Shown here: positions 1 to 64,000 of the stretch, piece by piece
How positions within the stretch are numbered: position 1 is the first letter of the stretch
Layout: every line of letters starts with the position of its first letter
NCBI GenBank assembly: GCA_030390025.1
Contig: CM059432.1
Span: 32,242,001-32,306,000, forward strand
DNA from: Squalus acanthias
Taxonomy: Eukaryota
Reading direction: 5' to 3'
Length of the DNA stretch: 64,000 nucleotides
The notes under the pieces: generated by a model
Databases searched by the model: none
Told to the model about the DNA's origin: nothing
What the model saw: only the letters and a program-made list of their open reading frames with translations
Translations under genes and position numbers: made by a program

Positions 1-436
1 ATAACCTGTTCAGCTCAAAATACGAATTTGTTATTAATCTATACTCATTGGGAAATGTTTAAAGAATTTTCAGTTGGCTATCTCAATGTAAATAGGAGGT
101 TTCTTCATTACAAATCTGAAAAATGTTTTGTAAAGTGTAATTTGGTAGAAACAGCAGGCCTGAGGTGACATGGGACCGTTAGTGATTTATAGAAGTTGTG
201 AAGCAGTCTTGGGATGACTTGCAGGTACTGGAATGAGTTGAAGTCGCATTGTGCAATATTATCTACAAGCATGCAAAATATTAATTTTTGGGCCGTAAGT
301 CCCTATTTACAGCATCCCAATATTTTATAACTAAAAACGCATCCAAAATCCGGAAGAAAAAATGGGAAAAATGTTGACTGAACAAGGTTTCCAAAACCCA
401 CTTTTAAAATAGGGATCTTGAGTCTTTAGGATCTAA

Positions 437-842
437 AGTGTCATAGCAAGTTACTGGATTAGCAATCTAGTAGGCCTTGACTAGTAATCCAGGTAATGTG
501 AGTTCAAATCCCACCATAGCAATTGAGAACTTGAATTTGTTTATAAAAAAATCAGGAAATAAAAATCTGGTATCAATAAATGTGACCATTAAGCTGTTGG
601 ATTGTCGTAAAAGTCCAACTGGTTCACTAATGTCCTTTAAGGAAGGAAACCTGCCTTGCTTATTCAGTCTGACCTATATGTGATTCCAGTCTCACACAAA
701 TGTGATTGACTCTTAACTGTCCTCTGCAGTGGCCTAACAAGCCACTCAGCTGTATCAAACTGCTACAATCAGGGCAACTAGGGATGGGCAATAAATGTCG
801 GCCTTGCCAGCTCATGCCCACATCATGAGAATTTATAAAGAA
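437..842 (+). mobile_element. Bipartite tRNA-headed SINE (5' head plus 3' tail of the Zenon-like LINE)
   Basis: B-box-like GAGTTCAAATCCC near 500. The body matches the 5' region of the LINE at 36110-37590, and the 3' end GGGCAACTAGGGATGGGCAATAAATG...GCCCACATC matches that LINE's tail. Confidence 0.8.
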
Positions 843-1141
843 AAAGTCCCTGTTTGGGAAAAATTTAGCAAACATCATCGGTGCAAAGGCTACCTGTTTC
901 CATAATCTTCCATGTGCATTTCCAGGCACAGACAGGAAACGTAGAGGGAATGGGGTCAAGGAGTCACAGTGACAATAGAAGGGAAATGTTTGAGTTGGTA
1001 GAGAACATCTGATTATAATCTAACTCCACAGCAAGGGAGGGCAAGTCTACGGATGCTCATTTTTGAGTGTTGTTTTTCACTGAGGTAATTCAGACAGCTG
1101 AATGGGGAACCTTGAGTAAAAAAATGATACCTGATATGGCG

Positions 1142-1470
1142 ATGTCAAAGGTCAAAGAACAGAGGTCGACGGTGATAACCATACTCACAGCATTGGATTT
1201 TAGAAAACGGTTTTACAGGGTTTTTAAAAAATATCTTCAGCAGCTTCTTGTTGTTTTAGAAGATTTTATTGAGTGTCACCATTATGGAGGAACCATGTTC
1301 TGGCTAAGAAGCAAATGGGAATGTCAAAGGTCAAAGATCAGTGGTCAGTGGTGATAACCAAAATCAAAGCAAATGGATTCTAGAAATTGCTTTTACAGGA
1401 TTCTAATTTTTTTTTAGCTTCTTGTCAGTTTAGATGATTTTAATGCGAGTCACCATCGCGGAGAGAACTG
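1142..1470. repeat. Diverged tandem duplication, ~180 bp period
   Basis: ATGTCAAAGGTCAAAGA...GGTGATAACCA...TTTTACAGG...AGCTTCTTGT...GTCACCAT occurs from 1142 and again from 1321. Confidence 0.75.
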
Positions 1471-1549
1471 AGAAGCAAAATTCTGTCTTTATTTTGCTGT
1501 TCCAAAGAAGCTTCCTGTTTGTCAATTTGTTCTTTTTTTATAGTCATAT

Positions 1550-2290
1550 TTCCTCAGTATCAGCCCCTGTACTACAGCACACTCTAGGTAAAGAAAAACT
1601 ATTCACTCCCATCTCTTACCATGTTTGTCTCAGTGTCAGCTCCCGTACATGTACAGTGCACACTGGGTAAAAGGGACCAATTCACCTTCGTCTGGTACTG
1701 TACAGCTTGTGTTTCTCAGTTTCAGCTCCTGTACATATACAGTACACAGCGGATAAAAGGGAACGATTCACTCCCGTCTGGTACTGTACATTTTGTGTGT
1801 GTTTCAGTGTCAGCCCCTGTACTTGTACAGTCTTCTTCTCTTCTTAGGCAGTCCCTCGGAACCGAGGATGACTTGCTTCCACGTTAAAAATGAGTTCGCA
1901 GGTGACTGATGAGTCCAATGCAGGACCTACAGTCTCTGTCACAGGTGGGGCAGACGGTGGTTGAAGGGGCAGGTGGGTGGGGTGCTTGGGTTGACTTGCG
2001 CTGCCTGCGCTTAGCTTCCGCTTGCTCCCGGCGAAGCGACTCGAGGTATTCGGTGCCTTCCCGGATGCTTCTCCTCCACTTTGTGCGGTCTTGGGCCAGG
2101 GATTCCCAGGTGTCGGTGGGGATGTTACACTTTTTCAAGGAGGCTTTGGCATGTGAAGTACACATCAAGTAAAAGAGAATGATTCATTCCTGTCTGCTAC
2201 TATACTGCTTGTGTCTTTCTCAGTGTACAGGACACACGGGGTAAAAGGGAACAATTCACTCCTATCTGGTACTGTACAGCTTGTGAAAAA
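1550..2290. repeat. Degenerate ~80-bp tandem repeat interrupted by an RTE insertion
   Basis: Recurring TCAGTGTCAGCCCCTGTAC...ACAC..GGTAAAAGGGAAC..TTCACTCC..TCTGGTACTGTACA units on both sides of the RTE fragment. Confidence 0.75.
1830..2147 (-). mobile_element. RTE-clade LINE 3' fragment
   Basis: ORF 1884-2168 encodes WESLAQDRTKWRRSI...CPTCDRDCRSCIGLISHLRTH (C-terminal zinc finger). (GAA)n-type tail. Matches the RTE at 28930-32953. Confidence 0.85.
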
Positions 2291-2751
2291 CCTGACAGGG
2301 GTCCGGCTACTATTTGCTTTATGACGGTGCCTGCTGGAAAGTGTACATTTGCCGGGTAAGGGCAGGACCGGGCATGGCTGCAATACCCCCCAATTGATTA
2401 TAGTATTTACGACTGTGCAACAATGCCCCATAATGAATCAGTGGTTTCAGCACATGAGGACAGCAAATTAGAGGGGAGCAAGAAAAATGTCAAAAGGATT
2501 CATTGTTTTAAAAGGTAAATATGTTGTATTAACAGGGTCAAGGTGTAGCAGCAAGGATGATGGGTTATGAAGAGGGAATTACAGAGCTGGTCTTAATTTC
2601 ACTGGTGAAAAGAAGGTTGAGGGGACAATATCCAGGTTCCTCTGGAGATAAGTCCCTCCAATTTTTTGATGGATGATGGAATTAATTTCATTTATGTAGC
2701 ACCTTTCACATCCTTGAAACTTCTCAAAGCACTTTACAACCAGGGATTTTT

Positions 2752-4570
2752 TTTATAATTCATTCTTGGGATGTGGATGTTGCTAGCAAGGCTGACATTC
2801 ATTGCCCATTCCTAGTTTCCCTTGAGAGAATGGTGGTGGGCCGCCTTCTTTAACTGCTGCAGTCCATGTGGTGAAGGTGCTCCCACAATTCTGCTAGGTA
2901 GGGAGTTAGTTCCAGGATTTTGACCCAGTGACAATGAAGGAACAGCGATATATGTCCAAGTCAGATTGATATGTGACTATGTGGGGAACTTGGAGGTGAT
3001 GGTGTTCCCATGCACCTGGTGCTCTTGTCCTTCTAGGTGGTGGAGGTTACAGGTTTGGGAAGAAGCCTTGGTGATTTGCTGCAGTGCATCCTGTGGATAG
3101 TACACACTGTAGCCATAGTGCGCTAGTGGTGAAGGGGGTGGATGTTTTTAGGAAGTGATGAAGCAGATTGCTTTGTCTTGAATGGTGTTGAGCTTCTTCA
3201 GTGTTGTTGCAGCTACACCCATCCAGGCAAGTGGAGCGTATTCCACCACAATCCTGACTTTCGCCTCATAGGTGGTGGAGAGGCTTTGGGGAGTCAGGAG
3301 GTGAGCCACTTGCCACAGAATACCCAGGCTGGCCTCTGACCTGCTCTAGTAGCCTTAGCATTTATGTGGCTGATCCAGTTGAGTTTCTGGTCAATGGCGA
3401 CCCCCAGGATGTTGATGGTGGGAGATTTGGCAATGGTAATGCCATTAAATGCCATGGGGAAATGGTTATGCTCTCTTTTGTTGGAGATAGTCCTTGCCTG
3501 GCACTTGTGTGGCACAAATGGTACTAGCCTATCAGCCCACCTGCATGTTGTCCAGATGGACTGCTTAATTATCTGAGGAATTGTGAATAGAACAGACAAT
3601 CATAAGCAAACAACCCCATTTCTGACCTTATGATGGAGCGAAGGTCATTGATGAAGCAGCTGAAGATAGTTGGGCCCAGGATGCTGCCTTGAGGAACTCC
3701 TGCAGCGATCTCTTGGGGCTGAGATGATTGGTCTCCAATGACCACAACCATCTTCCTTTGTGCCAGGTATGACTCCAGCCACTGGAGAGTTGTCTCCCTG
3801 ATCCTCAATGACTTCAGTTTTACTAGGGCTTCCTGGTGTCACACTCGGTCGAATGCTGCCTTGATGTCAAGGGCAGCCCCTTTCATTTCACCTCTGGAAT
3901 TCAGGTCTTGTGTCCATGTTTGGACCAAGGCTGCAATGAGGACTAGAGCCCAGTGGTCCTGGTGGAACGCAAACTGAGCATCGGTGAGCAGGTTATTAGT
4001 GAGTAAGTATCGCTTAATAGTACTGTTGACGATTCCTTCTATCACTTTGCTGATGATTGGGAGTAGGCTAATGAGGTGGTAATTTGCAGGATTGGGTTTG
4101 TCCAGCTTTTTGCAGACAGGACATACCTGAGCAATTTTCCACATTGTTGGATAGATGCCACTGTTGTAGCTGTACTGGAATAGTTCAGCTAAAGGTGCAG
4201 CTAGTTCTGGAGCACAGGTCTTCAGGATTACAGCCAGGATGTTGTTTGGGCCTGTAGCCCTTGCTGTGTCCAGGTCACTCAGCCACTCAGCAAGGCCAGC
4301 AATAAATGCTGGCCTTGCCAGCAATGCCCACATCCCAGGAACGAATAATTAAAAAACAATTCTTGATGTCATGAGGAGTGAGTTGAATTGGCTGAAGACT
4401 GGCATCTATGATGGTGGGGACCTTAGGAAGAGGCTAAGAAGGATCATCCACTCGGACTTCTGGTTGAAGATGGTTGCAAATGCTTCACCCTTTAATTTAA
4501 CTCTTGTGCTGGACTTTGCCATCATTGAGGATGGGAATGTTTGTGGAACCCCCTCCTCTAATTAGTTACT
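2752..4570 (-). mobile_element. Degraded, 5'-truncated CR1/Zenon-like LINE
   Basis: RT fragments (GVPQGSILGPTIFSCFINDL, ALDIKAAFDRV, PELAAPLAELF) are colinear with the element at 33135-36000, with the same 3' tail. Confidence 0.9.
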
Positions 4571-4627
4571 TAATTGCACTGTTCAGGACTGGATGTGGCA
4601 GTTTCTGGAGTCACTGTTGAAGACTCC

Positions 4628-4942
4628 CAGGACCACTACTTTTGAAGTGGAGTAACTAATATTTTGTAGAACATGCAGTGGCCAATTTCTCCACAGCAAT
4701 GGGATAAGTGACCAGTTGGTTGAGGGACAAATGTTGGCCAGGACATCAGGAGAGCTCCCCGCTCTTCTTTGAATAGTAGCATGAGATTTTTTTAACAACC
4801 TATCCGAAAGGAAGCACCTCAAGCAACACAGTACTCCCTCATATTCTACTGAAGCGTCAGGATAGATTACATGGAGTGGGGCTTGAACCTTTGACCTTCT
4901 GACTCAGAGACAAGAGAACTACCACTAAGCCAAGCTGACACG
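4628..4942 (-). mobile_element. Deu-domain SINE (SacSINE1-like), degraded
   Basis: Similar to the intact copies at 23722 and 40838. Confidence 0.7.
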
Positions 4943-5654
4943 TCAGAAATAGAATTATTAGCGTTTATAGACCATGGTACACTAGGTCAAACTGTGTAAT
5001 AGCATGAATAGGCCTGGTCATTTTTTTCTCACCCTTTTCATATCTTCCTATGTAGGTTTTCAAAATGCTAAGAGGTGTCAAAAATGAAGATGTGAACAGA
5101 GATTTGGTGGAGCATTAGAGTGTGTTAGGGCAGGTATTACAGCTCTTGTGTCGCTGTTTGTTGTGCAGAGACTTTGTGGTTTGTGCTTGCACTCCAGGTG
5201 GTCCAGGTTCCAGGTGGTCCAGGTTCATCTGTGGAAGGAAGAAAAGAGTTAGATTAGAAGTGTGTCACTGAGCCTTTATCACTACACCAGCAATAAAGAT
5301 CTAACATATTTATTGACAGGAAGTCGCTATGTCAAATAAGGCGCCACACATGTTTCATGCTCAGATTCAGGATTAGAAGATCATTGTAGGCTTCACAAAG
5401 TGGTAAAAACAGAGCTTTCCTTGATGGTTTCATTAGTAAACACACTGCCCAGGATGGAACTGAGCCAACCAGGCTAGGAAAAAAATGAGAAAGAACTTGC
5501 ATTTAAGAATGTACCCAACTTGTTGGTGGAGTAATGTTCTTCATATGAGTCACGGCGAGTATAACACTCCCCTACTCCAGAAATTAATAAAATTTCAAAG
5601 GTGGCTACTCAGGGACTTAATATTAATACACTGCATATATCATGTTGCATCACT

Positions 5655-6230
5655 AAAGAAAGAACGTGCATGTATATAGTGCCTTTCACAACCTCAGGAC
5701 ATCCCAAAGCATTTCACACCAATAGAAACATAGAAAAATAGGAGCAGGAGTAGGCCATTCGGCCCTTCGAGCCTGCCCCGCCATTCAATATGATCATGGC
5801 TGATCCTCTATCTCAATACCATATTCCCGCTCTCTCCCCATACCCCTTGATGCCATTTGTGTCTAGATGAAGTACTTTTGAAGTGTAGTCACTTCTGTCG
5901 TATAGAGAAACACAGCGTCCAATTTACACATATAGCAAGGTCCCGCACATAGCAATCAGACAAATGACCAGTTAATCTATTTTTAGTGGTGTTGGTTGAG
6001 GGGGCCAGTTCACCAAGAGAACTCTCTTCTTCAAATAGAACCATGGATCTTTTATATCTACCTGAGAATTTAACGTCTCCGCTGAAAGATGGCACCTCCA
6101 ACAGTGCAGCACTCCCTCAGTACTGCACGGAAGTGTCAGCCTAACTTATGTGCTCAAGTCCCTGAAGTAGGGATTGAACCCACAATCTTCTGACTCAGAG
6201 GCAAGAGTGTTACCACTGGCCAAAGCTCAC
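5655..6230 (-). mobile_element. Deu-domain SINE carrying an inserted CR1 3'-tail fragment (~5722-5868)
   Basis: tRNA-like head at ~6170-6230 and Deu core. The internal CATAGAAAAATAGGAGCAGGAGTAGGCCATTCGGCCC is a CR1 tail. Confidence 0.8.
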
Positions 6231-6639
6231 ACCCCAAAGGTCCCACGTTCGATCACTATGCTGAGTTAATTGATATCGGCTGAGTGCTACAATTAGCCTC
6301 ACTACTCCTGAGTTAGGGAGGGGAAAATCATTCAGGATATCTGGTCTCCATACAACTCTCATAATTGGTTTTAAGAAAGTGCACTGTGCTTAAGTACAGT
6401 GTCCCTCTCACCACCAGAACAAACATGCCAGTCAAACTAGACCATGCGTAGCTTTCACCTGGAGCTATGGAATAATCTGGCACTCTAGGGCCCCTTCCTA
6501 AATATTCTGTGTGATGCAAAATGAAGGTCCAAGGGGAAAGCAGAGGGTACAGCAGAGGGGATGAGTTTTTCTCATCTATTTTCTCTGTCTCCCCATTTCA
6601 TTTTGCAGGGGTACAGTTTCATTGACATTCTTGTCAAGT

Positions 6640-6925
6640 GGTCATTGTTCACGTGTAAGCCTTGACAATGATTGTAGGCACAAGCTTGACCAAGCTCGAT
6701 CCTGTCCTCACCCAACCTCCGCACCCACACTTCCACCAGGAGTTGTTGGATAACAGTCAGGCATGGGAATCCCAGTCAATTTTACGTCTATCTAAGGCAA
6801 AGATCCTGAGGCTAACTGTAAAACCCCTGATCTCCACCCTGTCCGAAGTCAGAGAACCGAGCATAAATCAGCGAATTGAATTTGGGGACCTTCCTAATCT
6901 GTACGGCAAAGCTACTCATTGGATG
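6640..6925 (-). mobile_element. Old tRNA-derived SINE (unnamed 'GCTGAGTTAGCTGATCTCAG' family), degraded
   Basis: Reverse-complement similarity to the copies at 7870 and 10630. Confidence 0.5.
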
Positions 6926-6984
6926 AATGGGGGTGCATGATTTAAGAGCAGTGTTAAACCCAAAGACTAGGAAAGGACAATAGC

Positions 6985-7525
6985 CCAACCCAGCACTGCA
7001 CTCTGGTCTCCATATTATAAAGAGGATATAGAGTAACTAGAGAAGGTGCAAAAAAGATTTACTAGAATGATACCAGAACTGAGAACAGGAAAGATTGAAT
7101 AAGCTGCTCTTTTCTTTAGAAAAGAGAAGACTGAGGGGTGACCAGATAGAGGTCTTCAAAATTATGAAAGGGTTTGATAGGGTAGACGTGAGAAGATGTT
7201 TCCACTTGCAGGCAAGACCAGAAATAGGAGTCATTAATATAAGATAGTCACTAATAAATCCAGTAGGGAATTCAGGAGAAACGCCATTGTCCAGAGAGTG
7301 GTGATAATGTGGAACTCGCTACCACAGGTAGTAGTTACGGCGAATAGCATAGATGCATTCAAGGGAAAATTAGATAAGCACATGACGGAGAAAGGAATAG
7401 AAGGATATGCTGATGGGGTTAGATGATGAGGGGTGGGAGGAGGCTCGTGTGGGGCATAAACATTAGCAAAGACTTGTTGGGCCAAATAGCCTGCTTCTAA
7501 GCTGTAAATACTCTGTAATACTTTG
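6985..7525 (+). mobile_element. CR1 LINE 3' fragment, degraded
   Basis: Remnants encoding LEKVQKRFTRMIPEL...FSLEKRRLRGD, followed by a CR1-type 3' UTR. Confidence 0.85.
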
Positions 7526-7869
7526 TCACCCTGTGGGCACCAATGGCTTTTTCCAGCCCTTACCTTACAGTGGCTATGACCAAAACAAAATGTCTTGACC
7601 TTGAACACAGGAGGTTTTCATTTCATACGCGAACATGGCAGTGTACTCAATGTACCAGGGATAGGTGTGCAAGTACCATTGTGAACCAAATGTTCAATGA
7701 CTCAACCAATTATGTAAATAACTGTGAGATTCTGAATATAGGTCAAGGTTTCATAAGAATCAAGGTTAGTCTGTTAAATTTTACTGTAGAAATGGGGAAA
7801 TAGTAGAACAGAGTACACAATATGTCAATAAAGATATCAGAACACAAGCAGAAAAGTGTATTTAAAGCA

Positions 7870-8275
7870 TTCCTTAATAGCTCAATTAGTAAATGTACTT
7901 GATGTGGTACTGAGCCACGCAGACCAGGAAGCTCCTAGGTTTGATTCCTGGCTTATGCTGAGTTAACTAATCTCAGCTAGGATAGCAGTAGGGCTGTCAG
8001 AACTGGACTGAGTACCTGTGATCTAGGGAGGGGAGAAATTCAGCCAGAGGTGCCTGATCGCAATCCAGGGAATCCTGCTCAAAAGTGCACATAAGCGGAG
8101 GTTGGGTGAGGACAGAAGCTGGTTTGGTTGCCATGCCATCCCCCTTTCCACAATTGAACAGCCTGCTGCCGCTCACTGTCTGGGCTCTCACTGGAAGAAT
8201 CCAACTGGGCGAGAGGGATGTGGGTGTACGCGGAAGCAACACGCAGCATGGGTCAACCTCTTCAGGAGAGGAAGG
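7870..8275 (+). mobile_element. Old tRNA-derived SINE (unnamed family)
   Basis: B-box-like GGTTTGATTCC then GCTGAGTTAACTAATCTCAGC. Similar copies lie at ~6235, 8560, 10630, 56210, 59230 and 60180. Confidence 0.6.
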
Positions 8276-8734
8276 GAGAATATTGCCCGACAAAAGAGAT
8301 ACGGGCTACAGCAAATAGAGGTGAGCTCGCTGGTCTGGGGAATTCATATAAGACAGACAGAAGGAAATGTTCTTCTTAGTTTCAGGTGGTTCTGCAGGCC
8401 TGTTTCGCAATGACGGGGCTGAGACATGAGCCAGCTATTTATAATGAACTTTACTCATCACAATTTCTCACAGACAAGCTCCATAGAACAAATGGGGAAG
8501 CAAAGAAACTGAATGTGTCATAGCTACAAAATCAAACACAGTGTACACCTCTGGTGGCTCAGTTGCTATGTTGCCAAATGTGAGACTGCTTTGATCCACA
8601 GTCTGTATGATCTAAGCCGGGGTGGTAACAAAGGGGCTATAACTGGCCTCTGGGTCCTACCTCGGAAAGGAAAGTACCAGCCAGGGTCACTATCTACTGA
8701 CCCGCTACTTTGTCTTATGAACGCAGGAATCTGA

Positions 8735-9020
8735 ATACTGGGATCTGAAGGCGAAGAGGTGGAGGCAGAAATCTTGAAGCTACGAGCTGGGGACTGGAAG
8801 CTGGAAGCTTAAAACTGGGGTCAGAACCCAAGGACTGAAAACTAGGGGATGGAACCTGATAGGTGCTGAGGCTGCGACTTAAGGATACGAGCTCAGGCTG
8901 GAACTTGAAGAATACGAGCTGGGGCTGGAACCTGAGAGATAGGAGCAAGGGCTAGAAAGCATGGGCTAAGAGCTGGGGATGGACCACGAGAACTAAGAGC
9001 TGGGGCTGGAATCTAAGGGC
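8735..9020. repeat. Decayed ~28-bp minisatellite
   Basis: Repeated GAGCTGGGGCTGGAACC-like cores. Confidence 0.65.
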
Positions 9021-9370
9021 TCACTCGTAGCACTCTCCCCTCTGATTCCTTAGGTTATAGGTTCAAGTCCCAGTCCAGAGACTTGAGCACATAATCTAGG
9101 TTGGTACTTCAGTGCAGTACTAAGGAAGTGTTGCACTGTTGGAGGAGCCGCCTTTCAGATGAGATGTTAAACCAAAGCCCTGTCTGCCCTCTGATGTGGA
9201 CGTAAAAGATCCATAGCACTATTGTCGAAGAAGAGCAGGCAAATTCTCACGGTGTCTTCGCTAATATTTATCCCTCAACCAACATCACTAAAAACAGAAC
9301 ATTTTCGTAATTTATTTAATCGCTGTTTGTGGGACCTTGCTGTGCGCAAATTGGCTGTGGCATTTCTTAT
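9020..9370 (+). mobile_element. Deu-domain SINE, 3'-truncated
   Basis: GGTTCAAGTCCC B box, Deu core TTTCAGATGAGATGTTAAACC...AAAAGATCC. Confidence 0.8.
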
Positions 9371-9555
9371 ATTTCTTTTCTTCTGTTGAACCCATCTGCC
9401 TGTTGTGGTCAGGATCTAAAAGCATGACACTGAATCTTTGGATGAGAATTGAAACTGATACTGTTTGAAAGCAGTTCAGTTTCCTGGAATATGCAACCTG
9501 CTTGTAAACCTTTCTTTATAAAGATAAGAAAAGATTTACCATGCCCATAGTGTAG

Positions 9556-10165
9556 GACAACAACAACAACTTGCATTTATAAAACGCCCTCAATGCAGTA
9601 AAACGTTCCAAGGTGCTTCACAGGAGCGTAATCAGATAAAAATTGACACCGAATCACATAAGGAGATATAAGGACAGGTGACCAAAAGCTTGGTCAAAAA
9701 GGTAAGTTTTAAGGAGTCTTAAAGGAGGCAAGAGGTAGACAGGCGGAGAGGTTTAGAGAGGGAATTCCGGAGCTTAGGGCCTAGACAGCTCAAGGCAGGG
9801 CCGCCAATGGTGGGGCGAAGAAAATTGGGGATGCACAAGAGGCCAGAATTGTAGGAATGAAGAGTTCTCAGAAGGTTGTAGGGCTGGAGGAGGTTACAGA
9901 GATGGGGAGGGGCGAGGCCATGGAGGGGTTTGAACAAGAGGATGAGAATTTTAAATTTAATGCATTGCTGGATCGGGAGCCAATGTAGGTCAGCGAGCAC
10001 AGGGGTGATGCGTGAACGGGACGGTGCGAGTTAGGATACGGGCAGCAGAGTTTTGGATAAGCTCAAGTTTATGGAGGGTGGAAAGTCGGGGAGCATTGGA
10101 ATAGTTAAGTCTGAAGGTAACAAAAGCACAGATGAGGGTTTCAGCAGCAGATGGGCAGAGGCAGA
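9556..10165 (-). mobile_element. L2 LINE 3' fragment
   Basis: Encodes LADLHWLPIQQCIKFKILIL (L2 C-terminus). (GTT)n tail. Confidence 0.9.
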
Positions 10166-10629
10166 AGAGGATATGGGTTCAGAAGCTCCTCTCAGGGTCC
10201 AATAGGACACATAAGTTGCATTCACGAGGACATCTCCAAGATTAAAAAGAGGACAAAAGATGAGATATCATAAATTATGCCATGTGGTGTCATTTGAGAG
10301 CACAGGAGAAGCTGCGGTGAAGTTTGAGTTTGTAGAGGGTGTGGCTGGTTTTCTGGAACCCTATATGAATTGCCTTGTCATTAAGAAGGCAGGAATGACA
10401 GGAATCTGACCTTTCTCTGTCTTATTTATATTTTGTTGCTCTGCAACAGTTGAACCTAGCTCCACCTCCTGTAATACTGACTAAGGGATTGCATTCCTTA
10501 ACCTCTACAGTGCTGCAGACAAGTTGATCTGACTGGGGTCTCATCGGTCTTGGAGATCACTGACTTGTTGACAGTGCACCTCTCTGCTTGGCATTTCAAG
10601 TATATCTGGTAACAGATAAAGGGACCACG

Positions 10630-10870
10630 CAGTACAGTGCTGAGCCATAGAAACCAGTGGGGCCCAGATTCAATTCTCAGTCTATGCTGAGTTAACTGAT
10701 CTCAGGTTGAGGAAAGGTTCAGGTGCTACAGTTGGCCTCAGCACCCCCACTCCAGATAAGGCGGAAAAAAATAATAACTATCCAGAAACGCCTACTGGAA
10801 AAAGCTCGGTCATGTGGATGTTGGTTGAGAACAGGATTAGGCTTGGCTGTGATGCTCTCCATGGTCGAAT
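10630..10870 (+). mobile_element. Old tRNA-derived SINE (unnamed family)
   Basis: GCTGAGTTAACTGATCTCAG...TTGGCCTCAGCACCCC...GGCTGTGATGC shared with the 7870 copy. Confidence 0.6.
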
Positions 10871-11314
10871 GCCTCCAACACTTCAATGGAAAAGAACATT
10901 TTTTTGCTTTAAATGAAGACCAATTTTGTCCTCCATGTGTTTCTGTGACTGTCCTTTCCACTATTTTATTAAAGGCACTAACCCATTTAAAATAGAGGTA
11001 AACTAAATGGTTAACGTCCCAGTTAAAATAGTGTGTAAAGGAATGTCACATGAATGCATTAAATATTCGTACACTCATTTCACAGAAAGTCATTTCTAAG
11101 CAATAGCGGAGATATTGGCCAGCAGCCTGATTTCCTTTCCTTCAGGCGTTTTAACTTTAAGCAAACCACAGCTTGGAAGATTTGATCTAAAAGAATTCCA
11201 TCTCAGAAAGCATGGATTTCGGGCCTGAAAAGAATTTTCCCTTGCGGTTATTTGGTTTTCCCAGGAGGATGACCACCGAAGGAACAATATACCAGCTCCA
11301 TGTTCACTGTCATA

Positions 11315-12151
11315 GGGGGCGATTTTTTCAATGGGGGCGCGTTGGAGGCGGGACTGCTGCTTGTCGGGTTTCAGTCCCGCCTCCATCGACTTGTGGCCAA
11401 CCCACACTATTTTCCCTTGATTGACCTTGTTAGGCCCGCCCAGCAGGCTTAGCAAGTCAATTAAGGGGACGTCGGTTACAGAGAATGTCAGTGTATGACG
11501 TTTCATCTGTCAAAAATTTTTGACAGATGAATTGTCATCGTTTGACAGCTCTATGAAGCTGTCAAACACTGACATTCTCTGTTGTTTGATGAGTTCTTGT
11601 AATCAAGACTCAACAAACCTCTTTTGTGAGCAGAAATTAGCAGCAGCAGCCATCTGTCATCTCTGCCGGTGAGATGCGAGAGTCTCCACATCCCCAACGG
11701 TTGAAGGTTGCAGGAAGAAACAAAGGTAAGTAAACATTTTCTATCACTTTCCACTCACCTCACATACTTACCTCTTCACACTTGCACCCATCACTTACCT
11801 CCACAGCGCACTTTTGCACCCCTCCGACCCCTGCAGACCCACTGCTCGCCTCGGTGACCCTGGCGGGGTTTCCCGACGTCGGGAAGCCCGCGCCTCTGGT
11901 GGAAAAATGGGGATAATCCTCTTAACTGCCTGTTAACTACCTGTTAACTACCTGTTAACAGGCAGTTAAGTGGCTGTAATCCCCTTCCTGCCTCCAGGAG
12001 ATGGGACCTGGCGCGGGTTGGCTACCCGCCTCCTGGGAAGATGGCACGGAGGCGGGTTGGGGGCGGGATGGGTACCTGGCCCCAGATTCTGCCATTTTCC
12101 TAGCAGTCCTGCCTCCAAACCCGCCTCCCCAGGGCTGGCAAAATGCAGCCC
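11315..12151. mobile_element. PIF/Harbinger-like MITE (837 bp)
   Basis: Imperfect GGG...CCC terminal inverted repeats (TIRs), subterminal inverted TTGGAGGCRGGACTGCT, and a 3-bp ATA flank on both sides. Confidence 0.6.
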
Positions 12152-12162
12152 ATAGAGTCATA

Positions 12163-13031
12163 GGGGGAGAAATTCAGTATCGCCCCGTTTGGGGCGCAAT
12201 TATCAGCCGGGCGCAAAGTTTAGTGCCTGCCGCTAATTATCACCTCCAACTGCAAACTTGGCTACTCTCGCCCCTGGAGGTGACTGGAGCGCTAAATCAA
12301 GCGCTACACACCTCTCTTAAGGTGCTAACGCCGAGGAGCGAGGCGCTACCTCAGAGCGCTGGCAACAATGGAACACAGACACACTGGCACCGGCCCGTTC
12401 TTAAAGGGGTGGGTCGATCTTGCTCTCCATCCACACCCTGCTCATTGCAGCCTTGAATCTCGGCCTGGAGAGACCTGTACATCAAATCTGCTGCAAAGAA
12501 CAATGGAGAGGCGCAGGGAAAGAGCTCAGAGTGCAGCCCCCAAAGTCTCTTCTAAATAGATGCAAGGAAGGTCAAATCAAAATGAACCTGCAAAGTGCTG
12601 CTCAGTACCCAAAACTCCTTCACACAGCGTTGAATCTCTCCAGAAGTCTCTCTCTCTCTCAGAATGCGTGGTGCAAAAATGTCGCCGCAAAAAATGGCAG
12701 GAAGCGGCCGCCTTTAAATAGCGCTCCCCCGGTCTCTTCCCGACTGCAAAACATTCCCCTCAACCTGTCGTTGCTAGCGGCAGGCGGAAAGGCAGGGGGT
12801 GCCACTCAATATCCGGTCCGGGGCGATACCGAGACATTGCACGCTCGACTGACATCATGATCTGCGGGCGCAGGAGATCGTGGCAGTCGTGTTTAGCGCC
12901 ACCGCAAAATGTCTGGTCAGTTTTGCAAGCGGCGCAAACATCACCGCGCCCGGGCACTAGTTGCTTTGCGCCCCATTAGCACCCTCTTTAGGGCACCAAT
13001 GGGAGGTGCAAAGCAACCGAATTTTTCCCCC
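12163..13031. mobile_element. PIF/Harbinger-like MITE (869 bp, GC/CpG-rich)
   Basis: TIR GGGGGAGAAATTCAGT vs GGGGGAAAAATTCGGT (14/16). ATA TSD at 12160-12162 and 13032-13034. Confidence 0.8.
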
Positions 13032-13335
13032 ATAGAGTCATAACGGCACAGAAGGCGGTCATTCAGCCCATCGAGTCCATGCCGGCTCTCTGTAGAGCAA
13101 TCCAGTCAGTCCCATTCCCCCGCTCTATCCCCGTAGCCCTGCAGGTTTATTTCCCTTAAGTGCCTATCCAGTCTCCCCTTGAAAACATTGAGTGTCTCCG
13201 CTTCCACCACTTCCATTGGCAGCGAGTTCTAGGTCCTCACCAGTCGCTGCGTAAAAAAGTTTTTCCTCACATCCCCCCTGTATCTCTTGCCCAAAACCTT
13301 ACATCTGTGTCCCCTAGTCCTTGTACCATCAGCTA
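13032..13335 (-). mobile_element. CR1 3' fragment
   Basis: Encodes TRTRGHRCKVLGKRYRGDVRKNFFTQR. Its (ACTCTATG)n tail is split by the MITE. Confidence 0.85.
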
Positions 13336-13431
13336 GTTTAAGTCGGAATCCAGGAGAGCCGTGCCCATAAGCCAGTAGTCCCCTAACCCATATGTTACCC
13401 CCCAAACCATATGTTACCATGTCATCTGTTG

Positions 13432-13870
13432 GTCAGTTGGTAGCAAGCTTGCCTCTGAGTCAAGGTTGTATTTCAAGTCCCACTCCAGAGACTTGAGCAA
13501 ATAATCTAAGCTGATACGCCAGTGGTGCACTGTCGGAGAGTGCTGTCTTTTGGAGGAGGCGTTAAATCGAGGCACCGTCTGCCCACTCAGCTGGACGTAA
13601 AAGATCCCATGGCACTATTTCGAAGAAGAGCAGGGGAGTTATCCCTGGTGTCCTGGCCAATATTAATCCCTCAACCAACATCCCGAAAACACAATATTTG
13701 GTCATTATCTTATTGCTGTTTGTGGGACCCTGCTGTACGCAAATTAGCAGTCGCGTTCCCTACATTACAACAGTGTCTGCACTTTAAAAGTACTTCAGTG
13801 ACTGTAAAGTGCTTTGCGATGCCCTGAGGCCGTGAAAGGCGCTATATAAATGCAAGTTCTTTTTTCTCTT
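13432..13870 (+). mobile_element. Deu-domain SINE
   Basis: Head, Deu core and AGGCGCTATATAAATGCAAG tail present. Confidence 0.85.
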
Positions 13871-14009
13871 TAAATCAGCTATGATCTTTGTACCTTATAC
13901 TGGTTGAAAGATCAGAGCTGCAAATGAAGGTAGCTTTGTGATTCCATTGCTGGGTAAGAGATGTGGATTTACTATTCCCCCAGCACCTTCAGTTTAAAAT
14001 TCTCGTCCT

Positions 14010-14128
14010 CGGGCGGGCGGGAAAGTGGAGTTGAGGCCAAGATCAGATCAGCCATGATCTTATTGAATGGCGGAGCAGGCTCGAGGGGCCGAATGGCCTA
14101 CTCCTGCTCCTATTTCTTATGTTCTTGT
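14010..14128 (+). mobile_element. CR1 3'-UTR fragment
   Basis: GGGCCGAATGGCCTACTCCTGCTCCTATTTCTTATGTTCTT terminal hairpin and tail. Confidence 0.8.
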
Positions 14129-14569
14129 TTATCCTCATGTTGAAGAAGCAGCACTTGGGTGAGATATCAGAGAGGGGCCAGTGCAGTGCAGTAGGTCATA
14201 GCAAAAGAGAGAAAAACAAAATTAATCCAAAAAAGGGATTTTTTTCTTGCTGCGAGCACACTGCAGATGTTTGCCAATGATTAATAGTGCGCAGTTGCAT
14301 CATTTAACAATGATTCCTTTTCCTCTAATTTTTTTCAAATTTAATCTTATCATACAACACATGTATTCTGTGATTTGTTAACTCTACATCCAAACATCCT
14401 GCTGATTACAGAGGTGCGGGTATCAGACCCGCCTCGTCAACTGTCCCTGCTAAAGCAAAAAACACATCTTCTAGGCATGTGTGGGTTGGGCAAAAAAATC
14501 ATTTTTTATAATTTTGTTGTTAGTACGGGAGTCACATAAACAAAGTGTGTTACAAAACCAAAGTTAAGG

Positions 14570-14940
14570 TACAATAACAACTTGCGTTGAAATAGCGCCT
14601 TTAACATAGTAAAACGTCCCAAGGCGCTTCACAGGAAAGTTATCAAACAAAATTGGACTGAGCCACATAAGGAGATATTAGGGCAGGTTGGTCAAAGAGG
14701 TCGGTTTTAAGGAGCGTCTTAAAGGAGGAAAGAGAGGTAGAAATGCGGAGAGGTTTAGGGAGCAAATTCCAGAGCTTAGGGCCTAGGCAACAGAAGGCAC
14801 GGCTGCCAATGGTGCAGCAATTAAAATCGGGGATGCGCAAGAGGCCAGAATTGGAGGAGTGCAGCGATATCGGGGGTTGTAGGGCTGGAGGAGGTTACTG
14901 AGATATGAGGGGCGAGGCCATGGAGAGATTTGAAAACAAA
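14570..14940 (-). mobile_element. L2 3' fragment
   Basis: Encodes IGSRAFCCLGPKLWNLLPKPLR. L2 tail present. Confidence 0.85.
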
Positions 14941-15041
14941 CAGTATTATCGTGAAAGTGTGTTATGGAATGGCCTTCTATGTGGGAGCCATAGCAGAGCA
15001 TTTGATATGGTTGTGCCATAGGAAGGAGTTCAAAATCATAT

Positions 15042-15670
15042 GGGCAAAAATTCGGTCGCGCCCCCTTTGGGGCGCTAACTTTGCCGGGGCGCTACTTTTA
15101 GTGCCCCAAAAAATTTAGTGCGCCCGCGCCCGAAATTCAATGCTTGTGCCCCAAGAGGGAGGCGGGGTGCTACTGGAAGCGCTCCCTCTCCCTCTTGGGG
15201 CGCTCCCAGGGAATATCGCGATGCTACGTGCAGCAGTGCCATGCGCACCACGGTACTGCAGGCCTTCCTCCCCTTATTAAAGGGGAGGGGCCTTGCGTAG
15301 CGCGACCCAGGGCCCAGCTGGGCCACCAGGGATCGGGGTGCCGGCAAAAGAGCCCAGCACTCAAGAGGAGTGCCGGGCTGACGGATCGCGGCCGGCACCC
15401 CGCGGGGGGACAGCAGAGGAGGCAGGGGACGGCAGAGGGGGCAGGTGCTGGCAGGCGGCCAGCAAAAAAAATGGCCGACCAGCACCTCCCCTTTAATTAT
15501 CGTCGCCCCGGCCGCACGTACACCCCCCTGACCCTGTCGGACATAGCGTCCGGCGGTAAGTCAGGGGGCGCGACCGAAGTATGCGAGCGGGGCGCTACGC
15601 ACGGTGATGACATCATCGCCGGAGGCGCAGCGCCGCGGGGTGTTACTGGCTACCGCCGCCACTTTTGCAT
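15042..15670. mobile_element. Truncated Harbinger-like MITE related to 12163-13031
   Basis: Starts GGGCAAAAATTCGGT...TTTGGGGCGC like the 12163 end and shares an internal GACATCAT...GGCGCAG motif. No right TIR found. Confidence 0.6.
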
Positions 15671-15794
15671 CTGTGCCAGCTCTCGAGCTGTCAACCATTA
15701 TCCTCTCTTTTCTCTATATTCTTTTTCAAGTCTTCATCCATATCCCTTTTAAAAGCTATTATGGATTCTGTTTCCACCACTGTTTCTGGTGGGA

Positions 15795-16228
15795 AAAGAA
15801 AGAACTTGCGTTTATGTAGTGCCTTTCATGACCTCAGGACGTCACAAAGCGCTTTACAGCCAATTAAATACTTTTGAGCTGTAGTCACTGTTATAACGTA
15901 GGGAAATGCAGCAACCAATTTGCGCACAGCAAGGTCCCACAAATAGCAATGAAATAAATGACCAGATAATCTGTTTTAGGTATTGGCTGAGGATAAATAT
16001 TGGCAAGGACACCAGGAAAACTCCCCAGGTTCTCTTCAAATAGTACTGTCGGATCTTTTACATCCACCTGAGAGCGCAGATGAGGCTTCAGTTTAACATC
16101 TCATCCAAGAGATGGCACCTCCAACAGTGTAGCGCTCCCTCAGTACTGTACTGGAATACCAGCCTAGATTTTGTGCTCAAGTCCCTGGAGTGGGACTTGA
16201 ACCCACAACCTTCTTATTCAGAGGCGAG
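15795..16228 (-). mobile_element. Deu-domain SINE, near full length
   Basis: Head, Deu core and tail in reverse orientation. Confidence 0.9.
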
Positions 16229-16367
16229 ACTGAGCTACAGCTGACACTTCAATGGATTGCGATCAGGAGAAGGGGGGAGGGGAGATATTTTTTGCTCACT
16301 TTGCTTTTGGCTTGTGTACAAGCATCGGAGTGTGCGAAGCAGAGCTGATGCTTTATATTAGCACACT

Positions 16368-16745
16368 GTGTCAGCTGTGGCTCATTTGGTAACACACTCG
16401 CCTATGAGTCAGAAGGTTGTGGGTTCAAGTCCCACTCCAGGGACTTGAGCACATAAAGCTAGGCTGACACTCCAGTGCAGTGCGCTGAGGGAGTGCTGCA
16501 CTGTCAGAGGTGCTGTCTTTCGGATGAGACGTTATCCCTGGTGTCCTGGCCAATATTTATCCCTTAACAGATTATCTGGTCATTATCACATTGCTGTTTG
16601 TGGGAGCTTGCTGTGCGCAAATTGTCTGCTGCATTTCCTACATTACAACAGTGACTACACTTCAAAAGTACTTCATTGGCTGTAAAGCGCTTTGAGATGT
16701 CTTTGTGGTCGTGAAAGGTGCTATATAAATGCAAGTCTTTTATCT
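16368..16745 (+). mobile_element. Deu-domain SINE with internal deletion
   Basis: A/B-box head. Jumps from GAGACGTTA to TCCCTGGTGTCC relative to the 23722 copy. Confidence 0.85.
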
Positions 16746-17154
16746 TTTAGCAAAAGAAACAGTCAAACTGACATTCAGACTGCCTCATTAGATAAGAATC
16801 GGTGCTTTGCATGTCCACATAGCAGGCTGTGTGCTGCTCGAATGGGAGACTTTCTGTGGCTGAATGTTTTGTACTGCAGGTGTTCCGTTACAAGAGTTCC
16901 ACACACAGCAGGTCTGAGAACTTTGTGGTCTTATTTTTTTTAGAAAGTAAAACACGCTCACACTGCCAAACATTTCAATTGTTGTTTCATTCCTATAGAG
17001 TTTAAAGGGGAAGGAAAATCTTGAGAGGGGGTATTTTTTGTTCAAAGTACTCCTCCAACAACTATAGACGGAGATATATTGCACACCATGTACTTTAGAG
17101 CCAGTGTTGTACTGGTCTGCATACATTGATAGCCCCTGAGAAGGTAGTGTGGCC

Positions 17155-17475
17155 ACCTCTGAGGGCGTTAAGACTCAACCACATAGCGGGGTGAATTTCC
17201 AAAGGGGATCTCCTACTCTACTGCCAAAGTTACTGTGGACAATCGAGAGATCCTGCAGCAATTCACCCCCATAGTGTGGGGCCAGATTCACATGTAGGCC
17301 AAACCAGGTAGAAGCAGCTGGTTGCCTTCCCTATAGGGCATCACTGAAGTAGTTGTTATTTTTACAACAATCTAGCAGTTTTCCTGGTTCTAGGTTACCA
17401 GATTACTAAATTCAGTTTCACAACTTGCCACGGTGAACTCATAATACATAATAGCCCTGTACTATAACCACTAGG
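17155..17475 (-). mobile_element. Degraded tRNA-headed (Zenon-type) SINE head containing a small GGGGTGAATT/AATTCACCCCC MITE (~17186-17270)
   Basis: Similarity to 36120-36270 and 37430-37590. Short inverted termini inside. Confidence 0.55.
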
Positions 17476-17929
17476 CTCTTTATGTATACATGGCACCTGT
17501 ATGTTGCCACTTTGCTTATGCTATGTACTCAGAATGGGAAAAAGCCATTGGGCCCACATGTCCACTTCTCAGTGGACTGTCTCGTGTCTGCACCCTTCCT
17601 TCCCCCTTTGCCCACACATCCTGGGAGAGCTTAAAAAAAAATTCAGGAAACTTCTGTCACACATTGAACTCCTTAAAGGCAATCGGGACATCCTGAGGTG
17701 GTCGCAAGCTATTGATATCTCATCAGAGGGAATCCTGCATGGTTCCTTTCTATTGATTCTCTCAGATATGCAAGTTTTTATTGTTTTATTTGACTAATTT
17801 AAACTTGTCAAGAATGAAGATAACAAAACTGTAAATCATTTTCTCTAATTATTTTCACACTAACTAGTTTATTGTAATGGGATCCTGATCAGGAGGTGTT
17901 AAGCACAACTGCACCTGGACCAGCTCATT

Positions 17930-18686
17930 CGACCAGATTTTGCAACCAAAATAATGGTGAGGCTAATGGCGCTCACTGTTATTTTTGCATAAATGGTACA
18001 GCAACTTCAGGCGAGGAGAAGATGCGCGGTTAAATGCCAATATCCAAAAGTTGATGTCCGAGTCATGTCGCTCTGCCGTGAGCTTTGCGAAAATGCATTT
18101 CGCTGTCTGCCTCACCATTATTGAAATACATTGAATGGCATGAATTTGCTGTATTTGCGCGGTAGATATGGACCAAACTCGCCATAAAAAGTTAAGTCTT
18201 GTCATTTTGAGCACAAGTACCCTTTTAATGATGTGACAATTATTAATTACTGCCAAGCAACCTCTCTGGGACTGAAAATTAACTATTACAAGTGTGGAGT
18301 CTCATTCCTTCAGGTATTAATTGTTGTTGGAGATTTTTAAAATATCAAATTTGTAATTTTCTTTTTACTTTTCCTTTGTCTCTTTTTCTCTCTCTTAATC
18401 CTCTCTTCCCCTTGCTTTATTTTTCTTTCTTAACCTGATTTGACGTTGAATCAACTACTCTAATTTACAATTCCTTCTCAGTCCCTCTGCTGTTTATTTC
18501 TCAATCCTTCAATCTGATTGGTTAAGGAGATACCCTGTTTACTCAGGTCCCAGATGCCCTGTTTCCCTTGCTGCGACATTATCAGCTCGCACTTTCAGCA
18601 ACTTAGTTTTGAGCTGAAGGGTGCAGGGGCAAGTCTAACTAATGGCAGACGCCATTAGCTGCCCTGCTACAGTAACATTTGAGCCA
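17930..18686. mobile_element. Old MITE-like element
   Basis: Degenerate inverted ends. GCTAATGGCG near 17962 mirrors CGCCATTAGC near 18650. Confidence 0.45.
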
Positions 18687-18841
18687 TTGTATTTGAAGTC
18701 AGCTTGCAGTTAATCTACTGAGGACTACATACGACCAATGTATGGACAGGTCACCTGGTCCTGTCTGAACAAGCAATGGGGTATTCCCAGTGCTCTGTAC
18801 TGGGTGGCAGTGTAGTTTTAGCTGGCTAAATCTCAGCACTA

Positions 18842-19247
18842 AGAAGGACCTGCATTTAAATAGCGCTTTTCATGTCCTCAAGCCAATCTTGAAGTGTAGT
18901 CACTGTTGGAATTGAGGGAAACACTGCAGGTAATTTGCATACTTGCTGATCCCACAAACAGCAATGAGATGAATGACGAGCCCATTTCTTTTGATGTTGG
19001 TTGAGCAATGAATGTTGGCTAGAACACTAGAGCTCTCCTGCTCTTCTTCAAATAGTGCAATGGGATCTTTTACATTCACCTGATAGGGCTCACAGAGCGT
19101 TGATTTATGACAGCACCTCTGACAGGGCAGCAGTCCCTCAGTACGGCACTGAAGTGTCAGCCTAGATTTTGTGCTCAAGTCTCAGGAGTGGGGATGAGCC
19201 CACAACCTTCTGACTCAGAGGCACAAGTGCTACCACTGAGCCAAGAC
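18842..19247 (-). mobile_element. Deu-domain SINE
   Basis: Reverse-orientation head and core. Confidence 0.8.
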
Positions 19248-20028
19248 TAGGGTTGACAACTCTATCACATGACTTTCTGCCTCGAACCACCCCACCCCTA
19301 CATTCCCGCCATTGGTCCATCCTCCAGGCACACTGCCTTCCCACACCAATTGGAAAGGGAAAAAACTCTTTGTTACCCAATTGGATTAATCTTGACTGTT
19401 AGTGACACAACCATTTTTCCCATTTCTCCAATATTTTTATAACTAATAAATAAAAGTGTTCAAAGAAAATGAAAAAAACATAAATTTGTTTAATGCCCCT
19501 ATATCGTTTATCGCGGGTGTCTTGCTGCAGTGTCCTGGAGATTAATCTTCAATTCCTGAAGACTCCAGGACAATAGAGAAGGTGCAGAAAAGATTTACGA
19601 GAATGAAGGACTTCAGTTATGTTGATAGACTGGAGAAGCTGGGGTTGTCCTCCTTGGAGCAGAGAAGATTGAGAGGAGATTTGATAGAGCTGTTCAAAAT
19701 CATGAGGGGTCTAAACAGAGTAGATAGAGAGGGTCAGGAACACAGATTTAAGGTGATTGGCAAAAGAACCAAAGGCGACGTAAGAAAAAGCTTTTTTGCG
19801 CAGCGAGTGGTTGAGATCTGGAAGGTACTTCCTGAAAGGGTGGTGGAGGCAGACTCAATCTTATCTTTCAAAGGGAGTTGGATAAATATCTGAAGGAAAA
19901 AAATTTGCAGGGCTACGGGGAAAGGGTGGGTGAGTGGGACTAGCTGAGAGTCGGCACGGGCTCGACAGGCCGAATGGCCTTCTTCCGTGCTGTAACCATT
20001 CTATGATTCTATGATTCTATGAACCCTA
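19248..20028. mobile_element. hAT-like MITE (TAGGGTT...AACCCTA) interrupted by a CR1 3' fragment (~19575-20020, +)
   Basis: Inverted termini. Flanks GCCAAGAC/GCTAACAC match 6/8. The CR1 piece encodes DRLEKLGLSSLEQRRLRGDL and ends in (ATTCTATG)n. Confidence 0.6.
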
Positions 20029-20227
20029 GCTAACACTGACACTTTTACCCCATCTAAATTTAGGTATCCTTAAGCCTTGTTTCATGCCAACCTCTGCCTA
20101 AGCTCTGTGGGTTTAGGTAAATGGGGTATCCTGCTATGAGGAATGAGCGTGCACTCCATATCAGGAAACCAGAAAAATAAAAAGGAAAATCTGCATCTAC
20201 TGGGAAAAAAAACAGAAAATGCTGGAA

Positions 20228-21944
20228 GAGATAGGAGAGGTGATGAATGAATACTTTTCGTCAGTGTTCACCGAGGAGAGGGGCCATGTTTTTGAGGATG
20301 AGAGTGTGATAAAGGTGGATAGGCTGGAGGAGGTAGATGTTCTGAGGGAAGATGTTTTAGCAATTTTGAAGAACCTGAGGGTCGATAAGTCCCCTGGGCC
20401 AGATGGGATATATCCTAGGATTCTTTGGGAGGCAAGGGAGGAGATTGCAGAGCCTTTGGCTTTGATCTTTGGGTCCTCACTGTTCACGGGGATGGTGCCA
20501 GAGGACTGGAGAGTGGCGAATGTTGTTCCTCTCTTCAAGAAAGGAAATAGGAATGACCCTGGTAATTATAGGCCGGTTAGTCTTACTTCGGTGGTTGGTA
20601 AGATAATGGAAAAGGTCCTGAGGGATAGGATTTATCACCATTTGGAAAGATGCAACTTAATCCGGGATAGTCAACACGGATTCGTGAAGGGTAAGTCTTG
20701 CCTAACAAATTTGGTTGAATTCTTTGAGGAAGTAACTAAGTGTGTAGATGAAGGTAGAGCAGTTGATGTCGTATACATGGATTTTAGTAAGGCGTTTGAT
20801 AAGGTTCCCCATGGTCGGCTCATGAAGGAAGTAAGGAGTTGTGGGATAGAGGGAAATTTGGCCGATTGGATAAGTAACTGGCTATTTCATAGAAGGCAGA
20901 GGGTGGTGGTGGATGGAAATTTTTCGGACTGGAGACCAGTTACCAGCGGTGTGCCACAGGGGTCGGTGCTGGGTCCTCTGCTGTTTGTGATTTTTATCAA
21001 TGACTTGGAGGAGGGGACTGAAGGGTGGATCAGTAAATTTGCTGATGACACCAAGATTGGTGGAGTAGTGGATGAGGTGGAGGGCTGTTGTAGGCTGCAA
21101 AGAGACATTGATAGGATGCAGAGCTGGGCCGAAAAATGACAGATGAATTTAACCCTGATAAGTGCGAGGTGATTCATTTTGGTAGGGCAAATTTGAATAA
21201 GGATTACAGGGTCAACGGCAGGGTTCTGAGGAATGTGGAGGAACAGAGGGATCTGGCGGTTCATATCCACAGATCTCTGAAGGTTGCCACTCAAGTGGAT
21301 AGAGCAGTAAAGAAGGCTTATGGTGTGTTAGCGTTTATTAACAAGGGGTTTGAGTTTAAGAACCGTGAGGTTATGCTGCAACTGTACAGGACCTTGGTGA
21401 GACCACATTTGGAATATTGTGTGCAGTTCTGGTCACCTCACTATAGGAAGAACGTGGAAGCATTAGAAAGAGTGCAAAGGAGATTTACCAGGATGCTGTC
21501 TGGTTTGGGGGGGAGGTCTTATGAGGAAAGATTGAGGGAGCTGGGGCTTTTCTCTTTAGAGCGGAGGAGGATGAGAGGCGACTTAATAGAGGTTTATAAG
21601 ATGATGAGGGGGATAGATAGAGTGGATGTTCAGAGACTATTTCCTCGGGTGGATGTAGCTGTTACAAGGGGGCATAACTATAAGGTGCATGGGGGGAGAT
21701 ATAGAAGGGATGTCCGAGGTAGATTCTTTACTCAGAGAGTGGTTGGGGTGTGGAATGGACTGCCTGCTGTGATAGTGGAGTCGGACACTTTAGGAACTTT
21801 CAAGCGGTTATTGGATAAGCACATGGAGCACACCAGAATGATAGGGAGTGGGATAGCTTGATCTTGGTTTCGGACAATGCTCGGCACAACATCGAGGGCC
21901 GAAGGGCCTGTACTGTGCTGTACTGTTCTATGTTCTATGTTCTA
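20228..21944 (+). mobile_element. 5'-truncated young CR1 LINE (RT pseudogene)
   Basis: ORFs 20219-21139 and 21136-21861 encode a CR1 RT ([14 protein letters not shown]) and C-terminus. (TTCTATG)n tail. One stop plus a 1-bp deletion near 21137-21146. Confidence 0.95.
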
Positions 21945-22309
21945 TACAGCAGATCAGTCAGCATCTGAAAAGCTTGTTTCTCTCTCACTTTACTGCTTAT
22001 TTCTCTTTTGTCCTACATGGACCTCTCCTGTGTCTCTTCACCCACCCGCCCACTATTTGCACTTTCTTTTTTCCTTTCTATTTGTCTGTATTATCTCACT
22101 AACACCAAACTGTTTTCTATTTATCAGTTTGCAGGTCATTTAAGCACATTAGGTCCTATTCTGTGATCAGTGTACCTGTTGGCTCTCTCCCACTTTATTT
22201 TCCCAACCTTAATCATGTAGCCAGAAGATGAAAGGTACAACATGTGAAACCTTTTTTTTTGTTGCCCATCAGTGGTGGGTTGCCTTCTTGCACTTTCTAG
22301 GTCACAGGC

Positions 22310-22590
22310 CATTTCTGACAGCAGTCAACCTTAATGGCCTAGGATTGGATTCACATATAGGCCAGACCAAGCAGGTTTCTTTCCCGAAAGGACATGAGTG
22401 AACCAGTTGGGTTTTTACAACAATTCAACAGCTTCATAGCCACTTTTACTGATACCAGCTTTTTTTTTAAGTGAATTCAATTCCTCAATTTGCCATGGGG
22501 GGATTTGAACTCATATCTTTAACTGTATTATTAGTCTAGGCCTACTGGATTACTAGCCCAGTAACATAGCCACTACACTACTGCACCCTT
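22310..22590 (-). mobile_element. tRNA-headed (Zenon-type) SINE head
   Basis: Minus strand starts GGGTGCAGTAGTGTAGTGG (A box) and has GAGTTCAAATCC (B box). Matches 37430-37590. Confidence 0.75.
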
Positions 22591-23721
22591 AAGCAGGTCT
22601 TTTAATGGCTTTTAGATCTGATTGGCTAAAATTAAGGAATTCAGCTCCATCAAGTATTAGGGGAGCATGAGGTTAGGTAGGTGTCAGTTTATTTTCTATG
22701 TTATGAGGCCATATAAATCCTAACTATTCTAGTGCAGTACGGTCTTTTGAAGAGTCCAAAACAATCAGGGTTATAGGGCAGTGTGATGACGAAGGGTGCA
22801 ATTATTACTTGAGTTCTGACGCATGCTTTCCTGATGCAAATTCATCAAAAACCCTAATACCTCAACAGTTCTAAAACATGGATCTTTACTTTAAAAGTTA
22901 GGCTTTTTGGTCTCAATATTCTGGCAGGGCTACTCTGCTGGTGGAAGAGTGGCAGAGAAAGAATTAATTTGGCACATTCTACCAACATTTCTCAAATAAG
23001 CAGACTGTTCTGTTGGGCTGGTGGGTGGGTTCTTATAGTGAAAAACTATTTTTCAATATGCATGGCTGGCAGTTGTACCAGTGATATAAACTCTGAAGAT
23101 TCCCCCATGAGAAGTTCTGTGGTATACTCCTAAGAAGTCCATGAAGATAAAAAGCTTGGACATTCCTGACATAGCCAATTAGCCATGCCTCTAGTTACTG
23201 GGGAGTGGGGGAGAAGCACGAAACATAACAGAGAAGCTCATTGTGACAGTGGGGTAGTTGCATTTTATAAGTGAACCAGTAAATGCTGACACCTGAATTA
23301 CCCCAGGCAGAGGCGTTGCTGTAACCCAGGTCTTCAGAGAGACAAGTGAGGTGGGTGGAATCAGTGCTCATGTGAGCGTGAAAGCAGCATCATGGGAATT
23401 TAATTCTTTCCTTCCAAAGGCTGTGGCTAATGTACTTCAATTTTTGCTTCCTGATGCCCAACAGGTGCTGACATGACAAGCTGGCTTGCAGCTGGTTGGA
23501 TAGATCCTGTAAGATGGCACCTACCACATTAAAAAGCGGTGTCATCCAGAAAACTGGACAAAAACTGGGCTCATGCACAAAATGAAATACACTGACAAAA
23601 ACTGGGCTACATTTACTGGGCTGCGCATAGAAAAAATGTAGACTTCTTGCTGCCGATCTATTTTTGTTGGACTGTCATAAACATTGATTAAACAATTAGA
23701 TGGGTGGTGACCCTCTGAGTT

Positions 23722-24190
23722 TCAGCTGTGGCTCAGCGGGTAGCACTCTCGCCTCTGAGTCAGAAGGTTGTGGGTTCATAGTCCCACTCCATGGGACTTG
23801 AGCACATAAATCTAAGCTGAAACTCCAGTGCAGTGCTGAAGGAGTGCTGCACTGTCGGAAGGTGCCGTCTTTCGAATGAGACGTTAAACCGAGGTCCCGT
23901 CTGCTCTCTCAGGTGGATGTGAAAGATCCCATGGTGCTATTTTGAAGAAGAGCAGGGGAGTTATCCCTGGTGTCCTGGCCAATATTTATCCCTCAATCAA
24001 CATCACTAAAACAGATTATCTGGCCATTTTCACATTGCTCTTTGTGGGGGCTTGCTGTGTGCAAATTGACTGCCGTGTTTCCTACATTACAACACTGACT
24101 ACACTCCAAAAAGTACTTCATTGGCTGTAAAGTGTTTTGAGATGTCTGGTGGTCGTGAAAGGCGCTATATAAATGCAAGTCTTTCTTTCT
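23722..24190 (+). mobile_element. Full-length Deu-domain SINE (SacSINE1-like)
   Basis: TGGCTCAGCGGG A box, GGTTCA B-box region, Deu core GTGCCGTCTTTCGAATGAGACGTTAAACCGAGG, L2-like tail with (CTTT)n. Confidence 0.9.
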
Positions 24191-24207
24191 TACAACAAAT
24201 AATAAGG

Positions 24208-24627
24208 AAGAAACTTGCATTATTAGCGCCTTTCACAACCTCAAAGCACTTTACAGCTAACAAAGTACTTTTGAGGTGCAGTCACTGTAGGAAAATGTGG
24301 CAGCCAATTTACACAGCAAAGTCCCACAAACAGCAATGAGATAAAGCATAGAATCATAGAATGGTTACAGCACAGAAGGAGGCCATTCGGCCCGTCGAGC
24401 CTGTGCCAGCTCTCTGCAAGAGCACTTCAGCTAGTCCCACTCCCCCGCCCTTTCCCCGTAGCCCTGCAAATAAATGACCAATTAAACTGTTTTAGGGATA
24501 AATGTTGGCCAAGGTACTGGGAGAACTCCTCTGTCCTTCTTTAAATAGGGTTGAGGGATCTTTTACATCCACCCAAGAGGGAAGACGGGGTTTCAGTTTA
24601 ACCTCTCCTCCAAAAGATGGCACCTTT
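24208..24627 (-). mobile_element. Deu-domain SINE with nested CR1 tail (~24348-24470)
   Basis: Reverse copy tail-to-tail with the 23722 element, containing a CATAGAATCATAGAATGG CR1 tail. Confidence 0.8.
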
Positions 24628-24630
24628 AGA

Positions 24631-25238
24631 GGGATTACTGAGTGACAGTGTGAGGGAGCTGGATTATCATCAGTAGAGATACAGTCAGTAACACAGGGTG
24701 CTGGGGGAGAGGGGTTACTGAGTGACAGTGTGAGGGAGCTGGATTAACATCAGTAGAGATACAGTCAGTAACACAGGGCGCTGGGGGAGAGGTGTTACTG
24801 AGTGATAGTGTGAGGGAGCTGGATTATCATCAGTAGAGATACAGTCAGTAACACAGGGTGCTGGGGGAGAGGGGTTACTGAGTGACAGTGTGAGGGAGCT
24901 GGATTATCATCAGTAGAGATACAGTCAGTAACACAGGGTGCTGGGGGAGAGGGGTTACTGAGTGACAGTGTGAGGGAGCTGGATTAACATCAGTAGAGAT
25001 ACAGTCAGTAACACAGGGCGCTGGGGGAGAGGTGTTACTGAGTGATAGTGTGAGGGAGCTGGATTATCATCAGTAGAGATACAGTCAGTAACACAGGGTG
25101 CTGGGGGAGAGGGGTTACTGAGTGACAGTGTGAGGGAGCTGGATTATCATCAGTAGAGATACAGTCAGTAACACAGGGTGCTGGGGGAGAGGGGTTACTG
25201 AGTGACAGTGTGAGGGAGCTGGATTATCAGTAGAGATA
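24631..25238. repeat. 80-bp minisatellite, ~7.6 near-identical units
   Basis: Unit GGGGTTACTGAGTGACAGTGTGAGGGAGCTGGATTATCATCAGTAGAGATACAGTCAGTAACACAGGGTGCTGGGGGAGA starts at 24631, 24711, ... 25191. Confidence 0.97.
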
Positions 25239-25489
25239 GAGTCGAATGCATGCGGTCACAGAACATCCATTAGTGCACAACTAACACGAGCGAAGTGAGC
25301 GTATAATTCAACATTTATTTACAAAAACAGTTCACAAATATACAAAAGTTAAGAGGCTCCAGCAACAGCCCAGGAAGGGACGGGGGGGAAAGAGGGTCAG
25401 GGAGGTCCGTCCGGTCCACCCTCCTCCCCGCCAGCTCCTGGCCAGATTAAGGCCGCCTCCGACTGTCCTCATCTGGTTCCACGCTTATC

Positions 25490-26250
25490 TATCACCACAG
25501 CTATTGTCTTCAGCCCCCGCCACAAACTTGGTTCCCTAGCCACCGATTCCATCTCCCCCCCCACCCCGACCACTGTCTCAGGCTGAACCAGACTGTTTAC
25601 AACCTCGGTGTCCTATTTGACGCTGAGCTTTGCTTCCGACCCCATATCCTCTCCATCACCCGTCTTCGACCCCTGCCTCAGCTTTTCTGCTACTGAAACC
25701 CTCATCCATGCTTTTATTACCTACAGATTTGACTATTCCAATGCTCCCCTGGCTGGCCTCCCATCTTCCACCCTCCATAAACTTAAGCTCATCTAAAACT
25801 CTGCTGGCCATTTCCTGTTTACCCATCGCCCCCGCGCTCACTGACCTACCTTGGCTCCCGGTTCACCAACGTCTCGCTTTTAAAAATCTCATCCTTATGT
25901 TCAATTCCCTCCGTGGATGCAACCCTCCTTATCTCTGTAACATCCTCCAGCCTTACCACCCTCCAAGAACTCCAATTCTGACTTCTTGTCTATCTCCCAC
26001 TTCCTTCACGCCACCATTGGCAGCTGTGACTTCAGCTCTGAAATTTCCTCACTGTACCTCTCCGCCTCCCCTCCTTTCCGTCTCCTTTAAGACACTCCTT
26101 AAAGCCTACCTCTTTTAGGAAGCTTTTGGTCACTTGTCCTAATGTCTCCTTCTTAGGCTTGGTGTCAACTTTTTTCTGATTATGCTCCTGTGAAGTGCCT
26201 TGGGACATTTAACTATGTTAAAGGCGCTATATAAATGCAAGTTGTTGCTG
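25490..26250 (+). mobile_element. L2 3' fragment, degraded
   Basis: Encodes ETLIHAFITYRFDYSNA and LTDLPWLPVHQRLAFK. Tail AGGCGCTATATAAATGCAAGTTG. Confidence 0.9.
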
Positions 26251-26669
26251 TTAGGTCCTTATAGTTGCTGATTTTAATCACAAACCTATTTGTGCTCCAC
26301 CCTGACCACAGCAATTTCAGCACAGAAAGAGTCCATTTGGCTTATCGTGCCTCTGTCGGTGCTAGCTCCACATTGCAGCTGACAGCTCAAGTCTCATTTC
26401 TCTGCTCTTTCCTCTATCGTTCAATACTTGTTTATCTAATTCCCTCTTAAATGTTGGCTCGACTTAAATACCCACTTGTGGTAATGTATTCCATATTCTA
26501 GTATCTCTGCCTCCAAACATTCCATCTACGCTCTCCCTTTACCACAAGATCACAAGATAATTATGGATCAGGAAGGTCATTCGGCCTATCTTAATTCATC
26601 CATCCAGAGAGATCCCAGCATCCACTCATTTTAGCATCTAATTGTTTCTTAAATGTTTCCCGGGTTTGT

Positions 26670-27010
26670 AAATGGTTCCCTCTCCTCAGACACTGTCCTT
26701 CCTCCCTTTCAAAACTGCCATCATTCACCTCCTCAAACATCCACTCTTGACCTCTCTGTCCTTGCAAACTACTAACCCATCTCCAACCTCCCTTTCCTCT
26801 CCAAAGTCCCTGAATATGTTGTCACCTTCCACATCCTTGCCCATCTTTCCTCCAACTCCATGTTTGAATCTCCCCAGTCAGGTTTCCGCATTGAAACGGC
26901 CTTAATCAAAGTAACAAAAGTTCATCCTATGTGATTGTGACCATGGTGCACAAACCCTCCTAATCCTTTTTGACTTTTCTACAGCCTTTGACACAGCAGA
27001 CCACACCATT
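26670..27010 (+). mobile_element. L2 internal RT fragment
   Basis: Remnants of ANY.PISNLPFLSK and AFDT.DH. Confidence 0.7.
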
Positions 27011-29285
27011 TGAAATTTGGGAGATATTTTTGAAATTATTTTTCCCACAAAAGATGTTATGTAAGAAGGAATTTGCATTTCATAGAATCATAGAATGGTT
27101 ACAGCACAGAAGGAGGCCATTCGGCCCATCGAGCCCGTACCAGCTCTCTGCAAGAGCACTTCAGCGAGTCCCACTCCCCCGCCCTTTCCCCGTAGCCCTG
27201 CAAATTTTTTCCTTCAGGTATTTGTCCAATTCCCTTTTGAAAGCCACAATTGAGTCTGCCTCCACCACCCTTTCAGGCAGTGCATTCCAGATCATAACTA
27301 CTTGCTGCGTAAAAATGTTTTTCCTCATGTCACCTTTGGTTCTTCTGCCAGTCACCTTAAATCTGTGTCCTCTGGTTCTCGAACCTTCCGCCAATGGGAA
27401 CAGTTTCTCTCTATCTACTCTGTATAGACCCCTCATGATTTTGAACACCTCTATCAAATCTCCTCTCAACCTTCTCTGCTCTAAGGAGAACGACCCCAGC
27501 TTCTCCAGTCTATCCACGTAACTGAAATCCCTCATCCCTCAAACCATTCTTGTAAATATTTTCTGCACCCTCTCTAAGGCCTTTACATCCTTTCTAAAGT
27601 GCAGTGCCCAGAATTGGACACAATACTCCAGTTGAGGCCGAACCATTTTTTTATAAAAGTTCATCATAACTTCCTTGCTTTTGCACTATGCCTCTATTTA
27701 TGAAGCCCAGGATCCCGTATGTTTTTTTAACCGCTTTCTCAACCTGCCCTGCCACCATCAACGATTTGTGCACATATACCCCCAGGTCTCTCTGTTCGTG
27801 CACCCCCTTTAGAATTGTACCCTTCAGTTTATATTGCCTCTCCTCGTTCTTCCTACCAAAATGTATCACTTCGCACTTTTCTGCATCAAATTTCATCTGC
27901 CACATGTCCGCCCATTCCACCAGCCTGTCTATGTCTTCTTGAAGTCTATCACTACCCTCCCCACTGTTCACTGTACTTCCAAGTTTTGTGTCGCCTGCAG
28001 ATTTTGAAATTGTGCCCTGTACACCCAAGTCCAAGTCATTAATATATATCAAGAAAAGCAGTGGTCCTAGTACTAACCCTTGGGTAACACCACTGTATAC
28101 CTTCCTCCAGTCTGAAAAACAACCGTTCACCACTACTCTCTGTTTCCTGTCACTTAGCCAATTTCGTATCCATGCTGCCACAATCCCTTTTATTCCCTCG
28201 GCTTCAACTTTGCTGGGTAGCCTATTATGTGGCACTTTATCAAATGCCTTTTGGAAGTCCATGTACACCACATCAACCATATTGCCCTCATCAACCCTCT
28301 CTGTTACCTCATCAAAAAACTCAATCAAGTTAGTTAAACACGATTTGCCTTTAACAGATCCGTGCTGGCTTTCCTTAATTAATCCATACTTGTCCAAGTG
28401 ACTGTTAATTTTGTCCCGGATTATCCTTTCTAAAAGCTTCCCCACTACCGAGGTTAAACTGACTGGTCTGTAGTTAGTGGGTTTATCCTTCCACCCTTTT
28501 TTAAATAAGGGTATAGCATTTGCAATTCTCCAGTCCTCGGGCACCAGCTCCATATCCAAGGAGGATTGGAAGATTATGGCCAGTACCTCCGTAATTTACA
28601 CCTTGACTTCCCTCAACATCCTAGGATGCATCCTATCCAGTCCTGGTGACTTTATCTACTTTAAGTACTGCCAGCCTTTCTAGTACCTCCTCTTTATCAA
28701 TTTTATCCCATCCAGTATCTCAACTACCTCCTCTTTCACTATGACTTTGGCAGCATCTTCTTCCTTGGTGAAGACAGATGCAAAGTACTCATTTAGTACC
28801 TCAGCCATGCCCTCTGCCTTCATGCTTAGGTCTCCATTTTGGTCCCTAATTGGCCCCACCCCTCCTTTTACTACCCATTTACTATTTATATGCCAATAGA
28901 AGACTTTTGGATTCCCTTTTATGTGAGCTTCTTCTTCTTCTTAGGCAGTCCCTCAGAACCGAGGATGACTTGCTTCCACACTAAAAATTAGTTTTCAGGT
29001 GACTGATGAGTCCAATGCGGGACCTACAGTCTCTGTCACAGGTGGGGCAGACGGTGGTTGAAGGGGCGGGTGGGTGGGGTGCTTGGATTGAGCATAAGAA
29101 CATAAGAAATAGGAGCAGGAGTAGACCAATCGGCCCCTCGAGCCTGCTCCGCCATTCAATGAGATCATGGCTGATCTGATCCAACCTCAACTCTAAAGAA
29201 AACAAGAAGTAGGAGCAGGACCAGGCCACTCGGCCCCTGGGCCCGCTCCGCCACCCACAGGGCCTTGACTGATCCGAACTCAAAC

Positions 29286-32225
29286 TCATGTCCAATTTCC
29301 AGCCCGCTCCCCGTAACCCCTAATTCCCTTTACTTCTAGGAAACGGTCTATTTCTGTTTTAAATTTATTTAATGAAGTAGCTTCCACAGCTTCCTGCGGT
29401 AGCAAATTCCACAGACCCACTACCCTCTGAGTGAAAAAGCTTCTCCTCATCTCAGTTTTGAAAGAGCAGCCCCTTATTCTAAGATTATGTCCCCTAGTTC
29501 TAGTTTCACCCATCATTGGGAACATCCTCACCGTGTCCACCCGATCAAGCCCCTTCACAATCTTATATGTTTCAATAAGATCGCCTCTCATTCTTCTGAA
29601 CTCCAATGAGTAGAGTCCCAATCTACTCAACCTCTCCTCGTATGTCCACCCCCTCATCCCCAGAATTAACCGAGTGAACCTTCTTTGTACTGCCTCGAGA
29701 GCAAGTATGTCTTTTCTTAAGTATGGACACCAAAACTGTATGCAGTACTCCAGGTGCGGTCTCACCAATACCCTATACAACTGCAGCAATACCTCCCTGT
29801 TTTTATATTCTATCCCCCTAGCAATAAAAGCCAACATTCCATTAGCTTTCTTGATCACCTGCTGCACCTGCATACTAACTTTTTGATTTTCTTGCACCAA
29901 GACCCCCAGATCCCTTTTTACTGCAGTACTTTCCAGTTTCTCGCCATTAAGATAATAACTTGCTCTCTGATTTTTCCTGCCAAAGTGCATAACCTCACAT
30001 TTTCCAATATTGTATTGCATCTGCCAAATCTCTGCCCACTCACCCAGCCTGTCTATATCCCCTTGTAGGTTTTTTATGTCCTCCTCACTCTCTACTTTCC
30101 CTCCCATCTTTGTATCATCTGCAAACTTTGATATGTTACACTCGGTCCCCTCCTCCAAATCGTTAATATAGATTGTAAAGAGTTGGGGACCCAGCACCGA
30201 CCCCTGCGGAACACCACTGGCTACTGGTTGCCAGTCCGAGAATGAACCATTTATCCCAACTCTCTGCTTCCTGTTAGATAACCAATCCTCCACCCATGCC
30301 AGAATATTACCCCCAATCCAGTGATTTTTTATCTTGAGTAATAATCTTTTATGTGGCACCTTGTCGAATGCCTTCTGGAAGTCTAAATACACTACATCCA
30401 CTGGTTCCCCTTTATCCACCCTGTACGTTATGTCCTCAAAGAACTCGAGCAAATTTGTCAGACATGACTTCCCCTTCATAAAGCCATGCTGACTTTGTCC
30501 TATTAAATTATGTTTATCTAAATGTTCCGTTACTGTCTCCTTAATAATAGACTCCAAAATTTTACCCACCACCGATGTTAGGCTAACTGGTCTATAATTT
30601 CCAGCCTTCTGCCTACAACCCTTTTTAAATAAGGGTGTTACATTAGCAGTTTTCCAATCTGCCGGGACCTTTGCTGAGTTCAGGGAGTTTTGGAAAATTA
30701 TTACCAAAGCATCCATAATTCCTACTGCCACTTCCCTCAAGACCCTAGGATGTAAGCCATCAGGTCCAGGGGATTTATCCGCCTTGAGTCCCATTATTTT
30801 ACTGAGTACCAATTCCTTAGTGATTTTAATCGTATTTAGCTCCTCCCCCACTAGAGCCCCCTGTTTGTCCAGTGTTGGGATATTCTTAGTGTCCTCTACC
30901 GTAAAGACTGAAACAAAATATTTGTTCAGCATTTTTGCCATCTCCATGTTTCCCACCATTAATTTCCCGGTCTCATCCTCTAAGGGACCTACGTTTGCCT
31001 TAACCACCCTTTTTCTTTTTATATAACTATAGAAACTCTTGCTATCTGTTTTTATATTTTTTGCTAATTTATTTTCATAGTCTATTTTCCCTTTCTTAAT
31101 CAATCCTTTAGTTACTTTTTGTTGTCTTTTGAAGACTTCCCAATCTTCTATCCTCCCACTAACTTTGGCTACCTTATATGTCCTTGTTTTTAGTTGGATA
31201 CTTTCTTTAATTTCTTTACTTAGCCATGGATGGCTGTCATTTCTTTTACACCCTTTTTTCCTCAGTGGAATATATTTATTTTGAAAGTTGTAAAATAACT
31301 CCTTGAATGAACACCACTGCTCATGTACAGTCTTACCCTTTAATCTATTTTCCCAGTCCACTTTAATCAATTCTGCTCTCATACCATCATAGTCTCCTTT
31401 ATTCAAGCTCAGTATGCTTGTTTGAGAACCAACCTTCTCACCTTCTAATTGGATATGGAATTCAACCATGTTATGGTCACTCATTCCAAGGGGATCCTTA
31501 ACTAGGACATTATTAATTAATCCTGACTCATTACACAGGACCAGGTCCAAGGTTGCTTGCCCCCTTGTAGGATCAGTTACATACTGCTCAAGAAATCCAT
31601 CCCTAAGACACTCAATAAACTTTTCCTCAAGGCGGCCCTGCCCAATTTGATTTGTCCAGTTAATATGATAGTTAAAATCCCCCATAATTATAGCTGTTCC
31701 CTTATTACATGCCCCAACTATTTCCTGATTAATACTTCTTCCAACAGAGTTGCAACTATTAGGAGGCCTATATATTACGCCCACCAGTGTTTTTTTCTCC
31801 TTATTATTCCTTATCTCTACCCAAACTGTTTCATTATCCTGATCTTTTGACTCCATATCATTTCTCTGTATTACAGTGATTCCTTCCTTTATTAACATAG
31901 CCACCCCCCCTCCCCTTCCTTCCTGCCTGTCCTTCCTGATTGTTAAATACCCTGGCATATTTAATTCCCAGACGTTGTCACCCTGCAGCCATGTTTCTGT
32001 AATGGCCACAAGATCATACCCATACATAGTTATTTGTGCCGTTAACTCGTCCATTTTGTTACGAATGCTACGTGCATTCAGATAAAGAACTTTCAAATGT
32101 GTTTTGTGACACTTACATCCTGCTTTTTCCTTATTTAACACTTTACCTTTTACTCCATACCTTCTGTCCCTTCCTGACATGCTTTCCTCTGTCTCCCTGC
32201 TCAGGTTCCCAATCCCCTGCCACAT
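29286..32225 (-). CDS. CR1 ORF2 protein: APE endonuclease plus reverse transcriptase, 979 aa, uninterrupted
   Basis: APE motifs YLNARS, ITETWL, GGGVA, YRPP, MGDFN, SDH. RT motifs [29 protein letters not shown]. Confidence 0.95.
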   Translation of the reverse strand: MWQGIGNLSRETEESMSGRDRRYGVKGKVLNKEKAGCKCHKTHLKVLYLNARSIRNKMDELTAQITMYGYDLVAITETWLQGDNVWELNMPGYLTIRKDRQEGRGGGVAMLIKEGITVIQRNDMESKDQDNETVWVEIRNNKEKKTLVGVIYRPPNSCNSVGRSINQEIVGACNKGTAIIMGDFNYHINWTNQIGQGRLEEKFIECLRDGFLEQYVTDPTRGQATLDLVLCNESGLINNVLVKDPLGMSDHNMVEFHIQLEGEKVGSQTSILSLNKGDYDGMRAELIKVDWENRLKGKTVHEQWCSFKELFYNFQNKYIPLRKKGCKRNDSHPWLSKEIKESIQLKTRTYKVAKVSGRIEDWEVFKRQQKVTKGLIKKGKIDYENKLAKNIKTDSKSFYSYIKRKRVVKANVGPLEDETGKLMVGNMEMAKMLNKYFVSVFTVEDTKNIPTLDKQGALVGEELNTIKITKELVLSKIMGLKADKSPGPDGLHPRVLREVAVGIMDALVIIFQNSLNSAKVPADWKTANVTPLFKKGCRQKAGNYRPVSLTSVVGKILESIIKETVTEHLDKHNLIGQSQHGFMKGKSCLTNLLEFFEDITYRVDKGEPVDVVYLDFQKAFDKVPHKRLLLKIKNHWIGGNILAWVEDWLSNRKQRVGINGSFSDWQPVASGVPQGSVLGPQLFTIYINDLEEGTECNISKFADDTKMGGKVESEEDIKNLQGDIDRLGEWAEIWQMQYNIGKCEVMHFGRKNQRASYYLNGEKLESTAVKRDLGVLVQENQKVSMQVQQVIKKANGMLAFIARGIEYKNREVLLQLYRVLVRPHLEYCIQFWCPYLRKDILALEAVQRRFTRLILGMRGWTYEERLSRLGLYSLEFRRMRGDLIETYKIVKGLDRVDTVRMFPMMGETRTRGHNLRIRGCSFKTEMRRSFFTQRVVGLWNLLPQEAVEATSLNKFKTEIDRFLEVKGIRGYGERAGNWT

Positions 32226-32413
32226 TAGTTTAAATCCTCCCCAACAGCACTAGCAAACACTCCCCCTAGGACAGCGGTCCCTGGCCCTGCCCAGGTGCAG
32301 ACCGTCCGGTTTGTACTGGTCCCACCTCCCCGAGAACCGGTTCCAATGTCCCAGGAATTTGAATCCCTCTCCCTTGCACCATTCCTCTAGCCACGTATTC
32401 ATTTGAAATATCC
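32225..32413 (-). pseudogene. CR1 ORF1 C-terminal fragment (SGNH/esterase-like)
   Basis: Encodes RIFQMNTWLEEWCKGEGFKFLGHWNRF...YKPDGLHL, with the DGLH motif typical of CR1 ORF1 esterase. One apparent 1-bp insertion. Confidence 0.8.
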
Positions 32414-33198
32414 TCGTGCGCTCCTTCCGCTGTTTGTGCTTGGCTTCCACTTGCTCCCGGCGAAGAGACTCAAGGTTTCGGCGCCTTCCCGGATGCTTCT
32501 CCTCCACTTTGTGCGGTCTTGGGCCAGGGATTACCAGGTGTCCGTGGGGATGTTACACTTTTTCAAGGAGGCTTTGAGGGTGTCCTTGAAGCATTTCCTC
32601 TGCCCACCTGGGGCTCTCTTGCCGTGTCAGAGCTCCAAGTAGAACGCTTGTTTTGGGGGTCTCGTATCGGGCATGCGGACGATGTGGTCCATCCATCGGA
32701 GCTGATCGAGCGTGGTCAAGTCTTCGATGCTGGGGATGTTGGCCTGACAGAGAACACTGACGTTGGTGCGCCTATCCTGCCAATGGATTTGCAGAATCTT
32801 GCAGAGGCAGCGTTGGTGGCACCTCTCCAGTGCTTTGAGGTGCCTGCTGTACATGGTCCATGTCTCTGAAGCATACAGGAGGGCGGGTATCACTACTGCT
32901 CTGTAGACCATGAGCTTGGTGCTGGATTTGAGGTCCTGGTCTTCAAACACTCTCTGCCAATCCATTCTCATACTCTCTTTGCCCCTCTTATTTCTTTTTT
33001 CACTTCCCCTCAGAACTTTCTATATTCAGCCTGGTTCTCACTTGTATTCTTAACCTGACATCTGTCATACGCCCTCTTTTTCAGTTTCGTCTTACTCTCC
33101 ATTTCTTTCGTCATCCAGGGAGCTCTGGCTTTGGTTTTGTTTTTATTCATTTATGGGATGTGGGCGTCGCTGGCAAGGCCAGCATTTATTGCCCATCC

Positions 33199-36002
33199 CT
33201 AATTGCCCTTGAGAAGGTGGTGGTGAGCCGCCTTCTTGAACCACTGCAGTCCGTGTGGTGAAGGTACTCCCACAGTCCGGTTAGGTAGGGAGTTCCAGGA
33301 TTTTGACCCAGTGACGATGAAGGATCGGCGATATACTTCTAAGTCAGGATGGTGTGTGACTTGGAGGGTAACTTGGAGGTGGTGGTGTTCCCATGCGCCT
33401 GCTGCCCTTGATCTTCTAGGTGGAAGAGGTCGCGGGTTTGGTAGGTGCTGCCGAAGAAGCCTTGGTGAGTTGCTGCAGTGCATCTTGTAGATGGTACACA
33501 CTGCAGCCACGGTACGCCGGTAGTGGAGGGAGTGAATGTTTAAGGTGGTAGATGGGGTGCCAATCAAGCGGGCTGCTTTGTCCTGGATGGTGTTGAGCTT
33601 CTTGAGTGTTGTTGGAGCTGCACTCATCCAGGCAAGTGGAGAGTATTCCATCACACTCCTTACTTGTGCCTTGTAGATGATAGAAAGGCTTTGGGGAGTC
33701 AGGAGGTGAGACACTCGCTGCAGAATACCTAGCCTCTGACCTGCTCTTGTCGCCACAGTATTTATGTGGCTGGTCCAGTTAAGTTTCTGGTCAATGGTGA
33801 CCCCCAGGATGTTGATGGTGGGGGATTCGGCGATGGTAATGCCATTGAATGTCAAGGGGCGGTGGTTAGACTCTCGCTTGTTGGAGATAGTCATTGCCTG
33901 GCACTTCTGTGGTGCGAATGTTACCTGCCACTTATCGGCCCAAGCCTGAACGTCGTCCAGGTCTTGTTGCATGTGGGCATGGACTGCTTCATTATCTGAG
34001 GAGTTGTGAATGGCACTGAACACTGTGCAGCCATCAGCGAACATCCCCATTTCTGACCTTATGTTGGAGGGAAGGTCATTGATGAAGCAGCTGAAGATGG
34101 TTGGGCCTAGGACACTGTCCTGAGGAACTCCTGCAGCGATGTCCTGGGGCTGTGATGATTGACCTTCAATCACCACAACCATCTTCCTTTGTGCTAGGTA
34201 TGACTCCAAACAGTGGAGAATTTTCCCCCCGATTCCCATCGACTTCAGTTTTACTAGGGCTCCTTCATGCCACATTCGGTCAAATGCTGCGTTGATGTTA
34301 AGGGCAGTCACTCTTACCTCATCTCTGGAATTCAGCTCTTTTGTCCATGTTTGGACCAAGGCTGTAATGAGGTCGGGAGCCGAGTGGTCTTGGCGGAACC
34401 CAAACTGGGCATCAGTGAGTAGGTTATTGGTGAGTAAGTGTTGCTTGATAGCACTGTCAATGACACCTTCCATCACTTTGCTGATGATTGAGAGTAGACT
34501 GATGGGGCGGTAATTGGCCGGATTGGATTTGTCCTGCTTTTTGTGGACAGGACATACCTGGGCAGTTTTCCACATTGTCGGATAGATGCCAGTGTTGTAG
34601 CTGTACTGGAACAGCTTGGCTAGAGGCGCGGCTAGTTCTGGAGCACAAGTCTTCATCACGATAGCTGGGATGTTGTCAGGGCCCATAGCCTTTGCTGTAT
34701 TCAGTGCGCTGAGCCGTTTCTTGATATCACATGGAGTGAATCGATTTGGCTGAAGACTGGTTTCTGTGATGGTGGGGACATCAGGAGGAGGCCGATATGG
34801 ATCATCCACTCCGCACTTCTGGCTGAAGATGGTTGCAAACACTTCAGCCTTGTCTTTTGCACTCACGTGCTGGGCTCTGCCATCATTGAGGATGGGGATA
34901 TTCATGGAACCTGCTCCTCCCGTTAGTTGTTTAATGCTCCACTACCATTCACGACTGGATGTGGCAGGACTGCAGAGCTTTGATCTGATCCGTTGATTGT
35001 GGGATCGCTTAGCCCTGTCTATAGCATGCTGCTTCTGCTTTTTAGCATGCATGTAGTCCTGTGTTGCAGTTTCCCCAGGTTGGCATCTCATTTTTAGGTA
35101 CATCTGGTGCTGCTCCTGGCATGCTCTTCTACTCTCCTCATTGAACCAGGGTTGGTCCCCTGGCTTGATGGTAATGGTAGAGTGAGGGATATGCTGGGCC
35201 ATGAGGTTACAGATTGTGCTGGAATACAATTCTGCTGCTGCTGATGGCCCACAGCGCCTCATGGATGCCCAGTTTTGACCTGCTAGATCTGTTCTGAATC
35301 TATCCCATTAAGCACGGTGGTAGTGCCACACAACACGATGGAGGGTGTCCTCAGTGTGAAGACGGGACTTCGTCTCCACAATGACTTTGCGGTGGTCACT
35401 GCTACCAATACTGTCATGGACAGATGCATTTGCAACAGGTAGATTGGTGAGGACGAGGTCAAGTAGGTTTTTCCCTCATGTTGGTTCTCTCACCACCTGT
35501 CTCAGGCCCAGACTGACACCTATGACCTTCAGGACTCGGCCAGCTTGGTCAGTAGTGGTGCTATCGTGCCACTCTTGATGATGGACATTAAAGTCCCCCA
35601 CCCAGAGGACATTCTGTGCCCTTGCTACTCTCAGTGCTTCTTCCAAGTGGTGTTCAACATGGCGGAGTACTGATTCATCAGCTGAGGGAGGGCGGTAGGT
35701 GGTAATCAGCTGGAGGTTTCCTTGCCCATGCTTGACCTGAAGCCATGAGACTTCATGGGGTCCGGAGTCAATGTTGAGAAATCCCAGGGCCACTCCTTCC
35801 CGACTGTATACCACTGTGCCGCCACCCCTGGTGGGTCTGTCCTGACGGTGGGACAGGACATACCCAGGGGTGGTGATGGAGGAGTTTTGGACATTGGCTG
35901 AAAGGTATGATTCTGTGAGTATGACTATGTCAGGCTGTTGCTTGACTCGTCTGTGGGACAGCTCTCCCAATTTTGGCACAAGCCCCCAGATGTTGGTGAG
36001 GA
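33199..36002 (-). pseudogene. APE-RT ORF of the tRNA-headed LINE, one frame with three nonsense codons
   Basis: ORFs 35476-35979, 34942-35262 and 33199-34905 share one frame. Motifs TNIWGL, ILTESYL, RGGGT, YRPP, VGDFN, YRPISLL, GVPQDSVLGP, FADG. Confidence 0.9.
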
Positions 36003-36269
36003 GGGCTTTGCAGGGTCGACTGGGTTAGGTGTGCCGTTGCCGTGTCCATAACTAGTGCTAAGGTTGATGCTGGGTGGTCCATCCGGTTTCATTTTTATTA
36101 TTTTGTTTTGTAGCGGTTTGTTACAACTGAGTGGCTTGCTTAGCCATTTCAGGGGGCAGTTAAGAGTCAAGAGTCACATATAGGCCAGACCAGGTAAGGA
36201 CAGCAGATTTCCTTCCCTAAAGGACATTAGTGAACCAGATGGGTTTTTACGACAATCTGATAGTTTCAT

Positions 36270-37430
36270 AAGAACATAACATAAGAAATAGGAGCAGGAG
36301 TAGGCCATTCGGCCCTTCGAGCCTGCTCCACCATTTAATGATATCATGGCTGATCTTCTGCCTCAATTCCATTCACCGGCCTTATCGCCATATCCCTTAC
36401 TAGTCGGAAATCTATCGACTTCTTTTTGAATATACCCAATGACTGAGCCTCCACAGCCCTCTGGGGTAGAGAATTCTGAAGATTCACCACCATCTGTGTG
36501 AAGAAATTTCTTCTCATCTCAGTCCTGAATGGCCTACCCTTTATCCTGAGGCTGTGGCCCCTGGTTCTAGACTCCCCAGCCAAGGGAAACATTCTCCCAG
36601 CATCCACCCTATCAAGCCCTGTAATAATTTTGTATGCTTCAATGAGATCCCCTCTCATTCTTCTGAATTCAAGAGAATACAGGCCTAGTTTATTCAATCT
36701 CTTCTCATACGACAGTCCCGCCATCCCAGGAATCAATCTCGTGAACCTTCGTTGCACTCCCTCTATGGCAAGTATATCCTTCCTTAGGTAAGGAGACCAA
36801 AATTGTACACAGTACTCCAGGTGTGGTCTCACCAAGGCCCTATATAATTGGAGTAAGACTTCTTTACTCCTCTTGTAATGAAGGCTGGCATACCATTTGC
36901 CTCCCTAATGGCTTGCTGCACTTGCACATTCACTTTCAGTGACTCATGTACAAGGACACCCAGGTCCCTTTGAGCATCTGCATTCCCCAATCTTTCACCA
37001 TTTAGGAAATACTCTGCCTTTCTGTTTTTTCTACCAAAGTGGATAACTTCACATTTATCCACATTATAATCCATCTGCCATGTTCTCGCCCACTCACTGA
37101 GCCTGTCGAGATCCCTTTGAAGCCTCTTCACAACTGACACTGACACCTAGCTTTGTGTCATCAGCAAATTTGGAAATGTTACATTTAGTCCCCTCATCCA
37201 AATCATTGATATAGATTGTGAATAGCTGGGACCCAAGCACCGATCCTTGCGGTACCCCACTAGTCACAGCCTGCCATCCTGAAAAAGACCCGTTTATCCC
37301 TACTCTCTGTTTTCTGTCTGTTAACCAATTCTCAATCCATGCTAGTAGATTATCCCCAATTCCACGTGCTCTAATTTTGTTCACCAACCTCTTGTGTGGG
37401 ACCTTATCGAAGGCCTTCTGAAAATCCATG
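36270..37430 (-). mobile_element. 5'-truncated CR1 inserted in the LINE head
   Basis: Encodes DFQKAFD...FADD...RRMRGDLIEAYK. TSD GTTTCAT at 36263-36269 and 37431-37437. Confidence 0.92.
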
Positions 37431-37692
37431 GTTTCATGGTTACCATTACTGATACTAGCTTTTTATTCCAGATTTATTTAATTAACTGAATTTAAATTCC
37501 CCAGCTGCCATGGTGGAATTTGAACTCACATCTCTGGATCATTAGTCCAGGCTTCTGGATTACTAGCCCAGTGACATTACCACTACACTAAACCTTATGA
37601 TACTGTGATCACTGTTCCCTAAATGTTTTCCTACTGACACTTGCTCCACCTGACCCACCTCATTCCCCAGAATCAGATCCAGCAATGCCTCA

Positions 37693-37970
37693 TTTATATA
37701 AAGCACTTTTCACATTCTCAGCATGTCTCAAAGCAATTCACAGCCAATGAATTAATTTTGAAATGTAGTCACTGTTGTTATGTAGGCAAACACAGCAACC
37801 AATTTGTATATAACAAATCCCATGGAGAGCAAATGAGATAAATTACCAGACAATGTATTTTTATTACTGTTGGTTGAGGATAAATGTTGTCCAAGACGTC
37901 CACCGATGAGGGAAGATCGGGCCTCGGTTTAATATCTCATCCAAAAGATATCTCTGACCTCTGACAGTAC
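37693..37970 (-). mobile_element. Deu-domain SINE fragment
   Basis: Reverse tail and core. Confidence 0.7.
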
Positions 37971-39329
37971 ATCGAAATATCTCGAAGTTATGACATGGAA
38001 CAGGCCATTCAGCCCAACCAGTCCATGTCAGCATTCACCTTCCACGTGAGCAAATAGTTGGAATCACATTTACCCGCCCTGTTCCCATATCCCTACAACC
38101 CTATATCTACCAATCCAATCTAATTTTGAATGTTGACATAGTTTCTGCACCAACAACTAACCATGGAAATATATTCCACAACCTCACAACCACTTGTGTG
38201 GAGACATTTTACTTGTTCTAATTTTACATTTAATCTTGTATCTATGCGTCCTGTGACTCCTTCAGTACTGCATTGAAGTGCTAGCTTGGAATATGTGTTC
38301 GAGTCTCTAGAGTGGCACCCATGACTTTCTGACAGATCACTGTGGAGTTGCCACTGACACTGTCATGGTCTATGGTGGTGTAAATCATGCTACGTCTAGC
38401 TGGTCCACCCCATACCACCGCACAACCCCCTTCTACCCAAGAAAGCGGCAAATTGTAGCCAGGTGTGTTTTTCTTTAATTGTACAAGCTCTATAGCTTTA
38501 TCGTAATGTCGCTGTGTATATTTCATACCCATTGCCCTTTACTAAATGTCGAAAGCTCTATCAATCATTGTCTCAAATAAGAAAGACTTGCATTTATATA
38601 GCGTCTTTCACGACCTCAGGACGTCCCAAAGCGCTCATTAAAAAGGGTCCTGCTGAGGAGGCTCCATCTTTAAAAGCGTTTCTGAGGAAGAAACTGCCCC
38701 CTTGGCCCCCTTTTATTGGGAACACAGGAACACATGGCATTGGGGTCCCTTTCACCGGCCCCTCCCTCTTCAAAAACTTTCCCGATGGTAAGACTCACTC
38801 TTTAAAGGGGCCCTGATTATCAAAATCCCTTTTTCTAAAGGTTCTATTGTTGAGACTCTGCCTTAATGGCCCCATTTTTTTCTAATACTGAGATAATGAA
38901 GAGATAACAATAACATTAAGTTGTCCATTTGATAAAGTACTCCAGGATTATCTGCATAATTGCGGCCCTAAATCAGAGATTGAAAAAGTTCGCTAGGCTG
39001 TGTAAATCAGACAGTCCAAGTACAGTGGCTTGAGCTGATATGATTAAACCGTTCTTCGGTAATAAGAGGGTATAAGGTGTCCATTATACAAATTGAACAG
39101 ACACTAAATTGCATGTGCTGTCAGTTGGCTGAATTTTACTATGAAAGGGAATTTCTGAAGCACAGCCTCCAAGCAATTCGTTTTGTACTTAATGGATCTT
39201 ATCATGTTCACCGTGCACTCGATGGGACTGGAGGTGGCTTCAGTTAATTAACCTCCACTTTACCAATGTTTGCAGTCCTTACTTTGGAAATAGCAGCTGG
39301 ATAATTAAGTGTTTGGGTAAAAGAGGTCT

Positions 39330-39820
39330 ATCATGGGTCTCAGTGGTAGCACTCTCGCCTCGAAGTCAGAAGGTTGTGGATTCAGGTCCTACTCCAGAGA
39401 TCTGAGTACATAATCCAGCCTGACACTCTAGTGCAGTACCGAGGAAGCGTTGTGCTGTTAGAAGTGCCGTCTTTCGGATGAGATGTTAAACCAAGGCCCC
39501 GCCCCATCTGCCAATTTACAGCCAATTAAGTACTTTTTAAAGCGTAGTCACTTTTGTAATATAGGGAAATACGGCAGCCAATTTGTACACAGCAAGGTCC
39601 CACAAACATTAATGAGATAAGTGACCAGATAATCTATTTTAGGTAAATATTGGACAGGGCGCCGGGGAGAACTACCCTGCTCTTCTTCGAATAGTGCTAT
39701 GGGATCTTTTATGTCTACCTGAGAGGGCAGACCGGGCTTCAGTTTAACGTTTCATCTGAAAGACGGCCCCTCCGACAGTGTAATACTCCCTTCGCCTTGC
39801 ACCGGCAGTGTCGGCCTAGT
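39330..39820. mobile_element. Two abutting Deu-SINE fragments in opposite orientation (+ 39330-39510, - 39515-39820)
   Basis: A forward head and core is followed directly by a reverse body. Confidence 0.75.
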
Positions 39821-40271
39821 ACGCCAATAGGGGTCAAGACCATCTGAAAATGATAAAGGAAAAAAATTGACAATAAAAGAGAAAAAAGGTCCATTTACTT
39901 ATGTGGCACAATCGTAGCATCACATTATCATCTAGGAGGTAGCAAAGATAACGTCCAATGATGTCATTAGTTGCAACAGATTTGAGATTGGCAAACAATT
40001 CTGCACTTTAAGACTTCCTCTTTGAATTACGCCAAACTGCAACTGTGAATTCTGCTAAAGTCTGGTTTTGGACTCGGGAAAAGATGAGAACCCTAGTTTA
40101 TAAGAGTTGTGTGGGTAAAGTTTGGGGCATCTTGTGGTTAGATGGATCTGTGTGGGTTTGGGGCCGTCTTATTGAAATGTTGCTCCATGCCCTTTTCAGT
40201 TGTAGGGATATAAAGGAGTTTTTGTAGGAGCTTGGATGGATTGGGCACAGAGGTGTGAGACTAGATAGTAA

Positions 40272-40405
40272 GGGGGTGAAATTGGTCTACACCAGTAGCA
40301 TGGAACGGTCTGAATCGCCAGCCTGTTTTACAGCGCACTCAATTTTCTTTTGCTGCCAATTCGCTATCAGCCCGTTTCATGCTGAAGTAAACCAATTTCA
40401 CCCCC
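40272..40405. mobile_element. PIF/Harbinger (Tourist-like) hairpin MITE, 134 bp
   Basis: Perfect 15-bp TIR GGGGGTGAAATTGGT (18/19 extended). TAA TSD at 40269-40271 and 40406-40408. Confidence 0.9.
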
Positions 40406-40837
40406 TAAGTGTCAGCTTGCTATTCAACTACAGAAACATCAACTGATCCTGGCCGTGAAAATCTGTGGGCGAAGGGAGGGGCAGAATGAAATTGCAGTTA
40501 TGCTGGGATCCCGCCGGCTGCATAACTCCACCACCAACCCCAACAAAGGTCGAGGGGTCAGGAGGCAGTGTCTCCAGGTGCAGACCTTCAACTGTGTTGG
40601 GGGTGCATCTGTAGCACTGCCCCGTCGAAGAGCCCAGGGCCCAAACTGGTCCACCCCACACCACCGCACACCCCCCTTCTACCCAAGAAAGTGGCAAATT
40701 GTGGCCAGCTCAACTGCCTGTGTGTTTTTCTTTAATTGTACAAGCTCTATAGCTTTATCGTAATGTCGCTGTGTACATTGCATACCCATTGCCCTTTACT
40801 GAATGTCGAAAGCTCTATCAATCATTGTCTCAAATAA

Positions 40838-41260
40838 GAAAGAAAGACTTGTATTTAAATAGCGCCTTTCACGACCTCAGGAAGTCCCAAAGCACTTCAC
40901 TGCCAATGAAGTACTTTTGAAGTGAACTCACTGTTGTAATGTAGGAAATGCAGCTGCCTATTTGTGCACAGCAAGGTCCCACAGCAATGAAATAATGACC
41001 AGATAATCTGTTTTAGGTGTTGATGGCAGATAAATGTTGGCCAGGATACCGGGGAAAATTCCCCTGCTCTTCTTCGAATAGTGCCTTGGGATCTTTTACT
41101 TCCACCTGAGAGGGCAGACAGAACCTCTGATTAACGTCTCATCCAAATGACGGCACCTCTGACAGTGCAGCATTCCCTCAGTACTGCACTGGAGGGTCAG
41201 CCTAAATTCTGTGCTCAAGTCTCTGGAGTGGGGCTTGAACCCACATCCTTCTGACTCAGA
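40838..41260 (-). mobile_element. Deu-domain SINE
   Basis: Reverse near-complete copy. Confidence 0.9.
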
Positions 41261-42177
41261 TATTATGACGCCATGAGAAAATTACCTCGTAGGACATAAT
41301 TCCCACCATTTGCACCGTAACAACACTGAGTGCAAAGGATGCCTTTTCCATGGAAAAATTGATTGCAGGCGCCTAATAAAATACCGGGCAATTTAAAAAA
41401 ATTTGGGCTGTTGTGGGGCACACCTTTGGCGGGTCCCCCAGCTGCACCATATATTGCACAGGCACCCGGCGGAAATATTTAAATGCAGATGGCCCCCCCC
41501 CCCAACCCCAGGGAAACTAGGAATGGTATCGGGGGTTGAACTGGTAAGGGGAGCGGAATTCCTACACCATACGGCGGCGGAGTGGGAGCAGAGGAATTTC
41601 GGAGCTAGAAAGTTAGAGCGAATCATTGAAATATGTGTTACTGGAGCACGAGAGGACCGTTCTGGTGAGTGGGCGAAGTAGAAGATTCAGCTCCAGTAAG
41701 CATTAACTACGTGCATCATGCAAATGAGAGACAGTTAAAATAACTAAAGCCACTTTTAGCGGTTTGTGCCCCCACAGGAGTGGTTTATATTTAGCTGTTT
41801 GGTGTGAATTGGTAATTGTAAACAGAGAGGAGGGTTGAGGGACAGTTTCTAGCTCTGCCGTTATGTTAACTTCACCTCAGGTTTCCTGAGCTGGTTTGCA
41901 CACAGACAAACAGGATCCACCCTCACTGAAGTTCAAACAGTTCAGTTACGGTCAACAGTCACACTGAGTAATTTCTGCAAGTTTCTGGTTCTAATGCTTC
42001 AAAAATAAAGCAGCTGGAATCAAGACAACACCATCTCACCCTCCAGTTTACTGAAGGCACTGGCTTGTGCCGGGGTATTACTTCCACTGGCATAGGAAGA
42101 CGCCCGGTACTCCACCCATTCTTTGCATGTGAGCCTAGCCAGTGAGTTTTGGCAGGCTATTCACCCATGAGAAACAA

Positions 42178-42600
42178 AGGAAGACTTGCATTTATATAGC
42201 ACCCTTCACGAACTCAAGACCTCCCAAACAGATTTACAGCCAGTGAGGTACTGTTGTGAAGTGTCGTCACTGCTGTAATGTAGGAAATGCGGCAGCTAAT
42301 TTGCGCTCAGCAGGGTTCCACAAACAGCGATGTGTTAATGACCAGATAATCTGTTTTACTGATGTTGGTTGAGTGATCAATGTTGGCCAACACCGGGGAA
42401 AACTCCCTTGCTGTTCTTCGAATAGTGCCATGAGATCTTTTATGTCTACCTGAGAGGGCAGACTTGGCCTCAGTTTAACGTCTCATCTGAAAGGCGGCAC
42501 CTCCGACGGTGCAGCACTCCCTCAGTACTACACTGGAGTGTCAGCCTAGATTATGTGCTCAGGTCTCTGGAGTGGGACTTGAACTCATGACCTTCTGACT
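42178..42600 (-). mobile_element. Deu-domain SINE
   Basis: Reverse near-complete copy. Confidence 0.9.
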
Positions 42601-42717
42601 ATCACATCTTACCTGACATCAGCATGTGCACTTTCTAGCAGAGGCAAAAGGATAATGACGAGAGGCTGCTATTTTGGGATGATGAACTTTTAAGGAGGAA
42701 GTTCCAACCCTTCCAAC

Positions 42718-43978
42718 AACAGCAACAACAACTTGTATTTATATAGCACCTTTAACGTAGTAAAACATCCCAAGACGCTTCACAGGAGCGTTATGAAACA
42801 AAATTTGACACCGATCCACATAAGGAGAAATTAGGGCAGATGACCAAAAGCGTGAATGAGGTAGGTTTTAAGGAGTGTCTTAAAGGAAGAAAGAGAGGTA
42901 GAGAGACGGAGCGGTTTAGGGAGGGAATTCCACATCTTTATGGCTTTGGCAGCTGAAAGCATGGCCCCCAGTGGTTGAGCGATTAAAATCGGGAAGCTCA
43001 AGGGGCCAGAATTAGAGGAGCGCAGATATCTCGGGGGGGCGGGGGGCTTATGGGGCTGGAGGAGATTACTGATAAGATGGGGGGAGGCCATGGAGGGGTT
43101 TGAAAACAAGGATGAGAATTTTAAAATCGAGGTGTTGCTTAACTGGGAGCCAATGTAGGTCAGCGAACACAGGGGTGATGGGTGAACGGGACTTGGTGCG
43201 AGTTTTGGATAAGCTCAAGTTTACGTAGGGTAGAATGTGGGAGCCAGCCAGAAGTGCATTGGAATAGTCAAGTCTTGAGGTAACAAAGGCATGGATGAGG
43301 GTTTGAGCAGCAGATGAGCTGAGGCAGGGGAGGAGACGGGCGATGTTACTGAGGTGGAAATAGGCAGTCTTAGTTATGACGCGGATCTGTGGTCGGAAGC
43401 TCATTTCAGGGTCAGATATGACACCAAGGTTGCAAATGGTCTGGTTCAACTTCAGACAGATGCAAGGGAGAGGGATGGAGTCGGTGGCTAGAAAACAGAG
43501 TTTGTGGCAAGGACCGAAGACAATGGCTTCGGCCTTCCCAATATTTAGTTGGATGAAGTTTCTGCTCATCCAGGACAAGCAGTCTGACAATTTAGAGACC
43601 GTGGAGGGGTCGAGAGAAGTGATGGTGAGGTAGAGCTGGGTGTCATGTGGAAACTGTTTTCGGATGATTTCGCCAAGGGGCAACATGTAGATGAGAAATA
43701 GGAGGGCGCCAATGAGAAATTGAGGGACACCAGAGGTAACGTTGCAGGAGCAGGAAGAGAAGCCATTGCAGGTGATTCTCTGGCTACGATTAGATAGATA
43801 AGAATGGAACCAGGCGAGTGCGGTCCCACCCAGCTGGACGACAGTGGAGAGGTGTTGGAGGAGGATGGAGTGGTCAACCGTGTCAAAGATTGCAGACAAG
43901 TCAAGAAGGTCGAGGAGGGATAGTTTACCTTTGTCACAGTCACATAGGATGCTGTTTGCGACTTTGTTAAGAGCCAGC
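42718..43978 (-). mobile_element. L2 LINE, 5'-truncated RT fragment
   Basis: Encodes LDLSAIFDTVDHSILL, SGVPQ, HAFVTSRLDYSNALL, DLHWLPV. (GTT)n tail. Confidence 0.95.
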
Positions 43979-44065
43979 ACTGAGGACGTGTTTTACTCGG
44001 CCGGGTAGTGTTGGATGTTGCAGACCATCGGCTGGGTCCCTGCCACGTTTGACTTGGAAGTTCCT

Positions 44066-44885
44066 CTCTAAACCTCTCCGCCTCTCCGCCTCTCTAAACC
44101 TCTCCACCTCTCTACCTCTCTAAACCTCTCCGCCTCTCCACCTCTCTAAATCTCTCCGCCTCTCCGCCTCTCTAAACCTCTCCGCCTCTCTACCTCTCTA
44201 AACCTCTCCGCCTCTCCACCTCTCTAAATCTCTCCGCCTCTCCGCCTCTCTAAACCTCTCCGCCTCTCTACCTCTCTAAACCTCTCCGCCTCTCTAAACC
44301 TCTCCGCCTCTCTAAACCTCTCCGCCTCTCTACCTCTCTAAACCTCTCCGCCTCTCTACACCTCTCCGCCTCTCTAAACCTCTCCGCCTCTCTAAACCTC
44401 TCCGCCTCTCTACCTCTCTAAACCTCTCCGCCTCTCTACACCTCTCCGCCTCTCTAAACCTCTCCGCCTCTCTACACCTCTCCACCTCTCTAAACCTCTC
44501 CGCCTCTCTAAACCTCTCCACCTCTCTAAACCTCTCCGCCTCTCTAAACGTTTCCGCCTCTCTACACCTCTCTGCCTCTCTAAACCTCTCCTCCTCTCCA
44601 CCTCTCTAAACCTCTCTGCCTCTCTAAACCTCTCCGCCTCTCTACACCTCTCCGCCTCTCTAAACCTCTCCGCCTCTCTACACCTCTCCGCCTCCCTAAA
44701 CCTCTCCGCCTCTCTAAACCTCTCCGCCTCTCTACACCTCTCCGCCTCTCTAAACGTTTCCGCCTCTCTAAACCTCTCCACCTCTATAAACCTCTCCGCC
44801 TCTCTCTACCTCACCGCCTCTCTACCTCTCCGCCTCTCTCTACCTCTCCGCCTCTCTACACCTCTCCACCTCTCTACCTCTCTTT
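44066..44885. repeat. ~18-bp pyrimidine-rich minisatellite (TAAACCTCTCCGCCTCTC)n
   Basis: Direct tandem array that continues into an L2 3' end. Confidence 0.95.
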
Positions 44886-45048
44886 CCGCCTTTAAAACCT
44901 ACCACTTTGACCAAGCTTTTGGTTATCTGCCCTAATATCTCCTTACGTGGCTTGGTGTCAAATTTTGTTTGATAACGCTCTTGTGAAGCGCCTTGGGACA
45001 TTTTACTACGTTAAAGGTGCTATAGAAAACAAGTTGTTGTTGTTGCTG
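44885..45048 (+). mobile_element. L2 3' terminus
   Basis: TTTGACCAAGCTTTTGG...GTGAAGCGCCTTGGGAC...(GTT)n. Confidence 0.9.
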
Positions 45049-45156
45049 TAAAGCATCTAATCCTAATCGCATCAGTGATGTAATCATATCAATCCTGGAG
45101 GTCTAGATTTTTTAATTGGCAGAAAAAAGGTAGCTTTCAGCCAATGAGAATACATG

Positions 45157-45300
45157 GAGGTGAATTTTCAACTTGCCGCCCGAGCTTCAAACTGGCATTG
45201 CAGATTGGCCGGCCGTTATAACGAGCTCTTGATTTTCATTTCTATTTCCGTATCGGCCGATTTGTAACGTCAGTTTTACGGTAAGTTGAAAATCTACCCC
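45157..45300. mobile_element. Hairpin MITE (Harbinger-like), 144 bp
   Basis: TIR GAGGTGAATTTTCAACTTGCCG vs GGGGTAGATTTTCAACTTACCG (18/22). Flanks ATG/ATA. Confidence 0.75.
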
Positions 45301-45719
45301 ATAGTTCCCTTGTTTAAACTTGCTCCAAAATAGATAATGGGAATCAAAAGAGAGCACGCAACTGAAAGATCTTAAGGTTAGTGGCCTACAAATTCGGGCG
45401 CGCCCATTTTTGATGTGTACGGTGGGGGGGGGCGCAGGGAACAATCCTTGTGCCTGAATGGTGAGGCTCAATGCGCCCCCACGTTGGGACGCGGCCTTAT
45501 TTCCAATGAGCCGGCAAGCTGCGGAGAGCAACGGACAGCTCGCCAATGAAGCGTGTTTGAAGATCGGCCCTCAGCTAAGTGAGGAAAAGGGCAAACGGGT
45601 GGGGTGAGAGCAGTGGCCAGTGGGGGGACAGAGCAGCAGCGAATTGGGAGGGGGGACAGTGACCAACAGCAGTCCATGTTATTTTAATGTGGGGTTGGGA
45701 GGAGCATAACTGCTCTTTT

Positions 45720-46075
45720 CAGTGTGTACCATCTACAAGATGCACTGCAGCAACTCACCAAGGCTTCTTCGGCAGCACCTCCCAAACCCACGACCTCTTC
45801 CACCTAGAAGGACAAGGGCAGCAGGCGCATGGGAACACCACCACCTCCAAGTTCCCCTCCAAGTCACACACCATCTTGACTTAGAAATATATCGCCGTTC
45901 CTTCAGCATCGCTGGGTCAAAATCCTGGAACTCCCTCCCTAACAGCACTGTGGGAGTACCCTCACCACACGGACTGCAGCGGTTCAAGAAGGCGGCTCAC
46001 CACCACCTTCTCAAGGGCAACTAGGGAGGGGCAATAAATGCTGGCCTTGCCATCGACGCCCAGATCCCATAATCG
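45720..46075 (+). mobile_element. Zenon-like LINE 3' fragment
   Basis: Encodes CTIYKMHCSNSPRLLRQHLP...AAHHHLLKGN*, with the shared tail. Confidence 0.9.
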
Positions 46076-46084
46076 AATTTTAAA

Positions 46085-46700
46085 AAAAGAGGGCTGGAAT
46101 ACAATGGGGAGCAAGTTATGCTTCAGTTGTATAGCGCCTTGGTCAGGCCCTACCTGGAGTACTGCGTTCAGTTCTGGGCACCGCATCTCAAGAAGGATAT
46201 ATTGGCCTTGGAAGGGGGTGCAGCGCAGATTCACCAGAATGATACCAGGCCTAAAAAGGTTAAATTATGATGAAAGGTTGCATAAACTTGACTTCCTTTC
46301 CCTTGAGCTTAGAAGATTGAGGGGTGATCTGATCAAAGTGTTTCAAATGGTAAAAGAATTCGAATAGAGTAGATATGGGGAAGTTATTTCCTTTGGTGGG
46401 GGAATCCAGAACAAAGTGGCATAATCTTAAAATTAGAGCCAAGCAATTCAGGAGTGAAATTGGGAAGCACTTTTTCACGCAAAGGCTGGTGGAAATCTGG
46501 AATTCTCTCTCCCAAAAGGCTGTGGATGCTGGGTCAATTGAAATGTTCAAGACTGACATCAATTGATTTTTGTTGGGTCAGGGCATCAAGGGATATGGAT
46601 CAAAGGTGGGTAAATAGAGTTGAAGAACAGATCAGCCATGATCCAATTGAATGGTGGAACAGGCTCGAGGGGCTGAATGATCTACTCCTGTTCCTATGGT
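46085..46700 (+). mobile_element. CR1 3' fragment
   Basis: Encodes [28 protein letters not shown]1 3' hairpin present. Confidence 0.9.
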
Positions 46701-47534
46701 CGTAAACCATCCAATATGAAACTGGATTCATGAAGGGTGGGGGTTGGGAGCATGTTGATGGCAAACAGGAGCTCTCACTTTACTACAGTACAGCTAGTGG
46801 CAAAAGCGTGGCCCTTTGAGGTCAGCGGCATTTAGAAATAGAAACTGAGAAATTCTCATTGCCAATATAAGCGGACTAATGCTTAAGGACTTCATACGAC
46901 ATTCCTGTGATCCCTAATTTACCAGAGGCTTTAACCCAGTTAAAATGGAGGACAGAAGAATGTCATCTAAACACACTACACATTCATTTGCTAATATAAC
47001 CACTCAACTTTTAGATTATAACCAGTCCGACTTAATTTGTGGTAACGGAGACCCATTTTTCATGGATCTTGTGAACTGCTGGTGAAGTGTCTGGAACACG
47101 AGGAAGCCCATCGATATGTTTAAGTTGTGAGCTGTGAGGAATCCAGGCATATAGAATTTCTGTTTGTCCAATACGGAATGCACACTCTTTCCCTCATAGC
47201 CAACTTATCTATGTCCAAGGAACTTGGGTGAAAGTTGGTAGCGCCAAGGTTTAGGGACCCCTAAGAGTCTGCAAGGAGGTTACTGCTGGAGTTCAGCCAG
47301 CTATAACCGTGCAGCTTATCAGAAACTGACCACTGGTAAGCTTATAGAGCTAGGACCATCCTACCTATTAGGGAATTGGCTTGCAGTATTATCTGGAGCC
47401 GAGTGCAAAGAATCCCAACCCCCCAAAGAAATGTCTTGCCCACCATGTTCCATTAGTGAGCCATTCTGCAGGTTGTCCTTCAACAGTGCCCTGGAGTATC
47501 GCAGAACTGCCCGGTATCGGATCACTACTAAAAT

Positions 47535-48428
47535 CATCTGTGTGGTTGATACTGAAGAAGGAAGCTGTAGACTGCAGGAAGATATCAATAAATTGGTCAG
47601 GTGGGCAGAACAGTGGCAAATGGAATTCAATCTGGAGAAGTGTGAGGTAATGCATTTGGGGAAGGCAAACAAGGAAAGGGAATACACATTAAATGGTAGG
47701 ACACTGAGTAGTGTAGAGGAACAAAGGGACCTTGGAGTGCATGTCCACAGATCCCTGAAGGTAGCAGGACAGGTAGATAAGGTGGTTAAGAAGGCATACG
47801 GAATGCTTGCCGTGGCATAGAATACAAGAGTAGGAGGGTTATGCTTCAACTGTATAAAACACTAGTTAGACCTCAGCTACAGTACTGCGTGCAGTCTGGT
47901 CACCACATTACAGGAAAGATGTGATTGCACTAGAGTGCGTACAGAGGAGATTTACAAGGATGTTGCCGGGAGTAGAGAATCTTAGCAATGAGGAAAGACT
48001 GGATAGGCTGGGTTTGTTTTCCTTGGAACAGAGGAGGCTGAGGGGAGACCTTATTGAGGTGTATAAAATTATGAGGGGCATAGATAAAGTGGATAGAAAG
48101 GACCTATTTCCCTTAGCAGAGGGGTCAAAAACCAGGGGGCACAGATTTAAAGTAATTGGTGGAAGGTTTAGAGGGGATTTATGGGGAGATTTCTTCACCC
48201 AGAGGATTGTGGGGGTCTGGAACTCACTGCCTGAAAGGGTGGTAGTGGCAGAAACCCTAACCACATTTAAAAGTACTTGGATGTGCACTTGGGATGCTGT
48301 AACGGCTACGGACCAAGAGCTGGGAAGTGGGATTAGGCTGGATAGCTCTTTGTTCGCCGGCGCGGACACGATGGGCCGAAATGGCCTCCTTCCGTGCTGT
48401 AACTTTCTATGATTCTATGATTCTATGA
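47535..48428 (+). mobile_element. CR1 3' fragment
   Basis: Encodes WQMEFNLEKCEVMHLG and RRLRGDLIEVYK. (ATTCTATG)n tail. Confidence 0.9.
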
Positions 48429-49367
48429 CCAAGTCTACCACTGAGGGTTGATGTGGTTCCAAACTTCCATCACCAGCATCTTGGAGCCAAGAGACTTTGC
48501 TTACACTTGAGGTGCCGGTTAGTAAAGTAAAGAGGGCAGAGAGGCCCCAGGCGGCCAGTATATCATTGCTGTCCTGAAACCACAACAGCAACGTCAAAAC
48601 ACTTAAAGATCTCTTCAATTGTCCGCCAGGAATTTATTGCAACCGGAGAAAAATTCAGAGGTTGCAACTCATAAATAAATGAGCATTAAATCATGACTAA
48701 ATTCAACAAGTAGCTCACGATTCCAGATGCAAATATACTGCTCGTGCTCCGTCCTGTCTATCAGGACGTTTGCCAAAAGCTTATTGCTATTCTAAAATTT
48801 CTCCCCCCGCCACTGCCAGCTGGTCCAAGCTCCTCATTGTCTGCTCTCTCAGGATTGTAAATATGTCATTAATGGATTCATGTTCAGACTCAAGTACCTC
48901 CCAATTGCCTGTAATTACATTTTTCTGCTGTGAAGGCAGAGCTGAAGAAGAATTTTAATTCCGAGCTCCCAAGTTGTTCCGAAGGATAACCAAGTACAGA
49001 ACGATCCGTGTCTGTTGTACGCTTTGCTCAGTTGATTTGCTTGTAACTGTCCAGTAAGTGATAGAACCAGAACCCAGGGAGCGGGGCGGGGGGTGCGGGG
49101 GGGAGGGATTGAAGTGAGTGGAGCGGGGGGGCGGGGGGGTGGCGGGGAGAAAGAGAAATGATCGGCAATGTGACTGTATGAACCACACATAACAGACATT
49201 CACTTCTGGTATAAATCCTGGTGTAGCGTTAAATCAGCTGTTACCAGGAAGACAGATGGATTGAAATTGCTCTGCATTTTGCTACTACGTGTTAAGGTAA
49301 TCACATGGGATTATGTTGTCCACTGATTTAACGTAAGCATTAACACATTTGTTTTAAATGTGTTAAA

Positions 49368-49955
49368 GAAAGGAAAAACTTGCATTTATATATCATCTTT
49401 CAGAACCCTTATGACATCCCAAAGCACAGAGCAACCAAGGAAGTATTTTTGAAGTGCAGTTGCTTTTGTAACGTAGGAAACACACCAGCCAAGTTGTTTA
49501 TATTAAGGCCCCACAAACAGCAATTCGATAACTGACCAGTTAACCTTTTTTGATGATTTTGTTTGAGGGATAAATGCTGGCTAGGACACCAGGGAGAACA
49601 CTGCTACTCTGGTTTGAATAGTGCAATGGGATCAATTACATCCACCTGAGAGGGTAGTTTAACCTCCCATCCGAAAGACCACAGCTCTAACAGTGCAGCA
49701 CCTCTTCAGTACTGCACTGAAGTGTCAGCCTAGATTATGTTCTTAGGTCTCTGGAATGGGGCTTGAACCAATGTTCCCTATAAGCTGCGCGGCTGCACTC
49801 CAGGGATCCCGCGCAGCCGGTTTGCCAGCTTTTCAAAGCAAAAACTGCGCATTGCGTGGTATTTTGAATGGCCCCGCAGCGCCAAAGAAAATTAAAGGCA
49901 ACAGTGGCTTGAACCCACAACCTTCTAACTCAGAGGTGAGAGCGCTGAGCCACGG
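49368..49955 (-). mobile_element. Deu-domain SINE interrupted by a hAT MITE
   Basis: Reverse copy. The head resumes at 49907. Confidence 0.8.
49769..49906. mobile_element. hAT-like MITE, 138 bp
   Basis: Perfect 8-bp TSD GCTTGAAC (49761-49768 and 49907-49914). TIR CAATGTTCCCTATAA vs CACTGTTGCCTTTAA (12/15). Confidence 0.85.
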
Positions 49956-51164
49956 CTCATACATAGAGCACGGTATAATTGCATCTTCAACTTCCAAACT
50001 CAAGACATGATTATATACAGAACAGTCTGTTTAATCATACAGAGTAATTTAACGTATCTGTCTTAATCTCTTTTCCCAACCCATCCCATGAAGGATCTGT
50101 CTTTCTTCACCACCCTATCCTCTGCTAATGTGATATGTAAAACGTTATACTTTAAATTTAGTATTATTGTTTATTTTTGTAATGTTTTATGAGTGGTTGG
50201 TAGTGATTGAATCTCTTTTATTTGTGTGTCTGTAAGAGATAGAACACAACATTGGAAACAGCAGAAAGAGGGGTGATTGAAACGAGGAAAATCCTGAAAG
50301 GACTATATTTCAAAATATTCATGTTCTGGATAAAAAGTCCTGAACCTAGACGTGTTATATCAGCAGATAACTAAGAAATGTTTGGTGAAGCAGAAAAGAT
50401 GTAGGTTCATTTGGTCCTCTCTTGAATTTTAACTTTTTCATCCTCACTATAAAAACCCACCGGCTAGTCCATCGGTAGACTGCTTGTTCAACATTTGGAC
50501 TTACCTTAATGAAACTAATTCTGTGGCAAATAAAAATAATTGTTTTTAACACCAGCTGTCTCCTGTGCCTTATTGAGAGAGAAAGAACAAACGATGACAA
50601 AAGAAAGGTAATAAAGCAAATGTATAAATATAATGTAGAACATCTGTGTAGAAACAGCTGGTTTGCCTGGAAAGTAGAATTAACACCTACCTCTGCCACC
50701 CCAACAACTAAAATATTGTCTTTGGACCCCTCTTGCTGCTATCTGCCTTTCTATTATCTTATCTCTACAGCATAAGAAAAGTTAAATACAAGAAAAACCC
50801 ATTCAGCCCATCAAGCCTCATCCCTCTAGTATCCTACACTTCCATTGCAACAACCCAACTGCATTTCAAATGACCCTAATGTTCCTTTCTCCACTGGCAC
50901 ATTACTCCAAACATTTATTTCTAATATCTGTTTAAAATTAACTTTTCACTAACTTAAATTTATCTTTCTGGTCCTACTCACTTGGTTCAATATAAGGCTG
51001 GATTTACCCGATTATTCAGAATTTTGTACGCATTGATAAGGTCTCTCCATTAATGCCTTTGTTCGAGTTTGTAGAGCTTAAGCCCGCTAATAGTTCCTTG
51101 TAGCTCATCCGCCCTGTTACACTTTAGGGTTAATTGTTGTTCTTCACTGCACGCTCTCTAATGT

Positions 51165-51350
51165 GCAGCGGTTGACTCCTAACTCCCCTCTGAAGTGGTC
51201 TAGCAAACATTTCAGTTCTATCGAACCACCACAAAGAATTGCAGTGGTTCCAGGAGAAAGCCCAACATCACTTGCTTAAGGGCAACTCGGGATGGGCAAT
51301 AAATGCCGTCCTCGCCAGCGACGTCACATCCCAAGAATGAATAATAAAAA
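51165..51350 (+). mobile_element. Bipartite Zenon-derived SINE, 3' part
   Basis: The end of the head region is fused to the last codons and tail of the LINE. Confidence 0.7.
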
Positions 51351-51409
51351 ACAAACAAACAGATGAAGTGATCTTTTATTTCATTGTTTGTTTGTGGGGA
51401 TTTATGGTA

Positions 51410-52130
51410 TGGGTACAGTAGCATTGTGGTTATTTTCCTGGACTAATAATTCAACGAATGTGAATTCAAATCCCACCATGGCAGTTTGAGAATTTGAATT
51501 TAGCTTTTTTAAAAGCTGGCATCAGCTGGTTTCATACATGCATTTAAGGAGAAGTTAGATAAGTACATGAGGGAGAAAGGAATAGAGGATATGCTGATAT
51601 GGGTGAGATGAAGTAAATAGTGGGAGATGGCTCGTGTGGAGCATAAACACCAGTATAGACCAGTTGGGCTGAATAGCCTGTTTCTGTGCTGTATATTCTA
51701 CGTAATTCTATGTGAAAGTGACCATGAAGCTGTTGCATTGTCGTAAAATCCAACTAATCTCCTTTAGGGAAGGAAACCTGCCGTCCTTGCCGGTCTGCCC
51801 TATATGTTTCCCACAGTCCAAAGATGTGCGGGTTAGGTTGATTTGGCTATAATAAATTGACCCTTAGTGTTAGGGGGATTAAATACGTGGGGTTACGGGG
51901 ATAGGGTGGGATATGTGTCGGTGCAGGCTCGATGGGCCGAAATGGCCTCTATCTGCACTGTGGGGATTCTGTGATTCTGTGATTCTGTGATGTGACTCCA
52001 GTCCCGAAGCATTGTGGTTGACTCTTAACTGCCCTCTGAAGGGACCAAGCAAGCCACTTAATTGTACAAGGGCAATTGGGGATGGCAATAATTGCCAGCC
52101 TTGTCAGCAATGCCCACATCCTGAATACAA
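51410..52130 (+). mobile_element. Bipartite Zenon-derived SINE with nested CR1 tail (~51540-51712) and HE1-like SINE
   Basis: GGGTACAGTAGCATTGTGG head. The body resumes after each insertion. LINE-type tail. Confidence 0.75.
51808..51990 (+). mobile_element. HE1-like V-SINE, 5'-truncated
   Basis: CCCACAGTCCAAAGATGTGCGGGTTAGGTTGAT...TAAATTG (V-domain) plus a CR1-type GGGCCGAAATGGCC hairpin and (GATTCTGT)n tail. Confidence 0.75.
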
Positions 52131-52599
52131 ATTTAAAAATGAATAAAATAATTAATAAATGAATTTTTAAAAACTGTGCAACCTGACTACTGCTTTTGTC
52201 TTTATAACAACAGTGACTACACTTCTGTATGGCACTGTGAGATGTCCTAAAGATTTGATAAAGCACTGTTTAATTCTTTCTTTCCATTCAGTTATCTCTG
52301 TTGACTGTTCTATCACTCTCGGTCAAAACTACTTTTTGTTTCTTTGTATCTTTTTAAATAATTTTGCTCTGTCTTTGGTTTAGGCTTGACCTCCTTATTT
52401 TGATAGTGTGGTCCAGCATTTGTTCTCGAAGGAATTATTAAAGTTCTTCTTTCGAGGTGAATACCAGAAACTCACATCACAGAATACATTCACAGCCTAT
52501 GATTTTCCATCCATTAATTCTGAGTGCAGATGCAGAATTTTGCCCCATAATTTTTTTCTCTTAAATGTATATTTATATAAATGTCTAGTATCTACTCAT

Positions 52600-53275
52600 C
52601 AGACACCAGACGTCACGCGCCAGATGTCACGCACCAGATGTCACGTGCCAGACATCACGCGCCAGATGTCACGTGCCAGACGTCATGCGCCAGATGTCAC
52701 GTGCCAGATGTCACGCGCCAGACGTCTTGCACCAGTTGTCACCAACATTCCCTTTAAATATTTTCTTTGTGCGCAGTACCTTTAAATTTGCTGCACAGCC
52801 ACCTGCGTGGCGACACACATGCGGTATCTTAGAGGGAACAGCTTGTGAGCGGGCTGCGAGGTACCTTCCCAATTGCTGCGCGGCCGTGCATGCGCGCAGC
52901 TTAGAGGGAACGCTGGTAGTCACACATCAGATGTCACACACCAGATATTGCATTCCAGATGTTACACACTGACGTCACACACCAGATGTCACACACCAGA
53001 CATTGCATTCCAGATGTTACACACTGACGTCACACACCAGATGTCACACACCAGACATTGCATTCCAGATGTTACACACTGACGTCACACATCAGATGTC
53101 ACACACCAGACATTGCATTCCAGATGTTACACACTGACGTCACACACCAGACGCCACACACCAGACGTCACACACCAGACATCACACACCAGACATCACA
53201 CACCAGAGTCAAACATCAGACACCAGACGTCACACACCTGACATTATAGAGCAGACATCACACACCAGATGTTGC
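52600..53275. repeat. 14-bp (CCAGAYGTCACRCR) minisatellite with a 55-bp higher-order block
   Basis: Tandem units. CATTCCAGAT recurs at 52951, 53006, 53061 and 53116. Confidence 0.9.
52743..52915. mobile_element. hAT-like MITE (same family as 49769) inside the minisatellite
   Basis: TIR CAACATTCCCTTTAA vs CAGCGTTCCCTCTAA. Flanks GTTGTCAC/GTAGTCAC (7/8). Confidence 0.8.
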
Positions 53276-54103
53276 AGATTAAAACAATCTTAAAAAGAGG
53301 AGAAAGAAAGACATTGACCTGGAGCCTAAAATTTGCTTACCACTAATTGGCCTGAGCAGCTTACAAGCAGCTACAACTACCTGGATTCCCGCACAAAAGA
53401 CTTGAGCAGCAGCCGTAAAGAGACAGGCCAACTTATTAGGTACACATTGTAAGCACACTGTAAGTACCTGACATGAATGCCATAAGGGATCCACTAGATT
53501 CTTAAGAAAATGCAATTGTTCTCCTGTGTTATTTCGTAGTTCTGTTTCTAACTTAATTCCCTCTACAACTGTTCTCAAATCTCCAAAATTTGCTGTCTAG
53601 ATATCTACAGTCATACCTGTTGCCAAGTACAAACCTTGACAGGGATAGGGGAGAGATAATTATGGCTTCAGTTCTGATGTTCGCTTTGCCAATGATGGAA
53701 ATTCAGTAGCCTTAAGAACTAACAAACCAAGATTGTCCCTCCTAATTAGCATCCAGTCACCCCCTACTGGAAGAAGGCCTATATTTGGATGTTAGATGAG
53801 GACCAGACTGAGTGTGACTGTGATGCCCTTCGCAGCCAATGGACGATTGGTCACATTAATAAGGTCTCTGAGAGCTACCAAATTTTAACCCACGAAGAAT
53901 CAGTGCCTTCAGAAGAGGGGGGAATCTGGAAGGAAGCAAAATAAATATTTTGGTGCCCAGCAACGATCAATAATATATTAAAAATAATGAATGGTCTTAA
54001 GATTCTAATGGTATTGCAGCTGAAGGTGGCGCTGTAAGCATAACATCACTTGACCAATAATATAAGCCCCAATATTATGTGGTACTCCCCAAGCAAACAC
54101 AGA

Positions 54104-54725
54104 GGGCTGAATTTTAATTGGGAAGGTGGGGGGGTGGTTGGGTTGTGGTAGTGGGCTCGGGCGAAGATCGGGGGCCGGAGGAGCTAGGGGGGTCGGGGGC
54201 CGGTGAAGATCGGAGGCCGGGACCAGCACGGGGTGAGGGAGGGGTGGGAGGCGGATGAGGATCGGGGGCCGGAGGAGCGGCGGGTGGGGGGGAGTTAGGC
54301 AACGATCGGCAACCGAAGGAGCTTGAGGGGGGGAAGGCCTCATGGGGGGGGATCGGTGGCCTGGGGGGGAATCGAAGGCCAGGGGGGGAGGGGGGGTCGC
54401 CGATTGTAGGGGGTGGGTTAGGTAGGGACACTGGATCCAGGTTGTGAGTGTAAAGGCACTCCTGGATCCAGCAGTCCTTGCCTTGCATTAGCTGGCAGGT
54501 TTCACAACCAGCTACAGTTAAATTCAAAATGGAGGCTAAAGCAGAGGCTCCAGCCTCATTACAATACTTAAATAGGCAATCCGCCTCCTGAGAGCGGGTT
54601 GGTTGCCCGCCCCCGTCCCGCCTCCGGAAGTGGGCTGGTTGGAGGCAGTTTCTGGTTGGGATTCAGATTTTTATCTTTCCTCACGAACCCAACCCACCCA
54701 TTTTTTTCAGGTTAAAACTCCCCCC
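54104..54725. mobile_element. G-rich Harbinger-like MITE, 622 bp
   Basis: TIR GGGCTGAATTTTAA vs GGGGGGAGTTTTAA (11/14). 3-bp AGA on both flanks. Confidence 0.7.
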
Positions 54726-56209
54726 AGATGAATAAGTTTTTTGCCTCAAGCAAAAAGAACCCCTTCGCCCCACGGAGCCAACTTTCAGCACTGCACCAGT
54801 GAGCATGATTTAGAAACTGAACTATACAAGCCCCCCCCCCCCCCCCAACTGAGAAGAATTATGGCCCTCAAACACCTCACATCTCAGCAAGAACTCAGCC
54901 CTTAAACCCTTCCTCCCCCACTGAGCACGATTTCACCCCCACTTCCCCACCAAAGACAGGATCACACCCCTTTCCAACCACCCCACCACCACCACCGCCC
55001 CCCCCCCCACCTCCGCTGGATGTATTTCCCATTCCACATTCCAATCCACCTGCTGGCTGACAATCCCTTTCTACCCAAACCCCTCATCCCTTGTAGTTGC
55101 CTCTCACAGGCTACTCCTACCCTGCATCATTTCCCCTTTGACAGCTCCCCACCCAACCCCGGCTGCGCTCCCCATCCACAGCACCTCTGATTGTATTTCT
55201 TCTCCCTGAGCGCTGGCTGTTCCATCCCTTAATTTCCCTACCACCACTGATCTGAATTCCCTTCCTGTCTCTCCTTCTCCTTGCTCGTCTCCTCTCCTGT
55301 CCACTCCTTTCCCATTGTCCCCCCCCCCACCTTTTCTCCTCTCCCCTCTCCTCTTCCCCTCTCCCCTTCTCTCCCATCCCCTCTCCTCTCCCATCCACCC
55401 CTTTCCCACTGCATAGAATTTACAGCATAGAAACAGGCCAAGCAGCCAACTGCTCTATGCCAGTCCGTCCTCCCCTCCTCTCCCCTCTCCTCTTCCCTTC
55501 TCCACCCCCCCCCTTATTTGCCTCCCCTTCCTCCACTTTCCTCCCCCACGCTAGTTCCGTTAAACCACACACCCCCACCCTGTTTGATCTGAAACCTTCA
55601 AATTGATCTTGACTACCCACATCCAAAGCAACGACAACTCGACTATGTTAAAAAAAACTGGACATTCCACTGAAAGAAAGTAATGACTCCAGCAAGAGAG
55701 TAATAATCTGTGATAAACCTGGTTCTCAGATAGAAATCTGGCTCTTCTCAATATATCGATTTGGACACAAGATAACTGGTGAACTCAGCAAGTCCAAAGT
55801 CAGATGGGTGCCAACTCTATCCTTGGATTGTTATTTTTGGCCTTGGTTAAATGAGCAACCTATTTATATTCAGTTAAAGTGCTCCTACGGACTGCTAGTT
55901 TTACTGTTAATATTTAATTAAAGGTTAGACTTCAGCAGATTAGCAATGTGACACGAGCATACCACCTTCAAATTCTTCACATTACCCAGACTGAACATCG
56001 AATGCCCCCTCAGCATTTATATTAAATATATTTAAGTATATTAATCATATAAAATATATTAAATATATAATATATGTGTGCGCATGTATATAGTATATAT
56101 ATATATGTGTGTATGTGGGTGTGTGTGTAAGGCGGGGGATTTCAGTGAATGGGCCTGGGTGGCTGGAGGCTGTGCTATAAATGAGTGTCAACAGGCTATT
56201 TGGTCATGG

Positions 56210-56450
56210 GAGATACCACAACCAAGCCCAATTCTGTGCTTAATCGACATCTAATTTCTAACAGGAATCACTGGATAGCAATCAGGAACCTTAATGGCTT
56301 ATTTGTCCTCTTTTCCTACACCAGGAATGCTAATGCCAATTGCAGCATCCATACTGACAGTCGTGCTAAGGTCAGCTAACTCAGCACAGACCTGGAATCA
56401 AACCTGGGGTATTCCTGGTCTCTACGGCTCAGTATCACACAAGGCAGTGT
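56210..56450 (-). mobile_element. Old tRNA-derived SINE (unnamed family)
   Basis: TCAGCTAACTCAGCACAGACC...AAACC is the reverse complement of the family motif. Confidence 0.6.
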
Positions 56451-56871
56451 ATTAACATATCAAAATATTGGACAGGTAAAGACCGGCTGGTCCATCGAGC
56501 ATGTCCCAAACAGTCATGATACACCAAAGCATCGTGACTCCCATGGTTCCCTCCCACTGGTCGTCATGTAATTTCTGGGGAGAGGCAAAAAAAAAAATTT
56601 AAAAACACCATTGGCCAATTCAGGGGGAAAATTCTGGGGGATTCCTCTCTAAGACGATCAAGAACCAGTTCCTGGAGATCACAGTGACTATGATCTATAA
56701 ACCAAGTCCCACCTACCTTCTGTGCATAATAATATTATCCTGTTGCGCCATGGGGGGTAAAACTCCCTTCGCTGAGAGTGTACAGAGTTTCCTCTTATTG
56801 AACTGCTCGTTACAAATAACCTCATTTCACTGTTAAAAAAAATACAAATTCATATCTGAAGATACTGCCAA

Positions 56872-57886
56872 TTATCACAGCCCCAGGATATCGCTGCAGG
56901 AGTTCCTCAGGGCAGTGTCCTAGGCCCAACCATCTTCAGCTGCTTCATCAATGACTTTCCCTAAGGTCAGAAATGGGGATGTTCGCTGATGACTGCACAG
57001 TGTTCAGTGCCATTCACAACTCCTCAGATAATGAAACAGTCCATACCCGCATGCAACAAGACCTGGACGACATTCAGGCTTGGGCTGATAAGTGGCAGGT
57101 ACATTCACACCACACAAGTGCCAGGCAATGACTATCTCCAACAAGCGAGAGTCTAAGCATCGCCTCTTGACATTCAACGGCATTACCATCGCCGAATCCC
57201 CCACCAACAACATCTTGGGGGATACCATTGACCAGAAACTTAACTGGACTAGCCACATAAATACTGTGGCAACAAGAGCAGGTCAGAGGCTAGGTATTCT
57301 GCGGCGAGTGTCTCACCTCCTGACTCCCCAAAGCCTTTCCACTATCTACAAGGCACAAGTCAGGAGTGTGATGGAATACTCTCCACTTGCCTGGATGAGT
57401 GCAGCTCCAACAACACTCAAGAAGCTCAACACCATCCAGGACAAAGCAACCCGCTTGATTGGCATCCCATCCACCACCTTAAACATTCACTCCCTCCACC
57501 ACCGGTGTACTGTGGCTGCAGTGTGTACCATCTACAAGATGCACTGCAGCAACTCGCCAAGACTTCTTCGGCAGCACCTCCCAAACCCGCGACCTCTTCC
57601 ACCTAGAATGACAAGGGCAGCAGGCGCATGGGAACACCAGCAGCTCCAAGTTCCCCTCCAAGTCACACACCATCCTGACTTAGAAGTATATCGCCAGTCC
57701 TTCATCGTCGCTGGGTCAAAATCCTGGAACTCCCTCCCTAATAGCACTGTGGGAGTACCATCACCACACAGACTGCAGCGGTTCAAGGCAGCAGCTCACC
57801 ACCACCTTCTCAAGGACAATTAGGGATGGGTAATAAATGCTGGCCTTGCCAGCGACGCCCACATCCCATAAACAAATTAAAAAAAA
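56872..57886 (+). mobile_element. Zenon-like LINE, 5'-truncated
   Basis: [10 protein letters not shown] and FADD. ORF 57092-57823 is highly similar to the C-terminal part of 33199-34905. A-rich tail. Confidence 0.95.
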
Positions 57887-58147
57887 TACTAATCTCAAAA
57901 TGAGTGATGGAGGACCCAGTAGCATCCCTTATCTGTAGTTCAGCAATCTATTCACAAGTGGAATGTTGTGCATTCCAAGTTCTCTTTTATAAATCATGAA
58001 AAACAAACAAGGGTTTCACACAAACAGCTCCTGCTTTACATTAGATCAGCAGCAAAATTATGAGATTACAGGCCTGTAGGGATAGAATTCCGATTGACAA
58101 TGCTCAGGAACAATGCTTGTACTGCGCTCCCTGTCCCCAATTTTTTT

Positions 58148-58400
58148 AGAAAGAAAGAACTTGCATTTATATAGCGCCTTTCTTGACCTCAGGATGTTCC
58201 AAAGCGCTTTACAGCCAATGAGGCACTTTTTGAAGTGTAATCACTATTGTAATGTAGGTAAACGCAGCAGACAATTTGCGCACAGCATGATCCCATAAAC
58301 AGCAATAAGACGAATGGTCATTTAATCTGTTTCAGTGGTGTTGGCTGAGGGACGAATGTTGACCAGGGCTACTCTTCTTTGAATAGTGGCGTGGGATCTT
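58148..58400 (-). mobile_element. Deu-domain SINE 3' half
   Basis: Reverse tail and core. Confidence 0.8.
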
Positions 58401-58889
58401 AAAGACATAACAATTCTTTTATGTTCTCCTAGCAACCACTTGAGTCAAATTCCTGAGACGTCTGTCCGTGTAATACTTATTGCTGTCCTGAAACTTTTTG
58501 TTCTGCTGCCCAATATTGGGAAAGAAGAGAAGAACTCGCCACCTTTCAGTTTTAGATCATTTATTTCTTTTAATTACTGAAGAATAGTAGGATATTTGCA
58601 AAGAGAGCAAACCCAGGCTTGCTCCTCAAATATTGGTTTATTTAAAGAGTCACTGTGTTTGTTGAATAGTGTTTGACTAAGCTCTGTATCTACGACTCTG
58701 TTGATGCAATTCCCATTGAAATACGCGACTGTTGTGAAAAAGCCTCAAGGTTGCGTATTTGCTGGGGTTGGGTTTTTTTTATCCCCAGCTCCAACTTTCT
58801 CAATTGAAGGCACCAACTCAGGCTGGGCTCCGGTCCCATGGGCCCTCTGGAATCTTACCCAAGTGGCCATCAGGCATGACCCCAGGCAG

Positions 58890-59195
58890 GGAATATCAGT
58901 TAAACTGAGGCACTGTCTGTTCACTCAAAAATCCAATGGCACTATTAGAAGAGTAGGGGAGTTCTCCCCAGTGGCCTGAGTCAATATTTATTCCTCAATC
59001 AACATCAATTAAATAGATTATCTGGTCATTATCACATTGCTGTTTGTGGGAGCTTGCTGTGTGCAAATTGGCTGCCACATTTCCTACATTACAACAGTGA
59101 CTACACTTCAAAGCTACTTTATTGGTTGTAAAGCACTTTGGGATGACCTGAGGCTGTGAAAGGCGCTACATAAATGCAAGTTTTTTCTTTTCTTT
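58890..59195 (+). mobile_element. Deu-domain SINE 3' half
   Basis: Core and AGGCGCTACATAAATGCAAG tail. Confidence 0.8.
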
Positions 59196-61074
59196 CTATC
59201 TTTTGGCTATTCGACCACTGGAAGTATCACAGCCAATCCTGTACTCACCCTACATACTTATATGCATGCATGCACATACGTGCACGCACACACACTTTTC
59301 ATCATGGGATACTGGATAGAGATTGGTAAAGGTGATACGGGTTATTTTACCTTCCCCCAGCAAAAGGACTCTGAGGCCAATTGTAGTGTTGCTAGCGCTG
59401 CCTCATCTGAGATCTTCTATCTTTAACACTCCAGAGCATAAACCTCTGGACATTCCCGGTCTGTATGGCTCAATGCTGATAAATATGGTGCGTGCATATT
59501 GTTAACTGAACACTAGATGACCCCCCCCCCCCGCCCCGCCCCCCCCCCCCCCCCCCCGATGGGAGTAACCACATTGAAGCAATTACACTGCAAGGTCTCT
59601 CTTGTATTGCTTTGTTATTCTTTGGCGAAATGTTCCAGAGGGTCTGGAAATAAAAGCAGCCAGTCATTACCACACCAATTTGAGTGTTTATTCAGACATA
59701 ACAAGTGCCACATTGGGCAGTGCATGAACCAACCAAGGCACCAAGAGAGCGCCACTCACATCACTTATTTGGGATTTTATTGTTCTCTTTCTATGCCTTT
59801 TTGTGTGGCTGCTGGTGGGTTTTTTGAGGTTACACAGCTCTCAGTTAAGCCAAGCAAGCTTTTTTTCTGCGTTTTTATCTCCATCTGAGACATCTAAGAT
59901 GTAAATCAGGTGGCCAGGCATGTTGTGACCTAATCACTACACTGGGATGTTCCCAACACCCACCTCACCCCATGAATTTTCTAGCTCTAGGTCTATATTA
60001 TACGGGGGATCTGCTGCCCATTATTTCTCCCTGTTCGTTGACAATGTAAGCAGGTCCTGTTGTTCCCTTCAGGGCCTCTCCTTCACTATTATTTCCCCCA
60101 GATTTCCTTTCCTCCCGAGGCATCGACTCATGTTCGGGTTAGGGTTAGGTTAGGGCATTCAGTTATTCATCATGTGTAAGGTCTGACCATGAGTGTTGAA
60201 AGGCTGTTCGACCATGAGGTGGTGCATTACAGCCGGGTCTGATCCTACCCTTAAGCAACGCCCATTCAGGTACATGCCCCAGCAACGGTCACTGAATAGC
60301 AAATAGGAGCTGGACCCCTGACTCATTTTCCCTTCCCTACTTCAGGGGTGTTGAGCACTACTTAGTGCCTACTGAAATCAGCTAACTCAGCATGAACCCT
60401 GGATTGAGCCTGAGGCCTTCCTTGTCCATTACTGTTTTTATACTGGTGCTTGGATTCAATGACAGCACATCAAAGAACTGCCTCCCAGCGTTTACACCAC
60501 TAAATTCAGCTCTCTAATCCCTTTGGCATAATCCTAGAACTAGTTTTTCATAAATCTGCCGTTCTGTTGTCAGGATAGGGTCGGGTTGCACGGTAAATGC
60601 CAAAAGCCAGCTCATGGATGCCAGTCTCCACAAATACCAGCTAAACGAGCGCCAGTTTAAGAGCAGCTTATACCGTTCACTGCCACATTGGGCATCAGGG
60701 AGAGTGTGTCATGTATTTGTAAATAGACAGTGCTTTTTCATTAGCTTGACAAGAGCACAACAACACGCCTTAAATAACATTTTCTAATAAAGGCCGAACG
60801 TAGAGGGTGAGTGGCCTAAGAAACCCCTTGCTCCTCCGCATTTACTTTCACATCACACCAGTAGGCTCCTTGTGAATGGAAGTCAGAGGGGAAGCGTGAA
60901 TGATCGCAGCAGATACCCACCGGCATCAAGCAGTGGCGTCATGACACACAACACCTAAGTGTAACTGGGGTATATATGTGACACTGATGTCAAGAAAGGA
61001 ACATGCCCAGATCACATTACTATTGGTGCAGTGCTTTTGCAAGGTGCAGTTAGAGCAAAGACAGGATTCATTCA

Positions 61075-61585
61075 TGAATTCCTCAGGATTTGGGCATCAT
61101 TGGCAAGGCTGCATTTATTACCCATCCCTAGTTGCCCAAATTTGATACAACTGGGTGGCTTGCTAGGCCACTTCAGAGGGCAGTTAAAAAGAAAGACTTG
61201 CATTTATATATAGCGCCTTTCATGACCACTGGATGTCTCAAAGCGCTTTACAGCCAATTAAGTACTTTTGAAGTGGAGTCACTGTTGTAATGTGGGAAAT
61301 GCGGCAGCCAATTTGCACACAACAAGGTCCCACAAACAGCAATGTGATAATGACCAGATAATCTGTTTTTGTTATGTTGGTTGAGGGATAAATATTGACC
61401 AGGACACCGAGGATAACTCCCCTGCTCTTCTTCGAAATAGTGCCATGGGATTTTTTACGTCCACCTGAGAGAGCAGACGGGGCCTCGGTTTAACGTCTCA
61501 TCCGAAAACGGCACCTCCGACAGTGCAGCAGTTAAGAGTCAACCACATTGGTGTCAGACTGAAGCCAGACCGGGTAAGGACGGGA
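61075..61585 (-). mobile_element. Bipartite Zenon-derived SINE interrupted by a Deu-SINE (61188-61527, -)
   Basis: 8-bp TSD GCAGTTAA at 61180-61187 and 61528-61535. Confidence 0.85.
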
Positions 61586-62736
61586 GGTAGGGTACTGAGT
61601 CCCAGGGATAATTGGATCCTTTGGGTTGCCAAAATCTGACAGTTTTAGCCTCATCTGGCTGCTGGCTGCAGGATGCCTGTTATACAGAAACTGGTGGTCA
61701 AAGAACCATATAAAAGTGACTAATGTCCAACTGAGTGGGCGGAGGAGCTGTCAGTCAAACAGTTGTAGCATCTGTCTCCCTAAAGTGTTTCTCGTCTGGT
61801 ACCGTTTAAGATTTTATCTGACCTATTTTTTCTCTTTCTCGTGGTACTATCCCTCCTTCACGTCTCCCCCACTCATCACCTTTTATCTTTCAAAGAGTTG
61901 CCTTTGCCCTAGGCTGTCAGGAGAATCTCACCATTGCAAAAAGCAAGCTTTAACTTGATCGCAATGTAAATAAGTCCTATTATGTAAGGGGATTTTTGTA
62001 TTTGCAGTCTTCCATTCCACACACACACACACACCCTCCCCCTCCCCAACTCTCCAGATACAAAAGTTTCCCAGAATATGTGGGGGAAACTCTCAGCAGA
62101 CTGGCTGCCGGCCGGGTGTGGTTTGGTACTTTCTGTAGACCTGTGTGGTTTTTTTTTGTCTGACTTGTTCTGCTTTCGGTTGGGGGAGGGTAGTTCATAT
62201 GTAGGTGGAGGTTTCAGTAAAGTACAAAATTGGCCCAAGTGTCAGTAAGGAGTTATGCCTTTTATTTTAACTTTAGATTTAGCTGTAAAATGATTGCTTC
62301 TTCTATACATACCAGTCTCCACGTGAGTTTACAGAAAATCTGGTGCTTTTTTTGCACGGCGAGTCCCTTTACTTTCTCTTTCTTTGCCGGTCATCCTGGT
62401 TTGGGTTTAATCTCACTTTACAGCAAGGTGGGATTTGCTGGACTCAGTTCACATTTTGCAATCAACTTGAGCAAATGTTTAATAAGTCAGTAGTGCAGCT
62501 AAAGGGTACTGTCGTCCTGCTGGGGTGCCTTTTAAGTCATCTATCAGGTGAGATTGAGCAGGCTGTGGGCTCTTTTCTCTGAAAAAGAGACTAAGAGGAG
62601 AGCTGAGAGGGGTCTTTAAAAGTATGAAGAGGGTTCGATAGGGTGGATGTGCAGAAACTGTTTCCACGTGGGTGAGAACAAAGGGGTATAAATATAAGCT
62701 AGCCACTTAAAGATCAAAGAAACTATTTAGGAAAAT

Positions 62737-63150
62737 AAAGAACTTGCATTTATGTAGCAACTTTCATGACTTCAGGATGTCCCAAAGCGCTTTACAGCAA
62801 TTAAGTATTTTTGAAGTGTGACTGTTTTAGTGATGTTGGTTCATGGATAAGTATTGGCCAGGACACGGGGGAGAACTCATCTGCTCTTCTTCGAGTATTG
62901 CCGTGGGCTCTTTTATGTCCACCTGAGAGGGCAGATGGGACCTCAGTTTAACAGGCCTACTCCTGCTCCTATCTTCTATGTTTCTATGTAACATCTCATC
63001 TGAAAGATTGCACCTCTGACAGTGCAGCACTCCCTCAGTACTGCCCTGGAGTGTCAGCCTAGATTACGTACTCAAGTCTCTGCAGTGGAGCTTGAACCCA
63101 CAACCTCTGACTCAGAGGTGAGAGTGCTACCCACTGAGCCAAGGTCGACA
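62737..63150 (-). mobile_element. Deu-domain SINE with a 35-bp CR1 tail insertion
   Basis: Reverse copy. Insert 62954-62988 is flanked by TAACA. Confidence 0.85.
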
Positions 63151-63340
63151 CGTTAGGAGGTATTTCTTTACACAGAGAGCGCTGAGAATGTGGACCTCAC
63201 TGCCACAAAGAGTGGTTGAAGCAGACAGATTTGACACATTAAAGGAGAGGCTTGATGAATACATGAGAGAGAAGGGAATGGAGGGGTATGGTGGCAAAGT
63301 GAGAAGAGGTAGAGTGAGAGGAGGCTCATGTGGGCCGAAA
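63150..63340 (+). mobile_element. CR1 3' fragment
   Basis: Encodes WTSLPQRVVEA...LKERLDEYM. Confidence 0.75.
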
Positions 63341-63369
63341 GATCCCAGGTTCAATCTAGTTTACCTAGA

Positions 63370-63497
63370 GTGTTTAGAAGAAGGGTCCGCACCCAAAACT
63401 GTTCTCTAAACAGATGTCGACTGGCCTGCTCAGATTTTCCAGCATTTTCTGTTTTCTTTCTGTTTCAGATTTCCACGTCTGCGGTATTTTGCTTTTC
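63370..63497 (+). mobile_element. Penelope-like terminal repeat remnant
   Basis: CAGATG..GACTGGCCTGCT..GATTTTCCAGCATTTTCTGTTTT. A related reverse copy flanks the CR1 at 20160-20227 and 21945-21970. Family assignment is from recall. Confidence 0.5.
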
Positions 63498-63642
63498 ACT
63501 CGTTACTGGGTTTTGTGGAACTCGAGTCAAGTGTTTGGTGGTTACAGGTCTGTCACTGGTGGTTTGGACAATTTGAGGTGATGAATCAAACATGTCATGC
63601 AGGAAACATATTGGCACAACATTAAAGGGTACGAGTGTTAAC

Positions 63643-63900
63643 TCGGCTCAGCAGGTAGCAGTTTCCTCCGAGTCAGAAGGTCGTGGATACAAGTCCCACT
63701 CCAGGGCAGTACTGAGGGAGTGCTGTACTGTTGGAGGTGCCATCATTTGGATTAAATGCTGGATTGAGGTCTTGTCTGTCACTTGGGTGTTGAAAATTCC
63801 ATAGAAGAAGAGCAGCAAGCTCATCTGGTGTTCCAGCAAACATTCCTGCCTCAACCAACACACCTAAAATTAGATTTAGTGGCCATTCACCTCATTGCTA
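63643..63900 (+). mobile_element. Deu-domain SINE, degraded
   Basis: Head and core remnants. Confidence 0.7.
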
Positions 63901-63917
63901 TCCAATTCTGGCCACTT

Positions 63918-64000
63918 CATAGAATCATAGAATGGTTACAGCACAGAAGAAGGCCATTCGGCCCGTCGAACCCATGCCAACACTTATGCATCTCCCACTT
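63918..64000 (-). mobile_element. CR1 3' tail
   Basis: CATAGAATCATAGAATGGTTACAGCACAGAAG..GGCCATTCGGCCC. Confidence 0.8.

What the first reader, a model, noticed from the sequence alone, without database searches (positions are those of the whole stretch)
437..842. SINE family born repeatedly by internal deletion of the tRNA-headed LINE
Seen: short elements join the LINE head and leader directly to its 3' tail, with different junctions. These are ...AAACTGCTACA|ATCAGGGCAAC (~770), ...CCACCACAAAG|AATTGCAGTGGTTCC (~51235, keeping the last ORF codons), ...TAATTGTA|CAAGGGCAATT (~52065) and ...GTATCAAATT|TGGGCAAC (~61140, - strand). Inference: several independent deletions produced ready-made SINEs that have both a Pol III promoter and the RT-recognition tail. 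This is a direct LINE-to-SINE route that needs no tRNA/LINE template switch.
Basis: partly seen in the sequence, partly recalled or inferred. Interest (0 to 1): 0.7.

Follow-up and report, generated by a model that had tools for sequence, protein, structure and literature searches.

The report
Shark LINE spawns SINEs by deletion
A shark-type jumping gene (a Zenon LINE) begins with a tRNA-like promoter head, so cutting out its protein-coding middle leaves ready-made short SINE-like elements; this window holds six with different cut points, though it is not yet shown that each arose separately.

Summary
The four quoted junctions are real, and two more short elements (22588-22255, ~17480-17130) add two more. 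All six join the end of a 3.3-kb LINE's leader (within 35 nt) to its ORF end and tail (within 45 nt).

The LINE is elasmobranch Zenon (single APE-RT ORF, poly-A). All 7 published shark and ray consensus sequences start with this head; hagfish and coelacanth Zenon do not. So the direction LINE to short element is well supported. The head was probably captured once, early, so the template switch is moved back in time, not removed.

'Born repeatedly' is plausible but unproven. All window junctions nest inside the 51235 type, and three differently joined copies share substitutions absent from the LINE. In favour, one junction recurs in another organism's contigs and further junction types occur in a third. 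No TSDs were found, and Pol III transcription is inferred only.

Repeated internal deletion of Zenon is published (Persaeus, Lepidoptera), without a tRNA head. My searches found no text on the tRNA-headed version. New variant of a known kind.

The parts
437..845 (+). Short element of the finding: tRNA-like head (two 17-nt hairpin units 454-470 and 476-492, B box 502-510, A box decayed), leader to 768, junction, Zenon tail 769-845 ending in an A-rich run
   Evidence: 78% (head) and 82% (leader) identical to the LINE copy
22255..22588 (-).
17130..17480 (-).
   Evidence: weakest call
51168..51352 (+). 5'-truncated short element with no head: leader end joined at 36107/33252, keeps about 17 ORF codons plus full tail and A-run; longest on both sides of the junction
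51410..52125 (+). Short element with head (one hairpin unit only), leader split by two later inserts (~51525-51711 and ~51808-51989), junction 36122/33211, tail
   Evidence: same leader-side break as the joint 33209/36122 in run X17
61066..61648 (-). 5'-truncated short element with no head detected: leader split by a ~340-nt SINE insert (61526-61189, 7-8 nt target duplication), junction ~36117/33211, tail
37420..37590 (-). Head and first leader part of the full-length LINE (A box 37590-37580, hairpin units 37571-37555 and 37550-37534, B box 37525-37517 with one mismatch)
   Evidence: (Rfam tRNA 15 bits, E 2.4, below the 29-bit cut-off)
36273..37419 (-). 5'-truncated CR1 copy inserted later into the LINE leader, with a short target duplication
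   Evidence: other copies skip it (joints 36247/37431 and others)
36025..36272 (-). Rest of the LINE leader; the part shared with the short elements ends at 36141-36107
33199..36024 (-). Single decayed ORF, APE endonuclease plus RT, broken by stops into 182, 121 and 580 aa pieces; no ORF1
   Evidence: PF03372, PF14529, PF00078
33136..33212 (-). Zenon 3' tail, a stem-loop followed by an A-rich end; the putative RT recognition site, kept by the short elements
   Evidence: z -2.49; 5 of 200 shuffles fold as well
2748..4641 (-). 5'-truncated Zenon of an older subfamily (81-84% to the others), interrupted by a tail-only piece at 4299-4355 (+)
45720..46088 (+). 5'-truncated Zenon, younger subfamily
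56869..57886 (+). 5'-truncated Zenon, younger subfamily

Best explanation
An ORF1-less Zenon LINE in the shark/ray ancestor captured a tRNA-derived head and leader once, probably from a SINE (inferred). Since then the head has been the 5' end of the full-length element (shown by published consensus sequences). Zenon makes internal deletions, probably by RT template jumps or recombination at short microhomologies (inferred; same proposal as for Persaeus). A deletion that keeps the head and leader and the last 75-120 nt removes only the ORF. The result is a ~400-nt non-coding element with an internal Pol III-type promoter and the tail that Zenon RT recognises, which is a SINE in structure with no further fusion. 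Such minimal forms were then copied in trans by Zenon protein, which is why junctions pile up in a narrow zone (inferred). This happened more than once at the LINE level, with some later trimming of existing short masters. My odds per step: direction LINE to short element 0.85; amplified as SINE-like families 0.75; two or more LINE-level births 0.6.
For: Head and leader open 7 of 7 elasmobranch Zenon consensus sequences (shark and ray), and none of 3 hagfish or coelacanth ones within the 400 letters shown (by eye). By eye, the short elements carry the head variant of this window's LINE and the SquAca consensus sequences, not the CarCar/ScyCan/RhiTyp/HypSab variant, so they postdate the split of those LINE heads. 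Six of 7 leader-bearing elements are short, with ends inside 35 nt x 45 nt of a ~2.9-kb span. Some pairs are non-nested (437 vs 22588; 437 vs 17480), so neither comes from the other. The 52065-type junction recurs in another organism (run X17, 3 contigs, 40 letters on the shorter side). Run X2 shows four more leader-to-3' joints (36110/33262, 36117/33275, 36147/33294, 36213/33420) at depth 261-1089, against 20-39 for its 8 listed long pieces. The 61140 and 17480 elements have LINE-like bases where the other three share different ones, hinting at two sources. Precedent: at least four independent deletions of lepidopteran Zenon.
Against: All window junctions nest in a 51235-type master. The 437, 22588 and 52065 elements share 5 of 76 leader sites and 7 of 122 head sites against the LINE copy (private changes per copy 2-4 and 5-19). 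About 8 of these also differ from SquAca_Zenon-1 by eye, so these three come from one source lineage. No two window copies clearly share a junction. No TSDs. Only 15 of 2912 joints were shown; 7 of those 15 lie inside the ORF or its 3' end, so the family deletes elsewhere too. The X2 joints have only 21-24 letters on the shorter side and contig depth is not copy number. Head depth in X2 (0.60-0.67 million) is no higher than depth in the 5' part of the ORF (0.49-0.99 million), which shows no large excess of short forms at 80% likeness to this copy. tRNA likeness is below formal thresholds. Tail identities do not sort the short copies with either LINE subfamily.
Confidence: 0.55

Rival explanations
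1. One LINE-to-SINE deletion, then serial trimming. A single long master (51235 type or longer) arose from an old Zenon subfamily; later masters lost 35-65 nt across the dispensable junction zone, giving subfamilies of one SINE family.
For: Every window junction nests in the 51235 type. Three differently joined copies share substitutions missing from the LINE copy. The 437, 52065 and 61140 elements start their tail within a few bases of each other, and a TCAA repeat could turn the first into the second.
Against: The X2 joints reach 10-170 nt further into the ORF, so a single ancestor would need about 285 nt of 3' end, a form not among the 15 joints shown. The 61140 and 17480 elements do not share the three-copy substitutions.
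Confidence: 0.27
2. SINE first. An ordinary SINE (tRNA head, body, Zenon tail got by template switch) existed, gave its head to Zenon, and the short elements are that SINE's own descendants rather than LINE deletions.
For: The head is missing from non-elasmobranch Zenon and from 80 of 80 distant relatives tested with the profile, so it came from outside. Zenon tails are used by ordinary SINEs in bivalves. A leader motif resembles, by eye, the RTE 5'-UTR motif found in SINE bodies.
Against: Short elements carry the same lineage-specific head variant as the local LINE. Some run to the LINE-specific end of the leader and keep different lengths of ORF. The leader end is not a relic tail: none of 20 comparisons was significant, best shuffle p 0.08.
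Confidence: 0.1
3. No families. Each short element is a one-off deleted LINE copy (a template jump during one insertion, or a later genomic deletion) that never multiplied.
For: Five or six junctions among six copies. Many ORF-internal joints in the read data. No TSDs.
Against: One-off deletions should scatter over 2.9 kb, yet 6 of 6 fall in a 35 x 45 nt zone. Short forms outnumber the full element 6 to 1. One junction recurs in another organism.
Confidence: 0.08

Closest known systems
Elasmobranch Zenon LINEs (CarCar, HypSab, RhiTyp, ScyCan_Zenon-1; SquAca_Zenon-1/2/3; PMC13343379)
   Same: Single APE-RT ORF, no ORF1, poly-A end, about 3.3 kb. The first 400 letters of the consensus sequences match this window's head, leader and ORF approach, most closely SquAca_Zenon-1 (by eye).
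   Different: The paper's main text has 0 hits for 'tRNA', 'promoter' or 'non-autonomous', so it does not discuss the head or the short derivatives.
Persaeus SIDE / lepidopteran Zenon (Wang et al. 2019, PMC6740152)
   Same: 263-386 bp elements made of Zenon 5' and 3' ends including the ORF end and poly-A; variable breakpoints; microhomology AGGCC; at least four independent origins; high copy number.
   Different: Persaeus has no tRNA, 5S or 7SL homology and no Pol III promoter, which is why it was called a SIDE and not a SINE. Its independent origins were shown by trees across genera; here they are not.
Bipartite LINE derivatives and SINEs built on them: Bov-A/Bov-tA, RTE- and Vingi-derived SINEs, RIME, R2 SIDEs (Kojima 2018, PMC5786205)
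   Same: Non-autonomous elements made of a LINE's 5' and 3' ends and mobilised through the shared tail.
   Different: In that model the RNA head is added after the deletion by a template switch. Here it was on the LINE beforehand. [quoted passage not shown]
Known shark SINEs: SacSINE1 (Deu domain, L2 tail), CmiSINEs (CORE, L2 tail), HE1 (V-SINE)
   Same: tRNA-derived heads in cartilaginous fishes.
   Different: SacSINE1 and CmiSINEs have other bodies and an L2 tail; HE1 is a V-SINE. My head+leader and tail profiles did not hit the inserts that I take, from recall, to be SacSINE1-like and HE1-like.

Membership tests
Zenon (CR1 group), for the LINE | Single APE + RT ORF, no ORF1 | tested here: met
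   only about 240 nt of leader lies between the CR1 insert and the endonuclease frame
Zenon (CR1 group), for the LINE | Poly-A rather than microsatellite 3' end | tested here: met
   A-rich ends on 4 of 4 LINE tails aligned; feature taken
Zenon (CR1 group), for the LINE | Sequence match to published elasmobranch Zenon consensus | tested here: met
   A 12-nt window motif occurs in 6 of the 7 consensus rows and nowhere else in that supplement; the first 400 letters were compared by eye only
Zenon (CR1 group), for the LINE | RT groups with Zenon references in a tree | not testable with these tools
   Supplement cells are cut at 400 letters. The best named protein hit is from a crab (P0004, 40%), which fits the paper's crustacean neighbours but is not a test
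SINE2 (tRNA-derived SINE), for the short elements | tRNA-derived head with A and B boxes | tested here: inconclusive
   Of 4 headed short copies, an A-box match (2 mismatches allowed) in 3 and a B-box match (1 allowed) in 3 (box patterns recalled). ARAGORN found none. Rfam tRNA scored 15 bits on the LINE head and gave no hit on 437
SINE2 (tRNA-derived SINE), for the short elements | 3' tail shared with a partner LINE | tested here: met
   71-86% identity to Zenon tails in the 4 copies with a full tail; remnant only in the other 2
SINE2 (tRNA-derived SINE), for the short elements | Short and non-coding | tested here: met
   About 330-410 nt without inserts; no ORF of 120 aa or more within any of them
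SINE2 (tRNA-derived SINE), for the short elements | Many copies of one structure | tested here: inconclusive
   One junction recurs in run X17; four joints at raised depth in X2; 15 of 2912 joints seen
SINE2 (tRNA-derived SINE), for the short elements | Target-site duplications | tested here: not met
   No convincing TSD in 5 short elements tested; the copies are about 20% diverged, so decay may hide them
SINE2 (tRNA-derived SINE), for the short elements | Transcribed by RNA polymerase III | not testable with these tools
   Indirect only: T-run scarcity in the LINE, p 0.05-0.07
SIDE (Persaeus type) | 5' and 3' ends of one LINE joined by internal deletion | tested here: met
SIDE (Persaeus type) | No tRNA homology or Pol III promoter | tested here: not met
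   Head with box-like motifs present in 4 of 6; this is the difference from Persaeus
SIDE (Persaeus type) | Independent origins shown by SIDE/LINE co-clustering | tested here: inconclusive
   Too few copies; site patterns point both ways
MetaSINE | 66-bp Meta domain right after the tRNA head | tested here: not met
   No likeness by eye to BivaMeta/BivaMD-SINE1 (part 1 of 4); of 5 window motifs, 4 were absent from that supplement and 1 hit once; none of 6 motifs matched a hagfish SINE, the single hit lying in coding-like sequence

The most novel reading that the evidence does not exclude
Elasmobranch Zenon is an autonomous, protein-coding LINE transcribed by RNA polymerase III from a captured tRNA head. 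Because its promoter is internal and 5'-terminal, it has acted as a standing SINE factory throughout shark and ray evolution, each host lineage and LINE subfamily throwing off its own SINE families by a single deletion.
Probability: 0.3. Interest if true: 0.8.

Novelty: new variant of a known kind. Interest (0 to 1): 0.55.

Why it matters
The standard account of SINE birth needs a fusion of a small-RNA head with a LINE tail or a deleted LINE, a rare event seen only after the fact. Here the fusion sits on the autonomous parent, so SINE birth reduces to one deletion and may have replicates within and between genomes. That makes two open questions testable with existing shark and ray assemblies: what minimum of leader and tail a SINE needs, and where SINE bodies come from. 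It also gives a natural comparison with Persaeus, which has the same LINE clade and the same deletion habit but no Pol III head. If the LINE itself is read by Pol III, it is a coding retrotransposon that must be translated from an uncapped RNA.

Tried and rejected
Whole-genome clustering of junctions: no assembly is held for this window.

Leader end as a relic of an older tail: a by-eye likeness to the ORF end was not significant in 20 of 20 comparisons (best shuffle p 0.08); rejected.

Short-element tails grouping with the older LINE (4641-2748): suggested by one or two sites, but overall identities do not support it; dropped.

DNA pattern scans for more copies: 0 in metagenome contigs and 0 in viral contigs. 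Protein scan of genome contigs: 16 pattern matches, none confirmed.

Leader translation as a protein query to sample junctions: no candidate; 1 weak hit at 25% identity, not followed.

Eighty distant RT relatives (26-40% identity): no hit for the head+leader or tail profile. Relaxed ARAGORN was pure noise, with 185 calls in the window.

Raw-read runs: X24 laid 0 reads, X23 laid 284 and showed no joint.

Folding of decayed heads gave no signal (z -0.95 to 1.22). Rfam at gathering score found nothing in the window. TSD search was negative.

A motif search of paper texts gave 7 unrelated papers, judged from the listing.

Full report
Setting. The window is repeat-rich vertebrate DNA of shark type, with many CR1-, L2- and RTE-like remnants (the clade labels are from recall). 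No whole genome is held. The work therefore rests on the window, one read-laying run, collection scans and papers.

The LINE. A decayed element runs from 37590 to 33136 on the minus strand. Its head and first leader part (37590-37420) are separated from the rest of the leader (36272-36025) by a 5'-truncated CR1 copy with a short target duplication. Contigs from other organisms skip this insert (joints 36247/37431, 36228/37460, 36194/37433), so head and leader are contiguous elsewhere. One ORF follows, broken by stops, with APE endonuclease and RT domains, then a 75-nt stem-loop tail (z -2.49) and an A-run. Three 5'-truncated copies lie at 4641-2748, 45720-46088 and 56869-57886; over the last 360 nt the first is 81-84% identical to the rest, the others 92-94% to each other.

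Its identity. A 2026 survey of CR1-group elements (PMC13343379; passages read, supplement rows cut at 400 letters) reports ORF1-less, poly-A-tailed Zenon elements in sharks and rays. A 12-nt motif from this window's leader occurs in 6 supplement rows, all elasmobranch Zenon. By eye, all 7 elasmobranch consensus sequences (four shark species and a stingray) begin with this head and leader and run on into the LINE body. The 2 hagfish and 1 coelacanth Zenon sequences begin with unrelated letters. The window's head is closest to SquAca_Zenon-1. The paper's main text has no occurrence of 'tRNA', 'promoter' or 'non-autonomous'. So 'tRNA-headed LINE' is a family trait shared by sharks and a ray, already present in published sequences but apparently not remarked on. 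Earlier AI notes on this genome say the same; I treat them as leads only.

How tRNA-like is the head? Formally, weakly. ARAGORN finds nothing; Rfam tRNA scores 15 bits, E 2.4, on the LINE head and nothing on the 437 copy. With recalled box patterns, an A-box match is present in the LINE head and 3 of 4 headed short copies and a B-box match in the LINE head and 3 of 4. Between the boxes lie two tandem 17-nt hairpin units that look like a duplicated anticodon arm. In the published consensus sequences the boxes are cleaner, and the second hairpin keeps its pairing through changes on both sides between SquAca and CarCar/ScyCan (by eye). The sense strand has 1 run of four T in 3305 nt (4.7 expected, p 0.05) and 0 in 2649 nt of ORF (2.4 expected by codon shuffle, p 0.07). 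Its T content, 0.197, is below that of all 37 distant relatives with ORFs of 2400 nt or more (0.237-0.359, 4-54 runs each). This fits Pol III transcription but does not show it.

The observation. All four quoted junctions are in the sequence. A head+leader profile finds 7 leader-bearing elements: the LINE and 6 short ones. Best junctions as last leader base / first 3' base are: 437, 36108/33212; 22588, 36132/33241; 51235, 36107/33252; 52065, 36122/33211; 61140, 36114-36117/33208-33214; 17480, 36141/33222. The 22588 and 17480 calls are weaker and the tail profile missed their tails. The 51235 and 61140 elements have no detectable head. No TSD was found in 5 short elements or the LINE.

Direction. 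The head is on the LINE in both sharks and a ray. The short elements carry, by eye, the head variant of the local LINE rather than that of the other four species. Some run to the very end of the shared leader, and they keep different lengths of ORF. A by-eye likeness between leader end and ORF end, which would have favoured 'SINE first', failed in 20 of 20 comparisons. I put LINE-to-short-element at 0.85. The head is absent from other Zenon and from 80 of 80 distant relatives, so it was captured once, earlier.

Amplification. Six of 6 junctions fall in a 35 x 45 nt zone of a 2.9-kb span, which one-off deletions would not give. laid 4 runs. X24 laid nothing, and X23 laid 284 reads with no joint. 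Of 2912 joints, 15 were shown: 4 leader-to-3', 3 skipping the CR1 insert, 7 inside the ORF or its 3' end, and 1 joining the CR1 tail to the ORF. A fifth leader-to-3' joint appears in table 5c. The joint 33209/36122 (X17, 3 contigs, depth 463, 40 letters on the shorter side) matches the 52065 class. X2 gives 36110/33262, 36117/33275, 36147/33294 and 36213/33420 at depth 261-1089, against 20-39 for its 8 listed long pieces. Caveats: the three X2 joints in the main table are single contigs with 21-24 letters on the shorter side, depth is not copy number, X2 was only partly counted, and X2 head depth (0.60-0.67 million) does not exceed depth in the 5' part of the ORF (0.49-0.99 million). No listed piece spans head to ORF.

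Repeated birth? Unproven. Some pairs are non-nested, but every window junction can be made from a 51235-type master by one more deletion of 36-64 nt. The 437, 22588 and 52065 elements share 5 of 76 leader sites and 7 of 122 head sites against the LINE copy; about 8 of these also differ from SquAca_Zenon-1 by eye. They come from one source, either an older LINE subfamily or one SINE master. In favour of repeats, the 61140 and 17480 elements do not share that pattern, and the X2 joints would force a single ancestor to hold about 285 nt of 3' end. Short microhomologies are visible at two junctions (TCAA at 52065, GGCC at 17480) but do not separate the models. I give two or more LINE-level births 0.6.

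What is known. Wang et al. 2019 (PMC6740152; parts 1-4 of 5 read) describe Persaeus, made by internal deletion of lepidopteran Zenon at least four times, with AGGCC microhomology, and stress that it has no tRNA homology or Pol III promoter. [quoted passage not shown] Nishihara 2016 (PMC4824008; parts 1-3 of 6, supplement part 1 of 4) shows no Meta-domain match by eye. I saw passages only of PMC7245038, PMC10886601, PMC4494074, PMC6685494, PMC11481361 and PMC5499810; none of those passages describes this element. The PMC5499810 supplement was not available, and the full Zenon consensus sequences could not be seen; both could bear on naming. Nine library searches listed no paper on a tRNA-headed Zenon or its short forms. 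Repbase, Dfam, SINEBase and most subscription journals were not searched.

Verdict. The feature is real, the parent is a known family with an unremarked head, and the deletion habit is known from a sister group. The new part is the combination: deletion of a LINE that already carries a Pol III-type head gives a structural SINE in one step. New variant of a known kind; interest 0.55.

Noticed in passing
window 37571-37534 (-), 454-492, 22561-22523 (-), 51438-51454: The head holds two tandem hairpin units resembling a duplicated anticodon arm (first loop reads AGT, which would be Thr; second AAT). The 51410 element has only one. The second stem covaries between published consensus sequences (by eye), suggesting selection on head RNA structure.
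   Followed up: partly
window 630-655 and 17330-17312 (-): A purine-rich leader motif resembles, by eye, the conserved RTE 5'-UTR motif that Kojima 2018 finds in Ceph-SINE bodies and in two non-RTE LINEs. It could mark the donor of the head as an RTE-type SINE, or be low-complexity chance.
   Followed up: no
window 37590-37700 and 33135-33040 (-): The full-length LINE is flanked upstream by CR1 ORF2 sequence (tblastn E 1e-7) and downstream by what looks by eye like CR1 ORF2 about 70 codons further on (not found by tblastn). This suggests insertion into a CR1 with target deletion instead of a TSD.
   Followed up: partly
window 35928-36173 (-): An 82-codon open frame runs from the leader across the endonuclease start in another frame, with an ATG near 36092; the start codon of the real ORF is unclear. 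No convincing protein relative was found.
   Followed up: partly
window 4299-4355 (+): A tail-only Zenon fragment is inserted in opposite orientation inside the older Zenon copy at 4641-2748.
   Followed up: no
window 61526-61189 (-), 51808-51989 (+), 51525-51711 (+), 37419-36273 (-): Four later insertions sit inside the ~250-nt leader of three elements; labels from recall are SacSINE1-like, HE1-like and CR1 tails. They show that these copies predate those insertions, and two fall near the same leader position.
   Followed up: partly
window 29286-32249 (-): An uninterrupted 987-aa CR1-type APE-RT frame, a young copy.
   Followed up: no
LINE 33200-34813, runs X2 and X17: Seven of the 15 best-supported joints are deletions inside the ORF or its 3' end (40-472 nt), some at high depth. 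The published SquAca_Zenon-2 and -3 consensus sequences are also shorter than -1. The family may have other amplified deletion forms.
   Followed up: no
window 44396-44935 and 52590-52970: Two short-unit tandem arrays that give repetitive open frames.
   Followed up: no

Follow-up and report, generated by a model that had tools for sequence, protein, structure and literature searches.

Can a protein-coding LINE be driven by a tRNA-like promoter? In the usual view, LINEs are RNA polymerase II (Pol II) units, and SINEs are RNA polymerase III (Pol III) units that borrow LINE proteins. The question is raised by an element on the minus strand of a 64,000-nucleotide stretch of the Squalus acanthias genome (GCA_030390025.1, contig CM059432.1, positions 32,242,001 to 32,306,000; hereafter the window), for which the original prediction was a LINE that begins with a captured tRNA promoter.

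Architecture of the element

As judged from its sequence, the element is a copy of a protein-coding, 3.3-kb LINE of the elasmobranch Zenon type, which belongs to the CR1 group. It opens with a tRNA-like head and a leader of ~330 nt; a single APE+RT frame comes next, and the 3' end is a short, A-rich tail (Table 1). The leader had been put at ~430 nt, which is the point where APE homology begins; the leader itself is shorter, and the first ATG lies ~340 nt from the 5' end of the element. The short ORF opened by this ATG extends into the start of the APE/RT frame, from which it differs in phase.

Table 1. Features of the Zenon element and of related copies in the window (positions are those of the window)
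Feature	Position	Strand	Details
tRNA-derived head	37515..37590	-	A box TAGTGTAGTGG 37590-37580; B box GAGTTCAAATTCC 37527-37515
Leader, first part, SINE-body-like	37431..37514	-	extends up to the nested insertion point
Nested CR1-like LINE insert	36270..37430	-	5'-truncated; foreign to the element
Leader, second part	36093..36269	-	Deu-like conserved body and A-rich linker
Short upstream ORF	35925..36092	-	~55 codons, from the first ATG (36092)
APE (endonuclease) segment of the APE+RT frame	35476..36024	-	Pfam Exo_endo_phos 3.8e-09, Exo_endo_phos_2 1.2e-08
Linker piece of the APE+RT protein	34942..35307	-	frame-shifted here (broken frame); colinear with the open frame of L061
RT domain and C-terminal region	33199..34941	-	580 codons; Pfam RVT_1 1e-31
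3' UTR/tail	33135..33198	-	64 nt, with AATAAA; terminal GAATAAAAACAAAACC
Older Zenon copy, 5'-truncated	2748..4601	-	77-81% identity; inverted tail fragment ~4299-4356
Zenon copy, 5'-truncated	45720..46088	+	element 2928-3296; terminal GAATTTTAAAAAAA
Zenon copy, 5'-truncated	56869..57886	+	element 2270-3295
Short SINE form	437..845	+	head and leader (element 2-323) joined directly to tail (3222-3295)

The APE+RT frame of the window copy is broken into three pieces, and the near-intact copy L061 has a frame of 962 codons with a single stop (TGA). In L061 there is no in-frame AUG before codon 279, and thus none before or within the APE domain. No ORF1 is found in either of these two copies, in which APE+RT is preceded by no more than a short ORF of about 46-55 codons. 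The Pfam matches, the L061 frame and the AATAAA in the tail thus bear out the predicted single APE+RT frame, lack of ORF1 and AATAAA tail. The stop codon (33199-33201) falls within a stretch that is common to the LINE and the SINE tail, and the RT shares just 28% identity with the window's canonical CR1-like ORF.

The nested insert has GTTTCAT at each flank (plus strand; ATGAAAC on the minus strand). When it is removed, the window copy is colinear over the junction with other genomic copies, which are uninterrupted there. The Zenon unit is itself flanked by two pieces of an older CR1-like ORF, the upstream one ending in ...GNSDHSIIR and the downstream one beginning with KARAPWMTKE.... That these pieces are colinear had been claimed and holds; the junction is however not seamless, since ~74 codons are missing between them when the intact CR1 in the window is used as reference.

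The head and the open frame across the genome

The tRNA-like A and B boxes at the start of the element recur in other copies and are a trait of the family. The commonest boxes elsewhere in the genome are TAGCGTAGTGG and GAGTTCAAATCCC, and most copies begin 8 nt upstream with GGGAACGG. This start, or a variant 1-2 bases off, abuts the A box in ~18/22 aligned LINE heads; full-length copies begin at a sharply defined GGGAACGG, 8 nt upstream of the A box, and the window copy, which does not have it, carries a 5' truncation of ~8 nt. The A box begins at +9 and the B box follows ~55-60 nt later, a tRNA-like spacing near the 5' end. The head shows the features of SINE2-type elements, namely an A box TRGCNNAGTGG together with a B box GGTTCGANNCC, where the B box in the dogfish genome has 1-2 mismatches to this sequence, which we take to be the consensus.

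With the Rfam tRNA model RF00005 the window head scores 15 bits (E 1.8), and 3/4 other heads score 22.3-22.6 bits (E 0.7-0.9), below the gathering score of 29. In the alignment of the heads, a D arm is followed by an anticodon arm, which a 22-nt insertion separates from the T arm. ARAGORN finds no tRNA in the head.

Two LINE subfamilies can be distinguished, with A box TAGCGTAGTGG or TAGCATAGTGG, each together with GAGTTCAAATCCC, and the bases next to the boxes differ between them. The head diverges along with the LINE subfamilies. The 40 head matches that were scored have identities of 94% or more, and each of the nine further loci taken from the closest head matches runs on into the leader and the ORF, none being a SINE. 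Among 29 copies chosen by the start of APE only, 13 start at element position 1-10 and 16 are truncated at 21-407; none of the 29 extends further upstream, and none has a longer 5' UTR or an ORF1. The 3' end is reached in 14 of the 19 longer loci. These results establish that retrotransposition moves a single unit made up of the head, the leader, the one APE+RT frame and the short 3' end with its A tail. The proposal that head and ORF were inserted together, in an element that is continuous once the CR1 insert is taken out, is therefore upheld, and the outcome that had been named as speaking against it, a chance SINE beside a truncated LINE, is not what these loci display.

Judging from the comparison with the short SINE form, the whole 5' UTR of the LINE corresponds to the front of a tRNA-derived SINE, that is, an A/B-box head followed by a highly conserved Deu-like body. 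The idea of a captured tRNA promoter needs to be amended in this respect: the head is present, but the captured piece is the whole SINE front rather than a bare promoter. The leader is likened here to what we take to be the form of the Deu domain. The short SINE form, consisting of head, leader and tail, is represented by four such junctions in ~290 kb. LINE and SINE have ~310 nt in common at the 5' end, plus the tail, and the common stretch in the leader stops at about element position 306-323. The four SINE-type copies are 72-86% identical to the LINE leader, while the LINE copies are ~87-94% identical to each other. The Zenon element itself lies outside the definition of a SINE (short, non-coding), being 3.3 kb long and encoding APE+RT. 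It can also be observed that the ultra-conserved Deu-like body directly precedes the long frame.

Relation to published Zenon elements and SINEs

Elasmobranch Zenon elements without ORF1 and with a poly-A tail have already been published (Stuart et al. 2026, Genome Biol Evol, PMC13343379). According to the parts of that paper available to us, Zenon elements of all phyla share these two properties, and the poly-A tail is unique to Zenon within the CR1 group. The window element agrees with this description in its single APE+RT ORF, lack of ORF1, A tail and length of about 3.3 kb. Beyond the single ORF and the A tail, the assignment is based on identity by eye over the 5' ~400 nt: the first ~400 nt of the SquAca_Zenon-1 consensus (3314 nt, PMC13343379) are the same sequence as the copies here, with one difference from one of them (L008) in the first 131 nt. 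In this comparison, which covers those ~400 nt and was made by eye, no sequence difference sets Zenon apart from the present element.

The seven elasmobranch Zenon consensus prefixes (first ~400 nt, PMC13343379), from five species, all carry the head, with an intact A box that fits TRGCNNAGTGG, and the B box is canonical (GGTTCGAATCC) in 3 of the 7. The sequence between the boxes differs among them and the body is near-identical, as expected of a highly conserved domain. The coelacanth and hagfish prefixes have no head. Since the lack of ORF1 and the poly-A tail are also found in Zenon elements of other phyla, and these two prefixes are headless, both properties are independent of a Pol III head. 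The main text of the paper contains no occurrence of 'tRNA', 'Pol III' or 'polymerase III'; it thus describes neither the lack of T4 nor the head of SINE type with its boxes, the family itself being already known.

The tRNA-headed DeuSINEs SacSINE1 (dogfish), which is described in Luchetti et al. 2017 (PMC5499810), and LmeSINE1 (coelacanth) have been assigned a 'CR1-4_DR-like' partner LINE (Ohshima 2013, PMC3747384). Like the present element, as far as these sources describe them, DeuSINEs have a tRNA-related head, a conserved central body and a tail common with a CR1-group LINE, and their layout is matched exactly by the short form, for example at 437-845 in the window. Unlike them, the element has a 2.9-kb coding region between body and tail. 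Bipartite LINE derivatives, with SINE bodies taken from LINE 5' regions, were described by Kojima 2018 (PMC5786205), and in those cases, as for Zenon here, the SINE and its LINE have a 5' part and a 3' part in common. In the Repbase survey of that paper, to the extent available to us, 5' sharing is given for the RTE and Vingi clades only and the LINE is without a small-RNA head, whereas here a CR1-group LINE shares its 5' part and carries the head itself.

As regards the 3' end, the other copies terminate in GAAT(T)0-8(A)n, with AATAAA ~45 nt upstream of the A-tailed end. A run of at least five A within 28 nt of the tail motif is found in 30 of 36 distinct 3' ends. A T run of at least four lies exactly at the terminus, ahead of the A run, in 9/36 ends, and 27/36 have no terminal T4. 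The B2, Dip and Ves SINEs also combine AATAAA, a Pol III terminator and an A tail (PMC8466645, in the portion consulted). The likeness consists of the upstream AATAAA and, in the nine ends mentioned, the T run directly before the A tail; those SINEs are however short and non-coding, while Zenon here is coding and three quarters of its ends are without T4.

Sense-strand T runs and the source of the RNA

The sense strand of the window copy has no T run of at least four in 3296 nt, compared to 20 A, 11 C and 9 G runs. The mononucleotide expectation is 4.7 for T4 and 18 for T3, of which 10 are seen; for L061 the corresponding values are 0 against 4.2 and 7 against 16.8. Over 19 copies (56,143 nt) there are four T4 runs, all of them private and none common to several copies, versus 265 A, 172 C and 148 G runs. 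It is important to note that the 19 copies are not 19 independent tests, since all share one ancestor. In the copy at 2748-4601 the sole T run is a T6 inside the inverted insert, the copy at 56869-57886 has no T4, and the CR1 at 29091-32413 has 9 runs of four or more. The recount agrees with the earlier manual scan on all of these and on the window copy; for the remaining copy it holds up to 46075, with one T4 just beyond, at the extreme 3' end of 45720-46088.

In the Zenon copies the depletion spares A, C and G runs, and the T runs of the neighbouring CR1 show none. It is strand- and base-specific and missing from the CR1 controls. T4 runs are genuinely absent, and this holds specifically for T and for the Zenon family; the statistical significance is modest. 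For the window copy the absence has P about 0.01 under the mononucleotide null, while a dinucleotide shuffle expects a mean of 1.96 T4 (P(0)=0.11) and a synonymous-codon shuffle a mean of 2.31 (P=0.06). The window element has C 0.29 and T 0.20, and its Phe codons are 14 TTC against 5 TTT. Much of the effect is explained by a general bias in composition or codon usage, as even TT and TTT are scarce. Of the suggestion that the coding sequence had been purged of Pol III terminators, the absence of T4 therefore stands, but a clear excess over the nulls that had been named does not.

With an internal sense-strand T4 missing from both the window copy and L061, as in a type-2 Pol III unit, transcription of the Zenon LINE by Pol III is plausible from its sequence features, at a little under an even chance. 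In such a scenario, the head would be the inherited internal promoter of the element, at which TFIIIC and TFIIIB would recruit Pol III to start at the SINE start site. The polymerase could pass through the 3.2-kb body, which has no T4 terminator, and would stop at the terminal T run or in the flank, so that a T4-free RNA would extend from the tRNA-like +1 to the terminal T run or the A tail. The A tail and the 3' stem region could then be used by the RT of the element. The protein would be made by cap-independent or otherwise unconventional initiation, which is proposed because no AUG occurs in the long frame ahead of or inside the APE domain. As an alternative, Pol II read-through might now and then supply the coding transcript, and the protein would act in trans, as the SINE form requires. 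Uncapped RNAs are translated poorly, and we know of no natural Pol III transcript of this length. The full reading, in which elasmobranch Zenon LINEs would be autonomous coding retrotransposons on a SINE-type Pol III promoter, with an uncapped, T4-free RNA of 3.3 kb that is translated, and with DeuSINEs as their internal-deletion derivatives, is a tentative one and, taken as a whole, rather unlikely.

A possibility with a substantial chance, if clearly short of even, is that the architecture is the same and Pol II makes the functional RNA, using the SINE-derived 5' UTR as an internal promoter. The conserved Deu-like body, possibly aided by TFIIIC at the boxes, would provide this activity. The RNA would receive a cap and be polyadenylated at AATAAA, and the scarcity of T on the sense strand would simply follow from composition and codon usage. 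The frequent A runs at the 3' ends and the AATAAA upstream of them fit well with this, as do the poly-A tails and missing ORF1 of Zenon in all phyla (PMC13343379), the treatment of LINEs as Pol II units (PMC5786205, in the parts available), the need to export and translate a coding RNA, and a T4 absence that is not significant under the dinucleotide and codon nulls. However, a second promoter activity would be required in a sequence that already has a canonical Pol III promoter, and the sharply defined 5' end at which the SINE form begins would also have to serve Pol II. This reading also leaves unexplained why all seven elasmobranch prefixes retain the A box when the neighbouring bases differ, and why the T-run depletion is strand- and base-specific and not seen in the CR1 controls.

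Another option is that the head is not inherited but re-added repeatedly, the RT switching template from LINE RNA to abundant SINE RNA in the Deu-like region with a seamless junction. Template switching is an accepted route for the exchange of SINE modules (PMC5786205, PMC4824008, as far as seen), LINE and SINE have the 5' end and tail in common, and the heads of one LINE subfamily (L024, L029, L040) resemble the SINE head of L005. Yet the commonest LINE head type is LINE-specific, with all of the further loci among the closest head matches being LINE-linked; the head type tracks the divergence of the body, the other head type being on the most diverged bodies; and the four SINE-type copies are further from the LINE leader than the LINE copies are from each other. 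This makes the scenario improbable.

Marginally less probable still is that the tRNA-like head is a 5'-end processing signal, at which an RNase P-type cut would free the LINE RNA from host co-transcripts, comparable to the R2 ribozyme that releases R2 RNA from host co-transcripts. The sharp 5' end is at the position of a tRNA 5' end, and a long frame that starts without AUG is also found in elements using uncapped, processed RNAs. On the other hand, there is no acceptor stem, Rfam aligning just model positions 7-64 in 2/3 matches (22.3 bits, below threshold), the head folds no better than shuffles (z = -0.92), and it is the A and B boxes that are conserved, not the stems. Finally, although the LINE looks like a SINE with 2.9 kb between body and tail, an origin of the head by chance or targeted insertion of the LINE into, or beside, SINE copies has a negligible probability and is contradicted by truncated copies with no SINE front upstream (L017, L025, L026 and the three in the window), by the single tail in each copy, and by a constant junction with head and body diverging together.

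A LINE clade that keeps a SINE-type head, with A and B boxes intact through subfamily turnover, blurs the division between LINEs and SINEs. If Pol III makes the RNA, a natural protein-coding transcript of that polymerase would exist at a length without precedent, and cap-independent translation could be approached through it. If it is Pol II, the head, body and tail that they have in common still link the tRNA-headed DeuSINEs physically with their Zenon partner. For the conservation of Deu-type domains, three competing models have been listed (PMC5499810, in the part consulted), and the link to Zenon gives a testable origin for this deeply conserved SINE domain, with published consensus sequences and many near-intact copies at hand as test material. 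Should the full Pol III reading be true, the function of the Deu domain in the 5' UTR of a LINE would account for its conservation, for which an explanation has long been lacking.

The tRNA-like head and the reading frame

The original prediction held that the tRNA-like head and the APE/RT frame of this LINE form one element, and searches of the source genome (3.7 Gb) bear this out. A 170-nt head query gave at least 3189 first-look candidates, and each of the 40 matches scored has an identity of ≥94%. In each of nine further loci fetched with this query, that is, loci selected by their head, the match extends from head through leader into the APE region; six of them give a single alignment reaching element position ~1650–1685 (numbered on the window copy without its nested insert), while the other three contain internal gaps. 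The start of the APE region was also used alone as query, so that the loci were not chosen by their head. It gave 4628 candidates, of which 40 were scored and 29 loci fetched. Thirteen of the 29 start at element position 1–10, and the other 16 are 5′-truncated at positions 21–407. The supposition that other copies carry no longer 5′ UTR or ORF1 held as well: in none of the 29 APE-selected loci is there a longer UTR, an ORF1 or any upstream sequence in common.

The full-length analysis comprises 19 + 3 loci together with 20 short end pieces, and the 3′ end (position 3281–3296) is reached by 14 of the 19 longer loci. L061, a full-length copy, has 962 codons with one TGA, and the longest open frame among the 75 copies scored in the protein search is 962 aa. 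An older copy in the window (2748–4601), used as query, gives matches of 81–83% identity only. Two loci, L046 and L054 (contigs C3424 and C9), have a common truncation point and identical 3′ flanks, and look like a segmental or assembly duplicate, not separate insertions.

Features of the window copy, related sequences and neighboring repeats (window positions unless a locus is named)
Feature	Location	Strand	Remarks
Element with head at 5′ end	37590 down to 33135	-	reads TAGTGTAGTGG...GAGTTCAAATTCC, then A/T-rich stretch
Nested CR1-like fragment	36270-37430	-	1.16 kb; 7-nt repeat GTTTCAT either side
Exo_endo_phos	35476-36024	-	Pfam
RVT_1	33199-34941	-	Pfam
Tail, final 64 nt	33135-33198	-	contains AATAAA; terminates in GAATAAAAACAAAACC
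Short ORF	35925-36092; L061:423-563	- in window	~46-55 codons; only nearby ATG (window 36092)
SINE form	437-845		head/leader-tail junction
SINE form	52018-52121		head/leader-tail junction
SINE form	61086-61206		head/leader-tail junction
SINE form	locus L005		head/leader-tail junction
Terminal T runs, examples	L061:3337-3349; L060:3336-3344; 46078-46088		length 4-9
Inverted tail piece	4299-4356		element 3239-3296
CR1-like ORF	29286-32249	-	987 codons, uninterrupted; Exo_endo_phos + RVT_1
Abundant short repeat	37691-37890		~18 further places in window, 69-78% identity

The window copy breaks off at 37430 for the CR1-like fragment, picks up again at 36269 and ends at 33135. Without the insert it measures ~3.29 kb and is unbroken at that point when aligned to other genomic copies; its APE/RT frame is broken into three pieces. 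The 5′ end of the family, GGGAACGG, stands immediately 5′ of the A box and, of the 22 LINE heads aligned, ~18 have it exactly or 1–2 bases off. These 8 nt are missing from the window copy, in which decay has turned the TAGCG of the A box into TAGTG.

The original prediction had also argued from the flanks, in which colinear pieces of an older CR1-like ORF are indeed present (...GNSDHSIIR upstream, KARAPWMTKE... downstream). This colinearity is visible only after translation, and a DNA-level comparison of the flanks with the intact CR1 of the window found no match. Judged by that CR1, ~74 codons are absent between the two motifs, which makes the flank argument no more than approximately correct; it is superseded by the genome-wide evidence. 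The Zenon insertion seems to have taken out the corresponding length of target. No target-site duplication is visible at the window junctions 33135 and 37590, and the five full-length copies examined have no convincing one at their ends.

Two neighboring repeats were also noted. The 987-codon CR1-like ORF, which lies ~1 kb away from the element, may represent a CR1 copy that was active until recently, and its composition (C 0.13, G 0.28) is far from that of the Zenon copy (C 0.29). The abundant short repeat begins ~100 nt past the element's 5′ flank.

Published Zenon elements and the SINE form

By its sequence, the element is a copy of an already published family, Zenon. Stuart et al. (2026, PMC13343379) place Zenon in the CR1 group, report it among vertebrates only in elasmobranchs, coelacanth and hagfish, always without ORF1 and with a poly-A tail, and state that the elasmobranch elements are in no repeat database. 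The SquAca_Zenon-1 consensus is 3314 nt long (Supplementary Table 2), and its beginning is, by eye, the same sequence as in our copies. The comparison covers the first 400 characters of each published sequence. Within these prefixes, a tRNA-like head opens all seven elasmobranch consensuses, from five species, and is followed by a near-identical body and then by ATGAA.... The A box T[AG]GCNNAGTGG fits all seven; as B box, three carry GGTTCGAATCC, the three SquAca prefixes GAGTTCAAATCC and one GAGTTGAATCC; the bases between the two boxes differ markedly from species to species. The coelacanth and hagfish prefixes have no such head, and several T4+ runs are present in them.

The terms 'tRNA', 'Pol III' and 'polymerase III' never occur in the main text of PMC13343379, and PMC/bioRxiv full text yielded no autonomous LINE described as having a tRNA-type head. 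In reviews, the tRNA-headed DeuSINEs SacSINE1 and LmeSINE1 are given a 'CR1-4_DR-like' partner (PMC3747384), bivalve Deu SINEs have CR1-Zenon as partner (PMC11481361), and SacSINE1, LmeSINE1 and EbuSINE1 belong to the elasmobranch, coelacanth and hagfish lineages (PMC4824008). These are also the lineages of vertebrate Zenon; the coelacanth and hagfish Zenon prefixes are nevertheless headless. Kojima (2018) describes LINE 5′ regions within SINE bodies only for RTE and Vingi (PMC5786205).

At four places (see table), head and leader, to ~position 306–323, are fused directly to the tail, from ~3220, and the tail common to SINE and LINE takes in the stop codon of the LINE frame and the four codons before it. 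The SINE copies share 72–86% identity with the LINE leader, the LINE copies ~87–94% with the window copy. In all nine further fetched loci, the commonest LINE head type (…GTAATGTCACTGGGC…) is LINE-linked. A second type (…GTTATGTTACTGGAC…) is carried by the most diverged LINE copies (L024, L029 and L040) and by the L005 SINE copy. Since it goes with the most diverged LINE bodies, head and body diverge in step, which speaks against heads having been added to the LINE again and again. A LINE that targets SINEs was rejected, because no SINE front lies upstream of the 5′-truncated LINE copies.

A and B boxes, T runs and 3′ ends

The A box, TAGCGTAGTGG or TAGCATAGTGG, matches the A-box consensus TRGCNNAGTGG, and the B box of the LINE heads is GAGTTCAAATCCC. 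The alignment with the Rfam tRNA model comprises D and anticodon arms, then a 22-nt insertion and the T arm, at 22.3–22.6 bits in three of four copies and 15 bits in the window copy (gathering score 29). ARAGORN found no tRNA within the window, and the fold of the head is not better than shuffles. The sub-threshold score, the ARAGORN result and the fold point to a SINE head that derives from a tRNA and has degenerated, as opposed to a tRNA gene.

We now turn to the claim that the coding sequence had been purged of T4 runs. The sense strand of the window copy has no run of T≥4 in 3296 nt, where A, C and G have 20, 11 and 9. T runs of length 1, 2, 3 and ≥4 number 483, 82, 10 and 0, against mononucleotide expectations of 427, 88, 18 and 4.7; for L061 they number 472, 79, 7 and 0, against 416, 83.5, 16.8 and 4.2. 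A, C and G runs have no comparable deficit. The CR1 at 29091–32413 has 9 T4+ runs (8.9 expected), and the T runs of three CR1-type control ORFs are at or above those of their own shuffles. Across 19 copies (56,143 aligned nt; non-independent tests, because they share a single common ancestor) there are four T4 runs, each in one copy only, compared to 265 for A, 172 for C and 148 for G. The depletion is real, is confined to T and this family, and becomes stronger with run length. The case is weakened by two stricter nulls (1000 shuffles each): a dinucleotide shuffle expects 1.96 T4 runs (P(0)=0.11), and a synonymous-codon shuffle 2.31 (P=0.06). The absence of T4 has stood, but by itself the depletion does not prove selection against terminators.

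The picture is different at the very terminus, where T4+ is frequent while nearly absent from the preceding 3.2 kb. In 36 distinct 3′ ends, ...CCCATAAACGAAT is followed by (T)0-8(A)n, the terminus varying as GAAT(T)0-8(A)n, and 30 have an A run of ≥5. T≥4 lies directly 5′ of the A run in nine ends (seven by an automated rule; the other two are L060, with T9, and L055, with T6). This distribution can be likened to a known SINE class that combines AATAAA with a Pol III terminator and an A tail (PMC8466645), but 27 of the 36 Zenon ends are without T4. An inverted piece of the element's own tail lies inside the older copy at 2748–4601 and is the origin of that copy's sole T6.

Translation and the polymerase

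In most copies a TAA at ~position 307 marks the upstream limit of the open APE/RT frame. The start of this frame is ATG-free, and the first Met of L061 comes at codon 279, past the APE domain. The short ORF overlaps the long frame in a different register, and its ATG is in frame with APE/RT in only one of 19 copies (L055, through a deletion). No canonical slippery heptamer was seen by eye in the overlap. Given the lack of a nearby in-frame ATG, translation of the APE/RT frame would have to be unconventional with either polymerase.

Pol III transcription of this coding LINE is the simplest reading of the conserved A and B boxes at a fixed distance from a sharp 5′ end, the T4-free body and the terminal T runs. 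We put it forward tentatively, at slightly below an even chance, because the T-run statistics are modest, most ends are without a terminator and we infer throughout. Transcription by Pol II, the head being retained for some other reason, is a rather less probable but serious alternative; LINEs are treated as Pol II units in Kojima 2018 (PMC5786205). The remaining readings are, taken together, unlikely. No dataset on record as RNA contains L061:89–1500. Four runs consisting of contigs (X1, X2, X8 and X10), whose kind is guessed and which are not informative on transcripts, starts or ends, cover 30 of 30 bins; their depth climbs toward the 3′ end and peaks at the SINE body, and SINE-type joints are present in them.

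As to the family itself, the observation is confirmed and generalised: in elasmobranch Zenon, the 5′ UTR amounts to an entire SINE front, which is passed on with the element and stands in the consensuses of five species.
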